Below are positions 1 to 64,000 of a DNA stretch of 64,000 nucleotides, one piece after another. A program made the position numbers and the translations under genes. The notes under the pieces were generated by a model, which did not search any database, was not told the origin of the DNA, and worked only from the letters and a program-made list of their open reading frames with translations. Position 1 is the first letter of the stretch. Each line of letters begins with the position of its first letter. The stretch is from Candidatus Versatilivorator sp. (GTDB lineage: Bacteria; Acidobacteriota; Terriglobia; Versatilivoradales; Versatilivoraceae): the NCBI GenBank assembly GCA_965207735.1, contig OZ242296.1:2880001-2944000 (forward strand). Reading direction: 5' to 3'.

Positions 1-414
1 CTTGGCCTGAGTCTCCGGGATCGGAAGCTTCCCCGGCACTCCATAGATGGCGCAACTGCTGGAAAAGACAATGGACCCTATGCCCCGATCCAGCATTCCC
101 TTCAGAAGGTTCAGGCTTCCCACCAGATTGTTGTGGTAATACCTGGCCGGATCCACCACCGACTCGCCGACGTCACACAGGTCTGCAAGGTGCATCACCC
201 CGACCGGCCGATGCTGCTCAATCACTGCTTTCAATCCAGCCTCATCCGTCAAATCAACCCTTTCGAACGGTCCCCACTTTACCGCCGATTGATGTCCACG
301 GGAGAGACAGTCCACTGCGACCGGATTAAATCCCTCGGTTGCCAGCGACTTGCAGACATGGCTGCCGACATAACCGGCTCCACCGGTGACCAGTATGGTT
401 TGCCCCAGGACCAC
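1..414 (-). CDS. galE: UDP-glucose 4-epimerase, N-terminal part (runs off the window start)
   Basis: Not in the ORF track. Manual minus-strand translation from GTG 414 gives VVLGQTILVTGGAGYVGSHVCKSLATEGFNPVAVDCLSRGHQSAVKWGPF, with the Rossmann TGGAGYxG motif and GalE-like GH..AVKWGP. GGGAAGG SD upstream. Confidence 0.88.
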   Translation of the reverse strand, partial: MVLGQTILVTGGAGYVGSHVCKSLATEGFNPVAVDCLSRGHQSAVKWGPFERVDLTDEAGLKAVIEQHRPVGVMHLADLCDVGESVVDPARYYHNNLVGSLNLLKGMLDRGIGSIVFSSSCAIYGVPGKLPIPETQAK

Positions 415-1020
415 GCTTGCCTTCCCACAGGGGCCAGATCAATGGCCCGCTTCCGGAGCCACTGCTCCTGATGGCCCCAGTTCGACTCATTCAATCAGAA
501 AACGCCGGTCGCCGCAATTGAGGGGTAAGCGAGACTGCACCTCAGACCGGCAAGGAATGAAAGGGGAAAATGATCTCGGCGAACGGGCAGGAAGAAGCAC
601 GAAGGAACACGAATAGACTTATTACGGAGTCCAGTGGCCCGCCACCGCGTTGCCTTGCCCCAGAGGACGGTCTACAATGCGCCGATTGTTAGAGGCGGAT
701 TTCTCACCGAAAAGCTGCGTCAATGTTGAAACGATATTTATCCCTATTTCTGACCAAGAATCTATTGGACCACCCAAGAGGTTTATTGACAGAATGGCGA
801 GCGATCCACACTGAGTCCGTGAGTCCAGACCATCGAGTAAGGTGGCAATTTGCCCCTGCTGCGGATTGGAGACCGCTGGTTGTGCGGCCGGTCTGTGGTG
901 TGTTGGCGCGGACCGTGACAGGCTGCAGAGTCCCGCTCGGCTCCGCTGTCCAGCACTTGGCTTCTTAGCCGGCTCGACCGCCTTCTCTCAGGGATCAATG
1001 TGGAGGGAGCGCCCCCCCGA

Positions 1021-1362
1021 GGGGCGGGGTAAGTGGTGGGCCGAAGGGTGGACCACTTACCCCTCCCCGGTGGCGCACCAGCGCCGAAAAAGGGTCGCTC
1101 CCTCCACTTCCGCCTCCTCCTGTGCGGCGCCACGACGCGCCGTGCGAGGCGGGGACCCGCGGCGCCGGCGCCGTACTACGCTTTACCGCAGAGGACTCGG
1201 GGAATCCGTTCCAACCCGCTTCCAATGCGGGTTTCCGGGCACAACCTGGACCACAACGGGGAGGACTGCGCCCTCTGAGAGAGGAGCGTTGGGGTGGTCA
1301 AAAGCGTGCGCCACTTAGTGAGCCACCTCGGTGAGCCACCCCCCCTTTTTAAGGTGGCCACC
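1021..1362. repeat. GC-rich hairpin plus clustered GTG-N1/2-CCAC boxes; candidate origin/protein-binding region of the mini element
   Basis: Stem GGGGCGGGGTAAGTGGT...ACCACTTACCCCTCCCC at 1021-1068. Boxes GTGGACCAC 1048, GTGCGCCAC 1306, GTGAGCCACC 1318 and 1331, GTGGCCACC 1354. Confidence 0.55.
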
Positions 1363-2331
1363 CATACGACGGCACCGCCTTGACCCCCAGAGGTGGAATT
1401 CGTCGATCATTCCCTGGCCCTGGGGCTCCGGCATTGCCTGCTGCAATTGGTTGATTTTCTTGAGGGCGGCATTGAGGCCGCCATAGCGTTCGACTGTTTC
1501 CCGGTCGGCGCTGGAGACAGCCCACCGTAGAGTGAGAAGCTCTCTGCCGGCCTCAGTCAGGTCCCTGCCTACCCAGGATCGCATCACCCGCTCGGCGCGG
1601 TCCAGCAGTTCCTGCTCCCAGGCAACGGCAACCACTTCGATCCGCCACCCTAACTCGCGCAGCATCTGCCAGAGCGGCCGGTGGGCCTCTCTCCAGGAGT
1701 CCAGCTCAGTACGGGTTTCCATGCCGGGGTCGATGTAGACGAACAGGGCCGCCTCCGGCCCCATGGCAACCGGCATCCTGAGGGGAAAATACTGGACCCG
1801 CCCCTTGGCATGGCCGGCGTAGATCCTGCGGGGCAGCATCCATGGCTCGATCCCGAGCTGTTGGAAGCAAGCGAGCTTCTCCCGCTCGGTCGGCAGCCAG
1901 GCCAACTCCGGATGATCGAGCACGAAATCGAGCAATAGCAGTCGCCGGCGGGTGACTTCAAGCGAGGTCTCCCGGCGGTGACGGATGGGGGGGATCTCCA
2001 GTTCCCCGTAGATCTGCTTGCCGAAGATCCGGCAAATCCGGCGGCCGTCGGTGATGGTCTCCGACGCGATTGGCTTGTGGGAAATGCGTGTCCGGAGCAA
2101 TGCCCGGATAAAGCGGTTGGCGCTGGACTTGGCGTATCCGAAGAAAGCCTCGACCTGGTCCCGGGTGAACAGGCCCGAGTGCAGGCAGACCAGGGTGATC
2201 CATTCGGCCTGTTGGGGGGTGAAGCCAAGAGGCCTCAGCAGTTTTTCCCGTCCCTTCAGGTGAGGAAACTTCGTCGTTTCCTTGGGTCGGCCGACCTGGA
2301 GAAAGGTCATCAGAATTCCATGGGGTTCCAC
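1315..2331 (-). CDS. Hypothetical mobile-element protein, N-terminal winged-helix-like region; possibly replication/relaxation-type
   Basis: 338-aa ORF co-oriented directly downstream of the integrase (LGFTPQQAEWITLVCLHSGLFTRDQV...HRR...RLLLLDFVL). Family assignment is tentative. Confidence 0.6.
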   Translation of the reverse strand: MEPHGILMTFLQVGRPKETTKFPHLKGREKLLRPLGFTPQQAEWITLVCLHSGLFTRDQVEAFFGYAKSSANRFIRALLRTRISHKPIASETITDGRRICRIFGKQIYGELEIPPIRHRRETSLEVTRRRLLLLDFVLDHPELAWLPTEREKLACFQQLGIEPWMLPRRIYAGHAKGRVQYFPLRMPVAMGPEAALFVYIDPGMETRTELDSWREAHRPLWQMLRELGWRIEVVAVAWEQELLDRAERVMRSWVGRDLTEAGRELLTLRWAVSSADRETVERYGGLNAALKKINQLQQAMPEPQGQGMIDEFHLWGSRRCRRMGGHLKKGGWLTEVAH

Positions 2332-2430
2332 AGGGAAACAAAACGGTGGTTCGGCGGGGAGCTGCGGTTCACTGCCAACGAGCAGGGAGATGGCAATGGA
2401 TTGTTTCAGGACCGATCCCCCTGGGCCTCT

Positions 2431-3663
2431 TTACTCTCGGGGCTTCCGGTCCTCCCCCATCCCCTGGTCCAGATAACGCGCCCAGTCGTCCATCAGGACA
2501 CGCCGGCGCTCGAACAGGTCGGAGCGGGCATAGGCCGCCTCCACCCGGTTCCGGACCACATGCGCCAGGGCCGCCTCGATCACCTCTCGTGAATGATCGG
2601 TCTCCTCACCTGCCCAGTCCCGGAAGCTGGAGCGGAACCCGTGCGGCACCGCCGCAATCCCAAGATCCCGCACCATCCACCTCAGCTGCTTGTCGTCGAG
2701 CGGCTCCCCTTGCCCACGGGTGAACACCAGAGGTCCGGATCCTTTGCCCAGTGCCTCCACTGCCTTGAGAATCTCCAGGGCACGTCCACACAGCGGCACC
2801 CGGTGCTGGCGGTTGGCCTTCATCCGACTGGCCGGGACGGTCCATACACCAGCGTCCCGATCGATCTCCGCCCATTCGGCCCAGCGCACCTCACTCCACC
2901 TGGCTGCCGTCAGTACCAGGAACTCGAAGGCCAGCTTGGCTACCTCCGACGCTGTCGCTGCCCGCACCGTCCGGATGGCCGCAGCCACCTCCCTATGCGG
3001 CAAGGCCCGCATGTGCTCGGTAACGTCCTGTTGGGGACCCAGGACCGGGCCGATCCTGTCGCAGGGGTTGTCGATTCTGTACTCCATGGCTACGGCCCAT
3101 TCCAGGACCGCCCGCAGGCGCTGGCGCACCCGCCGGGCGCTGGAGGCCTTCCGGTGCCAGATAGGGGTGAGGATCTCAAGCAGATCGGCGCTGGTGACCT
3201 CTGAGACCGGCATCTTGCCGATGCGGGGGAAGGCGTACCGCCTCAGGCTGGACATCCACTCGCGGTGGTGACGCCGGCCTCGCCAGCCGTCCCGCTTCTG
3301 TTCCAGCACACGTGAGGCTGCTTCGACAAAGGTGGGAATACCCTCGGTGCGTCGCTTCTCGGCAAGAGGATCTCCGCCCTCACGGGCCAGCTTGCGGTTA
3401 GCCAGGGCCTTCTCCCTGGCCTCGGCCAGGGAGACCAGGGCGAGGCTGCCGAGACCGAGCTCCCGGCGACGGCCACGGACGACAAGGCGTTGAATCCAAC
3501 TGCGGGTTCCGCTGGGCTGGACGAAGAGGTACAATCCGTTTCCATCGGCGTATCTTCCGGGCGGAGCGGAGCGCAGGAAGGCGGCCGAGAGGGCGTTGCT
3601 GGGGTGGCGGCCGGCGGGTTTGGTCTTGGGTCGGACAGGAGCGAAGTCCGTTACAGTATCCAT
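2431..3663 (-). CDS. P4-like tyrosine integrase with arm-DNA-binding N-terminus
   Basis: DGNGLYLFVQPSGTRSWI arm domain, LTAARWSE (catalytic R), HGFRSSFRDW (HxxR), ALAH, AAYARSD (catalytic Y). Start placed at ATG 3663. Confidence 0.93.
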   Translation of the reverse strand: MDTVTDFAPVRPKTKPAGRHPSNALSAAFLRSAPPGRYADGNGLYLFVQPSGTRSWIQRLVVRGRRRELGLGSLALVSLAEAREKALANRKLAREGGDPLAEKRRTEGIPTFVEAASRVLEQKRDGWRGRRHHREWMSSLRRYAFPRIGKMPVSEVTSADLLEILTPIWHRKASSARRVRQRLRAVLEWAVAMEYRIDNPCDRIGPVLGPQQDVTEHMRALPHREVAAAIRTVRAATASEVAKLAFEFLVLTAARWSEVRWAEWAEIDRDAGVWTVPASRMKANRQHRVPLCGRALEILKAVEALGKGSGPLVFTRGQGEPLDDKQLRWMVRDLGIAAVPHGFRSSFRDWAGEETDHSREVIEAALAHVVRNRVEAAYARSDLFERRRVLMDDWARYLDQGMGEDRKPRE

Positions 3664-3895
3664 CCCCCCATTATATGGGGGATGGCAGTGGATTGCAAGG
3701 GATGTTGGTAGCAAGTCAAGCCACGGCAGGACTTATATAAAACACTCATAAATAAGACAGTTATAGACTCTACTGGACGGAGCTAGACATCACTGGATTT
3801 TATAGGGACGTTGCGGCGGCGGCAGCAATCATCCGCGGTATTCGATCTCAAACCTGCCGGACCGCTCCCACCCCAGTCCGCACCCTGAAGACTCC

Positions 3896-3929
3896 AAAAA
3901 ACAAAACCCCCGGCGTAAGCGCGGGGGTC
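3896..3929 (-). terminator. Probable intrinsic terminator of the LRR gene
   Basis: ACCCCCG...CGGGGGT stem followed on the minus strand by a T-rich tract. Confidence 0.55.
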
Positions 3930-3971
3930 CGAGTTGAACCGCAAATGTTTTAGCAGCCTTCAGAAGCCAAA

Positions 3972-4619
3972 CTAGGACTTCTCTTCCTTCTTCTCTTCCG
4001 GTTCCTCTACTTCCGGCACTTCCGATTCCTTCCAGCCGACGTCGATCTTGCAGTCGGGCAGAGCCTTCTGCAGTTTCTCTACTCCGGCCTCGGTCACCTT
4101 GGTCTGCCACAAGTAGAGATTCTTGAGCCCCTTCAACCCCTCCAGGTGTGCCAAGCCGGCGTCGGTGATGCCGGTCTGATAGAGGTTGATGTAAGCCAGG
4201 TTCTGCAGATCTTTCAGATTCGCCAAGCCGGCGTCCGAGACCTTGGTCCTCTCCAGGTGGAGGCGCGTCAGCGAAGTCAACCCCGCCAGGTGGGGCAATC
4301 CCTCGTCGGTCACGTCGGTCCCCCCCAAGTGAAGCCACACCAGGTTCTCTACCTCCTTCAGGACACCCAGCTCCCCGTCCAGGGCCGGAGGCTGGGGCGC
4401 TCCGGGCTTGGGAGTCTCGAACTGGCGCAACCCGTCATGGTTGCGGCCCAAGTGGAAATAGACCTCGAGGCCGTCGTCGTTCTGGGCGATCTTCATGACC
4501 TTGCCGCCGAGCTGCTCGATTTTCTGAACAATCGCCGAATCGGGTCCCCCTTCCTGCTGGGCCGCAGCCGACCCGATCATCGCGAAGGAGATCCAAACCG
4601 CCATGGTGATGCTCCGCAT
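3972..4619 (-). CDS. Secreted leucine-rich-repeat protein (Planctomycete-type LRR)
   Basis: Signal peptide MRSITMAVWISFAMIGSAAAQ; ~24-aa repeats of the type TDxGLxHLxGLxxLxxLxL; GGAAAGGAAGG SD before ATG 4619. Confidence 0.85.
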   Translation of the reverse strand: MRSITMAVWISFAMIGSAAAQQEGGPDSAIVQKIEQLGGKVMKIAQNDDGLEVYFHLGRNHDGLRQFETPKPGAPQPPALDGELGVLKEVENLVWLHLGGTDVTDEGLPHLAGLTSLTRLHLERTKVSDAGLANLKDLQNLAYINLYQTGITDAGLAHLEGLKGLKNLYLWQTKVTEAGVEKLQKALPDCKIDVGWKESEVPEVEEPEEKKEEKS

Positions 4620-4924
4620 GGAAACCTTCCTTTCCTGAACCCGGGATGGGCCTGTGATCTGCTCGACCCCGCCGGCAACTCCATCGTGAACTCGCCCCGA
4701 CGTGCCCGCGGCGCCGGTCCTGGTTCTCGACCCCTGGAAGCACCGAAACCACCCGGTTCGCCCGAGGCCGCGCTCCATTATACTCCTATACTCAGTGACG
4801 GCAATCCCCGGACCGGTTTGCAAGCAGCCGAGGACCGCGGGCGTCGATTACGGGCGTTGGGTTGCGCGGCGTTCCCACCACTCTCCGCCTTATGGGGCAA
4901 AAGCGACGTCACGGAATGACGCCC

Positions 4925-5222
4925 CCCGGGAGCGCGGGCGTCCCGCCCGCACAAGGCCCGGCACAGCTTTGCCTTTCGCCTCCACTTCGATCAACCCGCA
5001 ATGGCGCCATTGCTCCCCTTCCGCCCGACTGACGCAATGCCCGACGACAGGTTCGCTTCCTGCAGCTTCGATCGCCCGGTTCGCGACGAGAGACATCTCC
5101 GACCAGTCAGGCGCATCCCGGCGGAGAACCCCGTTCAAGGACACCCGGTGTGGTCGGCCAGGGGCCGGCGGGGGAGGGCGTCGGCAGGGGCAGGATGCGG
5201 GCGGGACGCCCGAGCTCCCGGG
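4925..5222. repeat. REP-like family A, inverted pair (CCCGGGAGCGCGGGCGTCCCGCCCGCA) around a ~245-bp spacer
   Basis: Forward copy 4925-4951, reverse copy 5196-5222 (1 mismatch). The same 27-mer occurs at 36764, 37352, 37530 (reverse) and 40211. Confidence 0.85.
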
Positions 5223-5342
5223 GGGATGCCGCCCGGCTGGGCGGCGGGAGTCTGACCTGCAACCCGCCACGCTTCGACGCCTTGTCGGAGCCGGCCTCTT
5301 GAAGTAAAATCCCGATCTCGAATTCAGTAAGGGGAAAACCCA

Positions 5343-5711
5343 ATGGTCGATGCCGCCCAGTTGACTCGCTGGCTGGACAAGCTCAGGAAGGGCACGCTCA
5401 CCGAACAGGATCTGCAGGAGGCCCTGGAGGAGCTCAAACAGCGGGGCAACGGCGCGCCGGCGCCCCAGAAGCTGCTCTACCTCCAGACCCACAGCACCGC
5501 CGTGGACTCTCCGGTCAACGGCATGTCCATCGTGGAGGGAGGTGAAGTGCGGCTGCCGCCCGACGACTACGAGGACTGGCCCTACCACACGGTGCTGGAC
5601 GCCCTGCAGGACGGGTGGCGGGTGGTCAAGTTCCCCGAGCTGTCCCTGCTGTTCGACCATCTCGACGAAGTCGACCGCTGGCTGGGGTGCGAGTTCATCC
5701 TGGAGAAATAG
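5343..5711 (+). CDS. Hypothetical protein, coupled to the PhyH gene
   Basis: 122-aa ORF with host-like codon bias, AGGGGA SD; ends 12 bp before the next gene. Confidence 0.75.
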   Translation: MVDAAQLTRWLDKLRKGTLTEQDLQEALEELKQRGNGAPAPQKLLYLQTHSTAVDSPVNGMSIVEGGEVRLPPDDYEDWPYHTVLDALQDGWRVVKFPELSLLFDHLDEVDRWLGCEFILEK

Positions 5712-5722
5712 GGAGGCCGCCT

Positions 5723-6544
5723 GTGGCGCTGGGAAAATACGACTGCAAGCCGACCCTCACCGACCGGCAGATGATGGATTTCTGCCGCAACGGATACCTG
5801 ATGCTGGAGGGGGTGGTCTCGGACGAGGTCAACCGCCGGACCGTCGAGTTCATGAAGGACCACGACGTGGAGGAGCCGGTCGAGATCCTGGAGGAAGAGT
5901 GGTTCGTGGATGCGGTCATCAAGAACCCGGAGGGCGCCGGCGCCGTTCGCTCCCTGCTGGGTCGGGATTTCCTTCTGCCCCTGGTCATGAGCAGCCACCG
6001 CATTCAATGCCCCGGCCCGGCCCAGCCCTGGCACCCGGACGCCGGCTCCATCTCGGCCCCGCGGCTGGACTACCTGCAGGTGTTCTACTACCCCAGCGGC
6101 GCCACCCGGGAGATGGGGCCCACCGAGCTGATTCCCGGGAGCCATCTCAGCCAGGCCCGCAACGCCTTCCTGGGGCGCCTGCGCAGCCTGAAGCCGGCGG
6201 TGTCCACGGCCTCGCCCCCCGGGTCCATCGTCATCACCGCCTACTCGATCGTGCACCGCCGCAGCCCGAGCACCGCCACCGGCGTTCGCGACAACCTGAA
6301 GTACAACTACTGGCGCACCACTCCACCCCAACGCGACTGGGTGGTGGACCCCAACTTCAACTTCTCGTGGCACAAGAACGTGCTGCCGCCCTTCAGCGTT
6401 TCCGCCGCCCGCATGTTCGCCTGGCTCTGCGGGGAGGACTGGGAGCACACGGGCGGCCAGGCCTGGCCCTGCTTCACGGCCGGCGTCTACGACTTCGACC
6501 AAGTCGGTCTGCCCAAGGGACTGCGCCGGAACCAAGAAGGATAG
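5723..6544 (+). CDS. Phytanoyl-CoA dioxygenase (PhyH) family Fe(II)/2OG oxygenase
   Basis: LTDRQMMDFCRNGYL N-terminus, WHPD (HxD), GPTELIPGSH, distal HR. GTG start after GGGAGG. Confidence 0.88.
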   Translation: MALGKYDCKPTLTDRQMMDFCRNGYLMLEGVVSDEVNRRTVEFMKDHDVEEPVEILEEEWFVDAVIKNPEGAGAVRSLLGRDFLLPLVMSSHRIQCPGPAQPWHPDAGSISAPRLDYLQVFYYPSGATREMGPTELIPGSHLSQARNAFLGRLRSLKPAVSTASPPGSIVITAYSIVHRRSPSTATGVRDNLKYNYWRTTPPQRDWVVDPNFNFSWHKNVLPPFSVSAARMFAWLCGEDWEHTGGQAWPCFTAGVYDFDQVGLPKGLRRNQEG

Positions 6545-6688
6545 TTAACAGCACATTCGTCGTCCTGCTCCCGGTCGGCGGGACTTCTCTACCCCAACCT
6601 GCCGGAGGAGAACCGGCCACAGCGTCCGCTCCGGCAGGCCGCCAACCAGGGCCGTCCCTGCGGAGCCTCCCCGACCGACACCAGCACC

Positions 6689-7927
6689 ATGCCATCGGCC
6701 GACCACCATCCCGAAGACGAAGTCTCGCGCCGGCGCCGGCGGCTGGCTATCGCCGTCCTGATCATCTTCAACCTCACTTCCTATAACGGGGTCATGGGCG
6801 TTTTCAGTCCCCGACTCCGCGAATATTTCTCCCTCACCTATGAGCAGTGGGGAACCATGTCGGGCCTGGGCAGTCTGGGTCAAACGGTGTCCCTGTTGCT
6901 GGTGGGCTTCGTGATCGCCCGATTCGGGGTGCGGCGGATCACCGAACTGTCCCTGGGCGGCGTCGGCGCCTGCTTTCTGTTGATCGGCCAAGGCGCCAGC
7001 CTGCTCGCCCTGAAAGTCAGCCTGGCCTTTCAGGGATTTTTCGGGGGTTTTTCCAGGTCATCCCTCCCCGCCTACCTGGTGGCTCTCTATCCGTCACACA
7101 AACGGCGGATGATTTCGCTCCAGTTGACCTGCGGTTCCGTCATGGGCATCGTCATTCCGCTGTGGGCCAACCAGCTCTTGATCTGGTCTCGAGCGGGGGG
7201 GGACGAGGCATTGGCCAGGCTATTTTTCTCGCCATTCCTGGTCGCCGGGGGCGTGGTCCTGTGCGCCTGGGCCCTGCTGAGTTTCAGCAGGCAGCCGGAC
7301 TTCCAAAACGTTCAAACCCCCGGCGCACGCCTGCACCTTCGTCCGCTGCTGGGAATCCGTCCGTTGGCCGTCGTGCTGCTGGTGACCCTGCATGCCTCGG
7401 CCGACGGAGCCATGTACGAGTTCCTTCCCATGTTCATGGACCACCATTTCAAGGAGCTTCCGGTCGCTCCGGCCGTGGCTCTGGTGGGTCATAACGTGGC
7501 CTACCTCATCACCCGCTCCCTGCTCTCCCTGCTTCCGGAAGGCACGGGCCAGCGGGCCATACTGATTCTGTCCGGCCCCATCGGCGGGTCCCTCCTGCTG
7601 GTGATGCTGTGGCAGGGCAATGCCCTCAGCGTCCCCCTGATCTACACCCTGGCCAGCCTCTTCTATGCCGCCGAATTCCCGGTGCTTCTCAGCGAGATCT
7701 CCTCCCGCTCCATGGCCCACTTCGCCGCGGTCATGTCCGCGGGCTACCTGGTCAGCAACCCCGTCTCCTTTCTGCTGATGAAGGGAACGGGCCGCCTGGT
7801 GGACACCACCGGCGACTTCCGGGTAGCCCTGAGCGTAGCCGCCTGCGGCTTCATCCTCTTCGGTTTGGTGGCGGCGGTGGCGGGCTTGGGCAAACGTTCT
7901 ACTGCCGGCAAGGAGGCAGCAGCCTGA
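6689..7927 (+). CDS. MFS transporter
   Basis: 412 aa, about 12 hydrophobic segments, GFVIARFGVRR motif-A-like loop. Confidence 0.85.
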   Translation: MPSADHHPEDEVSRRRRRLAIAVLIIFNLTSYNGVMGVFSPRLREYFSLTYEQWGTMSGLGSLGQTVSLLLVGFVIARFGVRRITELSLGGVGACFLLIGQGASLLALKVSLAFQGFFGGFSRSSLPAYLVALYPSHKRRMISLQLTCGSVMGIVIPLWANQLLIWSRAGGDEALARLFFSPFLVAGGVVLCAWALLSFSRQPDFQNVQTPGARLHLRPLLGIRPLAVVLLVTLHASADGAMYEFLPMFMDHHFKELPVAPAVALVGHNVAYLITRSLLSLLPEGTGQRAILILSGPIGGSLLLVMLWQGNALSVPLIYTLASLFYAAEFPVLLSEISSRSMAHFAAVMSAGYLVSNPVSFLLMKGTGRLVDTTGDFRVALSVAACGFILFGLVAAVAGLGKRSTAGKEAAA

Positions 7928-8033
7928 TTGGGGATGCCCCCAACGGCGGCGTCGTTACGGACTAAGAAGCGAACTGTGTTCCCTGCTAAAATATGGTCTG
8001 ATTCAGAACAACCATTCTCGTTTTGAAGGAACC

Positions 8034-8318
8034 ATGAACCCTCCACATTTCGAACCCCGACGAAGCTGGACAATCAAAGAGGCCAAGGCGCGTCTATGCG
8101 AAATTTTACGCCTCGCCGAAGAGGAGGGACCACAGCAAATCGGTAGGAGAAAACCCTTCGTCGTCGTGCCTGCCCCGGACTGGTACGCGAGGAGACCACC
8201 GCGCAAACCCATGGGAAAGTGGTTGGTGGACAACATGCCTCGCGGGGTGAACCTGGATGTCTCCGGGAAAAGGGAATCCGGGAGAGAAATTCCGTTCTCC
8301 GCAGCCAAACCAGCATGA
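8034..8318 (+). CDS. Phd/YefM-family antitoxin
   Basis: WTIKEAKARLCEILRLAEEEGPQQI...PFVVVP Phd signature. Confidence 0.82.
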   Translation: MNPPHFEPRRSWTIKEAKARLCEILRLAEEEGPQQIGRRKPFVVVPAPDWYARRPPRKPMGKWLVDNMPRGVNLDVSGKRESGREIPFSAAKPA

Positions 8319-8365
8319 ACGGGATCTACTCCTCGCCAACGTTATCTCAGAGTTGACAAGGCATC
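8315..8365 (+). pseudogene. Remnant of the 5' end of a VapC/PIN toxin
   Basis: ATG overlaps the antitoxin stop (ATGA). MNG followed, after a frameshift, by LLLANVISELTR, resembling the PIN start YLLDTNVISEL. The rest is absent. Confidence 0.6.
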
Positions 8366-8426
8366 CGCCATGGTTAGCCGAACTGAAACGGCCATGCTGA
8401 GCGGCGCATGACCAATCCAGGACAAT

Positions 8427-8831
8427 TCACTCGACATCTTGGCCGGTGAGAACGTATTCGAATCGGTCACACTCCCGAGCCAAGGTCTCGATATAGAGCA
8501 CGAGCTCATCTTGGTCCAGTGTCGCAGCCGGAGCCTCAATTTGACCCACCAGCCTGTCGTCATTATCGAACCCAAAGGTAACCAGTGCCTTCGAGGCATT
8601 TCGACGCCACGCCCTGCGGGCGATCCGGCGCCTCTGGTGTTTGTTGCGGGAAACTTCAGAATTTGACAGCACTACCGCGCGGAAGATGTATCGCTCCTTA
8701 TCGCGTGATAACAACACGCTATGGTGGCGGGCACTCTTGTAAAGCGCGACGCGTAGCGTCTCGCCCTCTCGTTCCCACCGTAGGCCCGGCATTTTCGAGA
8801 GGTCGTCGATTCGTTGTTGCAGCGTCCTCAT
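8427..8831 (-). CDS. Small YbjN/CesT(T3SS-chaperone)-like protein, gene 4 of the candidate defence operon
   Basis: 134 aa; beta-rich core then C-terminal helix DQDELVLYIETLARECDRFEYVLTGQD, as seen in YbjN-like proteins. ATGA overlap with the helicase stop. Confidence 0.7.
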   Translation of the reverse strand: MRTLQQRIDDLSKMPGLRWEREGETLRVALYKSARHHSVLLSRDKERYIFRAVVLSNSEVSRNKHQRRRIARRAWRRNASKALVTFGFDNDDRLVGQIEAPAATLDQDELVLYIETLARECDRFEYVLTGQDVE

Positions 8832-11800
8832 GACCCTTCCCTCGCAGATTTGCCGTCAGAGGTCCTCTCAACCAGTCGAGCCGCCATTGTCCCGGCAGCG
8901 GTGACGGTTCTTGTCACGAGCGACTCGAGTTCCTCGAATTGCGTGCAGTGCGGATGAAACAGGATGTCACCTTCGATGTAGACGCGGTCGGTCCGGTCTG
9001 CTGTGTCTGGGCGGACACACACCTTGACCAGACCCAACTCGTGCTGAAGCTCGTACAACTCGTCAAGCCCGTCTTCGTCGCGTTCAATGTCTAGAGGACC
9101 AACTGCGCTGCTACAGTGCAGCAAGGTCGCGTCTCCGGCTGCCTGAGACCGCAACTGCAATTGAAACCGCTGTTCCACTCCTTTCTCATCTGTGTCGCGA
9201 TGGATCAGCTTCGCTCGGTTCACGCGCGCGTTGCCTTCCCGTACCAATGGATCGTCCGCAGGAAAATCACGAATGGCGTAACGCTCTTGGAGAGTTGACC
9301 ACAGTTCCTGAAAATGCGCGAAATCTGCCTTAAGATTGCGTTTCTCGACAGATTTCGCCCCAAGTGTTCCTTTGCGCCACTGAGATAAAACTGGAAAGGC
9401 AGACTCCAGTTCGCCTTCGGGCACCGGGATTGAGTCGAGGTCTTCGAGCATTTCCCGGGCTGCATCGATTCGGCTGCCGAGCGCCTCCGAATCGCCCTTT
9501 TTTCGATGAATTAACTGCAAAAACCTGTTGAGACGGTGCAGTACCCTGCGAACTTGCAGAACCTCGACCGTATCTTGGAGGTGAGGATAGTAGACCTGGA
9601 GAAACTCACCGGCACCTGGAGTGCCGTCGGTTCCGTCCAGACGTCTTTGAACCAGCGAGCCGATGCGGTCAATGCGACCTGTGCGCTGTTCCATGGCCGA
9701 CGGCGTCCAAGTGATGCCGTAGTGAATAATATGCCGACAGAACGTGTGGAGGTCTTCACCCTCCTGAAGGACGTCAGTCGTTACCAGGGCGAGCGGGAAG
9801 CCAGGCATTCGAAACTGAGACACGAGCCGCTTGCTGACTCCCCCGGTCATCCTCCCGACCGGCACTTGCCGTTGGAGCGTAGCACCGAACCGACCGGCAA
9901 GTTGGTCCAGGTCTCCGGTGGGTATGTCTGGGAAGTTGACACCGACCAGCAGGTCGAACCACTTCGCGGCCTGGGAAAGCTCGTAAAATGCGTGAAAACC
10001 AGTCTGCTTGGACTGACGATACAGGAGTTCGACGAACGATCGTGCCAGATTTGGCACTGGAGCGCCCGAGTCGAATTCCTGGCGCAGAGTGAATGCGCCA
10101 AGCTGTTTGATGGCCAACAGATAGAGGTCGATATACGTAGCACCGAGGCGAGCCATTGCGCTCAGCAACTCACGGCGTTGTTCTCGCCTCCGGAACCGTT
10201 GGCGGAAGTTGTCGACAGAATCCTCGGGCCAAACCTGCTCTCTGAGGGTCTGACATTTTGCGAGTTCAGTGAAAAAACTCGTGAAGCCGATTGCTTGCTC
10301 GGGATCCGGAAAGCCTTCCGGCGGTTCAAGCGTCCCTCTGTGTGGATCGGGAAATCTTTCGTGTAGAACGACACGCGCTCGATCGCCTAGAGTTCCCCCA
10401 GCCTTCACGATCAACTCCAGGGCTGCTTGCTGGTACGCGAGAAACACCTGACGCCGGGGATAGCCCTTCGCTCTATGCGTGAGACGCTTGAAGTGCCAGT
10501 AGGCGCAAGTCTTGAGGGTGTCGACAAGTTCGGGAATCGACATTTTGGAGATGCGAGCGATTCTGTCGAGCGGATCCTCTGGCCTGCCCAATAACCAACT
10601 GACATAGTCGTCCTCGAAGAAGGTGGCGTAGACCGAGCTGTGACTTGACAAACGATTCTTCTGAAACGCCGCACCCGATAAAATTCCCTGGGGACCCCTG
10701 CCTCGAAAAAACCACGAGAAGAACGTTTCCGTGCTCCCCTCGTCATCGTCGCCAATACCGCTACGTTCTTCGGGGAGCTCATCCGGGTGATCTTCCTTTT
10801 CATCTAAGGGGAGCACCTCAACTTGTTGCTCTGGTCGCATCGCCCTTTCGCGCTTGTACTGGTTGAACAGCCTTTCGATTTCGTTAGATAACTCCGGGAG
10901 GAATGTCTCCATGCGATTCCGTAGCCAGCGGTCGAAGTGTGCGTCCAACTTTGCTGCCAACTCATCAACTGTCCTGACACGACGTACAAAAACCAGAACC
11001 TTGTCGCCACTGTCAAACATGTGGGCAAATGAGTTGGCAGTACTGTCGAGCTTCGGGTGAGGGAGTGTCGCATGGAATCTGGAACGATGGGACTCAACCA
11101 TTGCCGCAATGGCATCAGTGTCGACTCCAAGACGTTCTTCCACCGTGTCTCCCTGGCTACCGTCGAAGCTCGACGTCGGACCATCTTCGTGCTCGCCTGC
11201 CACCTGTTCTAACCGCCTGGAGCTCCGATTGCGCGTCCCGACCGTTTCCAGAAAACTCTCAAACGAGGACAGCATTCCGATCTGAAAATTGTTCTGGAAC
11301 TTTTCATCCCCGAGGACTTCCGCAACCTTTTTCTGCATCAGGCCAACGACCAGTCGCTGCTTGGGGTCGTCGATCCGTATGGGCAGGTCGTGATTCCGAT
11401 AGCCACCTTGACGCCATTCCCGTCGATACATGTTCTTCGTGTAGCGTCGTCCTGCGATCCTGAGGCTCCCCACACGCCGAACCATGAGTCGACCAACGAT
11501 GTCACGCTTCTCGTCCTCCGAGACATCGGAGTTGAGCAGGAGATCGACGCTGACCGGATCTGCGCCATTTGCGTCCCACAACCTAGTTTTGCCAAAGCCG
11601 AACACCTCGAGCTGGCGTTGTATTGCCGCGTAATCATCCTCGAAGGGGGTCGCCGAGAGGAGCAATACGCGCGCGGGCTTGTGTCGGTACCACGGATGTT
11701 CGTCGGCATGGCCATCTGGATGTCCAAACGCAAGGCCCATGACTCGGTTACGAGTACTGACGTTAGGACCGAATCCATGCTTGAGGTTGTGCCCTTCATC

Positions 11801-12415
11801 AATCACCAGCAGGTCAATCGGAGGCACGGCAGCGTTGATGGCGCATCCGTAGGCATCGCGGAATGCTTCCGGCGTCTCCGCCGATAGAACTTGCCGAGGC
11901 AGCCACCTGACACGTTCCAATAGGCGCCTTCGTAGTCGACTTCGGCGTTCCGGAACCTTGACGGCGAGGCTGAAGCTCGTCATGCGAAGGAAGAAGTCGC
12001 GGTCGGCGTTGAGTAGAGTTTCGCCTGCAAAGTCGAGCAGGCTGTTGCAGTACACTGGCTCCCAGGCTGGTTTACCCTGGAGAGACTTGACACGGTTACC
12101 GGTCAGTCTCCAGTTGAGCCGAACGAAGTTCTTGAGCTCCTTGATCCACTTCCGCTGAATATTCTCGCGCGGGGCGACGACGGCGATACGCGCGTGTGGA
12201 TTGAAATATCGTGTCAACCCCATGACGCCGAGCGCAACGTAGGTCTTGCCCATGCCGACTTCGTCAGCCAAGTAGGCGCACCGGTTTTGCTGCAGCATGT
12301 TGAAGAGCGCGACCGTTCCTTCAAGTTGCTGCTCGGCGAAGCCAAACCCCTTTGCGAGCACGGTCGGGGCGAAGTCGATGAGCTCTTGAACAAACGAGGG
12401 CGTGACGGTGTTCAT
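8828..12415 (-). CDS. Large SF2 (SNF2-like) helicase/ATPase, gene 3
   Basis: LADEVGMGKT (I), IDEGH (II), LSATP (III), KVLVF (IV), TDVLQEGEDL (V), EQRTGRIDR (VI); long insertion between IV and V; ATGA overlap with the PLD gene. Confidence 0.93.
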   Translation of the reverse strand: MNTVTPSFVQELIDFAPTVLAKGFGFAEQQLEGTVALFNMLQQNRCAYLADEVGMGKTYVALGVMGLTRYFNPHARIAVVAPRENIQRKWIKELKNFVRLNWRLTGNRVKSLQGKPAWEPVYCNSLLDFAGETLLNADRDFFLRMTSFSLAVKVPERRSRLRRRLLERVRWLPRQVLSAETPEAFRDAYGCAINAAVPPIDLLVIDEGHNLKHGFGPNVSTRNRVMGLAFGHPDGHADEHPWYRHKPARVLLLSATPFEDDYAAIQRQLEVFGFGKTRLWDANGADPVSVDLLLNSDVSEDEKRDIVGRLMVRRVGSLRIAGRRYTKNMYRREWRQGGYRNHDLPIRIDDPKQRLVVGLMQKKVAEVLGDEKFQNNFQIGMLSSFESFLETVGTRNRSSRRLEQVAGEHEDGPTSSFDGSQGDTVEERLGVDTDAIAAMVESHRSRFHATLPHPKLDSTANSFAHMFDSGDKVLVFVRRVRTVDELAAKLDAHFDRWLRNRMETFLPELSNEIERLFNQYKRERAMRPEQQVEVLPLDEKEDHPDELPEERSGIGDDDEGSTETFFSWFFRGRGPQGILSGAAFQKNRLSSHSSVYATFFEDDYVSWLLGRPEDPLDRIARISKMSIPELVDTLKTCAYWHFKRLTHRAKGYPRRQVFLAYQQAALELIVKAGGTLGDRARVVLHERFPDPHRGTLEPPEGFPDPEQAIGFTSFFTELAKCQTLREQVWPEDSVDNFRQRFRRREQRRELLSAMARLGATYIDLYLLAIKQLGAFTLRQEFDSGAPVPNLARSFVELLYRQSKQTGFHAFYELSQAAKWFDLLVGVNFPDIPTGDLDQLAGRFGATLQRQVPVGRMTGGVSKRLVSQFRMPGFPLALVTTDVLQEGEDLHTFCRHIIHYGITWTPSAMEQRTGRIDRIGSLVQRRLDGTDGTPGAGEFLQVYYPHLQDTVEVLQVRRVLHRLNRFLQLIHRKKGDSEALGSRIDAAREMLEDLDSIPVPEGELESAFPVLSQWRKGTLGAKSVEKRNLKADFAHFQELWSTLQERYAIRDFPADDPLVREGNARVNRAKLIHRDTDEKGVEQRFQLQLRSQAAGDATLLHCSSAVGPLDIERDEDGLDELYELQHELGLVKVCVRPDTADRTDRVYIEGDILFHPHCTQFEELESLVTRTVTAAGTMAARLVERTSDGKSAREGS

Positions 12416-14490
12416 CGCCAGCTATCACCCTGAGCAACAGGCCGAAGGAAGACTTCTTCGTACCACTGCAGGAAGTCGTCGGCCTCCGGTTCGTGGAGTT
12501 TAAGCATGCTCCGTAGACGAGGGAGATGGCTTAGCTGCTCATCCAAGCGTTTGACATGTAACGCTCGACTCCCGAAAAATTTCTCGTGCCGACGCCCGAA
12601 CTTGTGCCTCAACTGCTTCGCGCACAACAGCGTTACGTACGCAAGAATCGGATCACTGTCTGGCTGTTTAAGCACGTTGGCGAGCAGATTGGGGAGAGAA
12701 TCGTACTTGGCACCGAGCAAGCGAGCTTCCGCCACGTTTTCGCGTCCGTTCCCAAGGGCTTCGTCAATGGACCGCTCGAAACAGCCAAAGCCGTGATAGA
12801 TGCCGGCGAAGCGGTCGAAGAGAGTATCTCGTGCACGTAATCTGTCGGTGCGGGAGACAGCCAAGCCTTCGACTTGATCGGGAATACGAGATTCCATGAA
12901 CTGTGCGCGCTGTGCCGGAGTGAGCAAGGACCAGTACTCTAGTATCTCCGCAGGAGTCAATTCCAGGAGGAGCGATGGACGATGTCCCATGTTCTCTTCC
13001 CTTATTAGGACACGCCCGGAATTAACGCCGTAGCGAACGACGAGAAAGCTCGTGGAACGCAGTAGGTTCTGCAGGCGGTCCGAGACATCTTTATCAAATG
13101 CGGTCCAGCGACAATTGACAGGATTGTTGATGGTCGCGAGCGCTTCCCCAGCAGTCGTCAGGACGGTGAATCCGTCAGGCGCATGGTCCTCGAGTCGGTA
13201 ACTGAACTCTTTTTTTCCCCAGTCGAATCGAAGGCTGAGGTTCAGCCCAACAGCATCGCAACCGTCTTCGTTTGTTGGCGTGTTAGGAACAAATCGATCA
13301 GCGTCTCGGTCCAGAGGGTCCAACCACCAATGACGGGCGTACCGAGCTTGGCTGAAATCGACAAGAAACGCCGCCTCCAGGTTTCCCGCACCGCCGTGGG
13401 AATGACCGGCTCTTGTGAGATTCGGTGAACCGACCAACAAGAGATCCGGACCGCCCCGCTTCCAGAATCGATATACCTTGGCGTGAACTCGTCGCGAAAC
13501 GAGGCGCTCGCTTAGACGGTCGCGCCCTCTGCTGACCACCTCCCCCGGGAACCGTGCCCACTGGGTGGAATCAAGATCCCTGATCGCTTCGTAAGTGTCC
13601 CGTGTGACGAGAGATGTGCCGTCGGAATCCGTTGGATGAAAAATCCGTATCTCTTTCGGTCGAACGGCGCCGATGAGCTCTCGCAGGGGACCCTCACCTT
13701 GCGAATCGAAAAATGGCGAGATGACCTCAAGGTTCAAGTCGTGCTTATCGAGAGAGAACTGCCGTAGCCACGTAGAGAGCGACTCGCGGCTCTGTCCCGC
13801 AAAAATCCGCGTGTGATAGCTGTTATCCGAGTGTCTCCGCGCAACGTGACCGCGTTGCGTTCTCTGGAGAAGAAAATTCCTGATTGCCTCTAACGCGGAC
13901 TGGTCGTCTGTATCGCTGGCCGAAAGTCGAATTCTTCGAATAATTGAAAGCAAGTCAGATCGAAATGATTGTCGCTTTCCATCGACAGCACGATCCTTGA
14001 TCTCCTCAATATGGGCACACTCGACGTTTTCCCACCAGCCAGCCCGGGTCAGGTTAGCCGAAAGAATGCCGACGATCAGCGCCATATGGGTAGACGCCGG
14101 CTCTCCTCCGTTACGACCAATGGCATTGTCATCGCTGTTCCGTTCCTGAACGAGGAGCAAAATCACCTTTGGATGGAAATAGCCGGTTCTTCGACTGACG
14201 TCCAGGCGACGGTAGTCCAATTGCGCCGGTTCGCCGTCCTGAGCGAGCGCCCGCCGGTCGTAGTACACGGCCAAATGATCGATCGTGCCAAGGGCATCCT
14301 CGAGCTGCAAACGCCGCACCTTCTCGGGCTGGCTGAAGGGACGGTCGAACAAAACCGGCAGGATATGGAGTTCAAAAAAGCCTGGGTCGAAGCTAAAGGT
14401 CGTGAAGACGGCGGTCTTCACCTGCCGCCCATCAATGGCATCGGCCACCTGCTCGGTAAGCACTTCGAGGGGAATGAGATGCGAGGACAT
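12412..14490 (-). CDS. Phospholipase D-family nuclease with two HxK half-sites, gene 2
   Basis: TTFSFD...FHPKVILL...SANLTRAG and VISPFF...VHAKVYRF...VGSPNLTRAG. Confidence 0.88.
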   Translation of the reverse strand: MSSHLIPLEVLTEQVADAIDGRQVKTAVFTTFSFDPGFFELHILPVLFDRPFSQPEKVRRLQLEDALGTIDHLAVYYDRRALAQDGEPAQLDYRRLDVSRRTGYFHPKVILLLVQERNSDDNAIGRNGGEPASTHMALIVGILSANLTRAGWWENVECAHIEEIKDRAVDGKRQSFRSDLLSIIRRIRLSASDTDDQSALEAIRNFLLQRTQRGHVARRHSDNSYHTRIFAGQSRESLSTWLRQFSLDKHDLNLEVISPFFDSQGEGPLRELIGAVRPKEIRIFHPTDSDGTSLVTRDTYEAIRDLDSTQWARFPGEVVSRGRDRLSERLVSRRVHAKVYRFWKRGGPDLLLVGSPNLTRAGHSHGGAGNLEAAFLVDFSQARYARHWWLDPLDRDADRFVPNTPTNEDGCDAVGLNLSLRFDWGKKEFSYRLEDHAPDGFTVLTTAGEALATINNPVNCRWTAFDKDVSDRLQNLLRSTSFLVVRYGVNSGRVLIREENMGHRPSLLLELTPAEILEYWSLLTPAQRAQFMESRIPDQVEGLAVSRTDRLRARDTLFDRFAGIYHGFGCFERSIDEALGNGRENVAEARLLGAKYDSLPNLLANVLKQPDSDPILAYVTLLCAKQLRHKFGRRHEKFFGSRALHVKRLDEQLSHLPRLRSMLKLHEPEADDFLQWYEEVFLRPVAQGDSWR

Positions 14491-14493
14491 GGG

Positions 14494-15771
14494 TTAGTGC
14501 TGCAACTGCCGAGTGACGCTCTTGAGAGCGTCCACGAAATAGCTGTTCATCCAAAGCTCGGGTAGTTCGTGCTTTGGGGGTAGGGGCTGTTCAGCACCGC
14601 GATATCTCACGTCAAGTCGCGTACCGTCGCCGATGCGCGCCCAGGGAGCCCCACCACGGGTTTGCATCACCTGCTCGTTCCATGCCAGAAGTCCCTGGAT
14701 AGCCGCCTCATAGTCTCCTCTCTGCAAGGCTGCGTGGACCTCATTCATTCGGGAATCAACGGATACGGAGGAGGTTGATCGAATCTCGGCAAGCATTTCT
14801 GCAAAGGCCGAGGGTTCAAGATTTGGGACACGTGCACCCCAGACTTGGCGCACCTCGGAGGCGACGTCTGAGAGGCGCTGACCATCACGAGTCAGCACGT
14901 GCTGGAAGAGCGCGGCGGCTGGTGCAAGAAGAGCTTCGAGGTGGGCGATCCGCTCAAGAGAGTTTGCAAGCCCTGGGTCCGATCGTCTTGCTCGTTTGGA
15001 GAGATGGACTATCTCGGCGCGTCCCGTGGGTTCGTTCAGCTTAGATTCCGACTCCAATAGGCGCCGGAACCTTTCCTGTCGCCCTGATTTTGCACCGTCG
15101 ACCTCTTTCCCGTCTCGCAGGTAGGAGCCGTAGAATTCGAATTCAATGGAGCTGAATCTCGGGTCCAAAACCTCGGACAGCGCGGAGAAGAGGGCGTTGC
15201 TTTCGTGGGTTCGAAGTTTGCCCCCTCGGGCAAGCAGTTTTCGCAGTTTGGCCGCCGAGCCGTTCAGTCTACTGATGTAGTTGTGCTCAATGAACTCTCG
15301 GGCAACCGGGGCTACATCACGAGTGGCATCCGGGAGCAAGCCAGAGGTGCGGGCAGGAACCGAATACAAGCCCCAGAGCCCATAGACTTTCTGGTCGGCC
15401 AGGATCATGCTTCGCCGGTCAGCGGAAATACTCACATAACCAGCTTGCTCATGGACAAAGCGCTTTACACGCTCGATGCCACGGATTTCCCCTTCAACTG
15501 CATGGCCGACGTACCGCACATAGGCACCAATCTGTTCCATCCGTAGGAAGATGTCGAGCGCATCTTCCGGAGCAGCCAAGCCTCCTTCTACGAGATCAGC
15601 CGCAAAATAGCGGCCGAGCAGGAGAGTCGTGAAACCTCGAACGGAAGTACTTTGAGTGGTAAGGTTGGTGACAATGTGGCGGCCAAACGCGGTCCAAATG
15701 GGTTGGACACCTAACGGATCGCGCGATCCGCTAATCTTGGCATTGGGGTCTTCCAGAGTGAGGAAAGGCAC
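14494..15771 (-). CDS. Uncharacterised 'GSRDPLG' protein (DUF6361/ZacA-like?), gene 1
   Basis: Start moved to GTG 15771 (VPFLTLEDPNAKISGSRDPLG), just below a sigma70 promoter; motif VYGLWGLYSVP..SGLL; ends 3 bp before the PLD start. The family name is recalled, not searched. Confidence 0.75.
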   Translation of the reverse strand: MPFLTLEDPNAKISGSRDPLGVQPIWTAFGRHIVTNLTTQSTSVRGFTTLLLGRYFAADLVEGGLAAPEDALDIFLRMEQIGAYVRYVGHAVEGEIRGIERVKRFVHEQAGYVSISADRRSMILADQKVYGLWGLYSVPARTSGLLPDATRDVAPVAREFIEHNYISRLNGSAAKLRKLLARGGKLRTHESNALFSALSEVLDPRFSSIEFEFYGSYLRDGKEVDGAKSGRQERFRRLLESESKLNEPTGRAEIVHLSKRARRSDPGLANSLERIAHLEALLAPAAALFQHVLTRDGQRLSDVASEVRQVWGARVPNLEPSAFAEMLAEIRSTSSVSVDSRMNEVHAALQRGDYEAAIQGLLAWNEQVMQTRGGAPWARIGDGTRLDVRYRGAEQPLPPKHELPELWMNSYFVDALKSVTRQLQH

Positions 15772-15781
15772 GGCGTGAAGA

Positions 15782-15810
15782 AAGTTATAGAGAATCGAGG
15801 TTGTTGTCAA
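15782..15810 (-). promoter_or_regulatory. Sigma70-type promoter of the four-gene operon
   Basis: Minus strand TTGACA-N17-TAACTT, 10 nt above GTG 15771; no SD, so possibly near-leaderless. Confidence 0.65.
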
Positions 15811-16087
15811 CGCCACTGGGATTGAGCTTGGCGCGTGTACGGGCCTCAATCGGAGAGCGAGAGATCTCGAATTCGGGACCAAGTCGCTGGTAGGCTTTGC
15901 GGTATTCTGGATCCTCGCTCCATTTCTCGTGCAGATCGGCCACCTTGCTCATTTCGTTACCTCTCCGGCGCGCCTCAGCGCCAGTTCAATTTCTCGGCGG
16001 GGCGCAGCCTGCCGGCAACTGCTGTGCACGTTTGGCGAGGCATCGGCTTTCCTCCGACTATCTGTCGCGACCCCGAACCAAAGCGCA

Positions 16088-16120
16088 GTTTTTCCTGTAA
16101 TTCAACAACGTCCCCTATTT
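16088..16120 (-). repeat. Family G junction repeat (TAGGGGACGTTGTTGAATTAC...), single copy
   Basis: Plus strand gtttttcctgtaattcaacaacgtcccctattt matches copies at 25.7, 40.4-40.6 and 60.9-61.4 kb. Confidence 0.85.
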
Positions 16121-16165
16121 GTCTGCTGGCCAGCGATATTTTAGCCTTGGGACCTGCAGGCGAGC

Positions 16166-16933
16166 CTATTCGGGAGCTTTTCTTTGGCGCTTGATAGTCA
16201 GGGGAGTGGACTGGCCTGACTGCTTCCAGTGGCCCACGATCTCGGACCCGTCCGGGCTGAGGGTTCCTTCGAAGGCTGCGGGCGGCCTGTTGAGCCTGAG
16301 CCGAACGGAGTTGTCCGTGACCCTTATGTGGGAGAGCTTCAGCCCCATCGCCCCCTGGTCCAGGCTGTCGAGCGTCCCGCTGAAGCCCTCGGCCTGGTCA
16401 TGGTCGATCCTGAAGAGCAACCGCAAACTGATCTGCGCGACCTCCAGGCGACCGAACCAGATCCCGGCCAGACCCTCGCCCGGAACCCCTTCGATGGGTG
16501 GCGGTGGCGGCTTCGGGGCCGCGACCGTCGCCGGATCCACCTCACCGGTTCGTTCGAGCTTGAAGGGGAAGCGGCCGCCCCCCTGGCTAAAGGTACCAAA
16601 TAGCTGCCGGCCGTCTTTGGAGAGTTTTCCGTGGAATCGAGGAGTCCCGGGCACACCCTCCATTGAGAACGACGCCTTGCTCCCATCCACTTTTACGTTC
16701 GAGAGAAGGAAATCCGAGAGCCCCTGTACCGGAATGCTGATCTTGCCGGCCCAGACTTCCGCCGGGGTAGGGGCAAGATCGACGATAACTCCCAAGGCTT
16801 GACCGGGCGTCTCGATCGCTCCCTCCCAACGGCCCTGTCCCCGGGGGTTCGATTGCCGGGCATGAAGGGATCCGTCCAAAACCAGCAGCAGAAAGCAGAG
16901 ATAAAGCACCGGCGGCTTTGCAGCAGAGTTCAT
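16166..16933 (-). CDS. Secreted protein with two tandem beta-rich domains
   Basis: Signal peptide; two repeats (G.W.G.I/L...QG...L...F.G.LS.DG..L.G.F/W.Q.G...P...R) joined by a Pro-rich linker. Confidence 0.75.
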   Translation of the reverse strand: MNSAAKPPVLYLCFLLLVLDGSLHARQSNPRGQGRWEGAIETPGQALGVIVDLAPTPAEVWAGKISIPVQGLSDFLLSNVKVDGSKASFSMEGVPGTPRFHGKLSKDGRQLFGTFSQGGGRFPFKLERTGEVDPATVAAPKPPPPPIEGVPGEGLAGIWFGRLEVAQISLRLLFRIDHDQAEGFSGTLDSLDQGAMGLKLSHIRVTDNSVRLRLNRPPAAFEGTLSPDGSEIVGHWKQSGQSTPLTIKRQRKAPE

Positions 16934-16951
16934 GGATGACGTTCCTCGCGC

Positions 16952-17389
16952 TCAGCTCCAGACGGCGATGACCACCGCCTGCCCCAGAAGGGAAACCGCG
17001 TTGAAGCCCAGGCTGAGCCAGAAGAGCCCCGCCTTGCGGCCCTCGTAGGCCCACGCCTGATAGAAAACCGGGAGAACGAAAGCGATCAGGGCCATCAGCG
17101 CCAGGTGGACCCCCACCATGGCGTTGCCGGCACCCCCGGTCATCGAGGAAACGCTCTCGGGTCCACCCATGCCGGCGAAGAGCTGGGCCAGGATGAAGGC
17201 GGTGACCAGCGCCAGCACGAAGCTGGCCCCGTGGGTCTTCAGGGGATTGAAGTTCTTCTGGATTTCCTCGGCGGTAGTCTCCATGAGTGCGAGCCACCGC
17301 TTGCCGAACAGCGGTCCGTACCAGAGGAAGCCGACAATCATGGGAACGATTCCGGCCACCAGTACCGCCAACAGGTTGACTTCATGCAT
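16952..17389 (-). CDS. DUF1761-like membrane protein
   Basis: NLLAVLVAGIVPMIVGFLWYGPLFGKRW signature; AAGGAGG SD before ATG 17389. Confidence 0.8.
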   Translation of the reverse strand: MHEVNLLAVLVAGIVPMIVGFLWYGPLFGKRWLALMETTAEEIQKNFNPLKTHGASFVLALVTAFILAQLFAGMGGPESVSSMTGGAGNAMVGVHLALMALIAFVLPVFYQAWAYEGRKAGLFWLSLGFNAVSLLGQAVVIAVWS

Positions 17390-17564
17390 GATCCTGTCCT
17401 CCTTAATTAGTGGGAGATGTCTACGGACTGCAGGGGCAGTATAGATGATTCGGCAATCGCCTGCGCGTCCCTGCCCCGGTCGCATGAACAAGCGATGCCG
17501 GCTTCATTCCAGTGTCGGCTGCTGGTAGACTACGACCAACCACCCGGACCCGAGTTGACACACC

Positions 17565-18317
17565 ATGAACCGACAACTGAAAACCCTTCTTCCCTTGTGT
17601 CTGTTGTGGCTTCCGGCCTGCAAAGTCACGGTCACCGACAGCACTTCCCCGACCGATCCTCCCGAACGCGGGCCGCGCACCCAGCCGGGCGCCAGCATGG
17701 AGATCTATGCGCCCGAGCAGCACGACCTCTACGACGGCCGCTTCATCATCTCGGGAGCTCGCATCCATCAAGTGGGCACGCTGAACGATGAGAGCCCCTG
17801 GGACCACATGGGCAATGACGGTTCGAATCTTCGGTCCGTCGAGGGCACGGTCGAGCTCGATGTCGATGAGATCAACAATACGGGAACGTTCCGCGCCGAG
17901 CTCGAGCTTCCCGAGGGCAGCTATGTGATCAACCTGGAAGAATTCAAGGAATTCTCACCCTGCCAGGACGGCGGCATCGCGGCCTGGCTGTTCGAGCACG
18001 GCGATTCCGGCTGCGGGGATGCTTACTGGCCCAAGAGCATTCTCTACGTGGCCGGATGGGGTATCGGCTCCGCCACCTTGAACGGAAAATCGCTCTACCA
18101 GGACTACCAGATTCACTTCATGGTCACCCAGGGCATGCGGGATCGGAACCTGGTGGCTCACTATCCTCACCCCGGAAAAAAGTCCCAGGCCGGCGCCGTC
18201 AACCCGGCCCTCCAGCAGCTGGACTTCTACATCCGCAGTCCTGAAACCAACGACGCCAATATTCCCAACCGCGAAGTGTTCGACCACTTCTTCGCCATGG
18301 AAGTGACCTGGAAATAG
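17565..18317 (+). CDS. Hypothetical lipoprotein
   Basis: Signal peptide ending LPAC (lipobox-like); 250 aa with host codon bias. Confidence 0.75.
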   Translation: MNRQLKTLLPLCLLWLPACKVTVTDSTSPTDPPERGPRTQPGASMEIYAPEQHDLYDGRFIISGARIHQVGTLNDESPWDHMGNDGSNLRSVEGTVELDVDEINNTGTFRAELELPEGSYVINLEEFKEFSPCQDGGIAAWLFEHGDSGCGDAYWPKSILYVAGWGIGSATLNGKSLYQDYQIHFMVTQGMRDRNLVAHYPHPGKKSQAGAVNPALQQLDFYIRSPETNDANIPNREVFDHFFAMEVTWK

Positions 18318-18345
18318 CCGGGCGAGGTTGCGACCCTGGGCTGGG

Positions 18346-21180
18346 TCAGTAGAGTCGAGGGGAGGCGCGCCGGCCTTAGATCGAGGGAGTCGCTGTTGCC
18401 GGCGGCTTTCGCCACTCGCCGGTGCCTCAATCTCGTTCCTCGCTGCGTTTCCTCGCCCCCGCTCGTCAAACCGGACGTGCGGTTTTCCCGCATCCGGCTT
18501 TCAGTCAAGATCATGCCTTCGCCCTCGGAAGGCTCTGTGGCTTCGACCCCAGGCAAGTGAGTCCATAGGTTTTCCATAGTCTCTCGTCCGAGAAGCGCAC
18601 ACTCCCCCCGGTCCTCACCTTGTGCTTCCGACAGAGCCACTGACGCAGCCGCCCGCCCGCGTGGCGGTCGATCGCTCGGTAGGCCGGGCTCACCTGCCCC
18701 AGAACGAAGTAGTTCGCCCACCCGGTCATCGCCCGGTTCAGGTGTTCTACCATCTGTCCTCGAAGCAGCGTCCCGTTCCTCGGCGCCGTCCACTCGCTGA
18801 TCTTGCGGCAGATGCTCTGGACGCTCGCCTGGCTGGGTCGTGTGCCGATGTAGGCTCCTTTCCCTTTGGGGCGATAGTTGCGTCCGATGCGATATCCCAG
18901 AAACCCCATCGGTTCCTCCGGACACCGCAAGCATCGGGTCTTCCGCTCGTTGACCGGTAGCTTCAGCTCCTCCATGATCCGCTTGACCGCCGTCAGCATC
19001 TCTGCCGCCGGTGCCCTGCCGAGTACACGGAAGTCATCCGCATAGTTGACGATCTCCGCACAGAAGCGCCGGGCATATCCCAGCACCTTCCAGCCCAAAA
19101 CGAAGCGCCGCATGTAGAGATTGCTGAGCAACGGTGAGATCGGGGCTCCTTGCGGTGTCCCCTTCCGCTCCCGGCGCCCTCGGTTCCGGCGGCGTCTGCC
19201 ACCCTTCCCGTCGTCCTCCTCCACCGGCATCTCCAGCCATGCCTTGATGAGCTTGAGCATCCTCCCGTCACTCACGCGCCGGGCAATGCTTCGAATCAGC
19301 TCCGCATGCGGAATCTCGCCGAAGTAGTTGGACAGGTCGCCGTCAACCACCTCCTGGTAACCCCTTTGCAGGAGTTCATGCACGCGTTTGACCGCGTCGT
19401 TGGCACTCCGCCCCCGCCGATAGCCATATTGCTCCGGTTGCAGGTCCGCTTCGAAGATCGGCTCCAACACCAGCAAAGCCGCCGTCTGCGCTACCCGGTC
19501 CCGTATGCAGGGTATGCCCAAAGGCCGGAACTTGCCGGGCTGTTTCTTCGGGATCAGCACCTGCCGCACCGGCTTCGGTACGTAGGTTCCTTCCCTCAGG
19601 TCCCGCGCCAGTTCCCCCAGCCAGCCCTCCACCCCATACGCCTCGATGTCCTTGAAGCCCTCCCCGTCCACCCCGGCCGACCCGCCGTTTCGGCGTACCT
19701 GTGCCCAGGCTTCCTTCAGAAAGTCCTCTCGCCACACCTTGTCCGACAGCGCATGAAACCGCCGCTTGGGGTCCTCCTTCGCTTTCGCATGTAGCATGGT
19801 CTGGAATTTCCGAACCCCCTCTGACCCTGTTAGACTCTTGTCAGTGGCCACGCCTTGCCTCCTTTCCATGCTGCTCTCAACTCAGGGTCCCTTCCCTCCA
19901 CCGGCGTTACCCGGCTTCTCCGGTACTACCGACCCATCCGCCACCCTGACGGCCCGGCCTGCCCCTCGCGGGGTCCCGGTTGATGTGTGCCGCATCTCCC
20001 CCAGGGCTTCCCGTGTTGCTGCCTTCTTCCCCTTCCATGCGTGCCAGCGTCACTACCCCGACGGAAGCGGATCGGTGCCCGCGTCGCTCTCTTCCCCATC
20101 CGCCAACGGCCTTCCCCTAAAGACAGGAGGGTCGGCTTCCGTATTGTCCGTTTCGAGGCCTGCTCGACGTTCACTCGCGTTCCGGCCCGCATGCTCGCTG
20201 AGCCGCCCTTGGCGGCCCTTGACCCCAGAGTGCTTCAGACCATTTCGTTACCTCCATGATCCGCCCTGGCTGCTACCAACCGGAGCGACAGTTGTTGGGC
20301 GGGGTTCGCACCCGCCAGAAGAAGGCGCCTTTCCACGGCGCACTGTCTTCTCGGCGATGATCCCGATCATCGGCGGCGCCGACAGGAACGTGCCCGGATC
20401 CCGTTCGCGAGCACGCCATTCGGCTTCGAAGGCGCATCGATCCGCCTCCGTCAACAAGCCGGCTTCGACCAGCCGCGGCACGTAGCCGAAGAAGAACTGC
20501 GTCGGCCAGTCCCAGAAGCTTGTGCCGGGTCTGATGAACCGTACGAGCGGAACCAGGTCGACCAGACGGCACCCGGACTTCACAACCATCCCCGGCAAAC
20601 GAGCGCCCACGTCCAGATCGCCGCCGGTGGGTTTCCAGCTTTCGCTAACCGCCGCCAGCACGCGATCGAACACCGGGCTCCGCGGCTGCAGGGTGGTGGC
20701 GCGGTAGTTCAGATAGTCCCAGATCACCAGGCGGCCGCCCGGGCGCAACCCTGACACGACCCGGTCGATGACCGGGGCGGGGTCCCGCAGAAAGCAGAAG
20801 ATCCAGCGAGCGAAGGCGCCGTCCAGCGAGGCGGGCTCCAGTTGCAACTCCTGGACCTTCTCCACCCGCGCCGTGAGCTGCTCTATCCCGAGACGGTCCG
20901 CTTCTCTGACCAGATAGGCGATGAAGCGCCGCGACTCGTCGACGGCGAGCACCCGGCCTTCGGGCCCGACCCGGGCCGCCAGTTCAAGAGCGGCGAAGCC
21001 CGGTCCACAGCCGAGATCCAGCAGCCGCGCACCCTTCTCAAACCCTGCGCGGCCCCAGAGGTCGTGGGCTGCCTCCGCCCACAAGCGGTGCTGCGTTTCG
21101 AGGCGCCGCCCTTCCTCCGGATCGGTGCCGAGCAGATAGGGATCCTCCGGTTTGCGGCGAGTATGCGTTTCAGGTCTCAT
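18346..21180 (-). CDS. Class I SAM-dependent methyltransferase interrupted by a group II intron: join(21180..20344, 18348..18346)
   Basis: LLDLGCGPG motif I, LRPGG post-II motif. Exon 1 is 279 codons ending AEKT; exon 2 is the TGA stop. Confidence 0.85.
18349..20343 (-). mobile_element. Group II intron (~2.0 kb)
   Basis: 5' end GTGCGCC at 20343; domain V (AGCCGGATGCGGGAAAACCGCACGTCCGGTTTGACGAGCGGGG) at ~18457-18499; 3' end ...CGACTCTAC at 18349; encodes RT/maturase. Confidence 0.92.
18511..19869 (-). CDS. ltrA: Group II intron reverse transcriptase/maturase lacking an En domain
   Basis: GGSAGVDG, RPLGIP..RDR, PQGAPISPLLSN, YADD, FLGY, X domain GWANYF; no C-terminal HNH. Confidence 0.93.
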   Translation of the reverse strand: MERRQGVATDKSLTGSEGVRKFQTMLHAKAKEDPKRRFHALSDKVWREDFLKEAWAQVRRNGGSAGVDGEGFKDIEAYGVEGWLGELARDLREGTYVPKPVRQVLIPKKQPGKFRPLGIPCIRDRVAQTAALLVLEPIFEADLQPEQYGYRRGRSANDAVKRVHELLQRGYQEVVDGDLSNYFGEIPHAELIRSIARRVSDGRMLKLIKAWLEMPVEEDDGKGGRRRRNRGRRERKGTPQGAPISPLLSNLYMRRFVLGWKVLGYARRFCAEIVNYADDFRVLGRAPAAEMLTAVKRIMEELKLPVNERKTRCLRCPEEPMGFLGYRIGRNYRPKGKGAYIGTRPSQASVQSICRKISEWTAPRNGTLLRGQMVEHLNRAMTGWANYFVLGQVSPAYRAIDRHAGGRLRQWLCRKHKVRTGGSVRFSDERLWKTYGLTCLGSKPQSLPRAKA

Positions 21181-21461
21181 GTGGTTTCTTTACACGGATT
21201 TAATGCCGGCCCGGCCAAGATGTCGATCACCTCATCGATCGCCGTTCGGGATCTATCGATCAGTGCGACCGGAAGCAGTCCTACTGATTAGACGGTTGAA
21301 CATCGAATATCAGGTGGATTCCTGACTGTAAGAACCAGCCAGCAGTTGAAGCTCGCAATACGGATTTCCCCCCTTGTGGTACGGGGAGAGGAGAGAAGTC
21401 GGCTAGGAGTCTGCGCCGCAGAAAACCCGGGCAGGGCTGAATGATACAATAACGGGCTTAG

Positions 21462-23545
21462 CCCATCTTTAACACGGCTTCCAAGTATACGTTTATTATC
21501 AACAGGTTACAAAAGGCTCAACGCGCAAGTGGCACTACAAACGCGTTGAAACCGGAGATTTTGGAGGAATCAGACGATCATCTTGCGGATCCCTCCAGGA
21601 GAGGGATCGATGCCCAGGGCGTCGTAGATGGCCCTCTGATCGGGTTCGGCCCGTGTGGCCTTGCGGACGTGCAAGGTCCGCCCGTCCTGACGCCGGAAGG
21701 TGACCGTGACCCGCTGCTGTCCTTCCAGGATGCGCCGCAGCGTGGTCCAACTGGAGGCCTCGCCGCGCTGCTTGAGGCGTTTGCGGATGACCTGCACCAG
21801 TTGATAGGCGATGACCGTCAGAAACAGGTGACCTTCCGAGCGCACCGGCTTGTGATGATAGATGGGCCGCAGGCCCAGCTCGGACTTCAGGGAGCGAAAC
21901 ACCGCTTCCACGTCGGTCAGAGTCGTGTAGGTACGCCAGAGACTTTCCTCGTCCCAGTCAGTCTGGTTGCTGCGCAGGCAGTAGACCCCCGGATGGGTGG
22001 CCATCGAGCCCTGGCGGGGACGGTGCTTCCATCTCAGCGCTGTCGCCTTGCGGCCGCTCTCGTCGGTGAGGACCTCGATGCTGTAGTGTTGCCCCACCCC
22101 GCGGCTCTGTTCCTTCAGCCGCCCGATCCTCTCCCGGACCTTCTCGACGCCTTTGTGAGTCCGCGGCCGGGAAAGCCCCTCGGAGAGTCGGGTGAGCCCC
22201 TGCTCGAAGCGCCGGCTGAAGCGCTCCACGATGCCCTTCTCCTTCTCAGCCCGCTGCTGTGAGCGGCAGTAGAGACGCACTTCCTGCCCGTCGTCGGAGA
22301 TCTCCTTGTGGAGCTGCAGCTCGGCCTTGGAAGCCGTCTCCACCGTCACGGCCGCCTCGGCATCGAACTGCCTCCGGCCCTGGCGGCTGGCCACCAGGTA
22401 GCGATACCCTTCCTCCCTCAACCACTGGATCCGGTCCTCGGTCGCCACCCCCCGATCCATCACCACCAAGGCTCCCCGGGGCGCCTCCAGCGCCTCCAGC
22501 ATCCCCTCCAGGGTGCGGGGCTCATCCACCCTACCGGCAAAGACCTCCGAGCGGCGCACAAACCCCGCCCCGTCCAGCACCAACCCCAGCGTCAGCAGCC
22601 GACAGTCGCTGCGCTTGTCCTTCGAGTGGCCCCGCTCGGCCTTGGGCTGATGGCTGGCCGCCCCTTCGAAGAAGGTGTTGGTCAGATCGAACAGGGTGAC
22701 GGTCGGCTCCAGATCGAACAACCCCATGGCCCGGGTGAAGAGGTGACGCTCGATGGCCTCCCGATGCTTCATCAGCGCGTCCGAGGCCCGATACATCTGC
22801 ATCAGACTCAGGCTCTCGAAGTCAACCTCCAGCAACTCGCCCAAGCCGCTGCGCCGCCTGAGCCAGCCCCAGGTGGCCCTCTCCGAGCCCGGTCGGGCCA
22901 GACGGCCTACCATGGCCCCCAACGCCGCTGCCCGCATCGGTCCGTTCAGCCCTAACTCGGTCAGCAGATCCCCCAGCCCCAACTGCTCCAGCGCCCAGCA
23001 ACCGACCTGCTCCACCCCCACGCTGCGCGGACGTGTCAAGGCCACCGAATCCACCTCGACCGTCTGCAGGTCCTCTGAGGCGGCCTCCCCGCCAACGCCG
23101 GTCACGTCGGCTTCGCCCTCAAGCAAGCGCTGGGCCATGCGTTGGGCTTCCTCCTCCAACGGGGTGGAAGCCACCGGCAAGAGAGGCAACTGACCGGTGA
23201 GGATCTGATCGAGACGGCGGCACAACAAGGGCCAGTCCTCACGGGGGATCGAGAAGTGTCGACCGAGGTTGAGGAGGGTCTGCTGGCGGACCTTGCCACT
23301 GACGCGATGGGAGCGGACGAGGCGGTGGGTGAAGTAGGTCTGTCCGGAATGGAGGCTGCGGGTCTGGGTGCGTCGGATGAACATGGGAGGGACGCTACCA
23401 GAGGAGAGAGAGGGGGTCAAGCCCATCCCATACGATTATGGCACTACATTCACCTCCTCAACCAAGAATCAACAACTTACGGGTGGTTTTAGGCTAAAAT
23501 GGGGGTAAAATACCTCAAATCGGCCGTTTCTTTGTTAAAGATGGG
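21462..23545 (-). mobile_element. IS1634-family element
   Basis: 13-bp TIR CCCATCTTTAACA; TTAG target duplication at 21458-21461 and 23546-23549; subterminal TGGCACTACA near both ends. Confidence 0.88.
21570..23384 (-). CDS. IS1634-family DDE transposase
   Basis: HRLVRSHRVSGKVRQQTLLNLG, FDLTNTFFEG, GHSKDKRSD, VMDRG, VEAVFRSLKSELGLRPIYH. Confidence 0.92.
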   Translation of the reverse strand: MFIRRTQTRSLHSGQTYFTHRLVRSHRVSGKVRQQTLLNLGRHFSIPREDWPLLCRRLDQILTGQLPLLPVASTPLEEEAQRMAQRLLEGEADVTGVGGEAASEDLQTVEVDSVALTRPRSVGVEQVGCWALEQLGLGDLLTELGLNGPMRAAALGAMVGRLARPGSERATWGWLRRRSGLGELLEVDFESLSLMQMYRASDALMKHREAIERHLFTRAMGLFDLEPTVTLFDLTNTFFEGAASHQPKAERGHSKDKRSDCRLLTLGLVLDGAGFVRRSEVFAGRVDEPRTLEGMLEALEAPRGALVVMDRGVATEDRIQWLREEGYRYLVASRQGRRQFDAEAAVTVETASKAELQLHKEISDDGQEVRLYCRSQQRAEKEKGIVERFSRRFEQGLTRLSEGLSRPRTHKGVEKVRERIGRLKEQSRGVGQHYSIEVLTDESGRKATALRWKHRPRQGSMATHPGVYCLRSNQTDWDEESLWRTYTTLTDVEAVFRSLKSELGLRPIYHHKPVRSEGHLFLTVIAYQLVQVIRKRLKQRGEASSWTTLRRILEGQQRVTVTFRRQDGRTLHVRKATRAEPDQRAIYDALGIDPSPGGIRKMIV

Positions 23546-23570
23546 TTAGAGACATCATAGGAGGTGGTGG

Positions 23571-24893
23571 ATGGGGACAAGGTTTCGCCCGTATCAGCCG
23601 AAGCAACTGTTGATGTTGCCGCCGGACCTGGGGGAGTGGGTACCGGAAGGGCACTTGGCCCATCAGGTGAGTGAGTTGGTGGATGGGCTGGAGTTGAGAG
23701 CGTTTTACCGGCCCTATGAAGAGGACGGGAGGCGCAACTCGCCCTACGAGCCGCGGATGATGGTGAAGGTGTTGATTTACGCCTATGCGACAGGGGTGTT
23801 CTCGTCGCGCAAGATCGCGAGGAAGCTGGAGGAAGACGTGGCGTTTCGGATGCTGGCGGCGGGGAACTTTCCGCAGCATCGGACGTTGTGCGAGTTTCGC
23901 CGCCGGCATTTGAAGGACTTCAAGCAGCTGTTCGTACAGGTGGTGAGCTTGGCGCGGGAGATGGGGATGGTGGGGTTGGGGCGATTGGGGATCGACGGGA
24001 CGAAGGTGCGGGCGAACGCGAGCCGGCGCAAGGCGATGAGCTATGGTCGGATGAAGGAGCGGGAGCGGCAACTGAAGGCAGAGATCCATGAGTTGTTGAA
24101 GAAGGCGCGGCGGGAGGACAGGGAGGAAGATGAGCGCTACGGGGAAGACCGGCGTGGGGATGAGTTGCCCGAGGAGTTGCGGCGGCGGGAGGACCGGCTG
24201 GCGGCGATCGAGGCGGCCAAGCAGCGGCTGGAGGCGGCCCAGCGGGAGGCCGATGAGGAGCGGGGGCGCAAACCGGGACAGGACCGCAACCCGAAAGCAC
24301 GACGGCCCTACAAGCGGGCCTACGGAGAACCGGAGGAGAAGGCGCAGAGTAATTTCACCGATCCGGAAAGCCGGATCATGAAGACTTCCACCGAGGGGTT
24401 CCAGCAATGCTACAACGCGCAGGTGGCGGTGGACGGAGAGCACCAGATCATTGTGGCCACCGAGGTAACGGCGCAGGCGAGCGATCAGGGGCAGATGATG
24501 GAGTTGCTGGAGGAGGTGGAGGAGAGCTTCCAGGAGATACCGAAACAGGTGCTGGCGGATGCGGGCTACTGCAATGAGGCGGACTTGCAGGCCCTGGAAG
24601 AGAGAGGAGTGGACGGTTATGTTGCGCTGGGGCGCGAGGGGAAGCGGGCGGTAGAGATCGATCCCAGGAAGCATCCGGCCAAGAGTCGTATGAGGAAGAA
24701 GCTGGCCAGCCTAGCCGGTCAGGTGGAGTATCGGCGGAGGAAGTGGATTGCCGAAGCCCCTCATGGGTGGATCAAGGAGGGGCTGGGATTCCGACGGTTC
24801 AGTCTGCGGGGCTTGCAATCAGTGCAGGGGGAGTGGGACTTGGTGTGTCTGGCCCTCAACATCAAGAGGATGAGTGCGTTGATGGCGGCCTGA
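23571..24893 (+). CDS. IS1182-family transposase
   Basis: PEGHLAH, YEPRMMVKVLIYAY..G.FSSRKI, IDGTKVRANAS, NFTDPESRIMK, YNAQ, LADAGY. Confidence 0.92.
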   Translation: MGTRFRPYQPKQLLMLPPDLGEWVPEGHLAHQVSELVDGLELRAFYRPYEEDGRRNSPYEPRMMVKVLIYAYATGVFSSRKIARKLEEDVAFRMLAAGNFPQHRTLCEFRRRHLKDFKQLFVQVVSLAREMGMVGLGRLGIDGTKVRANASRRKAMSYGRMKERERQLKAEIHELLKKARREDREEDERYGEDRRGDELPEELRRREDRLAAIEAAKQRLEAAQREADEERGRKPGQDRNPKARRPYKRAYGEPEEKAQSNFTDPESRIMKTSTEGFQQCYNAQVAVDGEHQIIVATEVTAQASDQGQMMELLEEVEESFQEIPKQVLADAGYCNEADLQALEERGVDGYVALGREGKRAVEIDPRKHPAKSRMRKKLASLAGQVEYRRRKWIAEAPHGWIKEGLGFRRFSLRGLQSVQGEWDLVCLALNIKRMSALMAA

Positions 24894-25074
24894 AGCAAGG
24901 GATTTCCACCCAATACCCAGGGCCACGGAGGTCCTCAACCGCCCATTGTGGGAGCCCACAGGACGCTTGAGACTCTATCAACGCCCAAGTGGCTCCCAAG
25001 CACTCCTTGGAACCGGCCTTGCGCAGTAGCCTCTCGCTCTTGAACTTTCCGAAATCGTCCTGCGGCGCAGACTC

Positions 25075-25308
25075 CTAGGCGGCGGGGTCCCTGTGGCTGA
25101 AAAGAGCCTGATAGAGGGCGTCGATCCGGGAGTTGAGCCGGCCTTCCATGGCATCGATCCGGTTGTCTAAAGCATCGATGCGGCCGTTGGTTTCCTTGAT
25201 GTCTTGGCGCAGAATACGAAACAGGGATACCAGGAGGCCAGCCAGTATCCCCAACAGAGTGATGCCCGTTCCGATTACCGCGAGGATGATTTGGGCGGTG
25301 TCGCTCAT
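25075..25308 (-). CDS. Small TM + coiled-coil protein
   Basis: 77 aa: N-terminal hydrophobic helix then RIDA heptad repeats. Its TAG stop lies in the IS1182 CTAG target. Confidence 0.7.
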   Translation of the reverse strand: MSDTAQIILAVIGTGITLLGILAGLLVSLFRILRQDIKETNGRIDALDNRIDAMEGRLNSRIDALYQALFSHRDPAA

Positions 25309-25469
25309 GCAGACAGTCTACCACAGCCATGCCTATCCCAATCTCGGATTCATGGCACGGCGACCGGTAGCACCTGGGATTCTAAATCGAGGCCGGGGAA
25401 GACCGGGAAATCGCTGCCGACCCGGCCCAGCTCATGGCTTTAGAGGGATCTGATCAGTCTGTGAATTCG

Positions 25470-25670
25470 GCTTCAAGCTGGTCGCCGGATATGAATCTCG
25501 CGATCTCTTCCGTATTGCGGCGATACTCGGCTTGAACCACTCTTCGCCTACCTCTTGCTTGTCACGTATCGATCGACCTCTCATTTGGAGCACATGATGG
25601 AAAATCGTATCCGTCTTTTCTGCGTCCCTCACAACGAGGTTTATAGGTGCTCCCAGCTTGCGTGTAGCGC
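25470..25670 (-). pseudogene. C-terminal fragment resembling a GIY-YIG (T5orf172-like) domain
   Basis: AEKTDTIFHHVLQMRGRSI...GEEWF matches the E..H..L...EWF pattern; the 5' part is replaced by the family G repeat. Confidence 0.4.
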
Positions 25671-25671
25671 C

Positions 25672-25790
25672 GGGGACGTTGCTGAATTGCTGGAATAACT
25701 TGTAAAGAGCGCGTAGGTGACGTTATTGAATCAAAGCAAATCAGGAGTGGCAGATCGTAGTTATTCCAGTAATTCAGCAACGTCCCCTAT
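25672..25790. repeat. Family G inverted pair with 58-bp spacer
   Basis: GGGGACGTTGCTGAATTGCTGGAATAACT at 25672-25700; AGTTATTCCAGTAATTCAGCAACGTCCCCTAT at 25759-25790. Confidence 0.9.
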
Positions 25791-25951
25791 ACCTCCACCA
25801 CGTCTCGGCTCGCACGGGGCAGTTCCGGAGCGGGGCATTTGGTAGAGACATCATGTATGCTAATCCGTACTTGGCGCGGAGATTACAGATCGATTTGTGC
25901 CGAAGTCTCGAATCATGTTGACAAGTCCGCATGTGCAGCGGACAATGATGC

Positions 25952-26779
25952 ATGCTTCACGATAGGCGATCCGCGCTGTCAAACTATGTCAGTGGGTTGC
26001 TCTCCGCGGGCCGTACGGTGTTCACCGCCGAGGAAGCCGAGCAGGCGCTCGGCGTCGGACGGGGTGCGTTTCTGGATGCGGCCGAGCGGCTGCAGCGCCG
26101 CAAGGTATTGTTGAGCCCGCGACGGGGCTTCTATGTAGTTGTCCCGCCGCAACATGCTTCCTGGGGGGCCCCACCGCCCGCTTGGTACATCGACGCCCTC
26201 ATGCGCCATGAGGGCCAAAGCTACTACGTCGGGCTCCTCAAAGCCGCGGAGTTGCACGGTGCGACCCACCAGGCTGTCATGGAGTTCCAGGTCATTTCGG
26301 CCAAGCGCCTTCCACAGATCCGCGCGGGCCGCAATCTGATCGTCTTCTACTTCCGCAAAAATGTGGAAACGGTGACGGCAGGCACCGAGGAACGCAAGAC
26401 GGATACCGGCACGATGAGGATCTCCTCGGCTGCGCTGACGGCTCTCGATCTGTTGCGTTACCCGCAGGCGTCCGGCGGCATCGATAACGTCGCCACGGTT
26501 CTTTCAGATTTCGAACACAAGATCGATCCCGAGCAACTCGCCACGCTTTCGGTGTTGGTGGAGCGGCCGGTCGTGCAGCGTCTAGGGTACCTGCTGGAGC
26601 GTTTTGGCCACGACGCCCTGACGGGATCCATGCTGGAGTCGTTGCAGGCGCGAGGATCACTGCCCTGGACCGAGCTCGACCGGCAGGAGGTACGAGATCC
26701 GGACTTCGAGTCCCAACCGCAGCAGCGCGATCCCCGATGGCGCGTCATTGTCCGGCGCGTACCGGAGCCCGACGGATGA
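25952..26779 (+). CDS. Type IV TA antitoxin, AbiEi family
   Basis: N-terminal wHTH (GRTVFT.EEA), RGFYVVVPP, YYVGLLKAAELHGATHQA. Confidence 0.87.
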   Translation: MLHDRRSALSNYVSGLLSAGRTVFTAEEAEQALGVGRGAFLDAAERLQRRKVLLSPRRGFYVVVPPQHASWGAPPPAWYIDALMRHEGQSYYVGLLKAAELHGATHQAVMEFQVISAKRLPQIRAGRNLIVFYFRKNVETVTAGTEERKTDTGTMRISSAALTALDLLRYPQASGGIDNVATVLSDFEHKIDPEQLATLSVLVERPVVQRLGYLLERFGHDALTGSMLESLQARGSLPWTELDRQEVRDPDFESQPQQRDPRWRVIVRRVPEPDG

Positions 26780-27639
26780 TCCCCGCACAGAACATCGTCG
26801 CATGGGGCAATCTCGTTCCCTGGACGGAACCGCGACAGATCGAGCAGGACCTCATCATCAGCCGTGCTCTGGTTGAGATCTTCTCGGACCCAATGCTGCG
26901 CGGAGCGCTGCGGTTTCGTGGCGGAACGGCACTCAACAAGCTGCATTTCCCGGCGCCGCTGCGTTATTCGGAGGACATCGATCTTGTCCGTACTTCGCAC
27001 GGTCCGATTGGTCCACTCCTCGACCAGTTGCGTGTCGTTCTGGAGCCGTGGCTGGGGCGGGCACAGTTCGACCACAGCCCTGTCGCGCCGAAGTTCCGCT
27101 TCGGAGTCGAGGCTGAGGATGGCAGCGGCGTGCCGATCCGGCTGAAGATCGAGATCAACACCCGTGAGGTCGAGGCCTTCGACGCGCCGACGGCGTTGCC
27201 GCTTGAGGTCGCGAATCCGTGGTTCTGTGGCAGGACGGCCATTTCTACGTTCTCGCGGGAGGAAATGCTGGCGACCAAGCTGCGGGCGTTGTTGCAGCGG
27301 AACAAGGGGCGCGATCTCTACGACCTTGCGCACGCGCTCGAGGTCTTCGAGGGCCTCGATACCGACCGTATCGTCGAGATGTTCGAGCAGTACCTTGCCC
27401 TTTCCGGCCAGACCATCTCGCGGGCGCAGGCCCAGAACCGCATGTTCGTGAAGTTGGCCAAGCCCCGCTTCTTGCACGATGTCCGCCCCTTGCTGCCGGC
27501 CGCTCGGGCGGAGACTCTGACTGAGGAGTCGACAGCAGAGGTGTTTCGCAGGGTGTTCATGACCCTTGTCGATCGGCTTCCCGGCGAGCCTTGGGGGAGG
27601 ACGGCGGCGATGAAGCAGAGGTTCGGTATCTCGTGGTGA
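26776..27639 (+). CDS. Type IV TA toxin, AbiEii nucleotidyltransferase
   Basis: QIEQDLIISRAL, FRGGTALNKL, RYSEDIDL, KLRALLQR.KGRDLYDL; ATGA overlap with abiEi. Confidence 0.9.
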   Translation: MIPAQNIVAWGNLVPWTEPRQIEQDLIISRALVEIFSDPMLRGALRFRGGTALNKLHFPAPLRYSEDIDLVRTSHGPIGPLLDQLRVVLEPWLGRAQFDHSPVAPKFRFGVEAEDGSGVPIRLKIEINTREVEAFDAPTALPLEVANPWFCGRTAISTFSREEMLATKLRALLQRNKGRDLYDLAHALEVFEGLDTDRIVEMFEQYLALSGQTISRAQAQNRMFVKLAKPRFLHDVRPLLPAARAETLTEESTAEVFRRVFMTLVDRLPGEPWGRTAAMKQRFGISW

Positions 27640-27739
27640 GAGAAATACAATGGCTACGATTGGTACGGGGTTCACGTGACGCGGACCCGCGGGTGGCAGC
27701 GGTCGGGATGCTAACGTGTGCCAGTCGGATGCCGTGCCC

Positions 27740-27938
27740 CAGATGGTAGCCTATTCTATGATTCCAATCTTCCGGCACACATCCAGCACCGGAGTGCCCA
27801 CCTCGGTTCGCTGCAGGGCAAAGGCAATTTGTCGCTCAGCGAATCGCGATTTCTGCATCGGCACATCCACCTGCGCTTCCGAGAATCTACCGGATCCCTG
27901 ACATCAAAGTCGGTCGATTTCTCCCGAATCAGACCGCA
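27740..27938 (-). pseudogene. IS3-family OrfA remnant with left end
   Basis: From ATG 27858: MQKSRFAERQIAFALQRTEVGTPVLDVCRKIGIIE*AT, IS3-like HTH with an in-frame stop, then truncated. Confidence 0.7.
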
Positions 27939-27966
27939 CCTCAATCCATGCAAGTAATCGATTTGC

Positions 27967-28042
<76 letters not shown>

Positions 28043-28387
28043 ACAAGTTACCCGGGAGGGATTGGGTATGGAGGGCGTTCTGACGGTCGTGCCATGCGTA
28101 ACCGTTCTCGTCACAACTTCGGGTGAATGTTTCCGGCAGCCGAAAGCCTGACTCCGAACCACTTTCGAATTCTTTCACCCGCCCGACTTCTGACCGGGCA
28201 TCCCTACGAGCATCAGCCTCACCTGCTTCCGAGATTGCCCGATGCTTCAGGTTGCCACGTCTGAGCCTGCTCAAATTAGCACGACCAGCAAGCGATTGTA
28301 AACGACTTGCCGCCCATCTGGACAGGCCCTCTCGCCTGGGTTAGAGTGACAGGCCACTGACGTCCCCTTGACCTCTCCGCCGACGGG

Positions 28388-29644
28388 GTGCCCTTGCAAG
28401 GAAAGAGCCTCCTTTTCACTGCCGGGGTCCTGGCTGCAACCCTGCTGCTGGGGTTGTGGCTCCACTCGACCCGAACCCTCCAGGCCCCGGCGGACCACCG
28501 GGTCCATCTGCGCCTGGCTGCGCTCTACACCAGCCAGGCGATGGAGAACTACCAGGACCTGGTGGACGACTTCAACCGGCGGAATCCGGACGTGCTGGTG
28601 GAGTTGCAGGGCGTTCCCGGAAGCTACTACGACAAGCTGCTGGTGATGTTTGCCGGGCGCACCGCACCCGACGTGATGTGGATGGGCAAGGGAATGGCCC
28701 AGTTCGCCTCGCGGGGCGCCTTTCTGGACGTGGAGGACGAGTTCCGGATCCCCCCGGGCGACTTCTACGAGTCGGTCCTGGACTGCTACCGTTTCAACGG
28801 CCGCCTGATGGGGTTTCCCCTGGGGGCCGATTTTGCCGTTATTGTCTACAATCTGGACCTGTTCGAGCAGGCCGGCCTGCCGCCACCCGCTCCGGACTGG
28901 ACCCTGGAGGATTTCCGGCAGGCGGCCAGGAAGCTGACGGTTCGCGAGGGAGGCCAGGTCCGGCAGTGGGGCTTTTACGGTGAGATCGATCCGGGAGTCT
29001 TCGGGGCCGAGTACCTCAGTCCCGACATGTCGGAGGAACGCATCGACCGGCCGGGGTGGAGGAGCTACCTCGACTTTCACCTGAAGCTGATCTTCGAGGA
29101 CGGTTCCATGCCCTCCCGCCTGGAGATCCCGGGAGCCGGAATCCTGACCAGGCGTCAGGCCTTCTACCGGGGGCAGGCGGCCATGATCTCCGACGGATTC
29201 CACTTCCGGACCATGCGGGAAGAGATTTCGGATTTCCGCTGGGACATTGCGCCCGTGCCCTTGGGGGCTCAACGGGCCTGCGCTTCCAGCACCCAGGGCT
29301 TTGCCGTCTCCCGCCACACCCCCCACCGAGCCGAGGCGGTGCGCCTGCTCAAGTACCTGGTGGCTCCCGAGAGTCAGCGGAGCCTGGGGGGCATTCTGGT
29401 TCCCTCCCATCGGGAAACCGCCCGCCAGGTGATCGAAGACATGCTCAGCCCGCCGCACAACCGCCAGGTCATCCTGGACAGCATGGAGACCCTCAACCCC
29501 TTTCCCCGACATCCCAAGATCAACGAGCTGCAGCAGGCTCTGGCAGAGACCACGCGGCTGGTCCTGACCCGACAGCAGAGCCCCGAGGCCGGGCTGCGGG
29601 AGTGCGCCCGGCAGTTCCGGGAGATCCTGGGGAGGACCCACTGA
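28388..29644 (+). CDS. Carbohydrate ABC transporter substrate-binding protein
   Basis: N-terminal anchor, YYDKL..MFAG.TAPDV, VYNLDLFEQAGL..P...WT. Confidence 0.9.
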   Translation: MPLQGKSLLFTAGVLAATLLLGLWLHSTRTLQAPADHRVHLRLAALYTSQAMENYQDLVDDFNRRNPDVLVELQGVPGSYYDKLLVMFAGRTAPDVMWMGKGMAQFASRGAFLDVEDEFRIPPGDFYESVLDCYRFNGRLMGFPLGADFAVIVYNLDLFEQAGLPPPAPDWTLEDFRQAARKLTVREGGQVRQWGFYGEIDPGVFGAEYLSPDMSEERIDRPGWRSYLDFHLKLIFEDGSMPSRLEIPGAGILTRRQAFYRGQAAMISDGFHFRTMREEISDFRWDIAPVPLGAQRACASSTQGFAVSRHTPHRAEAVRLLKYLVAPESQRSLGGILVPSHRETARQVIEDMLSPPHNRQVILDSMETLNPFPRHPKINELQQALAETTRLVLTRQQSPEAGLRECARQFREILGRTH

Positions 29645-30567
29645 TGAGATCGCGGGCCCTCGGCATCGCCGCCCTGTTCCTGCTGCCCAACCTGCTGGGG
29701 TTTCTGGCCTTCACCCTCTTTCCGGTGGTGGCTTCCTTCGCCTTGAGCTTTTGCCGCTGGGACCCGGTGGCCGAGGCGGTCAGCGCCATAGAACCGGTCG
29801 GACTCCGCAACTACCTGGACCTGCTCGGCTTCCACGGCCGGACCGACCCCGGGGGGCAGACTGCCTGGGCCGCCAACACCCCCCGCTTCTGGGAATCGCT
29901 CTACAACACCGTCTTCATGATGCTGGCCATCCCCTTCAATATGGCGGCCTCGCTGCTGCTGGCGGTCCTGCTGAACCGGAAGATGCGGGGCATGGCGATC
30001 TTTCGCACCGCCTTCTTTCTGCCCTCCATCACCGCGGGAGTAGGCACCATGCTCCTCTGGATGTGGATGTTCAACAAGGACATGGGCAGCATCAACCAGG
30101 TGCTGGCCTGGGTGGGCATCCAGGGGCCCGACTGGCTGCAGAGCTACTTCTGGGCCAAGCCGGCCCTGATGCTGATGGCGAGTTGGGCCAGCATCGGCGG
30201 CGTCAACATGATCCTCTACCTGGCCGGGCTGCAGCAGATCCCCCGGGAGCTGCACGAGGCGGCCGCCCTGGACGGCGCCGGCCGCTGGCGGCAGCTGCGC
30301 CACGTGACCGTGCCCATGCTCATGCCGGTGACTTTCTTCATCTTCATCATCTCCATCATCTCCGGCCTGGAAGGGGGGTTCGACGCCCCCTACGTCATGA
30401 CCGGCGGCAGCTTCGGGACCACCACCGTCAGCCTCTACCTCTACCGGCAGGGGTTCGAGTTCTTTCGCATGGGCTACGCTTCCGCGGTGGCCTGGGTCCT
30501 CTTTCTGATTGTCTTCCTGTTGACCATGATCAACTGGCGCCTGGCCGAGAAACGGGTGGAGTACTGA
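29644..30567 (+). CDS. Carbohydrate ABC transporter permease
   Basis: LAGLQQIPRELHEAAALDGAG EAA loop; ATG overlaps the upstream TGA. Confidence 0.92.
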   Translation: MRSRALGIAALFLLPNLLGFLAFTLFPVVASFALSFCRWDPVAEAVSAIEPVGLRNYLDLLGFHGRTDPGGQTAWAANTPRFWESLYNTVFMMLAIPFNMAASLLLAVLLNRKMRGMAIFRTAFFLPSITAGVGTMLLWMWMFNKDMGSINQVLAWVGIQGPDWLQSYFWAKPALMLMASWASIGGVNMILYLAGLQQIPRELHEAAALDGAGRWRQLRHVTVPMLMPVTFFIFIISIISGLEGGFDAPYVMTGGSFGTTTVSLYLYRQGFEFFRMGYASAVAWVLFLIVFLLTMINWRLAEKRVEY

Positions 30568-31472
30568 TGGGCAGCCAGTTCAACCGAAGTCGCCTGGTGG
30601 TTTTCGGCCTGCTTCTGGTGCTGGCCGCCTCCATGCTGTTCCCCTTCTACTGGATGGCGATCACCTCCCTGAAGGGGAAGGCGGACGTTTTCTCCACCGA
30701 GCCCAAGCTGCTTCCCGGAAGGCAACTGGCCGAACGGGTGGTGGACGATCCCCGCTGGTTCTTCCATGCCGGGACCGACAACTACAGCCAGTTGCTGGCC
30801 TGGCAGCGCCTGGTGGAATCCGGGCGCGGTCCGCGGGGCTTCAGCCGCTTCGTCCTCAATACGGTCTTCTTCGCCCTGGCCATCACCCTGGGTCAGGTGA
30901 TCACCAGCAGCCTGGCCGCCTTCGCCTTCGCCCGGCTCCGATTCCCCGGCCGCAAACAGATCTTCTTCTCTTACCTAGCCACCCTGATGATTCCCGCCAC
31001 GGTCACCATGATTCCGTCCTATATCCTGCTGCGGGAGCTGGGCTGGGTGAATACCTACCAGGCGGTCATCCTGCCCTCGATCTTCACCGCCTACGGCACC
31101 TTCATGCTGAGGCAGTTCTTCCTGACCATTCCCAGGGAGATCGAGGATGCCGCCCGCATTGACGGCTGCAGCCCGCTGGGCCTCTACTGGCGCATCGCCC
31201 TGCCGCTCTCCACCCCGGCACTGGCCGCCTTGTCCATCGTGGCTTTCGTGGGCTCCTGGAGAACCTTCATGTGGCCGCTGATCGTCAGCAGCTCGGAGGA
31301 TCTCTTCAATCTGCCCCTGGGGCTGACCCTTTTCCGGGGGATGTACACCGATCCGGACTGGCCCTTGCTGATGGCGGGGTCCATGGTCATGACCCTTCCC
31401 TTGATCCTGGTCTTCATCGCGGGCCAGCGCTACTTCGTGGAGGGCATCCGCCTGGGCGCCGTGAAGGGCTGA
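30567..31472 (+). CDS. Carbohydrate ABC transporter permease
   Basis: FFLTIPREIEDAARIDGC EAA loop; QRYFVEGI..GAVKG C-terminus. Confidence 0.92.
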   Translation: MGSQFNRSRLVVFGLLLVLAASMLFPFYWMAITSLKGKADVFSTEPKLLPGRQLAERVVDDPRWFFHAGTDNYSQLLAWQRLVESGRGPRGFSRFVLNTVFFALAITLGQVITSSLAAFAFARLRFPGRKQIFFSYLATLMIPATVTMIPSYILLRELGWVNTYQAVILPSIFTAYGTFMLRQFFLTIPREIEDAARIDGCSPLGLYWRIALPLSTPALAALSIVAFVGSWRTFMWPLIVSSSEDLFNLPLGLTLFRGMYTDPDWPLLMAGSMVMTLPLILVFIAGQRYFVEGIRLGAVKG

Positions 31473-31494
31473 CCGCAATCCCCGACGAAAAACC

Positions 31495-32535
31495 ATGGCA
31501 GGCAGCAACCGACAGGACAGAGACCGCTGGTTGAGGCGCCGCCGCCAGTTGACCGGCCGCTACCGCCGGTGCCTGGGCATCGGCCCGGAGCGGTGCGACC
31601 TTCAGGCCGAGATCGTCCAGGAGGCGTCCGGGAAGGATTGCGTGGCCCAGTGGCTGCGGTTCTCCAGCGAGCCCGGCGAGCGCGTCCCGGGCCTGCTGGT
31701 CCGGCCGGCGGGCGCCCGCAAGCCGCCGCCGTTGATCCTGGTGCTTCCGGGGGGACATCGAACCAAGGACCTGGCGATCTTCGGCCACGAGCAGTGGCCG
31801 CTGCCCTTCGCCGTCGAGTCTCCCCACCATCGGTTTCCGGTGGAGAAGCTGGGTAACTACGAGCCCCTTCCCCTCACCAGGCTCCTCGCTCAGGGGTTTG
31901 CCCTCATGAGCATCGACTGCCGCGTCTTCGGAGCCCGGGCCGGCCCGCGCCCGGACAGCGCCGCCGACCGGGCCGCCTTCACCGCGGCTTCCCACTCCCA
32001 GTACCACTGGCTGATGCGCCGGGCCCTCATCGATGGCCGCAGCGTAGCCGCCATGGAGGTCTGGGACGTGATCCGAACCCTGGACTACCTGGAAACGCGC
32101 GACGACATCGATCCGAAGCGGGTGGGGGTCATGGGATGGTCGATGGGCGGCAACCTGGCCTGGCAGACCGCCATCGCCGAACCCCGGATCAAGGCCGTCT
32201 GCACCGGAAGCTGCCTGATCACCTTCGAAGCGGCCCTGGAGCATGAGCGGGACGCGGGCTGGTATGCCTGGATTCCGGGCGTTCGCCGCTGGACCTCGCG
32301 GCAGGAGTTGTTCAGCCTGATGGCTCCCCGCCCTCTGCTGGCCTTCGAGGGAGACAGCGACTTTCCCCGGGAAGGGGTCCAACCCATGCTGGATGAGGCC
32401 AGGGAAAAGTACGCCCTGCTGGACGCCGGCGATCGCTTCCGCTCCGTGTGGTACTCTGGGGGCCATGGGGCCTACCTGCGGGACCCGGCCACGCTGGAGG
32501 AGATCGGCGGCTGGTTCGCACGCCACTTGAGATGA
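31495..32535 (+). CDS. Alpha/beta hydrolase (acetylxylan esterase/dienelactone hydrolase-like)
   Basis: DYLETRDDIDPKRVGVMGWSMGG nucleophile elbow; APRPLL...D...GGH. Confidence 0.85.
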   Translation: MAGSNRQDRDRWLRRRRQLTGRYRRCLGIGPERCDLQAEIVQEASGKDCVAQWLRFSSEPGERVPGLLVRPAGARKPPPLILVLPGGHRTKDLAIFGHEQWPLPFAVESPHHRFPVEKLGNYEPLPLTRLLAQGFALMSIDCRVFGARAGPRPDSAADRAAFTAASHSQYHWLMRRALIDGRSVAAMEVWDVIRTLDYLETRDDIDPKRVGVMGWSMGGNLAWQTAIAEPRIKAVCTGSCLITFEAALEHERDAGWYAWIPGVRRWTSRQELFSLMAPRPLLAFEGDSDFPREGVQPMLDEAREKYALLDAGDRFRSVWYSGGHGAYLRDPATLEEIGGWFARHLR

Positions 32536-32548
32536 GGGCCAAGGTGCC

Positions 32549-33982
32549 ATGACCCGGCTTCTTTTCTTCGACGACACCCAGCTTCTGGAGAAGCAGGGCC
32601 TGGAGCGCCGCCTGGGACGGCCCGACCCGGTTGCCGAGGCCACCTTCCAGGTGCCGGGGATCGACCTCGGATTTGCCTATCCCACCGTCTTTCCCTGCCG
32701 CGAAGCCGGGGGATGGCGCATGCTCTATCAGTCCCTGAGCGGCCTTCAGAGCGACAAGGACCCGAACCATTTCGTGCCTACGGTGGCGGATTCGAGTGAC
32801 GGTGTCCACTGGCGGGTCCCCGACCTGGCGGCCTCGGCGCCGCTGGCGGACCGGCTGCTGCCCAACCAGGTGGGGGCGGCGCCCCTGAACCGCTTCGGCG
32901 AATGGGGGCCCTCCTATTACGACCACCGCGCCCCTGATCCTGGACAGCGAATCAAGGGGTTTGTCTGCAAGGGTCACGGACCCGGCACCGGCAAGAAGGA
33001 CTCCTGGATCGTGACCTCCCCCGACGGGCTGACCTGGAACGATGCGGAGGGGACCCTCTGGCATCCCTACGGCAGCGACCCCTCTGTCTGCGCCTTCTGG
33101 AACCGCTACCGCGACAGCTACGTGCTGGCCATCCGTCCCAAGAACGGCGACCGGCGCATCGCCCTGATGGAAACCCCGAACTGGGAGGAGTTCTCCCCTG
33201 TCGAGCTGGCCCTGTCCCCCGACGGACTGGACCCCGACCTGGCCGAGCTCTACGGGATGCCCACCTTCCCCTACGCCAACCTCTTCATCGGGTTGCTCTG
33301 GATCTACCGGACCCCGGCGCGGACCGCCCAGCACGGCAAGTTCCTGGGGGGACGGATCGACTGCCAGTTGGCCTACAGCTACGACGGCTGGCACTTCCAG
33401 CGAGGTCCGAGGGAGCCCTTCCTGGCCAATGCCGCCCCGGGCCGGATCGGAGCGGGCTGCCTCCTGCCCTGCAGCCTGATTGTGACCGAGAGCGAGATCC
33501 GCCTCTATTCCTGCGCCAGCGCCCAGGAGCATGCCATCTTCGGAGAGCAATCCCCCCAACGGTCGGCCATCCTGATGCACCGTCTGCGGCCGGATGGATT
33601 CGTCTACCTGGAAGCCGCCTCCGGGTGGGGCCGGATGAAGACCCGGGCCCTGCTGGTGCAGGGGGACCAGCTCAGCTTCAACGTGCAGGCGCCCGGCGGC
33701 CAACTGCTGGTGGGAATCACCGACGCCGACGGCAATCCCATCCCCGGCTACGGCCTGGAGGATTGCAGCCCCTGCAGCGGCGACAGCACTGCCTGGGTTC
33801 CCCGATGGAAAGACAACGCCCGTTTCGGTAGTCTTAAGGGCCGGGCGGTTCAGTTGGAACTGGAACTCAGCGGAGGGCGGCTCTACGCCGTCGGCGGCGA
33901 TTTTCAGATGCTGTCGGCCAAGGAGGGGATGCGCTACATGAGGTTCGGCACACCCCCCGACCCGAGCGGCTGGGGGCCCTGA
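32549..33982 (+). CDS. Glycoside hydrolase-like beta-propeller protein (GH32/43/130 clan-like)
   Basis: Repeated S.DG..W blades (SSDGVHW, SPDGLTW, SYDGWHF), LRPDGFV, C-terminal beta-sandwich. Confidence 0.7.
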   Translation: MTRLLFFDDTQLLEKQGLERRLGRPDPVAEATFQVPGIDLGFAYPTVFPCREAGGWRMLYQSLSGLQSDKDPNHFVPTVADSSDGVHWRVPDLAASAPLADRLLPNQVGAAPLNRFGEWGPSYYDHRAPDPGQRIKGFVCKGHGPGTGKKDSWIVTSPDGLTWNDAEGTLWHPYGSDPSVCAFWNRYRDSYVLAIRPKNGDRRIALMETPNWEEFSPVELALSPDGLDPDLAELYGMPTFPYANLFIGLLWIYRTPARTAQHGKFLGGRIDCQLAYSYDGWHFQRGPREPFLANAAPGRIGAGCLLPCSLIVTESEIRLYSCASAQEHAIFGEQSPQRSAILMHRLRPDGFVYLEAASGWGRMKTRALLVQGDQLSFNVQAPGGQLLVGITDADGNPIPGYGLEDCSPCSGDSTAWVPRWKDNARFGSLKGRAVQLELELSGGRLYAVGGDFQMLSAKEGMRYMRFGTPPDPSGWGP

Positions 33983-34019
33983 TGGGATTGCACCACCTTG
34001 TCTCGAAGCGGCCGGGCTT

Positions 34020-34513
34020 GCCTGAAACAAACGACAAGAGACAAAAGAAAAAGACTTATCCACAAAGGGGCACGAAGAACGACGAAGGGCCACTAAGGCG
34101 CTGAGGTTGACCGCGACGGGGTACCAAGGTCGCGAAAGGATTGATCGATTTCTGATTGTTTTGCTCTCGTATGATCCGCCCGGCAGGGCGGGGGCGACAC
34201 TTGTTAGCACTTGATAATCCCCGGGCGAACGCCCGGGCGACCCATCGAGCCGCGGAGCGGCGGCAGCAGGTAGCCGTGGGCGTGAGCCCATGGATAGGGG
34301 TAGCTCCACGTCGAGCCGCGTAGGCGGCGGCAGCAAATGCCGGTGAGCCCAAGTGAAGCCCAAGCCGACGCAATGCTGTTTATCCTGTTTATCCTGTGCA
34401 TCCATGTTCAATAAATAGAAAACCGGGTAAGCACGACATGGCCCTTGTTCCCGACAGGCCATGAAGATGCGTTGTTTCACTCTCGTATGATCCGCCCGTT
34501 AGGCCGAGGCGAC
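34020..34513. repeat. Composite intergenic repeat cluster: family C (CACGAAG-type), family B REP, ATCCTG repeats, and a diverged ~43-bp direct repeat
   Basis: Family B at 34246-34340 matches 58498, 60775 and 62655. CTCTCGTATGATCCGCCCG is identical at 34164 and 34480. The atccac(g/a)aagg motif is shared with ~36700 and ~40100. Confidence 0.75.
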
Positions 34514-34544
34514 CTTCTCTGAGCCACTTGTCCGGGAAGAGGCC

Positions 34545-35432
34545 ATGACTTCACAACCACAGGCACCCACCTCCGACCGGGAACCCTTGCGCCTGATGGT
34601 GGTGGTGGCCCATCCCCACGATTTCACCCACTGCGCCGGAACCTGCGGCATTCACAGCTCCCGGAGCGACGCCGTGACCGTGGTGACTCTGACCAACGGG
34701 GCCACCAAGCACAACGAACGCCTCTACGACGAGCTGATCAAGCCCGCCGCCGAGCGCGACCCCCGGATCGTCAACCAGACCCGGGAGGACTACGCCCGGG
34801 AAAAACTGCGGGAGTTCCGCGCCGTCTGCCGCCTCTTCGGCGTCAGCGACGTGCGGGTGCACGGGTTTCCGGAGCCCTACCGCATGGAACGCACGCTCGA
34901 ATCGGTGGAAACCCTCAAGCAGATCATCCTGGAGGTGAGGCCCGACGTGATGATCTCCCACCGGCGCTACCTGCGGGGGCGCAGCGGCATGGTGTCGGCC
35001 TCGCGCAACGAGCACGACGAAGCCGGCTTCGCCACCCACGAAGCCATGCACCTGGCCTCCCTGCCCGACCCCTCCAGCCCGATCCCTCCCCACACCGTGG
35101 CCCTGACCTACTACCTGGGGGTCTTCTTCGAAACCGACGAGATCGACTTCTACGTGGATATCAGCCAGTGGGCCGAAAAGCGGGTCGAGGCCGAGGTTCT
35201 GTTCGCCACCCAGGGTCACACCGAGGCCTTTGCCCGCAAGCGCATCGAGATTAGTGCAGGCAGGTCCGGTTGGAACTGTGGGACGCAGTATGCCGAGGGA
35301 TTCGTCCGCCGCGATCCCGACCTGTTCGACCAGCTTCCGGTTCCGGACCGAGCCCTGCAGAAGGCCAGAGGCAAGCGCATGGACCATTTGCGCCGGATTT
35401 CGGGAGAGCTGCCCGGGCCTTCCAAATCCTGA
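34545..35432 (+). CDS. PIG-L/LmbE-family deacetylase
   Basis: VVVAHPHD, EVRPDVMISH, EHD, YVDIS, YAEGF. Confidence 0.85.
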   Translation: MTSQPQAPTSDREPLRLMVVVAHPHDFTHCAGTCGIHSSRSDAVTVVTLTNGATKHNERLYDELIKPAAERDPRIVNQTREDYAREKLREFRAVCRLFGVSDVRVHGFPEPYRMERTLESVETLKQIILEVRPDVMISHRRYLRGRSGMVSASRNEHDEAGFATHEAMHLASLPDPSSPIPPHTVALTYYLGVFFETDEIDFYVDISQWAEKRVEAEVLFATQGHTEAFARKRIEISAGRSGWNCGTQYAEGFVRRDPDLFDQLPVPDRALQKARGKRMDHLRRISGELPGPSKS

Positions 35433-35493
35433 GGCGCGCCCCGCGTTCAATCCTTAACCGTCTCCTATTTACCCATTCAGGAGGACCGAGACC

Positions 35494-36654
35494 ATGAGAA
35501 TCACCAACGTCACACCTTACGTGATTAGGCCCCGCTATCCGGACAATGCCGGAGCCTTCGAGGGGGACTGGACCTTCGTGCGCATCGACACCGATGAAGG
35601 CGTCCACGGCTGGGGCGAGGCCAGCAACTCTCCCGGGGGCGGCTGCTTCCTGAGCGCCCGAACCATCGAGCTGCTGCGCCAGAGCCTGGTGGGGAAGGAC
35701 CCGTTTCAGAGCGAGCAGATGTGGCAGCAGAACTACCGGCGTTTCACCTACCTGGGAGCGCGCGGTCTGCCGACGGTGGCCCTGAGCGGCGTGGACATGG
35801 CCCTTTGGGATATCAAGGGGAAGGCCCTGGGCCTGCCGGTCTACGACCTGCTGGGCGGCAAGCTGCGGGACAGCATTCGGCTCTACGCCAATGGATGGTT
35901 CTTCGGCTGCCAGACCCCCGAGCAGTACGGCGCGGCCGCCAGGACCACCGTCGAGGCCGGCCACGAGGCCCTCAAGCTGGACCCCTTCCTGGAGATGCAG
36001 CCCTTCCACACCGCCTATCTCGACGGCCAGATTTCAGCCGAGGGGGAAGAACTGGGCTGCAACATCGTGGAGGCGGTTCGGGAAGCCGTCGGCGAAAAGG
36101 TGGAAATACTGATCGACGCCCACGGCCACTACAACGTGCCGACCGCCATCCGCCTGGCCAACCGCCTCTACGAGGAGTCGCAGATCGCCTGGTTCGAGGA
36201 GCCGGTGCCCCCGGAAAGCATCGATGCCTTGCGGGCCGTGCGGGAGCACGTGACGCCTTCCATCTGCGTGGGGGAGCGCCTCTTCACCCGCTTCGACTTC
36301 CTGCCCATCCTGCAGCAGGGGCTGGCCGACTATCTCATGCCGGACGTGCTCTGGACCGGGGGCATCACCGAGCTGCGCAAGATCGCCAGCATGGCCGAAG
36401 CCTATTACGTCCCCATGAGCCCCCACAACGCCATGGGACCCCTGCAGATCGTAGCCGGCTCCCACGTGATGATGAACACGCCCAACTTCTACCGGCTGGA
36501 GCACAGCACTTCCTTCATCGAAGCCTACAACCGGTTGACCACCGAGCCCATGAACTTCCACGGCGGTGAGTTCAGCCTGAGCGGAAGACCCGGCCTGGGC
36601 GTGGATTTCGACATGGAAGCCCTCCGCTCCCATCTGCACCCGGAGTGGAAGTAA
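35494..36654 (+). CDS. Mandelate racemase/galactonate dehydratase-like enolase-superfamily enzyme
   Basis: GWGE, DMALWDIKGKALGLPVY.LLGG, KLDP, DAHG, FEEP, GER, PHN. Confidence 0.92.
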   Translation: MRITNVTPYVIRPRYPDNAGAFEGDWTFVRIDTDEGVHGWGEASNSPGGGCFLSARTIELLRQSLVGKDPFQSEQMWQQNYRRFTYLGARGLPTVALSGVDMALWDIKGKALGLPVYDLLGGKLRDSIRLYANGWFFGCQTPEQYGAAARTTVEAGHEALKLDPFLEMQPFHTAYLDGQISAEGEELGCNIVEAVREAVGEKVEILIDAHGHYNVPTAIRLANRLYEESQIAWFEEPVPPESIDALRAVREHVTPSICVGERLFTRFDFLPILQQGLADYLMPDVLWTGGITELRKIASMAEAYYVPMSPHNAMGPLQIVAGSHVMMNTPNFYRLEHSTSFIEAYNRLTTEPMNFHGGEFSLSGRPGLGVDFDMEALRSHLHPEWK

Positions 36655-36799
36655 GGCCGTTGGAGGAGCTTCCCACGAGGTGCACAACGGAAAAGAGATA
36701 TCCACGAAGGGACACGAAGGACGACCAAGGGGTTGGAGAAGGCTCAAGAGGAGTCTGGATCCACCCGGGAGCGCGGGCGTCCCGCCCGCATCCGCTCCC

Positions 36800-36883
36800 T
36801 ATCCCGGCTTCAATGAAGACAACCCCAGCGCAGCCGCGGCACGGTTGAGCTTACGGTCAAAACAGGCAGACGTAGAGGATCAT
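36800..36883 (-). pseudogene. Internally deleted VapC/PIN toxin
   Basis: ATG overlapping the antitoxin stop gives MILY, joined almost directly (other frame) to CFDRKLNRAAAALGL, a typical PIN C-terminus. Confidence 0.7.
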
Positions 36884-37143
36884 CCCCGGTCTTCCAGCAC
36901 ACTCTCCGCGATGGACTTGCCGCGGATTTCCGGGCAGAGGGTGCCGCCCCGAGGCTTATTACCGTTCCAGTGGACTCGGTCAAGCTGCAGCAGACGTCCA
37001 AGGCCTCCATCCTCGATTTCCGGGATGGGCAGTAGCCTCGCCACAGGAGTCCTGTGAGAAGTCACGACCACAGGTTCGCCCTGACGCACCAACTTGAGGT
37101 ACTTGGAAAGGTTGTTCTTGAGTTCTCGAACCGACACTTGCAT
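36880..37143 (-). CDS. Phd/YefM-family antitoxin
   Basis: MQVSVRELKNNLSKYLKLVRQGEPVVVTSHRTPVARLLP; GGAGAA SD. Confidence 0.88.
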   Translation of the reverse strand: MQVSVRELKNNLSKYLKLVRQGEPVVVTSHRTPVARLLPIPEIEDGGLGRLLQLDRVHWNGNKPRGGTLCPEIRGKSIAESVLEDRG

Positions 37144-37657
37144 GGCTTCTCCAAAAAAGTAGCTGCAAACAAGTTCCGCCCCCGCCCCCGGGACACGGAC
37201 CGGATCATTTGAGGAAGAAACTGCCGATCGTTTTTGAAGACGAACCACCAATGAACACGAATGGGGATGGACCCCCTTCAATGACCAACGGCGCCCGAAT
37301 GCTGCTGCGATTTCGTGACCTTGATATCACGACGTCATGGGAGGATGCCCACCCGGGAGCGCGGGCGTCCCGCCCGCACAACACTGGCAAAGGCTCGCCC
37401 ATCTCCTCGACCCGGCTCGACCGGCAAAGACGCCCGGGCTCTGCTTGGGCCGGGCCCATGCGGTTCCCACCGCCAGGGTGGACGGGTGCGCCATCGCAGG
37501 GAAACTGAGCGGCAACCCAAGGGAGAGGATGCGGGCGGGACGCCCGCGCTCCCGGGTGGACTCCAGGATATATAATCTGCCTCTCCCGAGACCCCTGTAA
37601 AGCGGCAACAACGGCGTTCATGGTCGGAGCCAGTCCGTCGCTGGAAAAGAAGGATCC

Positions 37658-38683
37658 ATGACTTCGCCACATCCTCACCCCCGCTGCCTGCAACCCGGAC
37701 CGCACAACCGTGTGACCGACGTCGATGGGTTTCTCGTCGGCAATGCCTCCGACGCCGCCCTCAAATCCGGGACGACCGTATTTACTGCGGAGCAACCCTT
37801 CACGGCGGCGGTGCACGTCATGGGCGGAGCCCCTGGAACCAGGGAGACCGATCTGCTGGCGCCGGACCGTCTGGTGCAGAATGTGGATGCGTTGGTCTTG
37901 TCCGGGGGGTCGGCTTTCGGTCTGGATGCGGCCTCCGGCGTCACGGACGCCTTGGCGGAAAGCGGACGCGGATTTCCCGTGGGCGCCGCCCGGGTTCCGA
38001 TTGTGCCGGCCGCCATCCTGTTCGACCTGCTCAACGGCGGGGACAAGAACTGGAAGGAGAATCCCTACCGAGGGCTTGGCCGGCGGGCGCTGAAGAACGC
38101 CGGGGAAGAGTTTGACCTCGGGACAGCCGGGGCCGGCGCCGGAGCAACCACCGCCAATCTCAAGGGAGGCCTTGGTTCGGCTTCCCTGCAACTCGGGAAC
38201 GGAATCACGGTCGGAGCGCTGGTCGCGGCAAACCCGGTCGGCTCGGTCACCATCCCAGGAAGCTGCAAGTTCTGGGCAGCCCCCTTTGAAATCGGCGATG
38301 AGTTCGGGCAGGCGGGTCTCCCCGAGGAGGCACCCGATCTCAAGGCAACGTTCCTGGGAAAACACACGGCCCTGGCGCCCGGAGCAAACACCACCATCGC
38401 CGTTGTCGCAACCGATGCGGACCTCACCCGGAGCCAGGCGCAGCGCATGGCCATCGCGGCCCACGATGGGTTGGCCAGAGCCATTGTTCCGTCGCACACG
38501 CCTTTCGACGGCGACCTGGTGTTCGCCGCGGCCAGCGGAACCGCAAAGCATGCGGTAGAGGACACTGACATGGCCGCCATTTGCCACGCCGCCTCGCTCT
38601 GCCTCGCCAGGGCAATCGCCCGCGGCATTCGTTATGCGACTCCCGAACCGGGAGACCTCCTTCCCTGTTGGCCCGGGTCCTGA
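37658..38683 (+). CDS. P1/S58 (DmpA-like) peptidase
   Basis: TDVDGFLVG, GGAPGTRETDLL, LSGGSAFGLDAA, NTTIAVVATDA, HTPFDGDLVF. Confidence 0.9.
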   Translation: MTSPHPHPRCLQPGPHNRVTDVDGFLVGNASDAALKSGTTVFTAEQPFTAAVHVMGGAPGTRETDLLAPDRLVQNVDALVLSGGSAFGLDAASGVTDALAESGRGFPVGAARVPIVPAAILFDLLNGGDKNWKENPYRGLGRRALKNAGEEFDLGTAGAGAGATTANLKGGLGSASLQLGNGITVGALVAANPVGSVTIPGSCKFWAAPFEIGDEFGQAGLPEEAPDLKATFLGKHTALAPGANTTIAVVATDADLTRSQAQRMAIAAHDGLARAIVPSHTPFDGDLVFAAASGTAKHAVEDTDMAAICHAASLCLARAIARGIRYATPEPGDLLPCWPGS

Positions 38684-38770
38684 TTCAATCCAGTATCCAG
38701 ACTCCCCTGCACCACCCGCTCTCGAAAAAAACTTGACTATAATTGATTAGTAGTGCTAACTATATAAACC

Positions 38771-39412
38771 ATGTCCAGAGCCGATGACATCAAGCAGGCT
38801 GCCACGGGATTGGCGCAGCTGAGCCTCTACTTGAGAACCAGGCAGTGGAAGGCAGGGGAAGCGCTGGGCCTGACGCCCACCCAGATCACCGTCCTGACCC
38901 TGCTCAGGCAGCGGGGATCCAACCGGGTTCGGACCCTGGCCAAGCTGCTCGGCGTTTCCCTGGCCACCGCCAGCCGCGTCATCTCGGCCCTGGAACGCAA
39001 GCAGCTTGTCCGAAAATCGATCGATCCTGCGGACGGCCGGGCCACCCTTGTGTCCCTGACGCAGGCGGGGGTTCGAGTCGTTTCGTCACGGACGGAGTTC
39101 CCGGAAGCACTGCTCAGCGCCCTGGCCGGGCTCAGCCCACTGGAGAGCCGGGCGCTGCATACGGCCCTCAGCAAGGTCATCCTGGAACTGCAGGAATCCG
39201 GGGCCATCGAACCCCAGAGGATGTGTTGCACCTGCCGTTTCTTTCGCCCCCACCGGCATTCGGACCAATCCCGGCCCCACCACTGCGATTTTGTGGACGC
39301 CCCCTTCGGAACTGCTTCGTTGCGTCTGGACTGCGGGGACCACCAGCCGGCCGAGGAAGCCGCGAGAAAGGAGCGCTGGCGGCGATTCCTGGCCGCCACT
39401 CCCCCGGATTGA
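38771..39412 (+). CDS. MarR-family regulator with C-terminal Cys/His cluster
   Basis: LTPTQ wHTH, DGR motif; tail MCCTCRFF...HHC...DCGDH. Confidence 0.87.
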   Translation: MSRADDIKQAATGLAQLSLYLRTRQWKAGEALGLTPTQITVLTLLRQRGSNRVRTLAKLLGVSLATASRVISALERKQLVRKSIDPADGRATLVSLTQAGVRVVSSRTEFPEALLSALAGLSPLESRALHTALSKVILELQESGAIEPQRMCCTCRFFRPHRHSDQSRPHHCDFVDAPFGTASLRLDCGDHQPAEEAARKERWRRFLAATPPD

Positions 39413-39488
39413 GGCGCCTCTCCGCCAGCGCAAGCCGGTGGTGGGGCTATCTTTCAACCAACCCTGATCCCTACAAGGAGGAATCACC

Positions 39489-39728
39489 ATGAAGAAACAA
39501 GCCACCTTCTACCATGCCGGCTGTCCGGTCTGCGTGGATGCTGAGACCCAATTCGCGGGGGCTCTCAATCCCGAGAGCTACGCGGTTGAGATCGTTCACC
39601 TCGGTACGGCCCCCGACCGCATCGCCGAGGCCGAAGAGGCCGGGGTGAACTCGGTCCCGGCCATGGTCGTGGATGGGAAGCCCTATCACATCAATTTCGG
39701 CGCATCCCTGGCCGATTTGAAGTCTTAG
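39489..39728 (+). CDS. Small thioredoxin/glutaredoxin-like protein
   Basis: HAGCPVC and SVP cis-Pro motif; AAGGAGG SD. Confidence 0.85.
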   Translation: MKKQATFYHAGCPVCVDAETQFAGALNPESYAVEIVHLGTAPDRIAEAEEAGVNSVPAMVVDGKPYHINFGASLADLKS

Positions 39729-39876
39729 AGATGAGTTTGGCGGCCTGCGCCGCCAGGAAAACCGCTTCTGCGTGGGTCGGGCAATCCGGTTGGGTTCCCG
39801 GCCCTTGCAGGACCCGCGGCCTTATATTAGACTAGGTGGCCGGCCGATCGAGGACATGTCGGCCGCTTCCTTCGAC

Positions 39877-39953
39877 GGTGAGTGTAGCTCAGTCGGTAGA
39901 GCACTGGATTGTGGCTCCAGCGGTCGTGGGTTCGATCCCCATCACTCACCCCA
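39877..39953 (+). tRNA. tRNA-His(GTG) with encoded G-1
   Basis: G-GTGAGTG...CTGGA-TTGTGGC-TCCAG...GGTTCGATCCC...CACTCAC-C-CCA. Confidence 0.96.
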
Positions 39954-40401
39954 CCCCCCTTCGCCTGAAACACCCCTGTTTCATCCTGTATCAGCCGCAC
40001 AGTCGCATGGGACGGCCACGCGGCCAAGTGAAAAGTGATTAGTGGCGAGTGGTTAGTGAATAGACCGACACGTAAAGCCTGAAACAACAGAAAAAGAGTG
40101 ATCCACGAAGGGCCACCAAGCGTGGCGGCTCTGCTGCATCGGCACGGGCTGCGGCGCGGCAAACCGGCGCATGCCCCTTTGAGGAGCAACAGTGTTGGGA
40201 GGAGGGCCCCCCCGGGAGCGCGGGCGTCCCGCCCGCATGCTATCCCGTTGCGTGCCGCTCAGTTTTCCTGCGATTCGGCGCCCGGCCACCCTGCCGGCGG
40301 GAACTCCATGGGCTCGGCCGAAGCAGAGTCCTGGCCCCGTTGCCGGTCGACCCGGGTCGAGGAGATGGCCGAGGCTGTGCCACGACTTGTGCGTGTGCAT
40401 T

Positions 40402-40582
40402 AATAGGGGACGTTGTTGAAATGTTGGAATTACTCTGTCTGGCGATTCTGTCAACACCTGGAGAGGGAGAAAAATGGAGGGAAAATCCAGGATTCAGAAG
40501 GAGAACTGCTTCGCCGTTTCAGTCGGTCAGGAATGGGGAACTGAGACAGTTATTCCAGTAATTCAACAACGTCCCCTATTTT
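40402..40582. repeat. Family G inverted pair with ~113-bp spacer
   Basis: AATAGGGGACGTTGTTGAAATGTTGGAATTACT at 40402-40434; AGTTATTCCAGTAATTCAACAACGTCCCCTATT from 40548. Confidence 0.9.
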
Positions 40583-40609
40583 TCCCCGGCCGACGATTAT
40601 ACTGCAAGT

Positions 40610-40682
40610 TCGAGTTTTTGAGTATGTGAATATTCTGAAACTCTGAATAGGTGAGTGTCTGAACGGTTGATTGTTTGAGTAT
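40610..40682. repeat. Degenerate 8-bp-period tandem array (NTGARTNN)
   Basis: TGA at 40619, 40627, 40636, 40644, 40652, 40660, 40668 and 40676. Confidence 0.65.
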
Positions 40683-40717
40683 TCAGATACTTGGACTGCT
40701 GTCCGATGCCAACGCAC

Positions 40718-40810
40718 CTGGCCGGCTACGCCAATCCAAAGACCACCCAGATCTATGACCGCCGTCGCCGGCGCGATACGCGGAATATCGTGGGGAGGAT
40801 TTCGGTGTAA
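40718..40810 (+). pseudogene. C-terminal fragment of a tyrosine recombinase
   Basis: LAGYANPKTTQIYDRRRRRDTRNIVGRISV*, matching box II LxGHxxxxTTxxY with H replaced by Y. Confidence 0.7.
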
Positions 40811-40830
40811 GCGGACTGTCTGCACTTGAA

Positions 40831-41946
40831 TCAAGTGTCGTAAATGAGCATCTTGTCCGTCAAATCCGACGCAACCTCATGTCTTTGCACACAGTGGACA
40901 ATCTCTTGGGAACGACTCAGACGTCGCTCCACTATGTCCCCACACTCTTTACACATAACGCGAAACTTGTCGGCTTCCTCGCTGTCATAAGGCATGTAGC
41001 GTCTCATCACCTCGATTAGATTGTTCTCGTCAACAAGTGTGATCTTTTTGCCCTGGACAAACTCTTTAGCGGTTTTGCCGAACTTAGCAGTGGTGACGAA
41101 AAAGCCCCTTGTAGCCGCTGCTTCTGTCACCGCCGAGTGGAAAACTTGAAGGTCTCGCCTGCCGATGCTTCTATCTCTGGCATACCTTTTGCACTCAATC
41201 AAATAGGTTTTTCCATCCTTTAGCGCAATAGCGTCTCTTCCACGGTCGTTCGAGTAGGGGGTTTGCTCAACAGCATAACCCCTCTTTCTGAATAGCTCGC
41301 TCACGAGATCTTCAAAGGCCCGTGGTGAAAGCTCTAGTAGTTTTCTGTAGTCACGACGTATCTGGTCTGCTAACCGATGAAATTCTTTTTCGCGAAGGTC
41401 ACGCGCCTGCTCTCGAATCCTTTCGTGCTCTTTAGCCCGAGCTTGGTCGGCGCGACGTTTGTACTCCAGTTGTCGCTGCTTCTCTCCGCACAGCGAGCAC
41501 TGACCAGCCGTAAGTCCGCCTGGGACTCCGTGTGGGCAAAGGATCCGCTCAAATTCCCGAATTCGATGACCTTTAACAAATGGGTGAATCAAGAATTCCA
41601 CAGCAGCCCATCCGGCACTGAGAGCCATGACGACGGCAGGCAACAGTACTACGTCGGAAATCTCTAAGCCAGCCCACATCAAGACAAACAGGACTCCGCT
41701 TATTGTCCAAAAGACACGCACCTCTGCACGAGACCATTCATCACTTGGCGTCTCTGGCTGGCTAAACTGTTCAAGTTCTTGGTAAGTATCAGAGGAGTGT
41801 GACGGGTCCTGGAGGGTCGGTTTGTTTGGAGGGGGCCAGTCGAAGAGTTTCTTACACCTCGGACAGGTCACTTTCAGGTTCCCCCGGTGCCGAGGCAACC
41901 GTAGTTGTTGCCGACAATTAGGACAGGCTATGATGGTTTCTGACAT
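40831..41946 (-). CDS. Membrane-anchored Mrr-like PD-(D/E)xK endonuclease with zinc ribbons
   Basis: CPNC..CPRC ribbon, two TM helices, then SPRAFEDLV.ELF..RGY...DRGRD...IECKRY...FFVTT..F (Mrr_cat), C-terminal CKEC. Confidence 0.85.
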   Translation of the reverse strand: MSETIIACPNCRQQLRLPRHRGNLKVTCPRCKKLFDWPPPNKPTLQDPSHSSDTYQELEQFSQPETPSDEWSRAEVRVFWTISGVLFVLMWAGLEISDVVLLPAVVMALSAGWAAVEFLIHPFVKGHRIREFERILCPHGVPGGLTAGQCSLCGEKQRQLEYKRRADQARAKEHERIREQARDLREKEFHRLADQIRRDYRKLLELSPRAFEDLVSELFRKRGYAVEQTPYSNDRGRDAIALKDGKTYLIECKRYARDRSIGRRDLQVFHSAVTEAAATRGFFVTTAKFGKTAKEFVQGKKITLVDENNLIEVMRRYMPYDSEEADKFRVMCKECGDIVERRLSRSQEIVHCVQRHEVASDLTDKMLIYDT

Positions 41947-42407
41947 CTCTGCTCTTAAGTGTGTTGAGTTTTCGGTTCCGGATCACGACCCGGTGCGGAG
42001 TTCGCTTGAGGACTACGGGGAGCGATCGCGTCCCAAGACTTGCCGCTTCTGGCCTGGATGGTGATGGTGAGGCCGGCGAGCTCCAGGGGTAGGGCAGTGG
42101 GGTTCGGCCCCGCGTAGAAGCTTCTCCAGGAGCCATCGGGGAGGCGGGCAGGCCGCGCCAGCCCTCGAGGGGCTCGAAAAGCTCAAACCTGGGCCTCGTA
42201 GCCGTTCCTGACAATCCCTTTGAGAAGGAGACGACTGCTAATGGACGTCATCAGCATAGCAAATCGACAATTACTCAACGGACTGTGGTGTTCACAAAAA
42301 GGGAGAACCTATTAGCTGGGCGTATAAAAAGGCACTTACAAACTTGCAGGAGGGCTTTTTGTGAAGTCTGGGCAGTCCATATGTAGTGGTTTTGGATCTG
42401 GTCTTTA

Positions 42408-42749
42408 GTGGGCATAGAGAACATGAATCTAAAACTTAAAGACCCTGTGTCCCCTTGCGTCTACATCTTCCTGGACGAGTCCGGGAACTTTGACTTCCGC
42501 AGGAGCGGAACCCGCCATCTTGTGATGACCTGCGTTAGTATGTGCCGCCCGTTTTCGGCTTGGGAGCATCTTGATGACTATAAGCAAGAATTAGCCGCGC
42601 AATGCGAACAGTTGGAGAAACAATTCGCCAAGTGGGCGAACCTGACGAAACTACTCACCGAGGACCATCAAGAGATGGGCGCCCACGTTACAAAATTAAC
42701 CAACGTCTACCACACGCTCACGGCGGATTTGAGGGAACTTTTGCGTTGA
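42408..42749 (+). pseudogene. DUF3800-like N-terminus fused to an unrelated coiled-coil fragment
   Basis: YIFLDESGNFDF motif, but the ORF is only 113 aa and the second half is a heptad-rich helix. Confidence 0.55.
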
Positions 42750-43818
42750 TCCATGCCGAGGCCGAGCAGAAGCGGAATGCAGGGGACCAGCCGGACCGCG
42801 TTGCGGGGCTAATTGAGAGCCGGATTCAGAACCGAGTGCGTAGCCGCGGTGGACCGGGCAGGTGATCTCAGATGCTGCAGGGCTCTCTCCTGTGGGAAGG
42901 TCTTGAGCATGGAAGGACTTCGATGAAACTGCCGAGTGGGCTATGTTGGATTTGTGGCGGACTTGTCGTTATCGGACTGGCTTCGATCGTGGTGGTCTAT
43001 TGGGAGTGGTTAAGCTGCGGGGAGTCTGGATCCACGACCCTCCGTAACCTTGGCCTCATGGTTGCCGGCGTCATTGCGCTTTGGTTTGCTTACCGGCGTA
43101 GCCGCGTAGCTGATCGCCAAGCCGAAACTTCGCACCGTGGTCTTCTGAACGAGCGCTATCAGAAGGGCGCAGAGATGCTCGGCAGCAAGGTGCTATCTGT
43201 CCGCTTGGGAGGTATCTACGCGCTGCAACGTCTGTCCGAGGACGAGCCGGAGCAGTACCACCTCCAAATCACGCATCTGTTCTGCGCCTTTGCGAGCCAT
43301 CCAACCGAGGACAGAGACTACATGGCTGCGTTGAGGGTCACCGAACAGAAACCACACCGACTCCGCGAGGATGTTCAGGTCGCTGTGACGGCGATCGGAA
43401 CCCGTAGCGAACAAGACATTGAACTTGAGAAGAAAGGGAACTTCTCCCTAATCTTGGACTGTGCGTACTTGGTCGGTGCGTATCTGAGCGGCGCAGACCT
43501 AACTGGCGTGAGTCTGAGCAAGGCAAACTTGGCCGACGCGTACCTGGTCAAAGTAAACCTAACTGATTCGCACCTGAACAGCACAGACCTGACCGGGGCG
43601 TACTTGAGCGGCGCAGAGCTAAACGGGGCATACCTGCTTAAAGCAAACCTGACAAAAGCAGAGCTGACCGACGCAACCCTGACCAGCGTAAAACTAAGCG
43701 ACGCAGACCTGACTGGGGCAGACCTGACGGGCTCAGATCTGACTGGAGCAGTCCTAACCAATGCAATCTTGACGAACGCCACCCTGAGGAATACAACGCT
43801 GACGAACGCAATGCTTAG

Positions 43819-45516
43819 CCCGCATTTCTCACCAGAGGTAGGAAGCATCGGTTCTCGGAATCTGGTAAAATACTCTTGTCTAAGGAGTTAACCAGATTCT
43901 TAAAGGAGAACCGATGCCGACACAGTGTAACACCAAACCCCTGGAGTTTGAACCCCACGGCCGCCGCCGCGTGGTGGCTGATTTCGACGGCGGTCCCATC
44001 ACTTCCGATGCCGGCTCCCTGCTGTTGCGCCGGGTGGATCGGGGCTTATCTCTCTCCGACCAGGTGGCCGACTGTTTCACCGATCACCGCGACCCCAAGC
44101 GGACCCAATACAGCCTGCGCACCCTCATCGCTCAGCGCATCCGTGGCATCGCCCTCGGCTACGAGGATCTCATCGACCACGACCAACTCCGTCACGATCC
44201 CCTCATGGCCTTGTTTTCAGAGAAAGGCCGTCGTGGCGACTCGCCTCCCCTGGCAGGCAAGAGCACCCTCAACCGACTCGAACACGCCCCCACCCAAGGC
44301 CCCACCCGCTACCACAAGATTGACCACGACCCCGAGGCCTTGCAAGCCCTCCTGGTGAAACTGTTTCTGCAAGCCCATCCCCAACCCCCCGATGAGATCA
44401 TCCTCGACCTCGACGCCACTGACGATCCCCTCCACGGGGAACAAGAGGACCGCTTCTTCCACGGCTACTACCGAGGCTACTGCTACCTGCCCCTCTACAT
44501 CTTCTCGGGCCGCCATCTGCTCTCGGCCCTGCTCAGACCCGCCAACATCGATGCCTCCGCCGGCGCTCTGGAGCAGGTCCAGCGCATCGTCTCCCGCCTA
44601 CGGCGTGTCTGGCCTCAGGTCAAGATCCTGCTGCGGGCCGACTCCGGCTTTGCCCGTGAGGAGCTGATGGGGTGGTGTGAGCAGCATCAGGTCGACTATC
44701 TCTTCGGCCTGGCCCGCAACTCCCGCCTCCAAGACGCCATCGCCCCCGAGTTGGCTCAGGCCCAGGCCCTCTCAGACCAGCAACAGCAGCCCGCCCGGAT
44801 CTTCACCGACCTCTCCTACCGCACTCACAAGAGCTGGTCCCACGAGCGCCGCCTGGTCGCCAAAGCCGAGGTCCTGCCCCGCGGCCCCAACCCCCGCTTC
44901 GTCGTCACCTCTCTGTCGGTCCAGGACTACCCCGCCCAGTTCCTCTATGAGAAAATCTACTGTGCCCGCGGTGAGATGGAAAACCGCATCAAGGAGCAGC
45001 AACTCGACCTGTTTGCCGATCGCACCTCCACCCACTCCTTCCGGGCGAATCAGCTCCGGCTCCTGATGACCTCTTTCGCCTATGTGCTGGTGGAGGGCTT
45101 GCGCCGGCGGGCGCTGCAATCCACCTGCCTGGCCCGGGCCACCGTCGGTTCCATCAGACTCAAACTGCTCAAGATCGGCGCTCAGGTCACCATCTCGGTC
45201 CGTCGCATCAAGGTCGCCATGGCTTCCGGATGTCCTTACCAGAGGGAGTTCCGCATCGCTTGGGCTCACCTGCCGCCCTGAGGTGCCCTGACCCGACCGT
45301 CACTCCTGGCCCTTGAAGACGCGGCCACCAGGCCCGATGGCAGAGGTGTCGCTGTTTTCGAGGGAAAATGCCGCCTGAGGTTCCTCGGAGAGCCTCAGAA
45401 GCCTCCGCTGTTGGCCTTTGCCTACCGATCCAGCCACCAACGTTGTTAAACTCGGCCTCAAATGCCTCCATGGCCCCTTTTACCGCTCCTGTGCGAACTC
45501 TGGTGAGAAATGCGGG
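43819..45516 (+). mobile_element. IS1380-family element, copy 1 (1698 bp)
   Basis: 19-bp TIR CCCGCATTTCTCACCAGAG; TTAG duplication at 43815-43818 and 45517-45520. Confidence 0.93.
43914..45281 (+). CDS. IS1380-family DDE transposase
   Basis: FDGGPITSDAG, GYEDL.DH..LR.DP, LDLDATDDP.HG.QE..FFHGYY, RADSGF, RGEMENRIKEQ. Confidence 0.93.
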   Translation: MPTQCNTKPLEFEPHGRRRVVADFDGGPITSDAGSLLLRRVDRGLSLSDQVADCFTDHRDPKRTQYSLRTLIAQRIRGIALGYEDLIDHDQLRHDPLMALFSEKGRRGDSPPLAGKSTLNRLEHAPTQGPTRYHKIDHDPEALQALLVKLFLQAHPQPPDEIILDLDATDDPLHGEQEDRFFHGYYRGYCYLPLYIFSGRHLLSALLRPANIDASAGALEQVQRIVSRLRRVWPQVKILLRADSGFAREELMGWCEQHQVDYLFGLARNSRLQDAIAPELAQAQALSDQQQQPARIFTDLSYRTHKSWSHERRLVAKAEVLPRGPNPRFVVTSLSVQDYPAQFLYEKIYCARGEMENRIKEQQLDLFADRTSTHSFRANQLRLLMTSFAYVLVEGLRRRALQSTCLARATVGSIRLKLLKIGAQVTISVRRIKVAMASGCPYQREFRIAWAHLPP

Positions 45517-46139
45517 TTAGGAAAGCAAACCTGACGAACACAATCCTGAAGAATGCAAAATTGGATAGCGCAGATCTAACCAACACCAAGCTGGGCGACG
45601 CAGACCTGGGCGGCGCAGACCTGGCTGGGGCGTACCTTACCGACTCAGACCTGTCCGGCGCGTACCTGACGGGAGCGGTCCTGACCGGAGCGGTCCTCTT
45701 TCAGGTGAAAGGCCTCACCCAGGGCCAACTCAACCTAGCGTGCGCCAATCCCGATAACCCTCCCAATTTAGGTCAACTCCGTGATGCTGAAACTGGTGCC
45801 CCTCTGGAATGGCGCGGCAAACCTTGCAGAGAGTAAGCTCCCGATAAAGTATCTTGTCGGCCCCTATTTCAGCGACCTCGAGGACCAGCGCCAGGGCGTT
45901 CTCGAGACGCCTGGAACGCTTCCCCGGGCTGGATCCGCGTCACCAGCGCGTGATTTCCCGGGTGCTACGGGTCGCCGGCCCCCGGGAAAATCTAACAGAG
46001 GCTATCCTGCGGCCTCTGTTTTCGCGGATTGTGCCCCAGGAAGCGTTTTTGGGGTTTTAGGGTACGCTGGAGGTCGAGAAATCGCAGCCTTGCCTGCCTA
46101 GCTCAAGGATTTGTGGGGTATCTAGTGGTTGCCGATCCC

Positions 46140-46873
46140 TTTGAAAAGGGTAAACTGAGCCGCGCCCTCGATCACTTCACACGGGCCGACCAGGTCGACC
46201 AACTGATCGAGGCCCGCGAGGCCGAGCCGGACCGAGGGTTCATGGCGCCGCTGCTGACGCTGTGCAGCCTGCCGCACACCGACCCGGGCAACCGGCTCCA
46301 GTATGTTCGCCGGAACGGTCCTTACAGACTTACCATGCCCGCTACGGGTGAGTACAAACTCCCCTATGGCAGCCTTCCCCGCTTGATGCTCGCCTGGATG
46401 TGTACCGAAGCAGTCCGGACTCAGAGCCGCGACCTGGTGCTAGGACGCTCACTTTCCAAGTTTATGGAGAAGCTCGGTATGGCTCCGGTCGGTTCCGGTC
46501 GGACCCGACTCCGTAACCAGATGCACAGGTTCTTCAATGCCGGTGTCCGACTGGCGTACAGCGACGCTGAGGGCGAAGCCAGTATGGGCGTTGTGTGGTT
46601 GCCTCTCGGATCGAGTTATGGTGGAACCCCAAGCGGCCCGACCAACCGACTCTTTGGGAAAGCAGGATTCGGTTGGGCGAGGAGTTGTTCGAGGAAATCC
46701 TTCGCCATCCCATCCCCATCGAGATGCACACGCTCAAAGCCCTCAAGCGGTCTCCCCTGGGTCTCGATCTCTACCTGTGGCTCACCTACCGCGTGTTCTC
46801 TCTTGAGAAGCCAGTCGCCTTGCCATGGAAGCGACTCTACCGCCAGTTTGGAGCGGACCCGGAGTTACAGTGA
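46140..46873 (+). pseudogene. Plasmid RepA (RepA_C/IncW-like) pseudogene, frameshifted near 46595 and truncated
   Basis: CSLPHTDPG..YVRRNG...LPYGSLPRL.LAW..TEAVRT in one frame continues as LWWNP...HPIPIEM..LKAL..SPLGLDLYLWLTYR in another. Confidence 0.8.
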
Positions 46874-46874
46874 G

Positions 46875-47945
46875 CTACTCTTTCCGGGGGAAGTAGAGTC
46901 GTAGCTGTAGAGGCTCTTTCCCGTACATCGCATTCACCTTGTCTCTCAGTTCTCGCATTGATTCGCACGTGCGGGCCACGCCGACGATCATCCAGATATG
47001 CTCGACAAGTTTCTTTAAGCCGTACTGGCCGCTTAACCACTGGTGATAATTTTGGCCGTATCGGGGCTCGGGTGCGTTTTTTCTAAGCCAATTGGCAACA
47101 TCTGGGTCTAGCTTTTCATAGATCAATTCCATAACCAGTTTGCCCCAATACTTTGGCCGCCTCGAGAGTTGCCCCTTCCATCGGGTCAAGCGGCCGAACT
47201 CCTGCCAGATTTCATCAGGAAAGGTCTTTTCCCATTTCCTCATTTCTCCTTCTAAGAAGGCAGCAAGCTTGACCTGGAGAGCATCGGCCTCTCGCTCATA
47301 CTGATACCCTGTTGCTTCGTCGATAAGTGCTTCGAGACCAAGTTTTGCGCATGCTGACAAGAACATGCTTGCCTGCATTGCCATTTCCTGCTGTCTCGTA
47401 GTTAAGCGTGGATGCACAGAATCTCGGCGGAGGCTATGCTCCAAGGCATTCACGAAGCCTTGGCATATTTCGATAAAGATATCAGCCGGCAGGCCCTTAA
47501 CGGCCTTTTCTAGGCCCTCCACCTCGGGAAGTCTAAATGGCACCATTCTCTCTAGCACTGAGTCCTTGGCAATAAAGGGTTCCAGTGCTCTAACGGCGAT
47601 ATACTTCTCGAGTGCTCCTCCGCCCTTAATACCAGTCAAGACCTCAGTTGCCGAGGTTCGACCAATCACTCTTACCCCATTGTCTAGCACGTAGCAGGGA
47701 ACGGACATCCCGATGATATCCAACTCGCCGCGATGGACGGCGGTCGGCATTTCGTTGGACGGTTCTATTTCCTCAACCCTTTGTATTTCTGCTTCCGTCA
47801 GGGTGGACTCCTCTGGTTTCTCGGCGGCCCGTCTGTCCCACCTCGCTCGCGCTGCTCGCCGAGCCCTGTCTGAGCGCTCTTGGTCGGTCATGGATGTTTT
47901 CTCACCATGTAGACGCGCTGGAAAATCTTTCGTATCTCTGTTCAT
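46875..47945 (-). CDS. P63C-domain protein
   Basis: RARRAARARW N-terminus, PCYVLDNG.RVI, GLEALIDEATGYQYER, WEKTFPD, YHQWLS. Confidence 0.85.
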   Translation of the reverse strand: MNRDTKDFPARLHGEKTSMTDQERSDRARRAARARWDRRAAEKPEESTLTEAEIQRVEEIEPSNEMPTAVHRGELDIIGMSVPCYVLDNGVRVIGRTSATEVLTGIKGGGALEKYIAVRALEPFIAKDSVLERMVPFRLPEVEGLEKAVKGLPADIFIEICQGFVNALEHSLRRDSVHPRLTTRQQEMAMQASMFLSACAKLGLEALIDEATGYQYEREADALQVKLAAFLEGEMRKWEKTFPDEIWQEFGRLTRWKGQLSRRPKYWGKLVMELIYEKLDPDVANWLRKNAPEPRYGQNYHQWLSGQYGLKKLVEHIWMIVGVARTCESMRELRDKVNAMYGKEPLQLRLYFPRKE

Positions 47946-47961
47946 GTTATACCTCCAATAT

Positions 47962-47992
47962 GCATATGCTAGATTTATAAATTAGCATATGC
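47962..47992. promoter_or_regulatory. Near-perfect 31-bp palindrome (candidate operator) upstream of the P63C gene
   Basis: GCATATGCTA-G-ATTTATAAAT-TAGCATATGC. Confidence 0.65.
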
Positions 47993-48606
47993 GAATTGGA
48001 TTTTCAACATAATGCTAAAATTGCCGCGGTTAAGGAGAGGATATTCGAGATTGTGGTAGGGAGGCTACGAAGTGGGAGTCTCCGACTCCCTACACCTTGA
48101 CAGCTGACGCTTCACCGTAGAAGCGAGTATGTCAATCAGGCAAAATGCCGGGGTACCGGGGTATGCGACGAGTTGAGAAAGTGCAGCCTGCCGGGCAAAG
48201 CTCAAGGATTTATGGGGTGTCTGATGAGAATCATGGGCCGGGAGGTAGTTCACCAGAGTCTTGAGCCTATGGATTTCCCTTTTCATGAGCGACGGGGAGA
48301 TCACCTCATTCTTCCTAAAGACTTCCGATGAGGAATTGCTTGCTCAGGCCTGGGACCGGATGCGGAGCGATACTTTCGTTGAATTTCCGGAACAAGGGTG
48401 GGACCAGGTGATACCCCGCGACAACCCCTACACTTTCCTCCAAGTTGAAGATTTCAACTGGTGGCCGTTGCCGCGGGCATAGAAGCGGCCGTAGCGTTCC
48501 CGGGACACACGCTCGCGACTACGGCCCCTCTCGTTAGTTTCTCTCAGAGGGTGGCGCCCTCGAAGTCGCAGCCTACCCGGCAAGGCTCACGATAGGAGGT
48601 GTAACG

Positions 48607-48894
48607 ATGAATCAACGCACAGTAGTGATTGCCCTGGCGCTCATCTGCCTGATGACCGTGGTTGGATTGGTTGGGCTTCGGGGTTGGGCAGGACCGGAGA
48701 AGACATCCAATCCTCCTGGGTGTTTCGACATTGAGGTACACCCAGTAGCTGCACGCCTTACGTTTGTTGTGAACAGGTGCACTGGGGAAACCTGGCAATT
48801 ACAGGAAGGAAGTGAGGGGGCTCTCTCCTGGATGCCACTCAGAAGACACCCCACCGAACTGCTTGATTTATTCGAAGGCTTGGGGGGTGAATGA
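48607..48894 (+). CDS. Small exported/membrane hypothetical protein
   Basis: AGGAGGT SD, N-terminal hydrophobic helix, NRCTGETW motif. Confidence 0.65.
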   Translation: MNQRTVVIALALICLMTVVGLVGLRGWAGPEKTSNPPGCFDIEVHPVAARLTFVVNRCTGETWQLQEGSEGALSWMPLRRHPTELLDLFEGLGGE

Positions 48895-49092
48895 CTGAGG
48901 CTTTTCCTTTCAGAGCGCGCAGGCCTTCTCTCCTGTGGGAGGGGTCGAAGCATCCAAACAAGGACGAGTTGGGGTGTGGTCTGCGGCGCTGGGTGAAATC
49001 GCGGTCAATGCGACAGGTTTCTAGCATGGAAGGTTTGCCCTGTCCGAAAAGTTAATTGAGTGTCTCAAACAGCAGGGGGATGGGGCTGACAG

Positions 49093-49836
49093 GTGAGTTT
49101 CACCAAGCCACATGTAGGACTCAGGCAAGCGTCAAAGCTATGTCGGATGCCTCACGAAGAACGATTGGCCTTCCTCTCCGAAGGATTGCCGATTATCCTC
49201 GGCAGGTCCCGGTCCTTCTGGCAGGCATCGTGCCAACTGAAGAACAGGCCGCGTGAAGCAGAAGTGCTGAAAGGTTTTACAGAGGAGGAAGCTGCCAAGA
49301 TTCTCATCCTCATGGATGCAGTAAGGTGCCCCAAAGCGCTCATCGACTCCAAGATAAGGTGTGTTGTACGTTGGTTCTACAGCCACCTGGCACGACTGAT
49401 TTACGTCGAAGCGATAGGCTGGAGGCCTATACACATTGCGCAATTGCGTGATTACGTTTATCAACACCGAAAGTCGCACTACATCGAAGCAGATTACAGC
49501 GTCATGCCGAACTGGGCCAAATACGAACGCGAAAGCAGGCTCTATGCAGACATCCAGTCTGGTGAGGCAGGTGGACCCAGTTGGAACGACCCCAATCTAA
49601 TTTTTCAGGGTTCAGATCCAGTTACATTCGCATCGGATGTTCCGTTGGTTCTCGAGCTGGTTGAGGCTATGGCCGCTCTTGGCATGTTTACGTCTCAAGG
49701 ATTAAAAGCCACGTCGGATATCTGGGACCAGGTGACATTCACGGCCACCGAAAACGAAGAGAATGCCCGAAAGCTCACGAGTCAGATGATTGAAAGGCGG
49801 TGCAAGGAGAATCTCCCTGACCTCCCCCCAATTTAG
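49093..49836 (+). CDS. AbiV-like (HEPN-type) abortive-infection candidate, possibly 3'-truncated
   Basis: EEEAAKILIL...FYSHLAR and RESRLYAD resemble the AbiV EExxK...H pattern; recognised by eye only. Confidence 0.55.
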   Translation: MSFTKPHVGLRQASKLCRMPHEERLAFLSEGLPIILGRSRSFWQASCQLKNRPREAEVLKGFTEEEAAKILILMDAVRCPKALIDSKIRCVVRWFYSHLARLIYVEAIGWRPIHIAQLRDYVYQHRKSHYIEADYSVMPNWAKYERESRLYADIQSGEAGGPSWNDPNLIFQGSDPVTFASDVPLVLELVEAMAALGMFTSQGLKATSDIWDQVTFTATENEENARKLTSQMIERRCKENLPDLPPI

Positions 49837-50216
49837 GTCCACCTCAAAAGTGAGGAACTGAACTACGGTTCTTGGGGCAAGTATTGGGGCAACTAGGTTC
49901 GCTGTATTGGCCACCATTTATTGTGTTTCAATAACCTATGAGGAATATTCGGTTGTCGCCCCCACTACCGTTTTCATGGAAAGGAATTTCCGCGACCGGA
50001 CGGCCGCGGCCCCATTGAAGCAATGATGGGGGGCATCTTTGGGGGCAACATGACATATTCAAGGAAGCTAATGCGTTTAAAATCATTCCTTTATGGCTAT
50101 AATATGGTAGTCATCACTCACCCCCCTTTGTCTGAAACACCCCTGTTCCGCCCCTCATGAACCACCCCGTCGTATGGGGCGGTGGCGCGGCTAGGTGAAA
50201 AGTGAAGAGTGGTTAG

Positions 50217-51914
50217 CCCGCATTTCTCACCAGAGTTCGCACAGGAGCGGTAAAAGGGGCCATGGAGGCATTTGAGGCCGAGTTTAACAACGTTGGTGGC
50301 TGGATCGGTAGGCAAAGGCCAACAGCGGAGGCTTCTGAGGCTCTCCGAGGAACCTCAGGCGGCATTTTCCCTCGAAAACAGCGACACCTCTGCCATCGGG
50401 CCTGGTGGCCGCGTCTTCAAGGGCCAGGAGTGACGGTCGGGTCAGGGCACCTCAGGGCGGCAGGTGAGCCCAAGCGATGCGGAACTCCCTCTGGTAAGGA
50501 CATCCGGAAGCCATGGCGACCTTGATGCGACGGACCGAGATGGTGACCTGAGCGCCGATCTTGAGCAGTTTGAGTCTGATGGAACCGACGGTGGCCCGGG
50601 CCAGGCAGGTGGATTGCAGCGCCCGCCGGCGCAAGCCCTCCACCAGCACATAGGCGAAAGAGGTCATCAGGAGCCGGAGCTGATTCGCCCGGAAGGAGTG
50701 GGTGGAGGTGCGATCGGCAAACAGGTCGAGTTGCTGCTCCTTGATGCGGTTTTCCATCTCACCGCGGGCACAGTAGATCTTCTCATAGAGGAACTGGGCG
50801 GGGTAGTCCTGGACCGACAGAGAGGTGACGACGAAGCGGGGGTTGGGGCCGCGGGGCAGGACCTCGGCTTTGGCGACCAGGCGGCGCTCGTGGGACCAGC
50901 TCTTGTGAGTGCGGTAGGAGAGGTCGGTGAAGATCCGGGCGGGCTGCTGTTGCTGGTCTGAGAGGGCCTGGGCCTGAGCCAACTCGGGGGCGATGGCGTC
51001 TTGGAGGCGGGAGTTGCGGGCCAGGCCGAAGAGATAGTCGACCTGATGCTGCTCACACCACCCCATCAGCTCCTCACGGGCAAAGCCGGAGTCGGCCCGC
51101 AGCAGGATCTTGACCTGAGGCCAGACACGCCGTAGGCGGGAGACGATGCGCTGGACCTGCTCCAGAGCGCCGGCGGAGGCATCGATGTTGGCGGGTCTGA
51201 GCAGGGCCGAGAGCAGATGGCGGCCCGAGAAGATGTAGAGGGGCAGGTAGCAGTAGCCTCGGTAGTAGCCGTGGAAGAAGCGGTCCTCTTGTTCCCCGTG
51301 GAGGGGATCGTCAGTGGCGTCGAGGTCGAGGATGATCTCATCGGGGGGTTGGGGATGGGCTTGCAGAAACAGTTTCACCAGGAGGGCTTGCAAGGCCTCG
51401 GGGTCGTGGTCAATCTTGTGGTAGCGGGTGGGGCCTTGGGTGGGGGCGTGTTCGAGTCGGTTGAGGGTGCTCTTGCCTGCCAGGGGAGGCGAGTCGCCAC
51501 GACGGCCTTTCTCTGAAAACAAGGCCATGAGGGGATCGTGACGGAGTTGGTCGTGGTCGATGAGATCCTCGTAGCCGAGGGCGATGCCACGGATGCGCTG
51601 AGCGATGAGGGTGCGCAGGCTGTATTGGGTCCGCTTGGGGTCGCGGTGATCGGTGAAACAGTCGGCCACCTGGTCGGAGAGAGATAAGCCCCGATCCACC
51701 CGGCGCAACAGCAGGGAGCCGGCATCGGAAGTGATGGGACCGCCGTCGAAATCAGCCACCACGCGGCGGCGGCCGTGGGGTTCAAACTCCAGGGGTTTGG
51801 TGTTACACTGTGTCGGCATCGGTTCTCCTTTAAGAATCTGGTTAACTCCTTAGACAAGAGTATTTTACCAGATTCCGAGAACCGATGCTTCCTACCTCTG
51901 GTGAGAAATGCGGG
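50217..51914 (-). mobile_element. IS1380-family element, copy 2 (1698 bp, inverted)
   Basis: Same TIRs; TTAG flanks at 50213-50216 and 51915-51918; one synonymous difference noticed versus copy 1. Confidence 0.93.
50452..51819 (-). CDS. IS1380-family DDE transposase (protein identical to copy 1)
   Basis: Identical 455-aa translation in the ORF track. Confidence 0.93.
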   Translation of the reverse strand: MPTQCNTKPLEFEPHGRRRVVADFDGGPITSDAGSLLLRRVDRGLSLSDQVADCFTDHRDPKRTQYSLRTLIAQRIRGIALGYEDLIDHDQLRHDPLMALFSEKGRRGDSPPLAGKSTLNRLEHAPTQGPTRYHKIDHDPEALQALLVKLFLQAHPQPPDEIILDLDATDDPLHGEQEDRFFHGYYRGYCYLPLYIFSGRHLLSALLRPANIDASAGALEQVQRIVSRLRRVWPQVKILLRADSGFAREELMGWCEQHQVDYLFGLARNSRLQDAIAPELAQAQALSDQQQQPARIFTDLSYRTHKSWSHERRLVAKAEVLPRGPNPRFVVTSLSVQDYPAQFLYEKIYCARGEMENRIKEQQLDLFADRTSTHSFRANQLRLLMTSFAYVLVEGLRRRALQSTCLARATVGSIRLKLLKIGAQVTISVRRIKVAMASGCPYQREFRIAWAHLPP

Positions 51915-52099
51915 TTAGTGGTTAGTTATTAGATCGACACGTTAAGCACCTTCCCTGCGGCATCCTGTTCCACCCGCCAATCAACAACTCATCAATCAGA
52001 GTTTATTGGTGTTCATTCGTGTCCATTCGTGGTTCGTCGTTTTCCATTGTGAGCACCACCAATCCGTGGTTTCGTTGTCAGACCGAGCTTTGGGTAGTT

Positions 52100-52429
52100 T
52101 CACTTGGGCGGAAGGGATTCGGCGAACCTGGCGGCTCTGTTTACCCAGGCCGCCAGATCTTCCTCGGATGCGATGCCGGCCGGCTCCACCAGTGCCCATC
52201 CCTTCATGACCCGGCCATTCATGTCAGCCGGCTTGGTGTGCGGTTCCGTAAGCGTTCGATCGTGGTTCTTCTTGTCAAGCCGCACGATGAGCGATCCCTT
52301 CCAGGTGCCGACGCACATGTTTCCGTTGATCATGAAGCAGGCGCCGCCGAACATCTTCCGCTCGGAGACCCTCTCCCGCTTCGACAGGATCTGACGTATC
52401 CGCTGGTTCAGGGGCTCGTCGTTCGCCAT
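52100..52429 (-). CDS. TfoX/Sxy N-terminal-domain protein
   Basis: ERKMFGG.CFMINGNM.VG...GRVMKGW; GGAGGA SD before ATG 52429. Confidence 0.85.
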   Translation of the reverse strand: MANDEPLNQRIRQILSKRERVSERKMFGGACFMINGNMCVGTWKGSLIVRLDKKNHDRTLTEPHTKPADMNGRVMKGWALVEPAGIASEEDLAAWVNRAARFAESLPPK

Positions 52430-52458
52430 GTCCTCCCTCCTTCGCCGCGGCTCCGAGC

Positions 52459-53388
52459 CTACGACCGGCCCCGGTTCCACACCAGACGGTCTCGCTGTTT
52501 CTTCAGAAACTCCATCGGGCGCGCAGGGGCGCCGTCCCCGCCAGCCTCCTCGATCCACCGGTCGAACAGTCGAATCCCCTCATCCACCCGTTTCCGATGG
52601 ATGAAGTCATTGGCCAGCCATTCGTAGAAGACGGGGTTGGAGGGAAACTGGCCGATCATGCGGAACAGCAGGTCGCTGTAGTCGACGAAGCGGCGTTCGC
52701 TGTAATAGACCCCCAACAGGACGATCTTGGCCGTGGTCTGGCCGTATTCGCCCTTTTGCGCCACCGTCTCCAACTGCCTGAGTCCCTCTTCCCGATCGCC
52801 TCGGGCTCCAATCAGGAAGGCGAAGGGCTTGATGACGGCCGGCAGGGCTCCGCTGAAGTAGTTGAAGCCGCCGATGCCTATCAGGCAGTCGATGTAGTCC
52901 GGCCGCAACTCGGCGGCCTGCTGGTTGTGATATCTGCCCTTCAGGGCTGCCAGCATCGCACCCAGGTAGCTTCGATTAACGGTGACCTTGAATCGAGAGC
53001 GATTGGCGTAGGCCTTGGCCAGGTAGAGCCAGGCGTAGAAGTCTCCCTCATCCTTTTTCAGCAGAGCCTTGCCCTTGTCGATGGCTTGAGCGGTGTAGCG
53101 CTCGAACGACCGGGCAAGCCGTTTGTTGCGCTTGTCCAGCAGGGCCTTCCACCAGAAGATTTCCGCCCGGTACACATAGCCGATCGAACGATCCGGATGG
53201 TCCTTCACCATTTGGGTGAAGACTCGATCGGCCCGGTCCAGGTGGTATCCGTAGAGAAGCTGGAGACCCTTTCGCAACTGCTGCCCCAGTTCGGGATGGG
53301 TCTCGAGAAGTCCCTCAGAGGCGGCCGGCAGACACAGGCCCAGCAGCCATGCAACGGCGACCAACCCAGCGCCTGACTTTCTGCCCAC
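52459..53388 (-). CDS. Exported TPR-like helical-repeat protein
   Basis: Signal peptide and helical repeats (LRPDYIDC..GIG). Confidence 0.75.
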   Translation of the reverse strand: MGRKSGAGLVAVAWLLGLCLPAASEGLLETHPELGQQLRKGLQLLYGYHLDRADRVFTQMVKDHPDRSIGYVYRAEIFWWKALLDKRNKRLARSFERYTAQAIDKGKALLKKDEGDFYAWLYLAKAYANRSRFKVTVNRSYLGAMLAALKGRYHNQQAAELRPDYIDCLIGIGGFNYFSGALPAVIKPFAFLIGARGDREEGLRQLETVAQKGEYGQTTAKIVLLGVYYSERRFVDYSDLLFRMIGQFPSNPVFYEWLANDFIHRKRVDEGIRLFDRWIEEAGGDGAPARPMEFLKKQRDRLVWNRGRS

Positions 53389-53602
53389 GGCCCCTCACCT
53401 CCGAGTGCATTGTACTGTACCCGCCCCCTCCCCGGCGCTTTACAATCGGTCCGGAAAGGACTAAGTTCTGGAGGTCGCTCAGTCATTCCAGCCCCAATCA
53501 ACCCCAGCGCCGGCGTGCCCGGAAGCCCCGGTCCGAGGGGGAAGCGGCTTCCAAGCCTGGATCCATCAGGCAGATACCATCTTTGAATCGAGAGGGGGTG
53601 CT

Positions 53603-54913
53603 ATGAACCAGCCGGCAAGCGAGGGTCAGAGGCTGTCTCGCCGCGGCTTTATGGTCCAGGCCGGGTCGGCCGGCCTGGCCTTGGGAGTGGCCCCGGACAG
53701 CAGCTACGCACAATCAGGAGGTAATAGCGCCATGAAGATCACCGGGATCCAGACCTACAAATTTTCGGTCCCGACGGGCCAGGAAATTCGCGATCCCAAC
53801 ACCGGAGAACTCATTTCGAGCACGGCCAAGCCCTGGCTTTGGCTGAAGATCACCACCAATGCCGGCATTGTGGGCTGGGGGGAGGGCAGCGGGGAGTGGC
53901 TGGTGCCCTCGGTGGAAGCCACCCTGCACGAGTGGAAGCCGCTGCTGATCGGACAGGATCCGCTGGGCGTGGTCCGGTTGACCGAGGACATCCAGAACCG
54001 GCTTCCCTGGAAAGGCGGCGCCACCTTCGGCACGGCTATCGCGGCCATCAACATCGCGCTCTACGATATCGCCGGCAAGGCCTGGGGGGTGCCCATCCAC
54101 ACCATCCTCGGAGGCCGAAGACGCCACAAGGTCAGGGTCTACACCGGGGGCGCCCTGTTCGACAGCCCGGAGACGGCCGTGGCGCAAGCGAAAAAGATGG
54201 CCGAGGCCGGCTTCGCCGGGGTCAAGGGCAATCCCCTGGAGACCCGCACCTGGCCCATGGACGAGGCCGCCGTGGCCCACAGCGTGGCCTGCGTGGAGGC
54301 CATGCGCAGTGCCATGGGCCCCCACTTCGATATCCTTCTGGATACCCATGGAAGCCCCACCCCGGAGCTGAGCCTCGACTATGCCCGCCGGGTGGCTCCC
54401 TACAAGCCGCTCTTTCTGGAAGAACCCGTCAAGGTGGGGTCGATCGATGCCTTGCTGGCGGTCTCCAGGAACAGTCCGGTGCCCATTGCCACCGGAGAGA
54501 AGCTCTTTACCCTGAACGACTTCAAACCCATCATCGATCAGCGGGCCTGCGCGGTGCTGCAGCCGGACACGCTGCACGCTTTCGGGATCACTTCTCTGCT
54601 GGAGATCGCCAAGGCGGCCGAGCAGAACCAGATGCTGATGGCACCCCATATCGGAGGTGGGCCGATCTACTACGGCGCCAGCCTGGCCGCCGATTCGGTG
54701 ATGAACAATTTCCTGATCCAGGAGACCGGCTATTGGGATCTGTTCGACCGCTTCGTGGAGCACGAATGGCAGATAAAGGACGGATACGTCAACGTGACCG
54801 ATCTGCCCGGGCTGGGAGTCGAGGTCAAGGAGCAGGACATCGCCAAGATGCCCTACCAGCCGCTGCCTTTCCGGCAATACCGCCACGAGGACGGAAGCTG
54901 GAAAGGGTGGTAG
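53603..54913 (+). CDS. Mandelate racemase/galactonate dehydratase-like enzyme with twin-arginine leader
   Basis: SRRGFM Tat motif; GWGE, ALYDIAGKA.G.P, DTHG, FLEEP, ATGE, APH. Confidence 0.9.
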   Translation: MNQPASEGQRLSRRGFMVQAGSAGLALGVAPDSSYAQSGGNSAMKITGIQTYKFSVPTGQEIRDPNTGELISSTAKPWLWLKITTNAGIVGWGEGSGEWLVPSVEATLHEWKPLLIGQDPLGVVRLTEDIQNRLPWKGGATFGTAIAAINIALYDIAGKAWGVPIHTILGGRRRHKVRVYTGGALFDSPETAVAQAKKMAEAGFAGVKGNPLETRTWPMDEAAVAHSVACVEAMRSAMGPHFDILLDTHGSPTPELSLDYARRVAPYKPLFLEEPVKVGSIDALLAVSRNSPVPIATGEKLFTLNDFKPIIDQRACAVLQPDTLHAFGITSLLEIAKAAEQNQMLMAPHIGGGPIYYGASLAADSVMNNFLIQETGYWDLFDRFVEHEWQIKDGYVNVTDLPGLGVEVKEQDIAKMPYQPLPFRQYRHEDGSWKGW

Positions 54914-54931
54914 GGACGGTGGGGCTCCCCT

Positions 54932-56734
54932 TCATCCCCCGCTTACTCGAACCGGTTCGGCTCTCTCGGGAGTGACCCGGATGAGCTGGGCCCGCACTCG
55001 CGGGTCGGAATACTTGCCGTCATAGATGTAGAGCACCACGTCCGGCTCCACTTCCAGGGAGAAGCCGTTGGCGTAGAAGGGCGTGTCGATCCGGGTGGTC
55101 CGCCAGGTCATGCCGTCGTCCCGGCTCACCTGCAGGCCCACCCCGGGGTGGCGCCCGGCGATGACCAGGTAGCCGGACTCGGTAGAGGTCATGGAGTTGG
55201 TGGCCGCATACATGGGGAAGGGTCCCCGGGCGGCCGGACTCCAGCTCTTGCCACCGTCGGTGGACCAGCTCTCCCACATCCAGGGCGAGGTGTAGGCCCG
55301 AGTCAGGGCTACGATGTGCCCCTGGCGGGTTTCGGCGGCCGAGACTTCCGAACCCGTCTCCTTGGCCACCATGAAGTATTGGGGACTGGGATTGGGGCCG
55401 TTGACATCGACCGGCGCCGACCAGGTCTTGCCTCCGTCGGTCGAGCGGATGGAGAAGCCGAAATCGGCCTCGGTGATGGGCCCCCAGTAACGAACCCCGC
55501 CTTTCTCCATTATGGCGCCGTGCACGCTCTCGTTGGGTCCCACCGCGTAGCCGAAGCGCAGCAGGTTCCCGTTCTTCAGTTCCACTATCTTCCCCACGTA
55601 GGCGTTTCCCACCTCCAGGCCCTTGGCGAACTTGAGCCGGCCCCGCTCCTCGATGTCCCCCCAGGTCTTGCCGTTGTCGCTGGAGGCGGCGGTCAGAATC
55701 CGGAAGGGCGGCTCATGCTGGACCCAGTGCAGCCGTAGCAGGCCGTCGGTACCGGTATGGAAGCTCCCGTGCTTGAGAGCCTCCGGAAGCTTCCAGGGTT
55801 CGGACCAGCTTCTTGCGTTGTCGGTGGAGCGGAGCAGCACCTGCACGGCTCCCGGGACCAGATGCTCCTTGGCCACCGCCAGCTTCATGATCAGGTCGCC
55901 GTTGGGAGCACGCCCCAGGCTGGAGGCGTACTGCCACTTGCCCAGAGGGGTGTCGCCCAGGGGGTAGACATAGTTCCGGACCGGCTTGGGTCCCGGGTCC
56001 CAGGCCACCGAGCTGTCTTTTCGCCCCCGAATCCTCACGTTTCGAAAGCTGCTGCCCGCGCCGATATTGACTACAGGGTCCCCGTATGGGCCAACGGTGT
56101 CGGGATCCCGGGCGTTAAAGCTCTCCAGGCCCACGAAGCCCGGTCCGGCGTAGGTGTCGTCCCTGACCACCGGCAGCGGGCGGCCATTCACCCAGAGACG
56201 AAACTCGGGCCCCTCGACCACCAGTCTGACCGTGTGCCAGATCCCGATCTCGCTGGGCACGCCGTGGACCAGCTCCTTCTGCAGAAATCGCACCCAGCCC
56301 GATTCGTCAACCTTGGAGATGGCCGCCCAGAAGTGCTCGGCCCGGTACTGCTGGCCGGTGCAGGGGAAGTGGGCCATGTAGTATTGTTGGGCATCCGTGG
56401 CGCGAAACATCAGGCCTGCGCCGCAGTTCTGGATGTTCCAGCGGAAGTCGAACTCGGCCTCGAAGTCGGTATAGGCCCGGCTGGTGTTGAACGCCAGGTG
56501 CTCGTTGGCCGCCTTTCTGGGCGGGGTCATCACTCCCTCCCCGCTCTCCTCCCACTCCCCTCCGATGAACTGCCACTGGTCCTTGCCAAGGCTCAGCGAC
56601 TCGAACTCCGCCGGGGGCGGGCTGGGAAGGGTGCAGCCGGACCCCGCCAGCAGCAGGAGCAGGCAGACGGCCGGCAGCAGCCGGGCTGGATCCTTTCGGA
56701 CAACGGGACTCACGGTGACTCTGGCTGGCGACAT
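54932..56734 (-). CDS. Lipoprotein: DUF1080-like domain plus BNR/sialidase-like propeller
   Basis: Lipobox-like GSGC; YTDFEAEFDF...WHTVRL...FRNVRI; Asp boxes STDNARSW, SSDNGKTW, STDGGKTW, STDGGKSW, SRDDGMTW. Confidence 0.85.
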   Translation of the reverse strand: MSPARVTVSPVVRKDPARLLPAVCLLLLLAGSGCTLPSPPPAEFESLSLGKDQWQFIGGEWEESGEGVMTPPRKAANEHLAFNTSRAYTDFEAEFDFRWNIQNCGAGLMFRATDAQQYYMAHFPCTGQQYRAEHFWAAISKVDESGWVRFLQKELVHGVPSEIGIWHTVRLVVEGPEFRLWVNGRPLPVVRDDTYAGPGFVGLESFNARDPDTVGPYGDPVVNIGAGSSFRNVRIRGRKDSSVAWDPGPKPVRNYVYPLGDTPLGKWQYASSLGRAPNGDLIMKLAVAKEHLVPGAVQVLLRSTDNARSWSEPWKLPEALKHGSFHTGTDGLLRLHWVQHEPPFRILTAASSDNGKTWGDIEERGRLKFAKGLEVGNAYVGKIVELKNGNLLRFGYAVGPNESVHGAIMEKGGVRYWGPITEADFGFSIRSTDGGKTWSAPVDVNGPNPSPQYFMVAKETGSEVSAAETRQGHIVALTRAYTSPWMWESWSTDGGKSWSPAARGPFPMYAATNSMTSTESGYLVIAGRHPGVGLQVSRDDGMTWRTTRIDTPFYANGFSLEVEPDVVLYIYDGKYSDPRVRAQLIRVTPERAEPVRVSGG

Positions 56735-56971
56735 GATTCACTCTCCTTGGTTTCGGGAGGCATTCTATCGCAGTTTTCGGACCGATTGACAGACCATTCC
56801 CCAGGCTGCACAATCGGTGTTTCCCCCCGAATCCTTCAGGGGAAGACGGGATGGCGGGTGTCGGGTACTCGGGGCGCCTGGCGGCGTGGGCGGACCTGAA
56901 ATTCGACTCCTGCCTCGGGCGCAGAAGGTGGCGCAATCCCCCCCCGGGCAGCCGGAAACGCGGGCTGAGAG

Positions 56972-58360
56972 ATGCCGAAAACCAAGGTTCCTGCTCCGGG
57001 TGTGGCGCAGAGCCGGCGAGGCCGATGGGGCCTGCCTGTCCTGCTGCTGGCGATGCTCTGCCTGGGGACGGCTTGCCAAATGGGGAGCACCCCTCCCAAC
57101 ATCCTGCTCATCATCGCCGACGATCAGGGCTATGGCGACTTCGGCTTCATGGGCAACCCGCTGGTGCGGACCCCTCACATCGACGAGCTGGCCAGCCGCT
57201 CGGCCCGATTCGTCAACGGCTACGTGCCCAACAGCCTGTGCCGCCCCTCCCTGGCCACCCTGCTGACCGGGCTCTACCCCCATCAGAGCGGCGTCACCTT
57301 CAACCGCCCCTATTTCGACCTGCCCCATACCCTGGAGAACCGCCATCGAGCCAGCTACCTGGTGCGCCGGGTGGACACCCTTCCCCGCCTGCTCTCCCGG
57401 GCCGGATACCGGACGCTGCAAACCGGGAAGCACTGGGAAGGCGATTTCGCCAACGCGGGTTTCGATGAGGGCATGACCCTGGCCAAGCCCCATCCAATTG
57501 AGAAGGACCCGGCCTTTGCCGCACTGGGCATGAAATCGGGACACGGCAACGGCGACGCCGGGTTGACCATCGGGCGGAAGACCCTGCAGCCCATCTATGA
57601 CTTCGTCGACCGGGCGGCCGCGGACGGAAAGCCCTTCTTTGTCTGGTACGCCCCTTTTCTGCCCCACCTGCCCCACAACCCGCCCCGCAGACACCTCGAG
57701 CCTTACGCGGAGGATGCCCGCCTGGCCGCCCACCTGGCTCCCTACTACGCTTGCATCAGTTGGTTGGACGAAACCGTGGGGGAGTTGCTGGGCGCCCTGC
57801 GGCAGCGGGACCTACTTCGCCGGACCCTGGTGGTTTTCGTAGTCGACAACGGCTACGTGGTGGACCCGGAGAATCCCAACCTTTCGGTGCGCAGCAAGAA
57901 CACCCCCTTCGAGCAGGGCCTCAGGACCCCTGTCCTGGTCGGTTGGGAGGGGCAGGCCAGACCCCGAACCCATGCCGGCCTGGTGAGCACCATCGACCTG
58001 GTTCCGACGCTGCTGGCCGCGGCCGGCATCGAGGAGGCGGGCGGGGACCTTCCGGGGCTGAACCTGTTGCCGGTCGTCAGGGGGCGGGTTTCCCTGCCGG
58101 CGCGACCGGTCTTCGGCGAGATCTATCGCGGCTATGCCATGGAGTTGGAACAGCCTGAAGCAGAGGTTGTTTACCGCTGGGTGCGCTGGGGGAACCACAA
58201 GTTGATCCTCCCCGAGGGCTCGGATGAGGAGACAATGCTGTTCGATTTGACTGCCGACCCCAACGAGTTGAACAATCTGGCCGGGAGTCCCCAAATGAGG
58301 AGCCGCCGGCAGGAAATGGAACGGTTGCTGGATGGCTGGTGGAACCCGCGAAAGGAGTAG
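56972..58360 (+). CDS. Sulfatase (lipoprotein)
   Basis: PNILLIIADDQG, TPHIDELA, LCRPSLATLLTG, GKHW, DNG, DPNELNNLA. Confidence 0.92.
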   Translation: MPKTKVPAPGVAQSRRGRWGLPVLLLAMLCLGTACQMGSTPPNILLIIADDQGYGDFGFMGNPLVRTPHIDELASRSARFVNGYVPNSLCRPSLATLLTGLYPHQSGVTFNRPYFDLPHTLENRHRASYLVRRVDTLPRLLSRAGYRTLQTGKHWEGDFANAGFDEGMTLAKPHPIEKDPAFAALGMKSGHGNGDAGLTIGRKTLQPIYDFVDRAAADGKPFFVWYAPFLPHLPHNPPRRHLEPYAEDARLAAHLAPYYACISWLDETVGELLGALRQRDLLRRTLVVFVVDNGYVVDPENPNLSVRSKNTPFEQGLRTPVLVGWEGQARPRTHAGLVSTIDLVPTLLAAAGIEEAGGDLPGLNLLPVVRGRVSLPARPVFGEIYRGYAMELEQPEAEVVYRWVRWGNHKLILPEGSDEETMLFDLTADPNELNNLAGSPQMRSRRQEMERLLDGWWNPRKE

Positions 58361-58497
58361 TTCCGGCTCTAATCCACCGCTCTTGGGAAGGGCGCACGAG
58401 CCAAGCAATACCGAGGTGAGTTGTTTCCGTCGAGACGCATCGTGGCGTAACCGCCATTGGTGAATCATCCCCCGGGCGCCAGACCGGGAGTTCCAGT

Positions 58498-58585
58498 AAG
58501 CCGCGAATGCGGCGGCAGCAGGTAGCCGTGGGCGTAAGCCCATGGAAACGGCAACTCCACCCCCGAGCCGCGTAGGCGGCGACAG
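58498..58585. repeat. REP-like family B copy
   Basis: AGCCGCGAATGCGGCGGCAGCAGGTAGCCGTGGGCGTAAGCCCATGG...GAGCCGCGTAGGCGGCG. Confidence 0.85.
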
Positions 58586-58679
58586 CAACCAACTCGCGAG
58601 GGAAGCTCAACACGTATATGCGGGCCGGCTGCCTGGTTGGTTTGCCCACGGAGGAGTGGGAGGAGGAAACACCAACACC

Positions 58680-60296
58680 ATGAATTTCGACACGGGAGCT
58701 TTCCCACGACGGGCCGCTTTCCTTCTGTCGGCCGCTCTGCCACTGCTGGCAGCGTCTCTCTCGGCGGCCCCGGCCAAGGACCGCCCTAACATCCTCTTCA
58801 TCGCCGCCGACGATCTGCGCCCCCTGCTGGGCTGCTACGGAGAGCAGGCCGTTGAGACCCCCGGCATCGACCGGCTGGCCGCCCGGGGGACCACCTTTCG
58901 CCGGGCCTACTGCCAGGCACCCCAATGCAGTCCATCTCGAGTTTCCCTGATGTTCGGACTGCGGCCCGACACCACCGGCCACTACTCCAATCGCCACCCC
59001 TTCCACCGCGAACGCTTCCGGGAAAACCCCAGCCTCCCCGAGCACTTCAAGAACCACGGCTATCACACCCAGTCCTTCGGCAAGATCTACCACAACGAAA
59101 CCGACCATCCGGAGGGCTGGTCCGTGCCCAGCTCGCCGGGGCGGAAGCGGGAGATGTGGGAAACGGTGGATGAAGCAGCCATCGCCGGGGTGGAGTTCGC
59201 CCAGCGGGCGCAGGTACCCACCGTCATTCCTCCCAGAAACGATTGTCCGGCCATCCAGGCTCCCGACGTCCCCGACGAAGCCCTCTACGGCGGACGCATG
59301 ACCGCACAGGCCATCGCGGCCATGGCGGCCGTCAAGGACCGGCCCTTCTTTCTGGCCGTGGGCTACTACCGCCCCCACCTGCCCCTGGTCGCTCCCAAGA
59401 AATACTTCGACAAGTACCCGCTCAACCGCATCCGGCTTCCGGAGCACCGCCAGCCCCCGGCCGGCGCGCCTCTCTGGTCGATCTACAACTCGGTGACCTA
59501 CTGGCATCCCAGGGCCCGGGAAGTCTGGCGCATCGACCTGGATTTTCCCAAGTACCCCTCCACCCGGGAAGAGGCGCTCCGCTTTGCCGGCTGGGAGTTG
59601 CGCAGCTACCAGGGCATCCCTCCCGGCGGGCCTATTTCCGACTCCCTCCAGGCCCGGGTCTGGCAAGCCTATCTGGCCTGTGTCAGCTACATGGATGCCC
59701 AGGTGGGACGGCTGCTGCAGGCACTGGAAACCTACGGGCTCTCCGACAAGACCATCGTGGTGTTCTGGGGAGACCACGGGTGGCACCTGGGCGAGCACGG
59801 CACCTGGGCCAAGATGACCCTGTTCGAGTGGGCCACTCGGGTGCCTATGTTGATTGCAGCGCCCGGCCGCTCCCAACCCTCGCGGGTCGAGTCGCTGGTG
59901 GAGCTGGTGGACCTCTACCCGACCCTCTGTCGGCTGGCCGGTCTGCCCATTCCGAGGCACGTGGAGGGGAGCGACCTGGTTCCCCTGTTGAGGGACCCGG
60001 AACGGTCCTGGAAGCGGGCCGCCTTCAGCCACTTCCCCCGGCACGACCACAGCATGGGTCAATCCATGCGAACCGACCGCTACCGCTACACCGAATGGGT
60101 GGGGCTGGACGGCCGCCTCAAGGGCACGGAGCTCTACGACCATAACGACGACCCGCTGGAACTGGTCAACCTGGCGGCCTCCCCGGCCAGCGCCCGGACC
60201 GTGGAGCAACTCGCCCTCCAGATGAAGGCTGGATGGCGCGCGGCACGGCCTGCTGGCGGGGAAAATGGGTCCGGGAATAGCGGTCCTGCAGAATGA
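58680..60296 (+). CDS. Sulfatase (iduronate-2-sulfatase/choline sulfatase-like)
   Basis: PNILFIAADDLRP, CSPSR, GKIYH, PHLP, GDHGWHLGEH..WAK. Confidence 0.92.
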   Translation: MNFDTGAFPRRAAFLLSAALPLLAASLSAAPAKDRPNILFIAADDLRPLLGCYGEQAVETPGIDRLAARGTTFRRAYCQAPQCSPSRVSLMFGLRPDTTGHYSNRHPFHRERFRENPSLPEHFKNHGYHTQSFGKIYHNETDHPEGWSVPSSPGRKREMWETVDEAAIAGVEFAQRAQVPTVIPPRNDCPAIQAPDVPDEALYGGRMTAQAIAAMAAVKDRPFFLAVGYYRPHLPLVAPKKYFDKYPLNRIRLPEHRQPPAGAPLWSIYNSVTYWHPRAREVWRIDLDFPKYPSTREEALRFAGWELRSYQGIPPGGPISDSLQARVWQAYLACVSYMDAQVGRLLQALETYGLSDKTIVVFWGDHGWHLGEHGTWAKMTLFEWATRVPMLIAAPGRSQPSRVESLVELVDLYPTLCRLAGLPIPRHVEGSDLVPLLRDPERSWKRAAFSHFPRHDHSMGQSMRTDRYRYTEWVGLDGRLKGTELYDHNDDPLELVNLAASPASARTVEQLALQMKAGWRAARPAGGENGSGNSGPAE

Positions 60297-60508
60297 CCCT
60301 GGTCACTCGCATCCAAGTGTCCAAGTGACCCCCTGGATTGCACAGCAACATCCATGCCGTGTTCGGCTGATACCGTGGTACCATCAAAGCACTCCCTCAG
60401 CCAGCACAGCCAGCACCATGCAAGGTAAAGAGAATCAATGATATCCGGCGTTGGTCAACAAGATTGATCGACAAGCCGGACAGTCAACAGGCGAAGGGAC
60501 CAGGAACA

Positions 60509-60742
60509 ATGAGCAGCGAAGAAATCACCCAATTGGAGTTGCGCCTGACCAAGGCCATGGGTGAGATGGAAGTCCGCGTTACCAACGCCATCCATCAGGT
60601 CCGCACGGATCTGTCCAGGGAAGTTTCCGACCTGAGGTCGGATGTTTCCAGGTTGCAGGGCGGGTTGAAGTATGTGAATGCCTTTCTGGGCGCTATCGGT
60701 CTATTTGTTGGGGGCGCTGTCATCAAATATCTGCCGACCTGA
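60509..60742 (+). CDS. Small coiled-coil protein with C-terminal TM helix
   Basis: Heptad repeats then a hydrophobic C-terminus. Confidence 0.6.
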   Translation: MSSEEITQLELRLTKAMGEMEVRVTNAIHQVRTDLSREVSDLRSDVSRLQGGLKYVNAFLGAIGLFVGGAVIKYLPT

Positions 60743-60774
60743 ACCTACCCAAGCCCTCATCTCTCAACGCGGCC

Positions 60775-60866
60775 ATTGCTGCCGCCGCCTACGCGGCTCA
60801 ACTCACACCCCAACCCTTTCCATGGGCTTACGCCCACGGCTACCTGCTGCCGCCGCATTCGCGGCT
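60775..60866. repeat. REP-like family B copy (opposite orientation to 58498)
   Basis: GCCGCCTACGCGGCTC...CCATGGGCTTACGCCCACGGCTACCTGCTGCCGCCGCATTCGCGGCT. Confidence 0.85.
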
Positions 60867-60912
60867 ACATGGAGGCCCCGGGCTTGCGCCTGGGGGCGTA
60901 GGCAGAGTAGCG

Positions 60913-61360
60913 TACGGAGTAGGGGACGTTACGGAGTAGGGGACGTTGTTGAATTACTGGAATAACTTGGATCGGCGGTTTCTGAATTCCTGTTGTTAGA
61001 CAACGTCCCCTACTCGTTCCCCTCGAGTTATTCCACTAATTCAACAACGTCCCCTGGTGCACCCCAGCCTCAAGACCCTGCTGGACGACCTCGCTACCCT
61101 GACCCTCAACCAGGTGACCTTGCCCACCAACCCCGACCAGGGGTTCCCCATGATCGCCCAGGCCACCCCGCTGCAACGCAAGGCCTTTGAACTGCTGGAG
61201 GTCGAGCCGGGTAAAATTGTTCTCAGTACGATGCCAGTTTGAATCCGTCTAAATCACGGGTATTGTGGAGGTATTGTTGATTTTGAGAGATGAGGTTCCG
61301 TTTGAACAACGTCCCCTACTCGTTCCCCTCGAGTTATTCCACTAATTCAACAACGTCCCC
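60913..61360. repeat. Family G cluster: 17-bp tandem duplication, forward copy at 60937, and a 55-bp direct repeat of reverse copies (61000-61054, 61306-61360)
   Basis: Direct sequence comparison. Confidence 0.9.
61057..61242 (+). pseudogene. C-terminal fragment of an IS1634-like transposase
   Basis: SLKTLLDDLATLTLNQV...ATPLQRKAFELL. Confidence 0.65.
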
Positions 61361-61479
61361 GGGTGCACACTTGAGGGAGAGTCGGCGAGACCAGGGCGAA
61401 GCCCGCGGTCGACCCGGAGGGGGGCAAACGCGGCGTCCCGTCAGTGATTCTCGGTTGCGCTTTGGCGAGAACTGCCGCC

Positions 61480-62574
61480 TCATCCCCCATCCCGCCCCTG
61501 CCGGATCTTCCACACCCCGATGGTCAGCACCGGCAGGACGTAGCAGAGAATCACTCCCCAGGTGGCGGTTCCGTAGCCCTGGGCCACCAGGTTTTTCAAT
61601 CCCAGTGGGGCCATCGACGTGGCCGCCAGCAGCAGCAGGAGCGCCACCGCCGGGCGGAGATAGGCCGGCAGGACTGCCCGGCGTTCAGCCAGAACGCCCG
61701 CCACTCTTTCGTTGAAGGCGTGAATCATCCCGGTTCCGGACTCGATCAGCGTGCCCAGCAGGACTACCTGGAAAATAACCTGGAAAGCGGTGGACCCCAG
61801 GGCCTCCAGAAGAAAATTGGCGGGAACGGTCTGATCCACCACCGCCGGATACTGGGTGACCATGGCCAGATAAAAGAAAGAGGCCGGGATCATGCCGATG
61901 GGCCCCACCAGTATCCCGGCCCCGACCGCTTCCCGGCGTCTCTCGATGTGGCGGGTACAGAACAGAAGGGCCGGGATGGCGACCATGTTGTACCCGGCAT
62001 ACTTGACCCCCGCCAGGAACCAGCCCGGCTTGATTTCCAGCGAGGGCCAGGGCTTGTCTCCAAAAAACTGGGAGAGGCTCCAGACCAGGAAGACCAGGTA
62101 GATGGCGTAGAGGACGAAAGACCACAACGCAAAGGACTTCTCGATCACCGTGGTTCCCTTGAAGACCAGGAACCCCACGCAGGCCATGATGCCGATGACC
62201 CCGGCGTAGTAAGGGAGGGAGAAGACGGCTTCGACGATGCTGCCGCTGGCGGCGGCGATGACCGCCAGTCCCAGTAGCATCATGACCAGGTAGCAGATCT
62301 CGTAAAGGAACCACCAGCGGTGGAGCAGCTGTCGGGTGAAGGCCCGGTAGTCATAGGAACCGGTCCGCCGCGCCAGCTCGAAGGTCACCAGGCAGACGGC
62401 CGACCAGATGGCCGTCGACAGCCCCATCCCCAGCAGCCCGCCCAGGGGACCGAACTGCAGGAAATACTCCACCAGTTCCCGGCCGGTGCCGTAGCCGCCG
62501 CCGATGACAATGGACTGAAAGACGAAGCCGGGCAGCAGGTATTTCCTGAAAAAGGGCGCGTCGAGCATAGTCAC
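61480..62574 (-). CDS. YkvI-like membrane protein/transporter
   Basis: VIGGGYGTGRELVEYF motif; about 10 TM segments. Confidence 0.82.
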   Translation of the reverse strand: MTMLDAPFFRKYLLPGFVFQSIVIGGGYGTGRELVEYFLQFGPLGGLLGMGLSTAIWSAVCLVTFELARRTGSYDYRAFTRQLLHRWWFLYEICYLVMMLLGLAVIAAASGSIVEAVFSLPYYAGVIGIMACVGFLVFKGTTVIEKSFALWSFVLYAIYLVFLVWSLSQFFGDKPWPSLEIKPGWFLAGVKYAGYNMVAIPALLFCTRHIERRREAVGAGILVGPIGMIPASFFYLAMVTQYPAVVDQTVPANFLLEALGSTAFQVIFQVVLLGTLIESGTGMIHAFNERVAGVLAERRAVLPAYLRPAVALLLLLAATSMAPLGLKNLVAQGYGTATWGVILCYVLPVLTIGVWKIRQGRDGG

Positions 62575-62654
62575 TACCTAATCAAGCCTCTCTGGTGGAC
62601 TGCGGTTTTTTGTGGTTCTGGGGAGGCCGCGGGTTCGGGGACGCCACTCCTAAT

Positions 62655-62805
62655 TCGCCGCCTACGCGGCTATGTCGGCGCAGGGCTCACACGACCCCGG
62701 GCTTCCACCCGGGGCTACACGAGGCCGCAGCTTCGCTGCTTGATAAGGAAGACCTGTAGGCAACCTTGTCTCAGGTAGCCCACGCCAACCGCCGCATTCG
62801 CGGCT
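62655..62805. repeat. Diverged REP-like family B cluster
   Basis: CGCCGCCTACGCGGCT, CCCCGGGCTTCCACCCGGGG, CCGCCGCATTCGCGGCT. Confidence 0.7.
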
Positions 62806-62900
62806 CTCCCCTAACCCGCAACACTGCCATCGGATGGAATTTTCCAATCGACGATCTCCTGCTCCGGGCGTCGTCGGAGTTCGAAGTCGAGCCCTTGCCG

Positions 62901-64000
62901 TCAGATGACGCCCTTCTCCCGGAGTTGCCGGATCCGGTCCGGCGTCATCTCGAGAGTGTCCCCCAGAATCCGGTCGGTGTGCTCCCCCAGTCCGGGGCCC
63001 CGGCGGTGGGTCGGGGCGTGGTCGCTGATCTTGATGGCGCCGGCTACCTGACGCACCACACCCAGATCCGGGTGGTCGGTCTCGAGGATCATGCCGCCTT
63101 CCCGCACTTGCGGATCCTGGAGGGCCTCTGCCACCGAGTTGACCGGCGCGCAGGGAACCTGGCCCTTCAGCAGCCGCAGCCAATCGGCGGTGGTGCGGGT
63201 CCGGGTGCGCTCTTTCAGAAGGGGCGCCAGGTCCTCACGGTGCTTCAGCCTCTGGGCAAAGGTGTCGAACCGGGGATCCCGGGCCAGCTCCGGAGCTCCC
63301 AGGATCCGGACCAGGTTGCGGTAGAACTTTTCCTTGGCGCACATGACCACCAGCCAGCCGTCCCGGGTGGGCAGCAACTGGCTGGGCACCTGGGTCGGAT
63401 GGGAGGAATCGGGAGTGCGCTCAGGCCGGTAGCCGTTGGTCAGGTGCCAGGCCCCCACATAGCCCAGTTGGGAAAGGGCGGTGTCGAACAGGCTGACGTC
63501 CACGTCGCAGCCCACTCCGGTGCCGCGGGCGCGCATCACGGCGCTCACCAGGCCCAGGGCCGCCAGGGCTCCCGCGCCCAGATCCACCAGCGACAGCCCG
63601 GCCTTTTGCGGCGGGCCCTGGGGGTCACCGGTCAGGCTCATCCAGCCGGCATACCCCTGCATCAGGTAGTCGTACCCGGGTTCGGCGGCCCGCGCGCCGC
63701 TGCGACCGAAGGCCGAGAGGGAGGCACAGACGATGGAGCGCTTTACCGGGGCGAGGCTCGTGTAGTCCAGGCCCATGCGGGAAGGCAGGTCGCCGCGCAG
63801 GTTGTTGAAGACGCAGTCGGATCGATCGACCAGGGGATGGAGCACGTCCGACGCCTCGGGATGGTTCAGGTTGAGGGTGATGCTCTTCTTGTTCCGGTTG
63901 AAGCTCTGGAAGTAGACGCTGTCGTCGCCTTCGATTTCGGAGGCCACATGGCGGGCGATGTCGCCTCGGCTGAGGGGGTTTTCGATCTTGATCACCTCCG
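62901..64000 (-). CDS. CaiB/BaiF family III CoA transferase (5' end beyond the window)
   Basis: VIKIENP..GD.AR, NRNKKSITLNL, NLR, SAFG..G, PGYD. Confidence 0.92.
   Translation of the reverse strand, partial: EVIKIENPLSRGDIARHVASEIEGDDSVYFQSFNRNKKSITLNLNHPEASDVLHPLVDRSDCVFNNLRGDLPSRMGLDYTSLAPVKRSIVCASLSAFGRSGARAAEPGYDYLMQGYAGWMSLTGDPQGPPQKAGLSLVDLGAGALAALGLVSAVMRARGTGVGCDVDVSLFDTALSQLGYVGAWHLTNGYRPERTPDSSHPTQVPSQLLPTRDGWLVVMCAKEKFYRNLVRILGAPELARDPRFDTFAQRLKHREDLAPLLKERTRTRTTADWLRLLKGQVPCAPVNSVAEALQDPQVREGGMILETDHPDLGVVRQVAGAIKISDHAPTHRRGPGLGEHTDRILGDTLEMTPDRIRQLREKGVI

Follow-up and report, generated by a model that had tools for sequence, protein, structure and literature searches.

Azaca, reportedly first described by Millman et al. 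2022, combines an accessory protein, a phospholipase D (PLD) nuclease and an SF2 helicase in three genes, with no methyltransferase. The system is reported to protect against T4 and to cleave the DNA of this phage in a manner that depends on each of its three proteins, on the active site of the PLD nuclease and on the Walker A motif of ZacC; in vitro it prefers T4 DNA with no phage protein needed (10.1101/2025.07.10.664194). PDC-M27 (genes A, B and C in PADLOC-DB v2) is listed by Payne et al. among 145 untested candidates that were predicted by ‘guilt-by-embedding’ (10.1101/2024.01.29.577857). Here, we describe a related cassette of four genes, g1-g2-g3-g4, which spans 15810..8427 of the window (the whole 64,000-nucleotide stretch of DNA that was analysed) and which is an intact, horizontally moved unit. 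It probably encodes a four-subunit ATP-driven nuclease-helicase defence complex, and it forms a sister clade of PDC-M27/Azaca.

All four genes are co-oriented on the minus strand (Table 1). A preliminary description of this DNA had claimed tight spacing, a weaker GC3 bias than in the surrounding genes and the lack of a methyltransferase, and all three hold. The ORF coordinates leave 3 bp between the end of g1 and the ATG of g2, with ATGA overlaps at the g2/g3 and g3/g4 junctions, and Pfam finds no methyltransferase domain in any of the four proteins. GC3 is 0.60–0.65 in the cassette genes compared with 0.76 as the median of 30 long outside ORFs, some of which are greedy picks that may be in the wrong frame, and GC content is 56.5% in the cassette compared with 62.0% in the remaining window. 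The proposed promoter stands in part. TTGACA (15810-15805) and TAACTT (15787-15782) are read directly from the sequence at N17 spacing, and the 39-bp leader with this putative promoter is kept among cassettes from unrelated contexts (alignment A5). However, the site is missing from the list of a consensus promoter scan (2 sites in 8200-16200 against 2.6 expected) because its −10 element matches 3 of the 6 consensus positions.

Table 1 Features of the four-gene cassette and its borders, in window coordinates.
Feature	Position	Strand	Description
Upstream leader, 39 bp	15772..15810	-	TTGACA, N17, TAACTT; left edge of mobile cassette
g1, 425 aa	14494..15771	-	PDC-M27A-like; all-alpha
g2, 692 aa	12412..14490	-	Two-HxK phospholipase-D-family nuclease; ZacB/PDC-M27B-like
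g3, 1195 aa	8828..12415	-	SF2 (DExH, SNF2-like) helicase/translocase; PDC-M27C/ZacC-like
g3 C-terminal extension, residues ~951-1195 (~245 residues)	8831..9565	-	Missing from canonical PDC-M27C
g4, 134 aa	8427..8831	-	Type III secretion chaperone/YbjN fold, from its model
PIN/VapC N-terminus-like remnant, 29 codons	8311..8400	+	Right border region; outside system
55-codon ORF entering the cassette's left edge	15785..15952	-	Outside system

The cassette is a horizontally mobile unit, as had been suspected from its setting. In blastn comparisons with cassettes in other contexts (L009, L020 and L007) homology begins exactly at 15810, and it ends as sharply at 8427. The lowered GC and GC3 of the cassette point the same way. 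The order g1-g2-g3-g4 is maintained across related loci, whose patchy spread takes in at least 10 phylum labels; in a quick g3 tree the Acidobacteriota rows require at least 6 changes. Decayed and IS-disrupted copies are frequent, with genes broken by IS insertions in L011, L023 and L026.

Searches with the PADLOC models, which had been suggested as a check, place the first three genes. The PDC-M27A, B and C models match g1 (8.1e-23), g2 (9.3e-18) and g3 (1.5e-67), and g2 and g3 are also homologous to ZacB (5.6e-16, spanning profile positions 18-331 of 586) and ZacC (4.1e-21), whereas g4 matches no PADLOC model even at E ≤ 10. Seven further family members give the same pattern for g1 to g3. 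Pfam finds Helicase_C (4.8e-10) and ResIII (1.1e-6) in g3, and in g2 the PLDc_2 and RE_NgoFVII matches fall below their cut-offs. The cassette is operon-like and of the nuclease plus SF2-helicase type, and its catalytic motifs, previously noted as intact, are invariant throughout the family: H106/K108, H336/K338, S144-x-N146 and S355-x-N357 in 41 of 41 g2 members, and motif I (GxGKT), motif II (D206-E207-x-H209), motif III (SAT) and motif VI (QxxGRxxR) in 37 of 37 g3 members. We predict that g2 is the effector. A PLD nuclease with an SF2 motor is shared with DISARM (DrmC/DrmD), Dpd (DpdE), BREX (BrxH) and PLD_Helicase, but the cassette has no DrmA/DrmB, methyltransferase, PglZ or Dpd gene, and the DrmD, DpdE and BrxH models match g3 (1e-12 to 1e-16) over only ~45 residues around motifs V-VI.

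The longest g1 ORF is 14494..15882, but translation most likely begins at the GTG at 15771, which gives 425 aa, judging from the alignments: this GTG is unchanged in 10 of 10 aligned cassettes, the N-terminal peptide FLTLEDPNAK..GSRDPLG is invariant, and homologues (1019 clusters at E ≤ 1e-3) are mostly 425 aa at 100% coverage. The AlphaFold model of g1 has a pLDDT of 91.5 and a pTM of 0.88, with residues 1-15 below a pLDDT of 50. Neither Foldseek (at E ≤ 1e-3) nor a sequence search found a match in the PDB, and Pfam and NCBIfam gave none. Although g1 resembles ZacA in length and shares with it a short R-D-x-L-G ... T-x-R motif at the same N-terminal place, it is not detectably related to ZacA: the ZacA model and DUF6361 do not match it and profile-profile comparison reaches only E 0.05-0.07.

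The likeness to Azaca raised in the preliminary description therefore stands for g2 and g3 and is not supported for g1. By profile similarity, the nearest catalogued relative is the candidate PDC-M27, at some distance, rather than Azaca, so the g1-g2-g3 core already has a catalogue entry as a candidate; of the earlier proposal of a four-component variant or new system, the conserved fourth gene is supported, and it sets the cassette apart from three-gene Azaca. With PDC-M27 the cassette shares the order of an unknown all-alpha protein, a two-HxK PLD protein and an SF2 helicase. The canonical example, on the Rhodoferax antarcticus plasmid NZ_CP019242.1, matches the PDC-M27 models far more strongly (A 1.9e-182, B 1.3e-242, C E=0). 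It has three genes and no g4 match at E ≤ 10 (n = 1 locus), and its helicase of 869 aa covers the g3 profile only as far as position ~950, without the tail that g3 carries (n = 1 locus). This plasmid is mobilizable, and its PDC-M27 genes adjoin a Tn3 transposase. Azaca likewise has three genes: a scan with the g4 profile finds no match in five Azaca loci from this phylum, and no small ORF is coupled to ZacC in the four Azaca loci in which ZacC was located.

In contrast, g4 is an obligate fourth subunit of the family described here. Among 59 loci examined, 39 have a complete helicase and DNA continuing past it, and in all 39 an HMM finds g4 directly after the helicase, so that the four-gene order is kept among homologues, as the preliminary description had proposed to check. 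In four of these (L017, L018, L029 and L035), and also in one phage-collection scaffold, g3 and g4 form a single ORF; in four representatives of 1310-1446 aa the g4 match sits at the C-terminal end.

The earlier label of g4 as YbjN-like is upheld by its model (pLDDT 89.9, pTM 0.85), according to which g4 has a type III secretion chaperone/YbjN fold. Foldseek returns 25 PDB matches at E ≤ 1e-3, among them ExsC, SycN-YscB, SpcU, CesT, SigE, YbjN and AmyR, with ExsC (3kxy, 1e-5) as the best match and YbjN (6vu7) at 4.4e-4. The Pfam YbjN match to g4 has E 3.8e-4 but lies below the cut-off (21.1 bits vs 22), and at E ≤ 0.01 YbjN is matched by 15 of the 36 members of the g4 family. This alpha-beta fold is shared with class I type III secretion chaperones and YbjN/AmyR/DR1245 (the TY-chaperone superfamily), although identity is only 11-20%. 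Proteins of this superfamily form dimers, some of them heterodimers (SycN-YscB, 1xkp), that grip extended peptides. The operon to which g4 is tied encodes a nuclease and a helicase rather than a secretion system, and its predicted partner is the g3 tail. Profile comparison suggests that the last ~110 residues of g3 (about 8861-9193) are likely a second TY-chaperone/YbjN-like domain: when the tail is compared with the g4 family by hhalign, E is 0.0036, then 6.6e-4 (27% probability, 41 columns), with the last strand and helix in register. The nearest named Atlas clusters to the tail are TY-Chap1, YbjN and CesT at 0.85-0.88, which is below 0.9 and a lead only, and Pfam YbjN matches 0 of 28 g3 tails.

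Taken by analogy, the cassette likely serves in defence against phages or invading DNA. The roles of g1, g2 and g3 are assigned on the basis of what Azaca requires for T4 cutting: g3 would translocate along DNA at the expense of ATP, g2 would cleave foreign DNA and g1 is likely the adaptor or sensor subunit. We propose that g4 pairs with a paralogous chaperone-like domain at the g3 end, in the manner of heterodimeric secretion chaperones, and that the pair could act as a peptide-gripping module assembling or gating the complex. What triggers the system, or what it targets, may be modified DNA, as for Azaca, or a phage protein; the former idea is consistent with what is reported for Azaca (10.1101/2025.07.10.664194).

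Linkage to defence islands, which the preliminary description had suggested looking for, is moderate. A PADLOC-positive neighbour lies within 5.5 kb at 8 of 20 loci as a raw count, and some of these eight represent generic domains (methyltransferase, kinase, protease). AbiE, CapP, a DpdE/ZorD-like helicase, NERD-helicase/RmuC and other PDCs occur beside some loci, and Tn3, integrase and TnsA beside some. Defence is not the only setting in which SF2 motors and PLD nucleases are found, and 12 of the 20 loci have no PADLOC-positive neighbour. Together with a copy on one scaffold filed as bacteriophage (an unverified record) and the relative on a mobilizable plasmid beside a Tn3 transposase, this would fit a module for DNA transactions (repair, recombination or the resolution of replication conflicts) or a tool in competition between mobile elements. 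We nevertheless consider such a non-immune role distinctly unlikely, given that homology links g2 and g3 to Azaca proteins with reported anti-T4 activity (10.1101/2025.07.10.664194), that the spread is sporadic (the PDC-M27A model matches 6 of 401 genomes in a phylum sample), and that sharp modular transfer with frequent decay is the pattern of accessory defence, not of housekeeping repair.

That same decay fits a costly or self-toxic system, and the cassette carries neither a methyltransferase nor any other gene for self-marking. Both observations agree with an abortive-infection-type mechanism, in which the complex would not itself recognise modified or foreign DNA; instead, the g3 tail and g4 would catch a phage protein or peptide and so set the PLD nuclease free to degrade all DNA, that of the host included. 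Peptide binding is a property of the TY-chaperone fold (PMC9503650). We rate this as rather unlikely, since Azaca, the only tested relative, is reported to cut T4 DNA preferentially in vitro without a phage protein (10.1101/2025.07.10.664194), and peptide binding by g4 is presumed from its modelled fold. By far the least probable reading is a plain PDC-M27 with g4 as an unrelated neighbouring gene. In its favour, PADLOC has models for just A, B and C, each of which finds its match. Synteny and fusions nevertheless contradict it. All 39 loci with enough space for g4 have the gene, and they come from many phyla; its frame overlaps the stop codon of the helicase gene, and in several lineages the two are fused. 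Cassette homology ends exactly at the g4 stop, and neither g4 nor the helicase tail occurs in the canonical locus.

Outside the cassette, the truncated vapC of the preliminary description presumably corresponds to a 29-codon frame (8311-8397, plus strand) that by eye looks like the N-terminal pattern of the PIN/VapC family but has no Pfam match. It comes after a weak Phd-like ORF (8034-8318; Pfam PhdYeFM, E 3.6e-4). The ORF entering the left edge, also with no Pfam match, is possibly a truncated antitoxin-like gene, by its likeness to XRE/HigA-type N-termini. Beyond it, a 35-bp repeat at 16084-16124, which occurs at least 50 times genome-wide, is presumably the ‘family G repeat’ named earlier.

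The ORF layout bears out the preliminary description, which had read this segment as four co-oriented genes joined by a 3-bp gap and ATGA overlaps. Four ORFs (g1 to g4) occupy the minus strand of the window from 8427 to 15810 in one orientation, with 3 bp between the g1 stop and the g2 ATG, and ATGA overlaps at both the g2/g3 and the g3/g4 junctions. The longest g1 frame opens with a TTG at 15882, but this start is contradicted by the lengths of the homologues, most of the 120 listed being 425 aa at 100% coverage, and by a conserved GTG at 15771, which is invariant in 10 of 10 aligned cassettes and upstream of which protein-level conservation is absent. Hence, from homologue lengths and GTG conservation, we place the start of g1 at GTG 15771. 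The GC content of the cassette is 56.5%, compared with 62.0% for the remainder of the window, and its GC3 is 0.60–0.65, whereas 30 long ORFs from outside the cassette (greedy picks, some possibly in wrong frames) have a median of 0.76, in agreement with the weaker GC3 bias claimed relative to host genes. Pfam finds no methyltransferase domain in any of the four proteins, and the cassette had rightly been described as lacking one.

Features of the cassette and its borders, in window coordinates
Feature	Position	Strand	Length	Remark
g1 (PDC-M27A-like protein)	14494..15771	-	425 aa	
g2 (PLD nuclease)	12412..14490	-	692 aa	
g3 (SF2 helicase)	8828..12415	-	1195 aa	
g4 (YbjN/chaperone fold, predicted)	8427..8831	-	134 aa	
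VapC-like remnant	right border		29 codons	after a weak Phd-like ORF
ORF running into the left edge	left border		55 codons	
Dispersed repeat	16084-16124		~35 bp	~270 bp beyond the left edge

The first three proteins match, with partial coverage, all three PADLOC models of the phage defence candidate PDC-M27: g1 matches PDC-M27A at 8.1e-23, g2 PDC-M27B at 9.3e-18 and g3 PDC-M27C at 1.5e-67. PADLOC took up PDC-M27 as one of 145 candidates put forward by 'guilt-by-embedding' prediction (10.1101/2024.01.29.577857). PADLOC models also match g2 to ZacB (5.6e-16) and g3 to ZacC (4.1e-21), and weaker matches of g3 to the DrmD, DpdE and BrxH models are confined to motifs V–VI. In g2, 41 of 41 family members share without change two HxK pairs (H106-x-K108 and H336-x-K338), each followed by an S-x-N element (S144-A-N146 and S355-x-N357); two HxK in one chain, each then followed by G/S-x-N, are the pattern of the PLD (HKD) superfamily. 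The Pfam matches of g2 to PLDc_2 (E 0.016) and RE_NgoFVII (E 0.0064) both fall under the cut-off, and nothing was found with its profile among PDB sequences. The protein g3 has the motif set of an SF2 helicase, with motifs I (GxGKT), II (DExH), III (SAT) and VI (QxxGRxxR) invariant in 37 of 37 members, and matches Helicase_C (4.8e-10) and ResIII (1.1e-6) over the Pfam cut-offs; among PDB sequences its profile finds only the motif region of RapA. The catalytic motifs of both enzymes are thus intact, as had been stated.

No Pfam or NCBIfam family matches g1. Its own family comprises 1019 clusters (90% identity) at E<=1e-3 among the candidates scored, and an N-terminal peptide is invariant at F3, T5, D8, G15, S16, D18 and L20 in 51 sequences. 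The AlphaFold model (pLDDT 91.5, pTM 0.88) is nearly all alpha-helical; residues 1–15, exactly the invariant peptide, have a pLDDT below 50, and a disordered terminus is predicted. With Foldseek, the g1 fold has no PDB match at E<=1e-3, and the g1 profile gives nothing meaningful against PDB sequences (E 0.71).

Azaca, the tested three-gene relative, is reported to combine a DUF6361 protein (ZacA) with a PLD nuclease (ZacB) and an SF2 helicase (ZacC); DNA is cleaved only when each of the three is present and both the nuclease site and the Walker A motif of ZacC are intact, T4 DNA is preferred, protection against T4 is strong, and T4 glucosyl-hmC is proposed as a possible cue (10.1101/2025.07.10.664194). 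The resemblance to Azaca suggested previously extends to two of the genes, g2 being homologous to ZacB and g3, through a partial match, to ZacC, but not detectably to g1, nor to the number of genes. Like ZacB, g2 is a PLD nuclease by its invariant HxK pairs, and the model match spans profile positions 18–331 of 586, leaving the C-terminal half of g2 uncovered. For g3, the best stretch of the ZacC match covers only residues 868–925, and PDC-M27C fits far better. An identity of g1 with ZacA was considered but is not supported. PADLOC does not list ZacA for g1 at E<=10, the g1-family HMM does not match ZacA ORFs at E<=1, and the window's own genome contains no match to the ZacA model PDLC03828 or to PF19888 (DUF6361), though the latter is present in 8 of 401 genomes of the phylum. 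Alignment of the g1 family with DUF6361 alignments by hhalign, a second, deeper ZacA alignment included, gave non-significant E-values of 0.053 and 0.071 and was limited to a short N-terminal R-D-x-L-G ... T-x-R motif. By these comparisons, g1 is not detectably a ZacA. The gene count is four in the cassette and in 39 of 39 complete relatives, compared with three in Azaca; in five Azaca loci from the same phylum the g4 profile found no g4-like ORF, and ZacC, located in 4 of these, has no small ORF coupled to it in any of the four.

The relation to PDC-M27 is closer, yet the scores of the cassette are a small fraction of the 605, 805 and 1287 bits of a canonical member. Seven diverse members of the cassette's family score 1e-14 to 1e-22 with model A, 1e-7 to 1e-17 with B and 1e-67 to 1e-80 with C; ZacB is often the better model for their g2, and PADLOC matches g4 in none of the seven. 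The canonical member, located by tblastn of a plasmid collection, lies on the Rhodoferax antarcticus plasmid NZ_CP019242.1 (locus L097; handles of this form denote loci in other genomes) and matches the models at full length (A 1.9e-182, B 1.3e-242, C E=0). It has three genes and an 869-aa helicase, whereas the cassette has four genes and a 1195-aa g3; the plasmid helicase aligns to the g3 profile only to position ~950, and no match to g4 is found in this locus at E<=10. The cassette therefore departs from the three-gene PDC-M27 architecture (helicase of ~870–890 aa) by an extra C-terminal region and by g4. Given the weak model scores and the absence of tail and g4 from the canonical locus, the window system is, from sequence comparison, a sister clade of PDC-M27, a contrast that rests on one canonical locus. 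Two linked additions define this clade as compared here: a helicase tail of ~245 residues (g3 residues 951–1195) and g4. The family is sporadic: in the phylum sample the PDC-M27A model matches 6 of 401 genomes, all of the weak, cassette-family type, and canonical PDC-M27A is absent; in the class of a Dyella locus, with 400 genomes scored, the model matches only in that locus's own genome. On the L097 plasmid, an unannotated 135-codon ORF (14061–14468) after the helicase has no match to the g4 profile. The plasmid is mobilizable; in the L097 region (1–18363), PDC-M27 has as neighbours macro-domain, ATP-binding, DUF2779 and WYL protein genes, and it adjoins a recombinase and a Tn3 transposase.

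No PADLOC model matches g4, even at E<=10, and its match to Pfam YbjN (E 3.8e-4) falls just short, at 21.1 bits against a cut-off of 22 bits; among 36 relatives, 15 have a YbjN match at E<=0.01. The g4 model (pLDDT 89.9, pTM 0.85) has 25 PDB matches at E<=1e-3 in Foldseek, and those listed are all class I type III secretion system (T3SS) chaperones (ExsC, SycN-YscB, SpcU, CesT, SigE, SicP and SycE) or members of the YbjN family (YbjN, AmyR and DR1245). The predicted structure of g4 thus shares its alpha-beta fold with YbjN and the class I T3SS chaperones, and the fourth protein had been called YbjN-like with good reason. T3SS chaperones and YbjN-family proteins have been described as a superfamily of peptide-binding 'TY-chaperones' (PMC9503650).

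Related loci were collected by scanning contigs with the g1 alignment, one genome per species (n = 59), and the presence of g4 was tallied with family-built HMMs. Helicase coverage is at least 0.88 in 40 of the 59 loci, one of which (L026) stops inside the helicase; the other 19 are contig-end cuts or remnants. The g1-g2-g3-g4 order recurs across the related loci, and g4 is detected in 39 of 39 with a complete helicase and DNA beyond it, so that conservation of the four-gene order, which the preliminary description had named as a check, is found. Coverage of g4 is at least 0.84 in 38 of these 39, and 0.40 in L059, in which all four genes are broken across several frames. In four loci (L017, L018, L029 and L035) g3 and g4 form a single ORF of 1349–1387 aa. 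Searching 1.84 billion representatives with the g4 profile returned 559 proteins (50% identity) at E<=1e-3; the best 150 of these are mostly stand-alone proteins of 120–146 aa, and four of the 150 are 1310–1446 aa long with the match at the extreme C-terminus. A complete system is also found at 8938–15939 of a 47.5-kb scaffold (L098, MT835507.1, 'UNVERIFIED: Bacteriophage sp.', the viral identity being the record label only), as g1, g2 and then a 1258-aa g3-g4 fusion. Recurrent gene fusion is a classic sign of two proteins acting together physically. Because g4 is present in 39 of 39 loci and recurrently fused to g3, a chance neighbour is highly unlikely, and conserved linkage marks g4 as belonging to the system.

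In two remnants, an N-terminal g1 fragment lies next to a C-terminal g4 fragment (L063, 10001–10443 and 14811–15038) or abuts it (L065, 5113–5358), which suggests internal deletions having removed g2 and g3. In L020 (13359–17216) the helicase frame runs through the position of its usual stop, reaching 1285 aa and overlapping g4 in a different frame; either the stop codon has been lost or the read-through reflects a sequencing error.

On weak signals, g3 likely ends in a TY-chaperone-like domain of ~110 residues that is paralogous to g4. Comparison of the g4 family with the g3 tail by hhalign gave an E-value of 0.0036, and 6.6e-4 (27% probability) with deeper alignments, with the final strand and C-terminal helix of the two aligned in register. 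The two alignments show parallel conservation patterns by eye, and the named Atlas clusters nearest to g3 residues 1060–1195 are TY-Chap1, YbjN and CesT (0.85–0.88, a lead only). Pfam YbjN matches 0 of 28 g3 tails at E<=1, BLASTP of g4 against the tail gives no match, and the g4 HMM does not match g3.

The core of the system belongs to a type already catalogued as a candidate and is distantly related to a validated system, and the obligate chaperone-fold subunit with its matching helicase tail is undescribed in the literature searched. In that full-text literature, from which subscription journals are mostly absent, no paper describes an Azaca- or PDC-M27-like system of four genes that includes a YbjN-like subunit, and the name PDC-M27 occurs in no full text searched. 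The earlier proposal of a divergent four-component variant or a new system is kept as to the four components, but the core was already catalogued as the candidate PDC-M27.

Among phage defences, nuclease-helicase operons make up a large class that is for the most part unexplained. We consider it probable that the cassette encodes a four-subunit defence complex of the Azaca/PDC-M27 type. By analogy with Azaca, g1, g2 and g3 would form a complex in which the SF2 motor g3 uses ATP on DNA and the two-HxK PLD domain of g2, a built-in pseudo-dimer, cuts it. Since the cassette has no self-modification gene, discrimination would depend on some property of the invader or on a trigger. We predict that g4 pairs with the helicase tail in the manner of heterodimeric secretion chaperones and that the two grip an extended peptide. 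Within the complex, the obvious candidate for this peptide is the invariant, predicted disordered N-terminus of g1; from outside, it would be a phage protein. The pair may thereby assemble or gate the nuclease. A far more speculative idea, which we think unlikely to hold, is that g4 and the tail constitute a heterodimeric chaperone-like clamp acting as the switch of the nuclease-helicase immune complex, whose holding or release of a peptide, preferably that of the g1 N-terminus, would license the PLD nuclease. If true, a type III-chaperone fold would here for the first time regulate a DNA-targeting defence system or act as its sensor, and the clamp would explain how the clade differs from three-gene PDC-M27 and Azaca.

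The four-gene clade is common, to judge from the 1019 g1 clusters and 559 g4 representatives, and a single clean and testable addition, the chaperone-fold subunit with the matching helicase tail, sets it apart from its three-gene relatives. This makes it a natural experiment on what an accessory subunit contributes to an Azaca-type machine, be it assembly, gating or sensing. Current defence finders model three of the four genes, and these weakly, so such loci are likely under-called or mis-delimited.

Horizontal acquisition, as proposed previously, is supported by sharp ends of homology across contexts and by the mixed phyla of the g3 tree. Cassettes of ~73% identity in other genomic contexts (L009, L020 and L007) are homologous by blastn exactly over window 15810..8427, from the TTGACA hexamer to the g4 stop. 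Two loci of ~87% identity (L008 and L015) share the flanks too, for example an MFS transporter gene, which places the cassette at the same site in the nearest genomes. At least 10 phylum labels are intermixed in the g3 tree (quick maximum-likelihood, 37 proteins; MAG labels uncertain), and at least 6 changes are required to account for its Acidobacteriota rows. Cassettes in different genomic contexts share the 39-bp leader, which holds the proposed TTGACA-N17-TAACTT promoter; as a sigma-70 promoter it has a weak -10 and is not listed by a consensus scan. Given the short distance to the GTG, the mRNA would be nearly leaderless.

The block had been placed between a truncated vapC and a 'family G repeat'. 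The latter is presumably the dispersed repeat, which recurs in at least 50 near-identical copies distributed over both strands of the 5.26-Mb genome, several of them forming close inverted pairs, REP-like. The VapC-like remnant is likewise present, but Pfam has no match for it, nor for the gene fragment on the other flank. A minus-strand hairpin (9-bp stem) with a T-rich tract at window 8389–8414, 13 bp past the g4 stop and outside the conserved cassette, is a possible terminator supplied by the host flank. Elsewhere in the window (40834–47945), several long ORFs have low GC (0.51–0.56) and low GC3 (0.53–0.63) relative to the window norm and may be another acquired island.

Decay is seen in several relatives. 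IS insertions interrupt g3 in L011 (14084–15417), g2 in L023 (12159–13581) and both genes in L026 (11363–13612 and 16406–18845), with transposases of the DUF4372+DDE_Tnp_1, Mutator-family, DDE_Tnp_1 and Transposase_29 types. L019 and L059 are frameshifted, and about a dozen loci hold g1 fragments alone.

Linkage of the homologues to defence islands, which had also been put forward, is moderate: an ORF matching PADLOC (E<=1e-8) lies within 5.5 kb in 8 of 20 diverse loci as a raw share, and 3 of these 8 are generic domain matches. Informative neighbours are AbiEi, AbiEii with RtcR-CARF, CapP, PDC-S05/S44/M05A, a DpdE/ZorD-like helicase and a NERD-helicase with RmuC. Further neighbours recognised by Pfam are a Tn3 transposase, an integrase with CHAT, TnsA and NACHT. 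In one locus (L050) the cassette is flanked by ARPP-1, NERD-UvrD helicase, RmuC and RlaP genes (5118–9948 and 17245–18093), a dense conflict-system neighbourhood.
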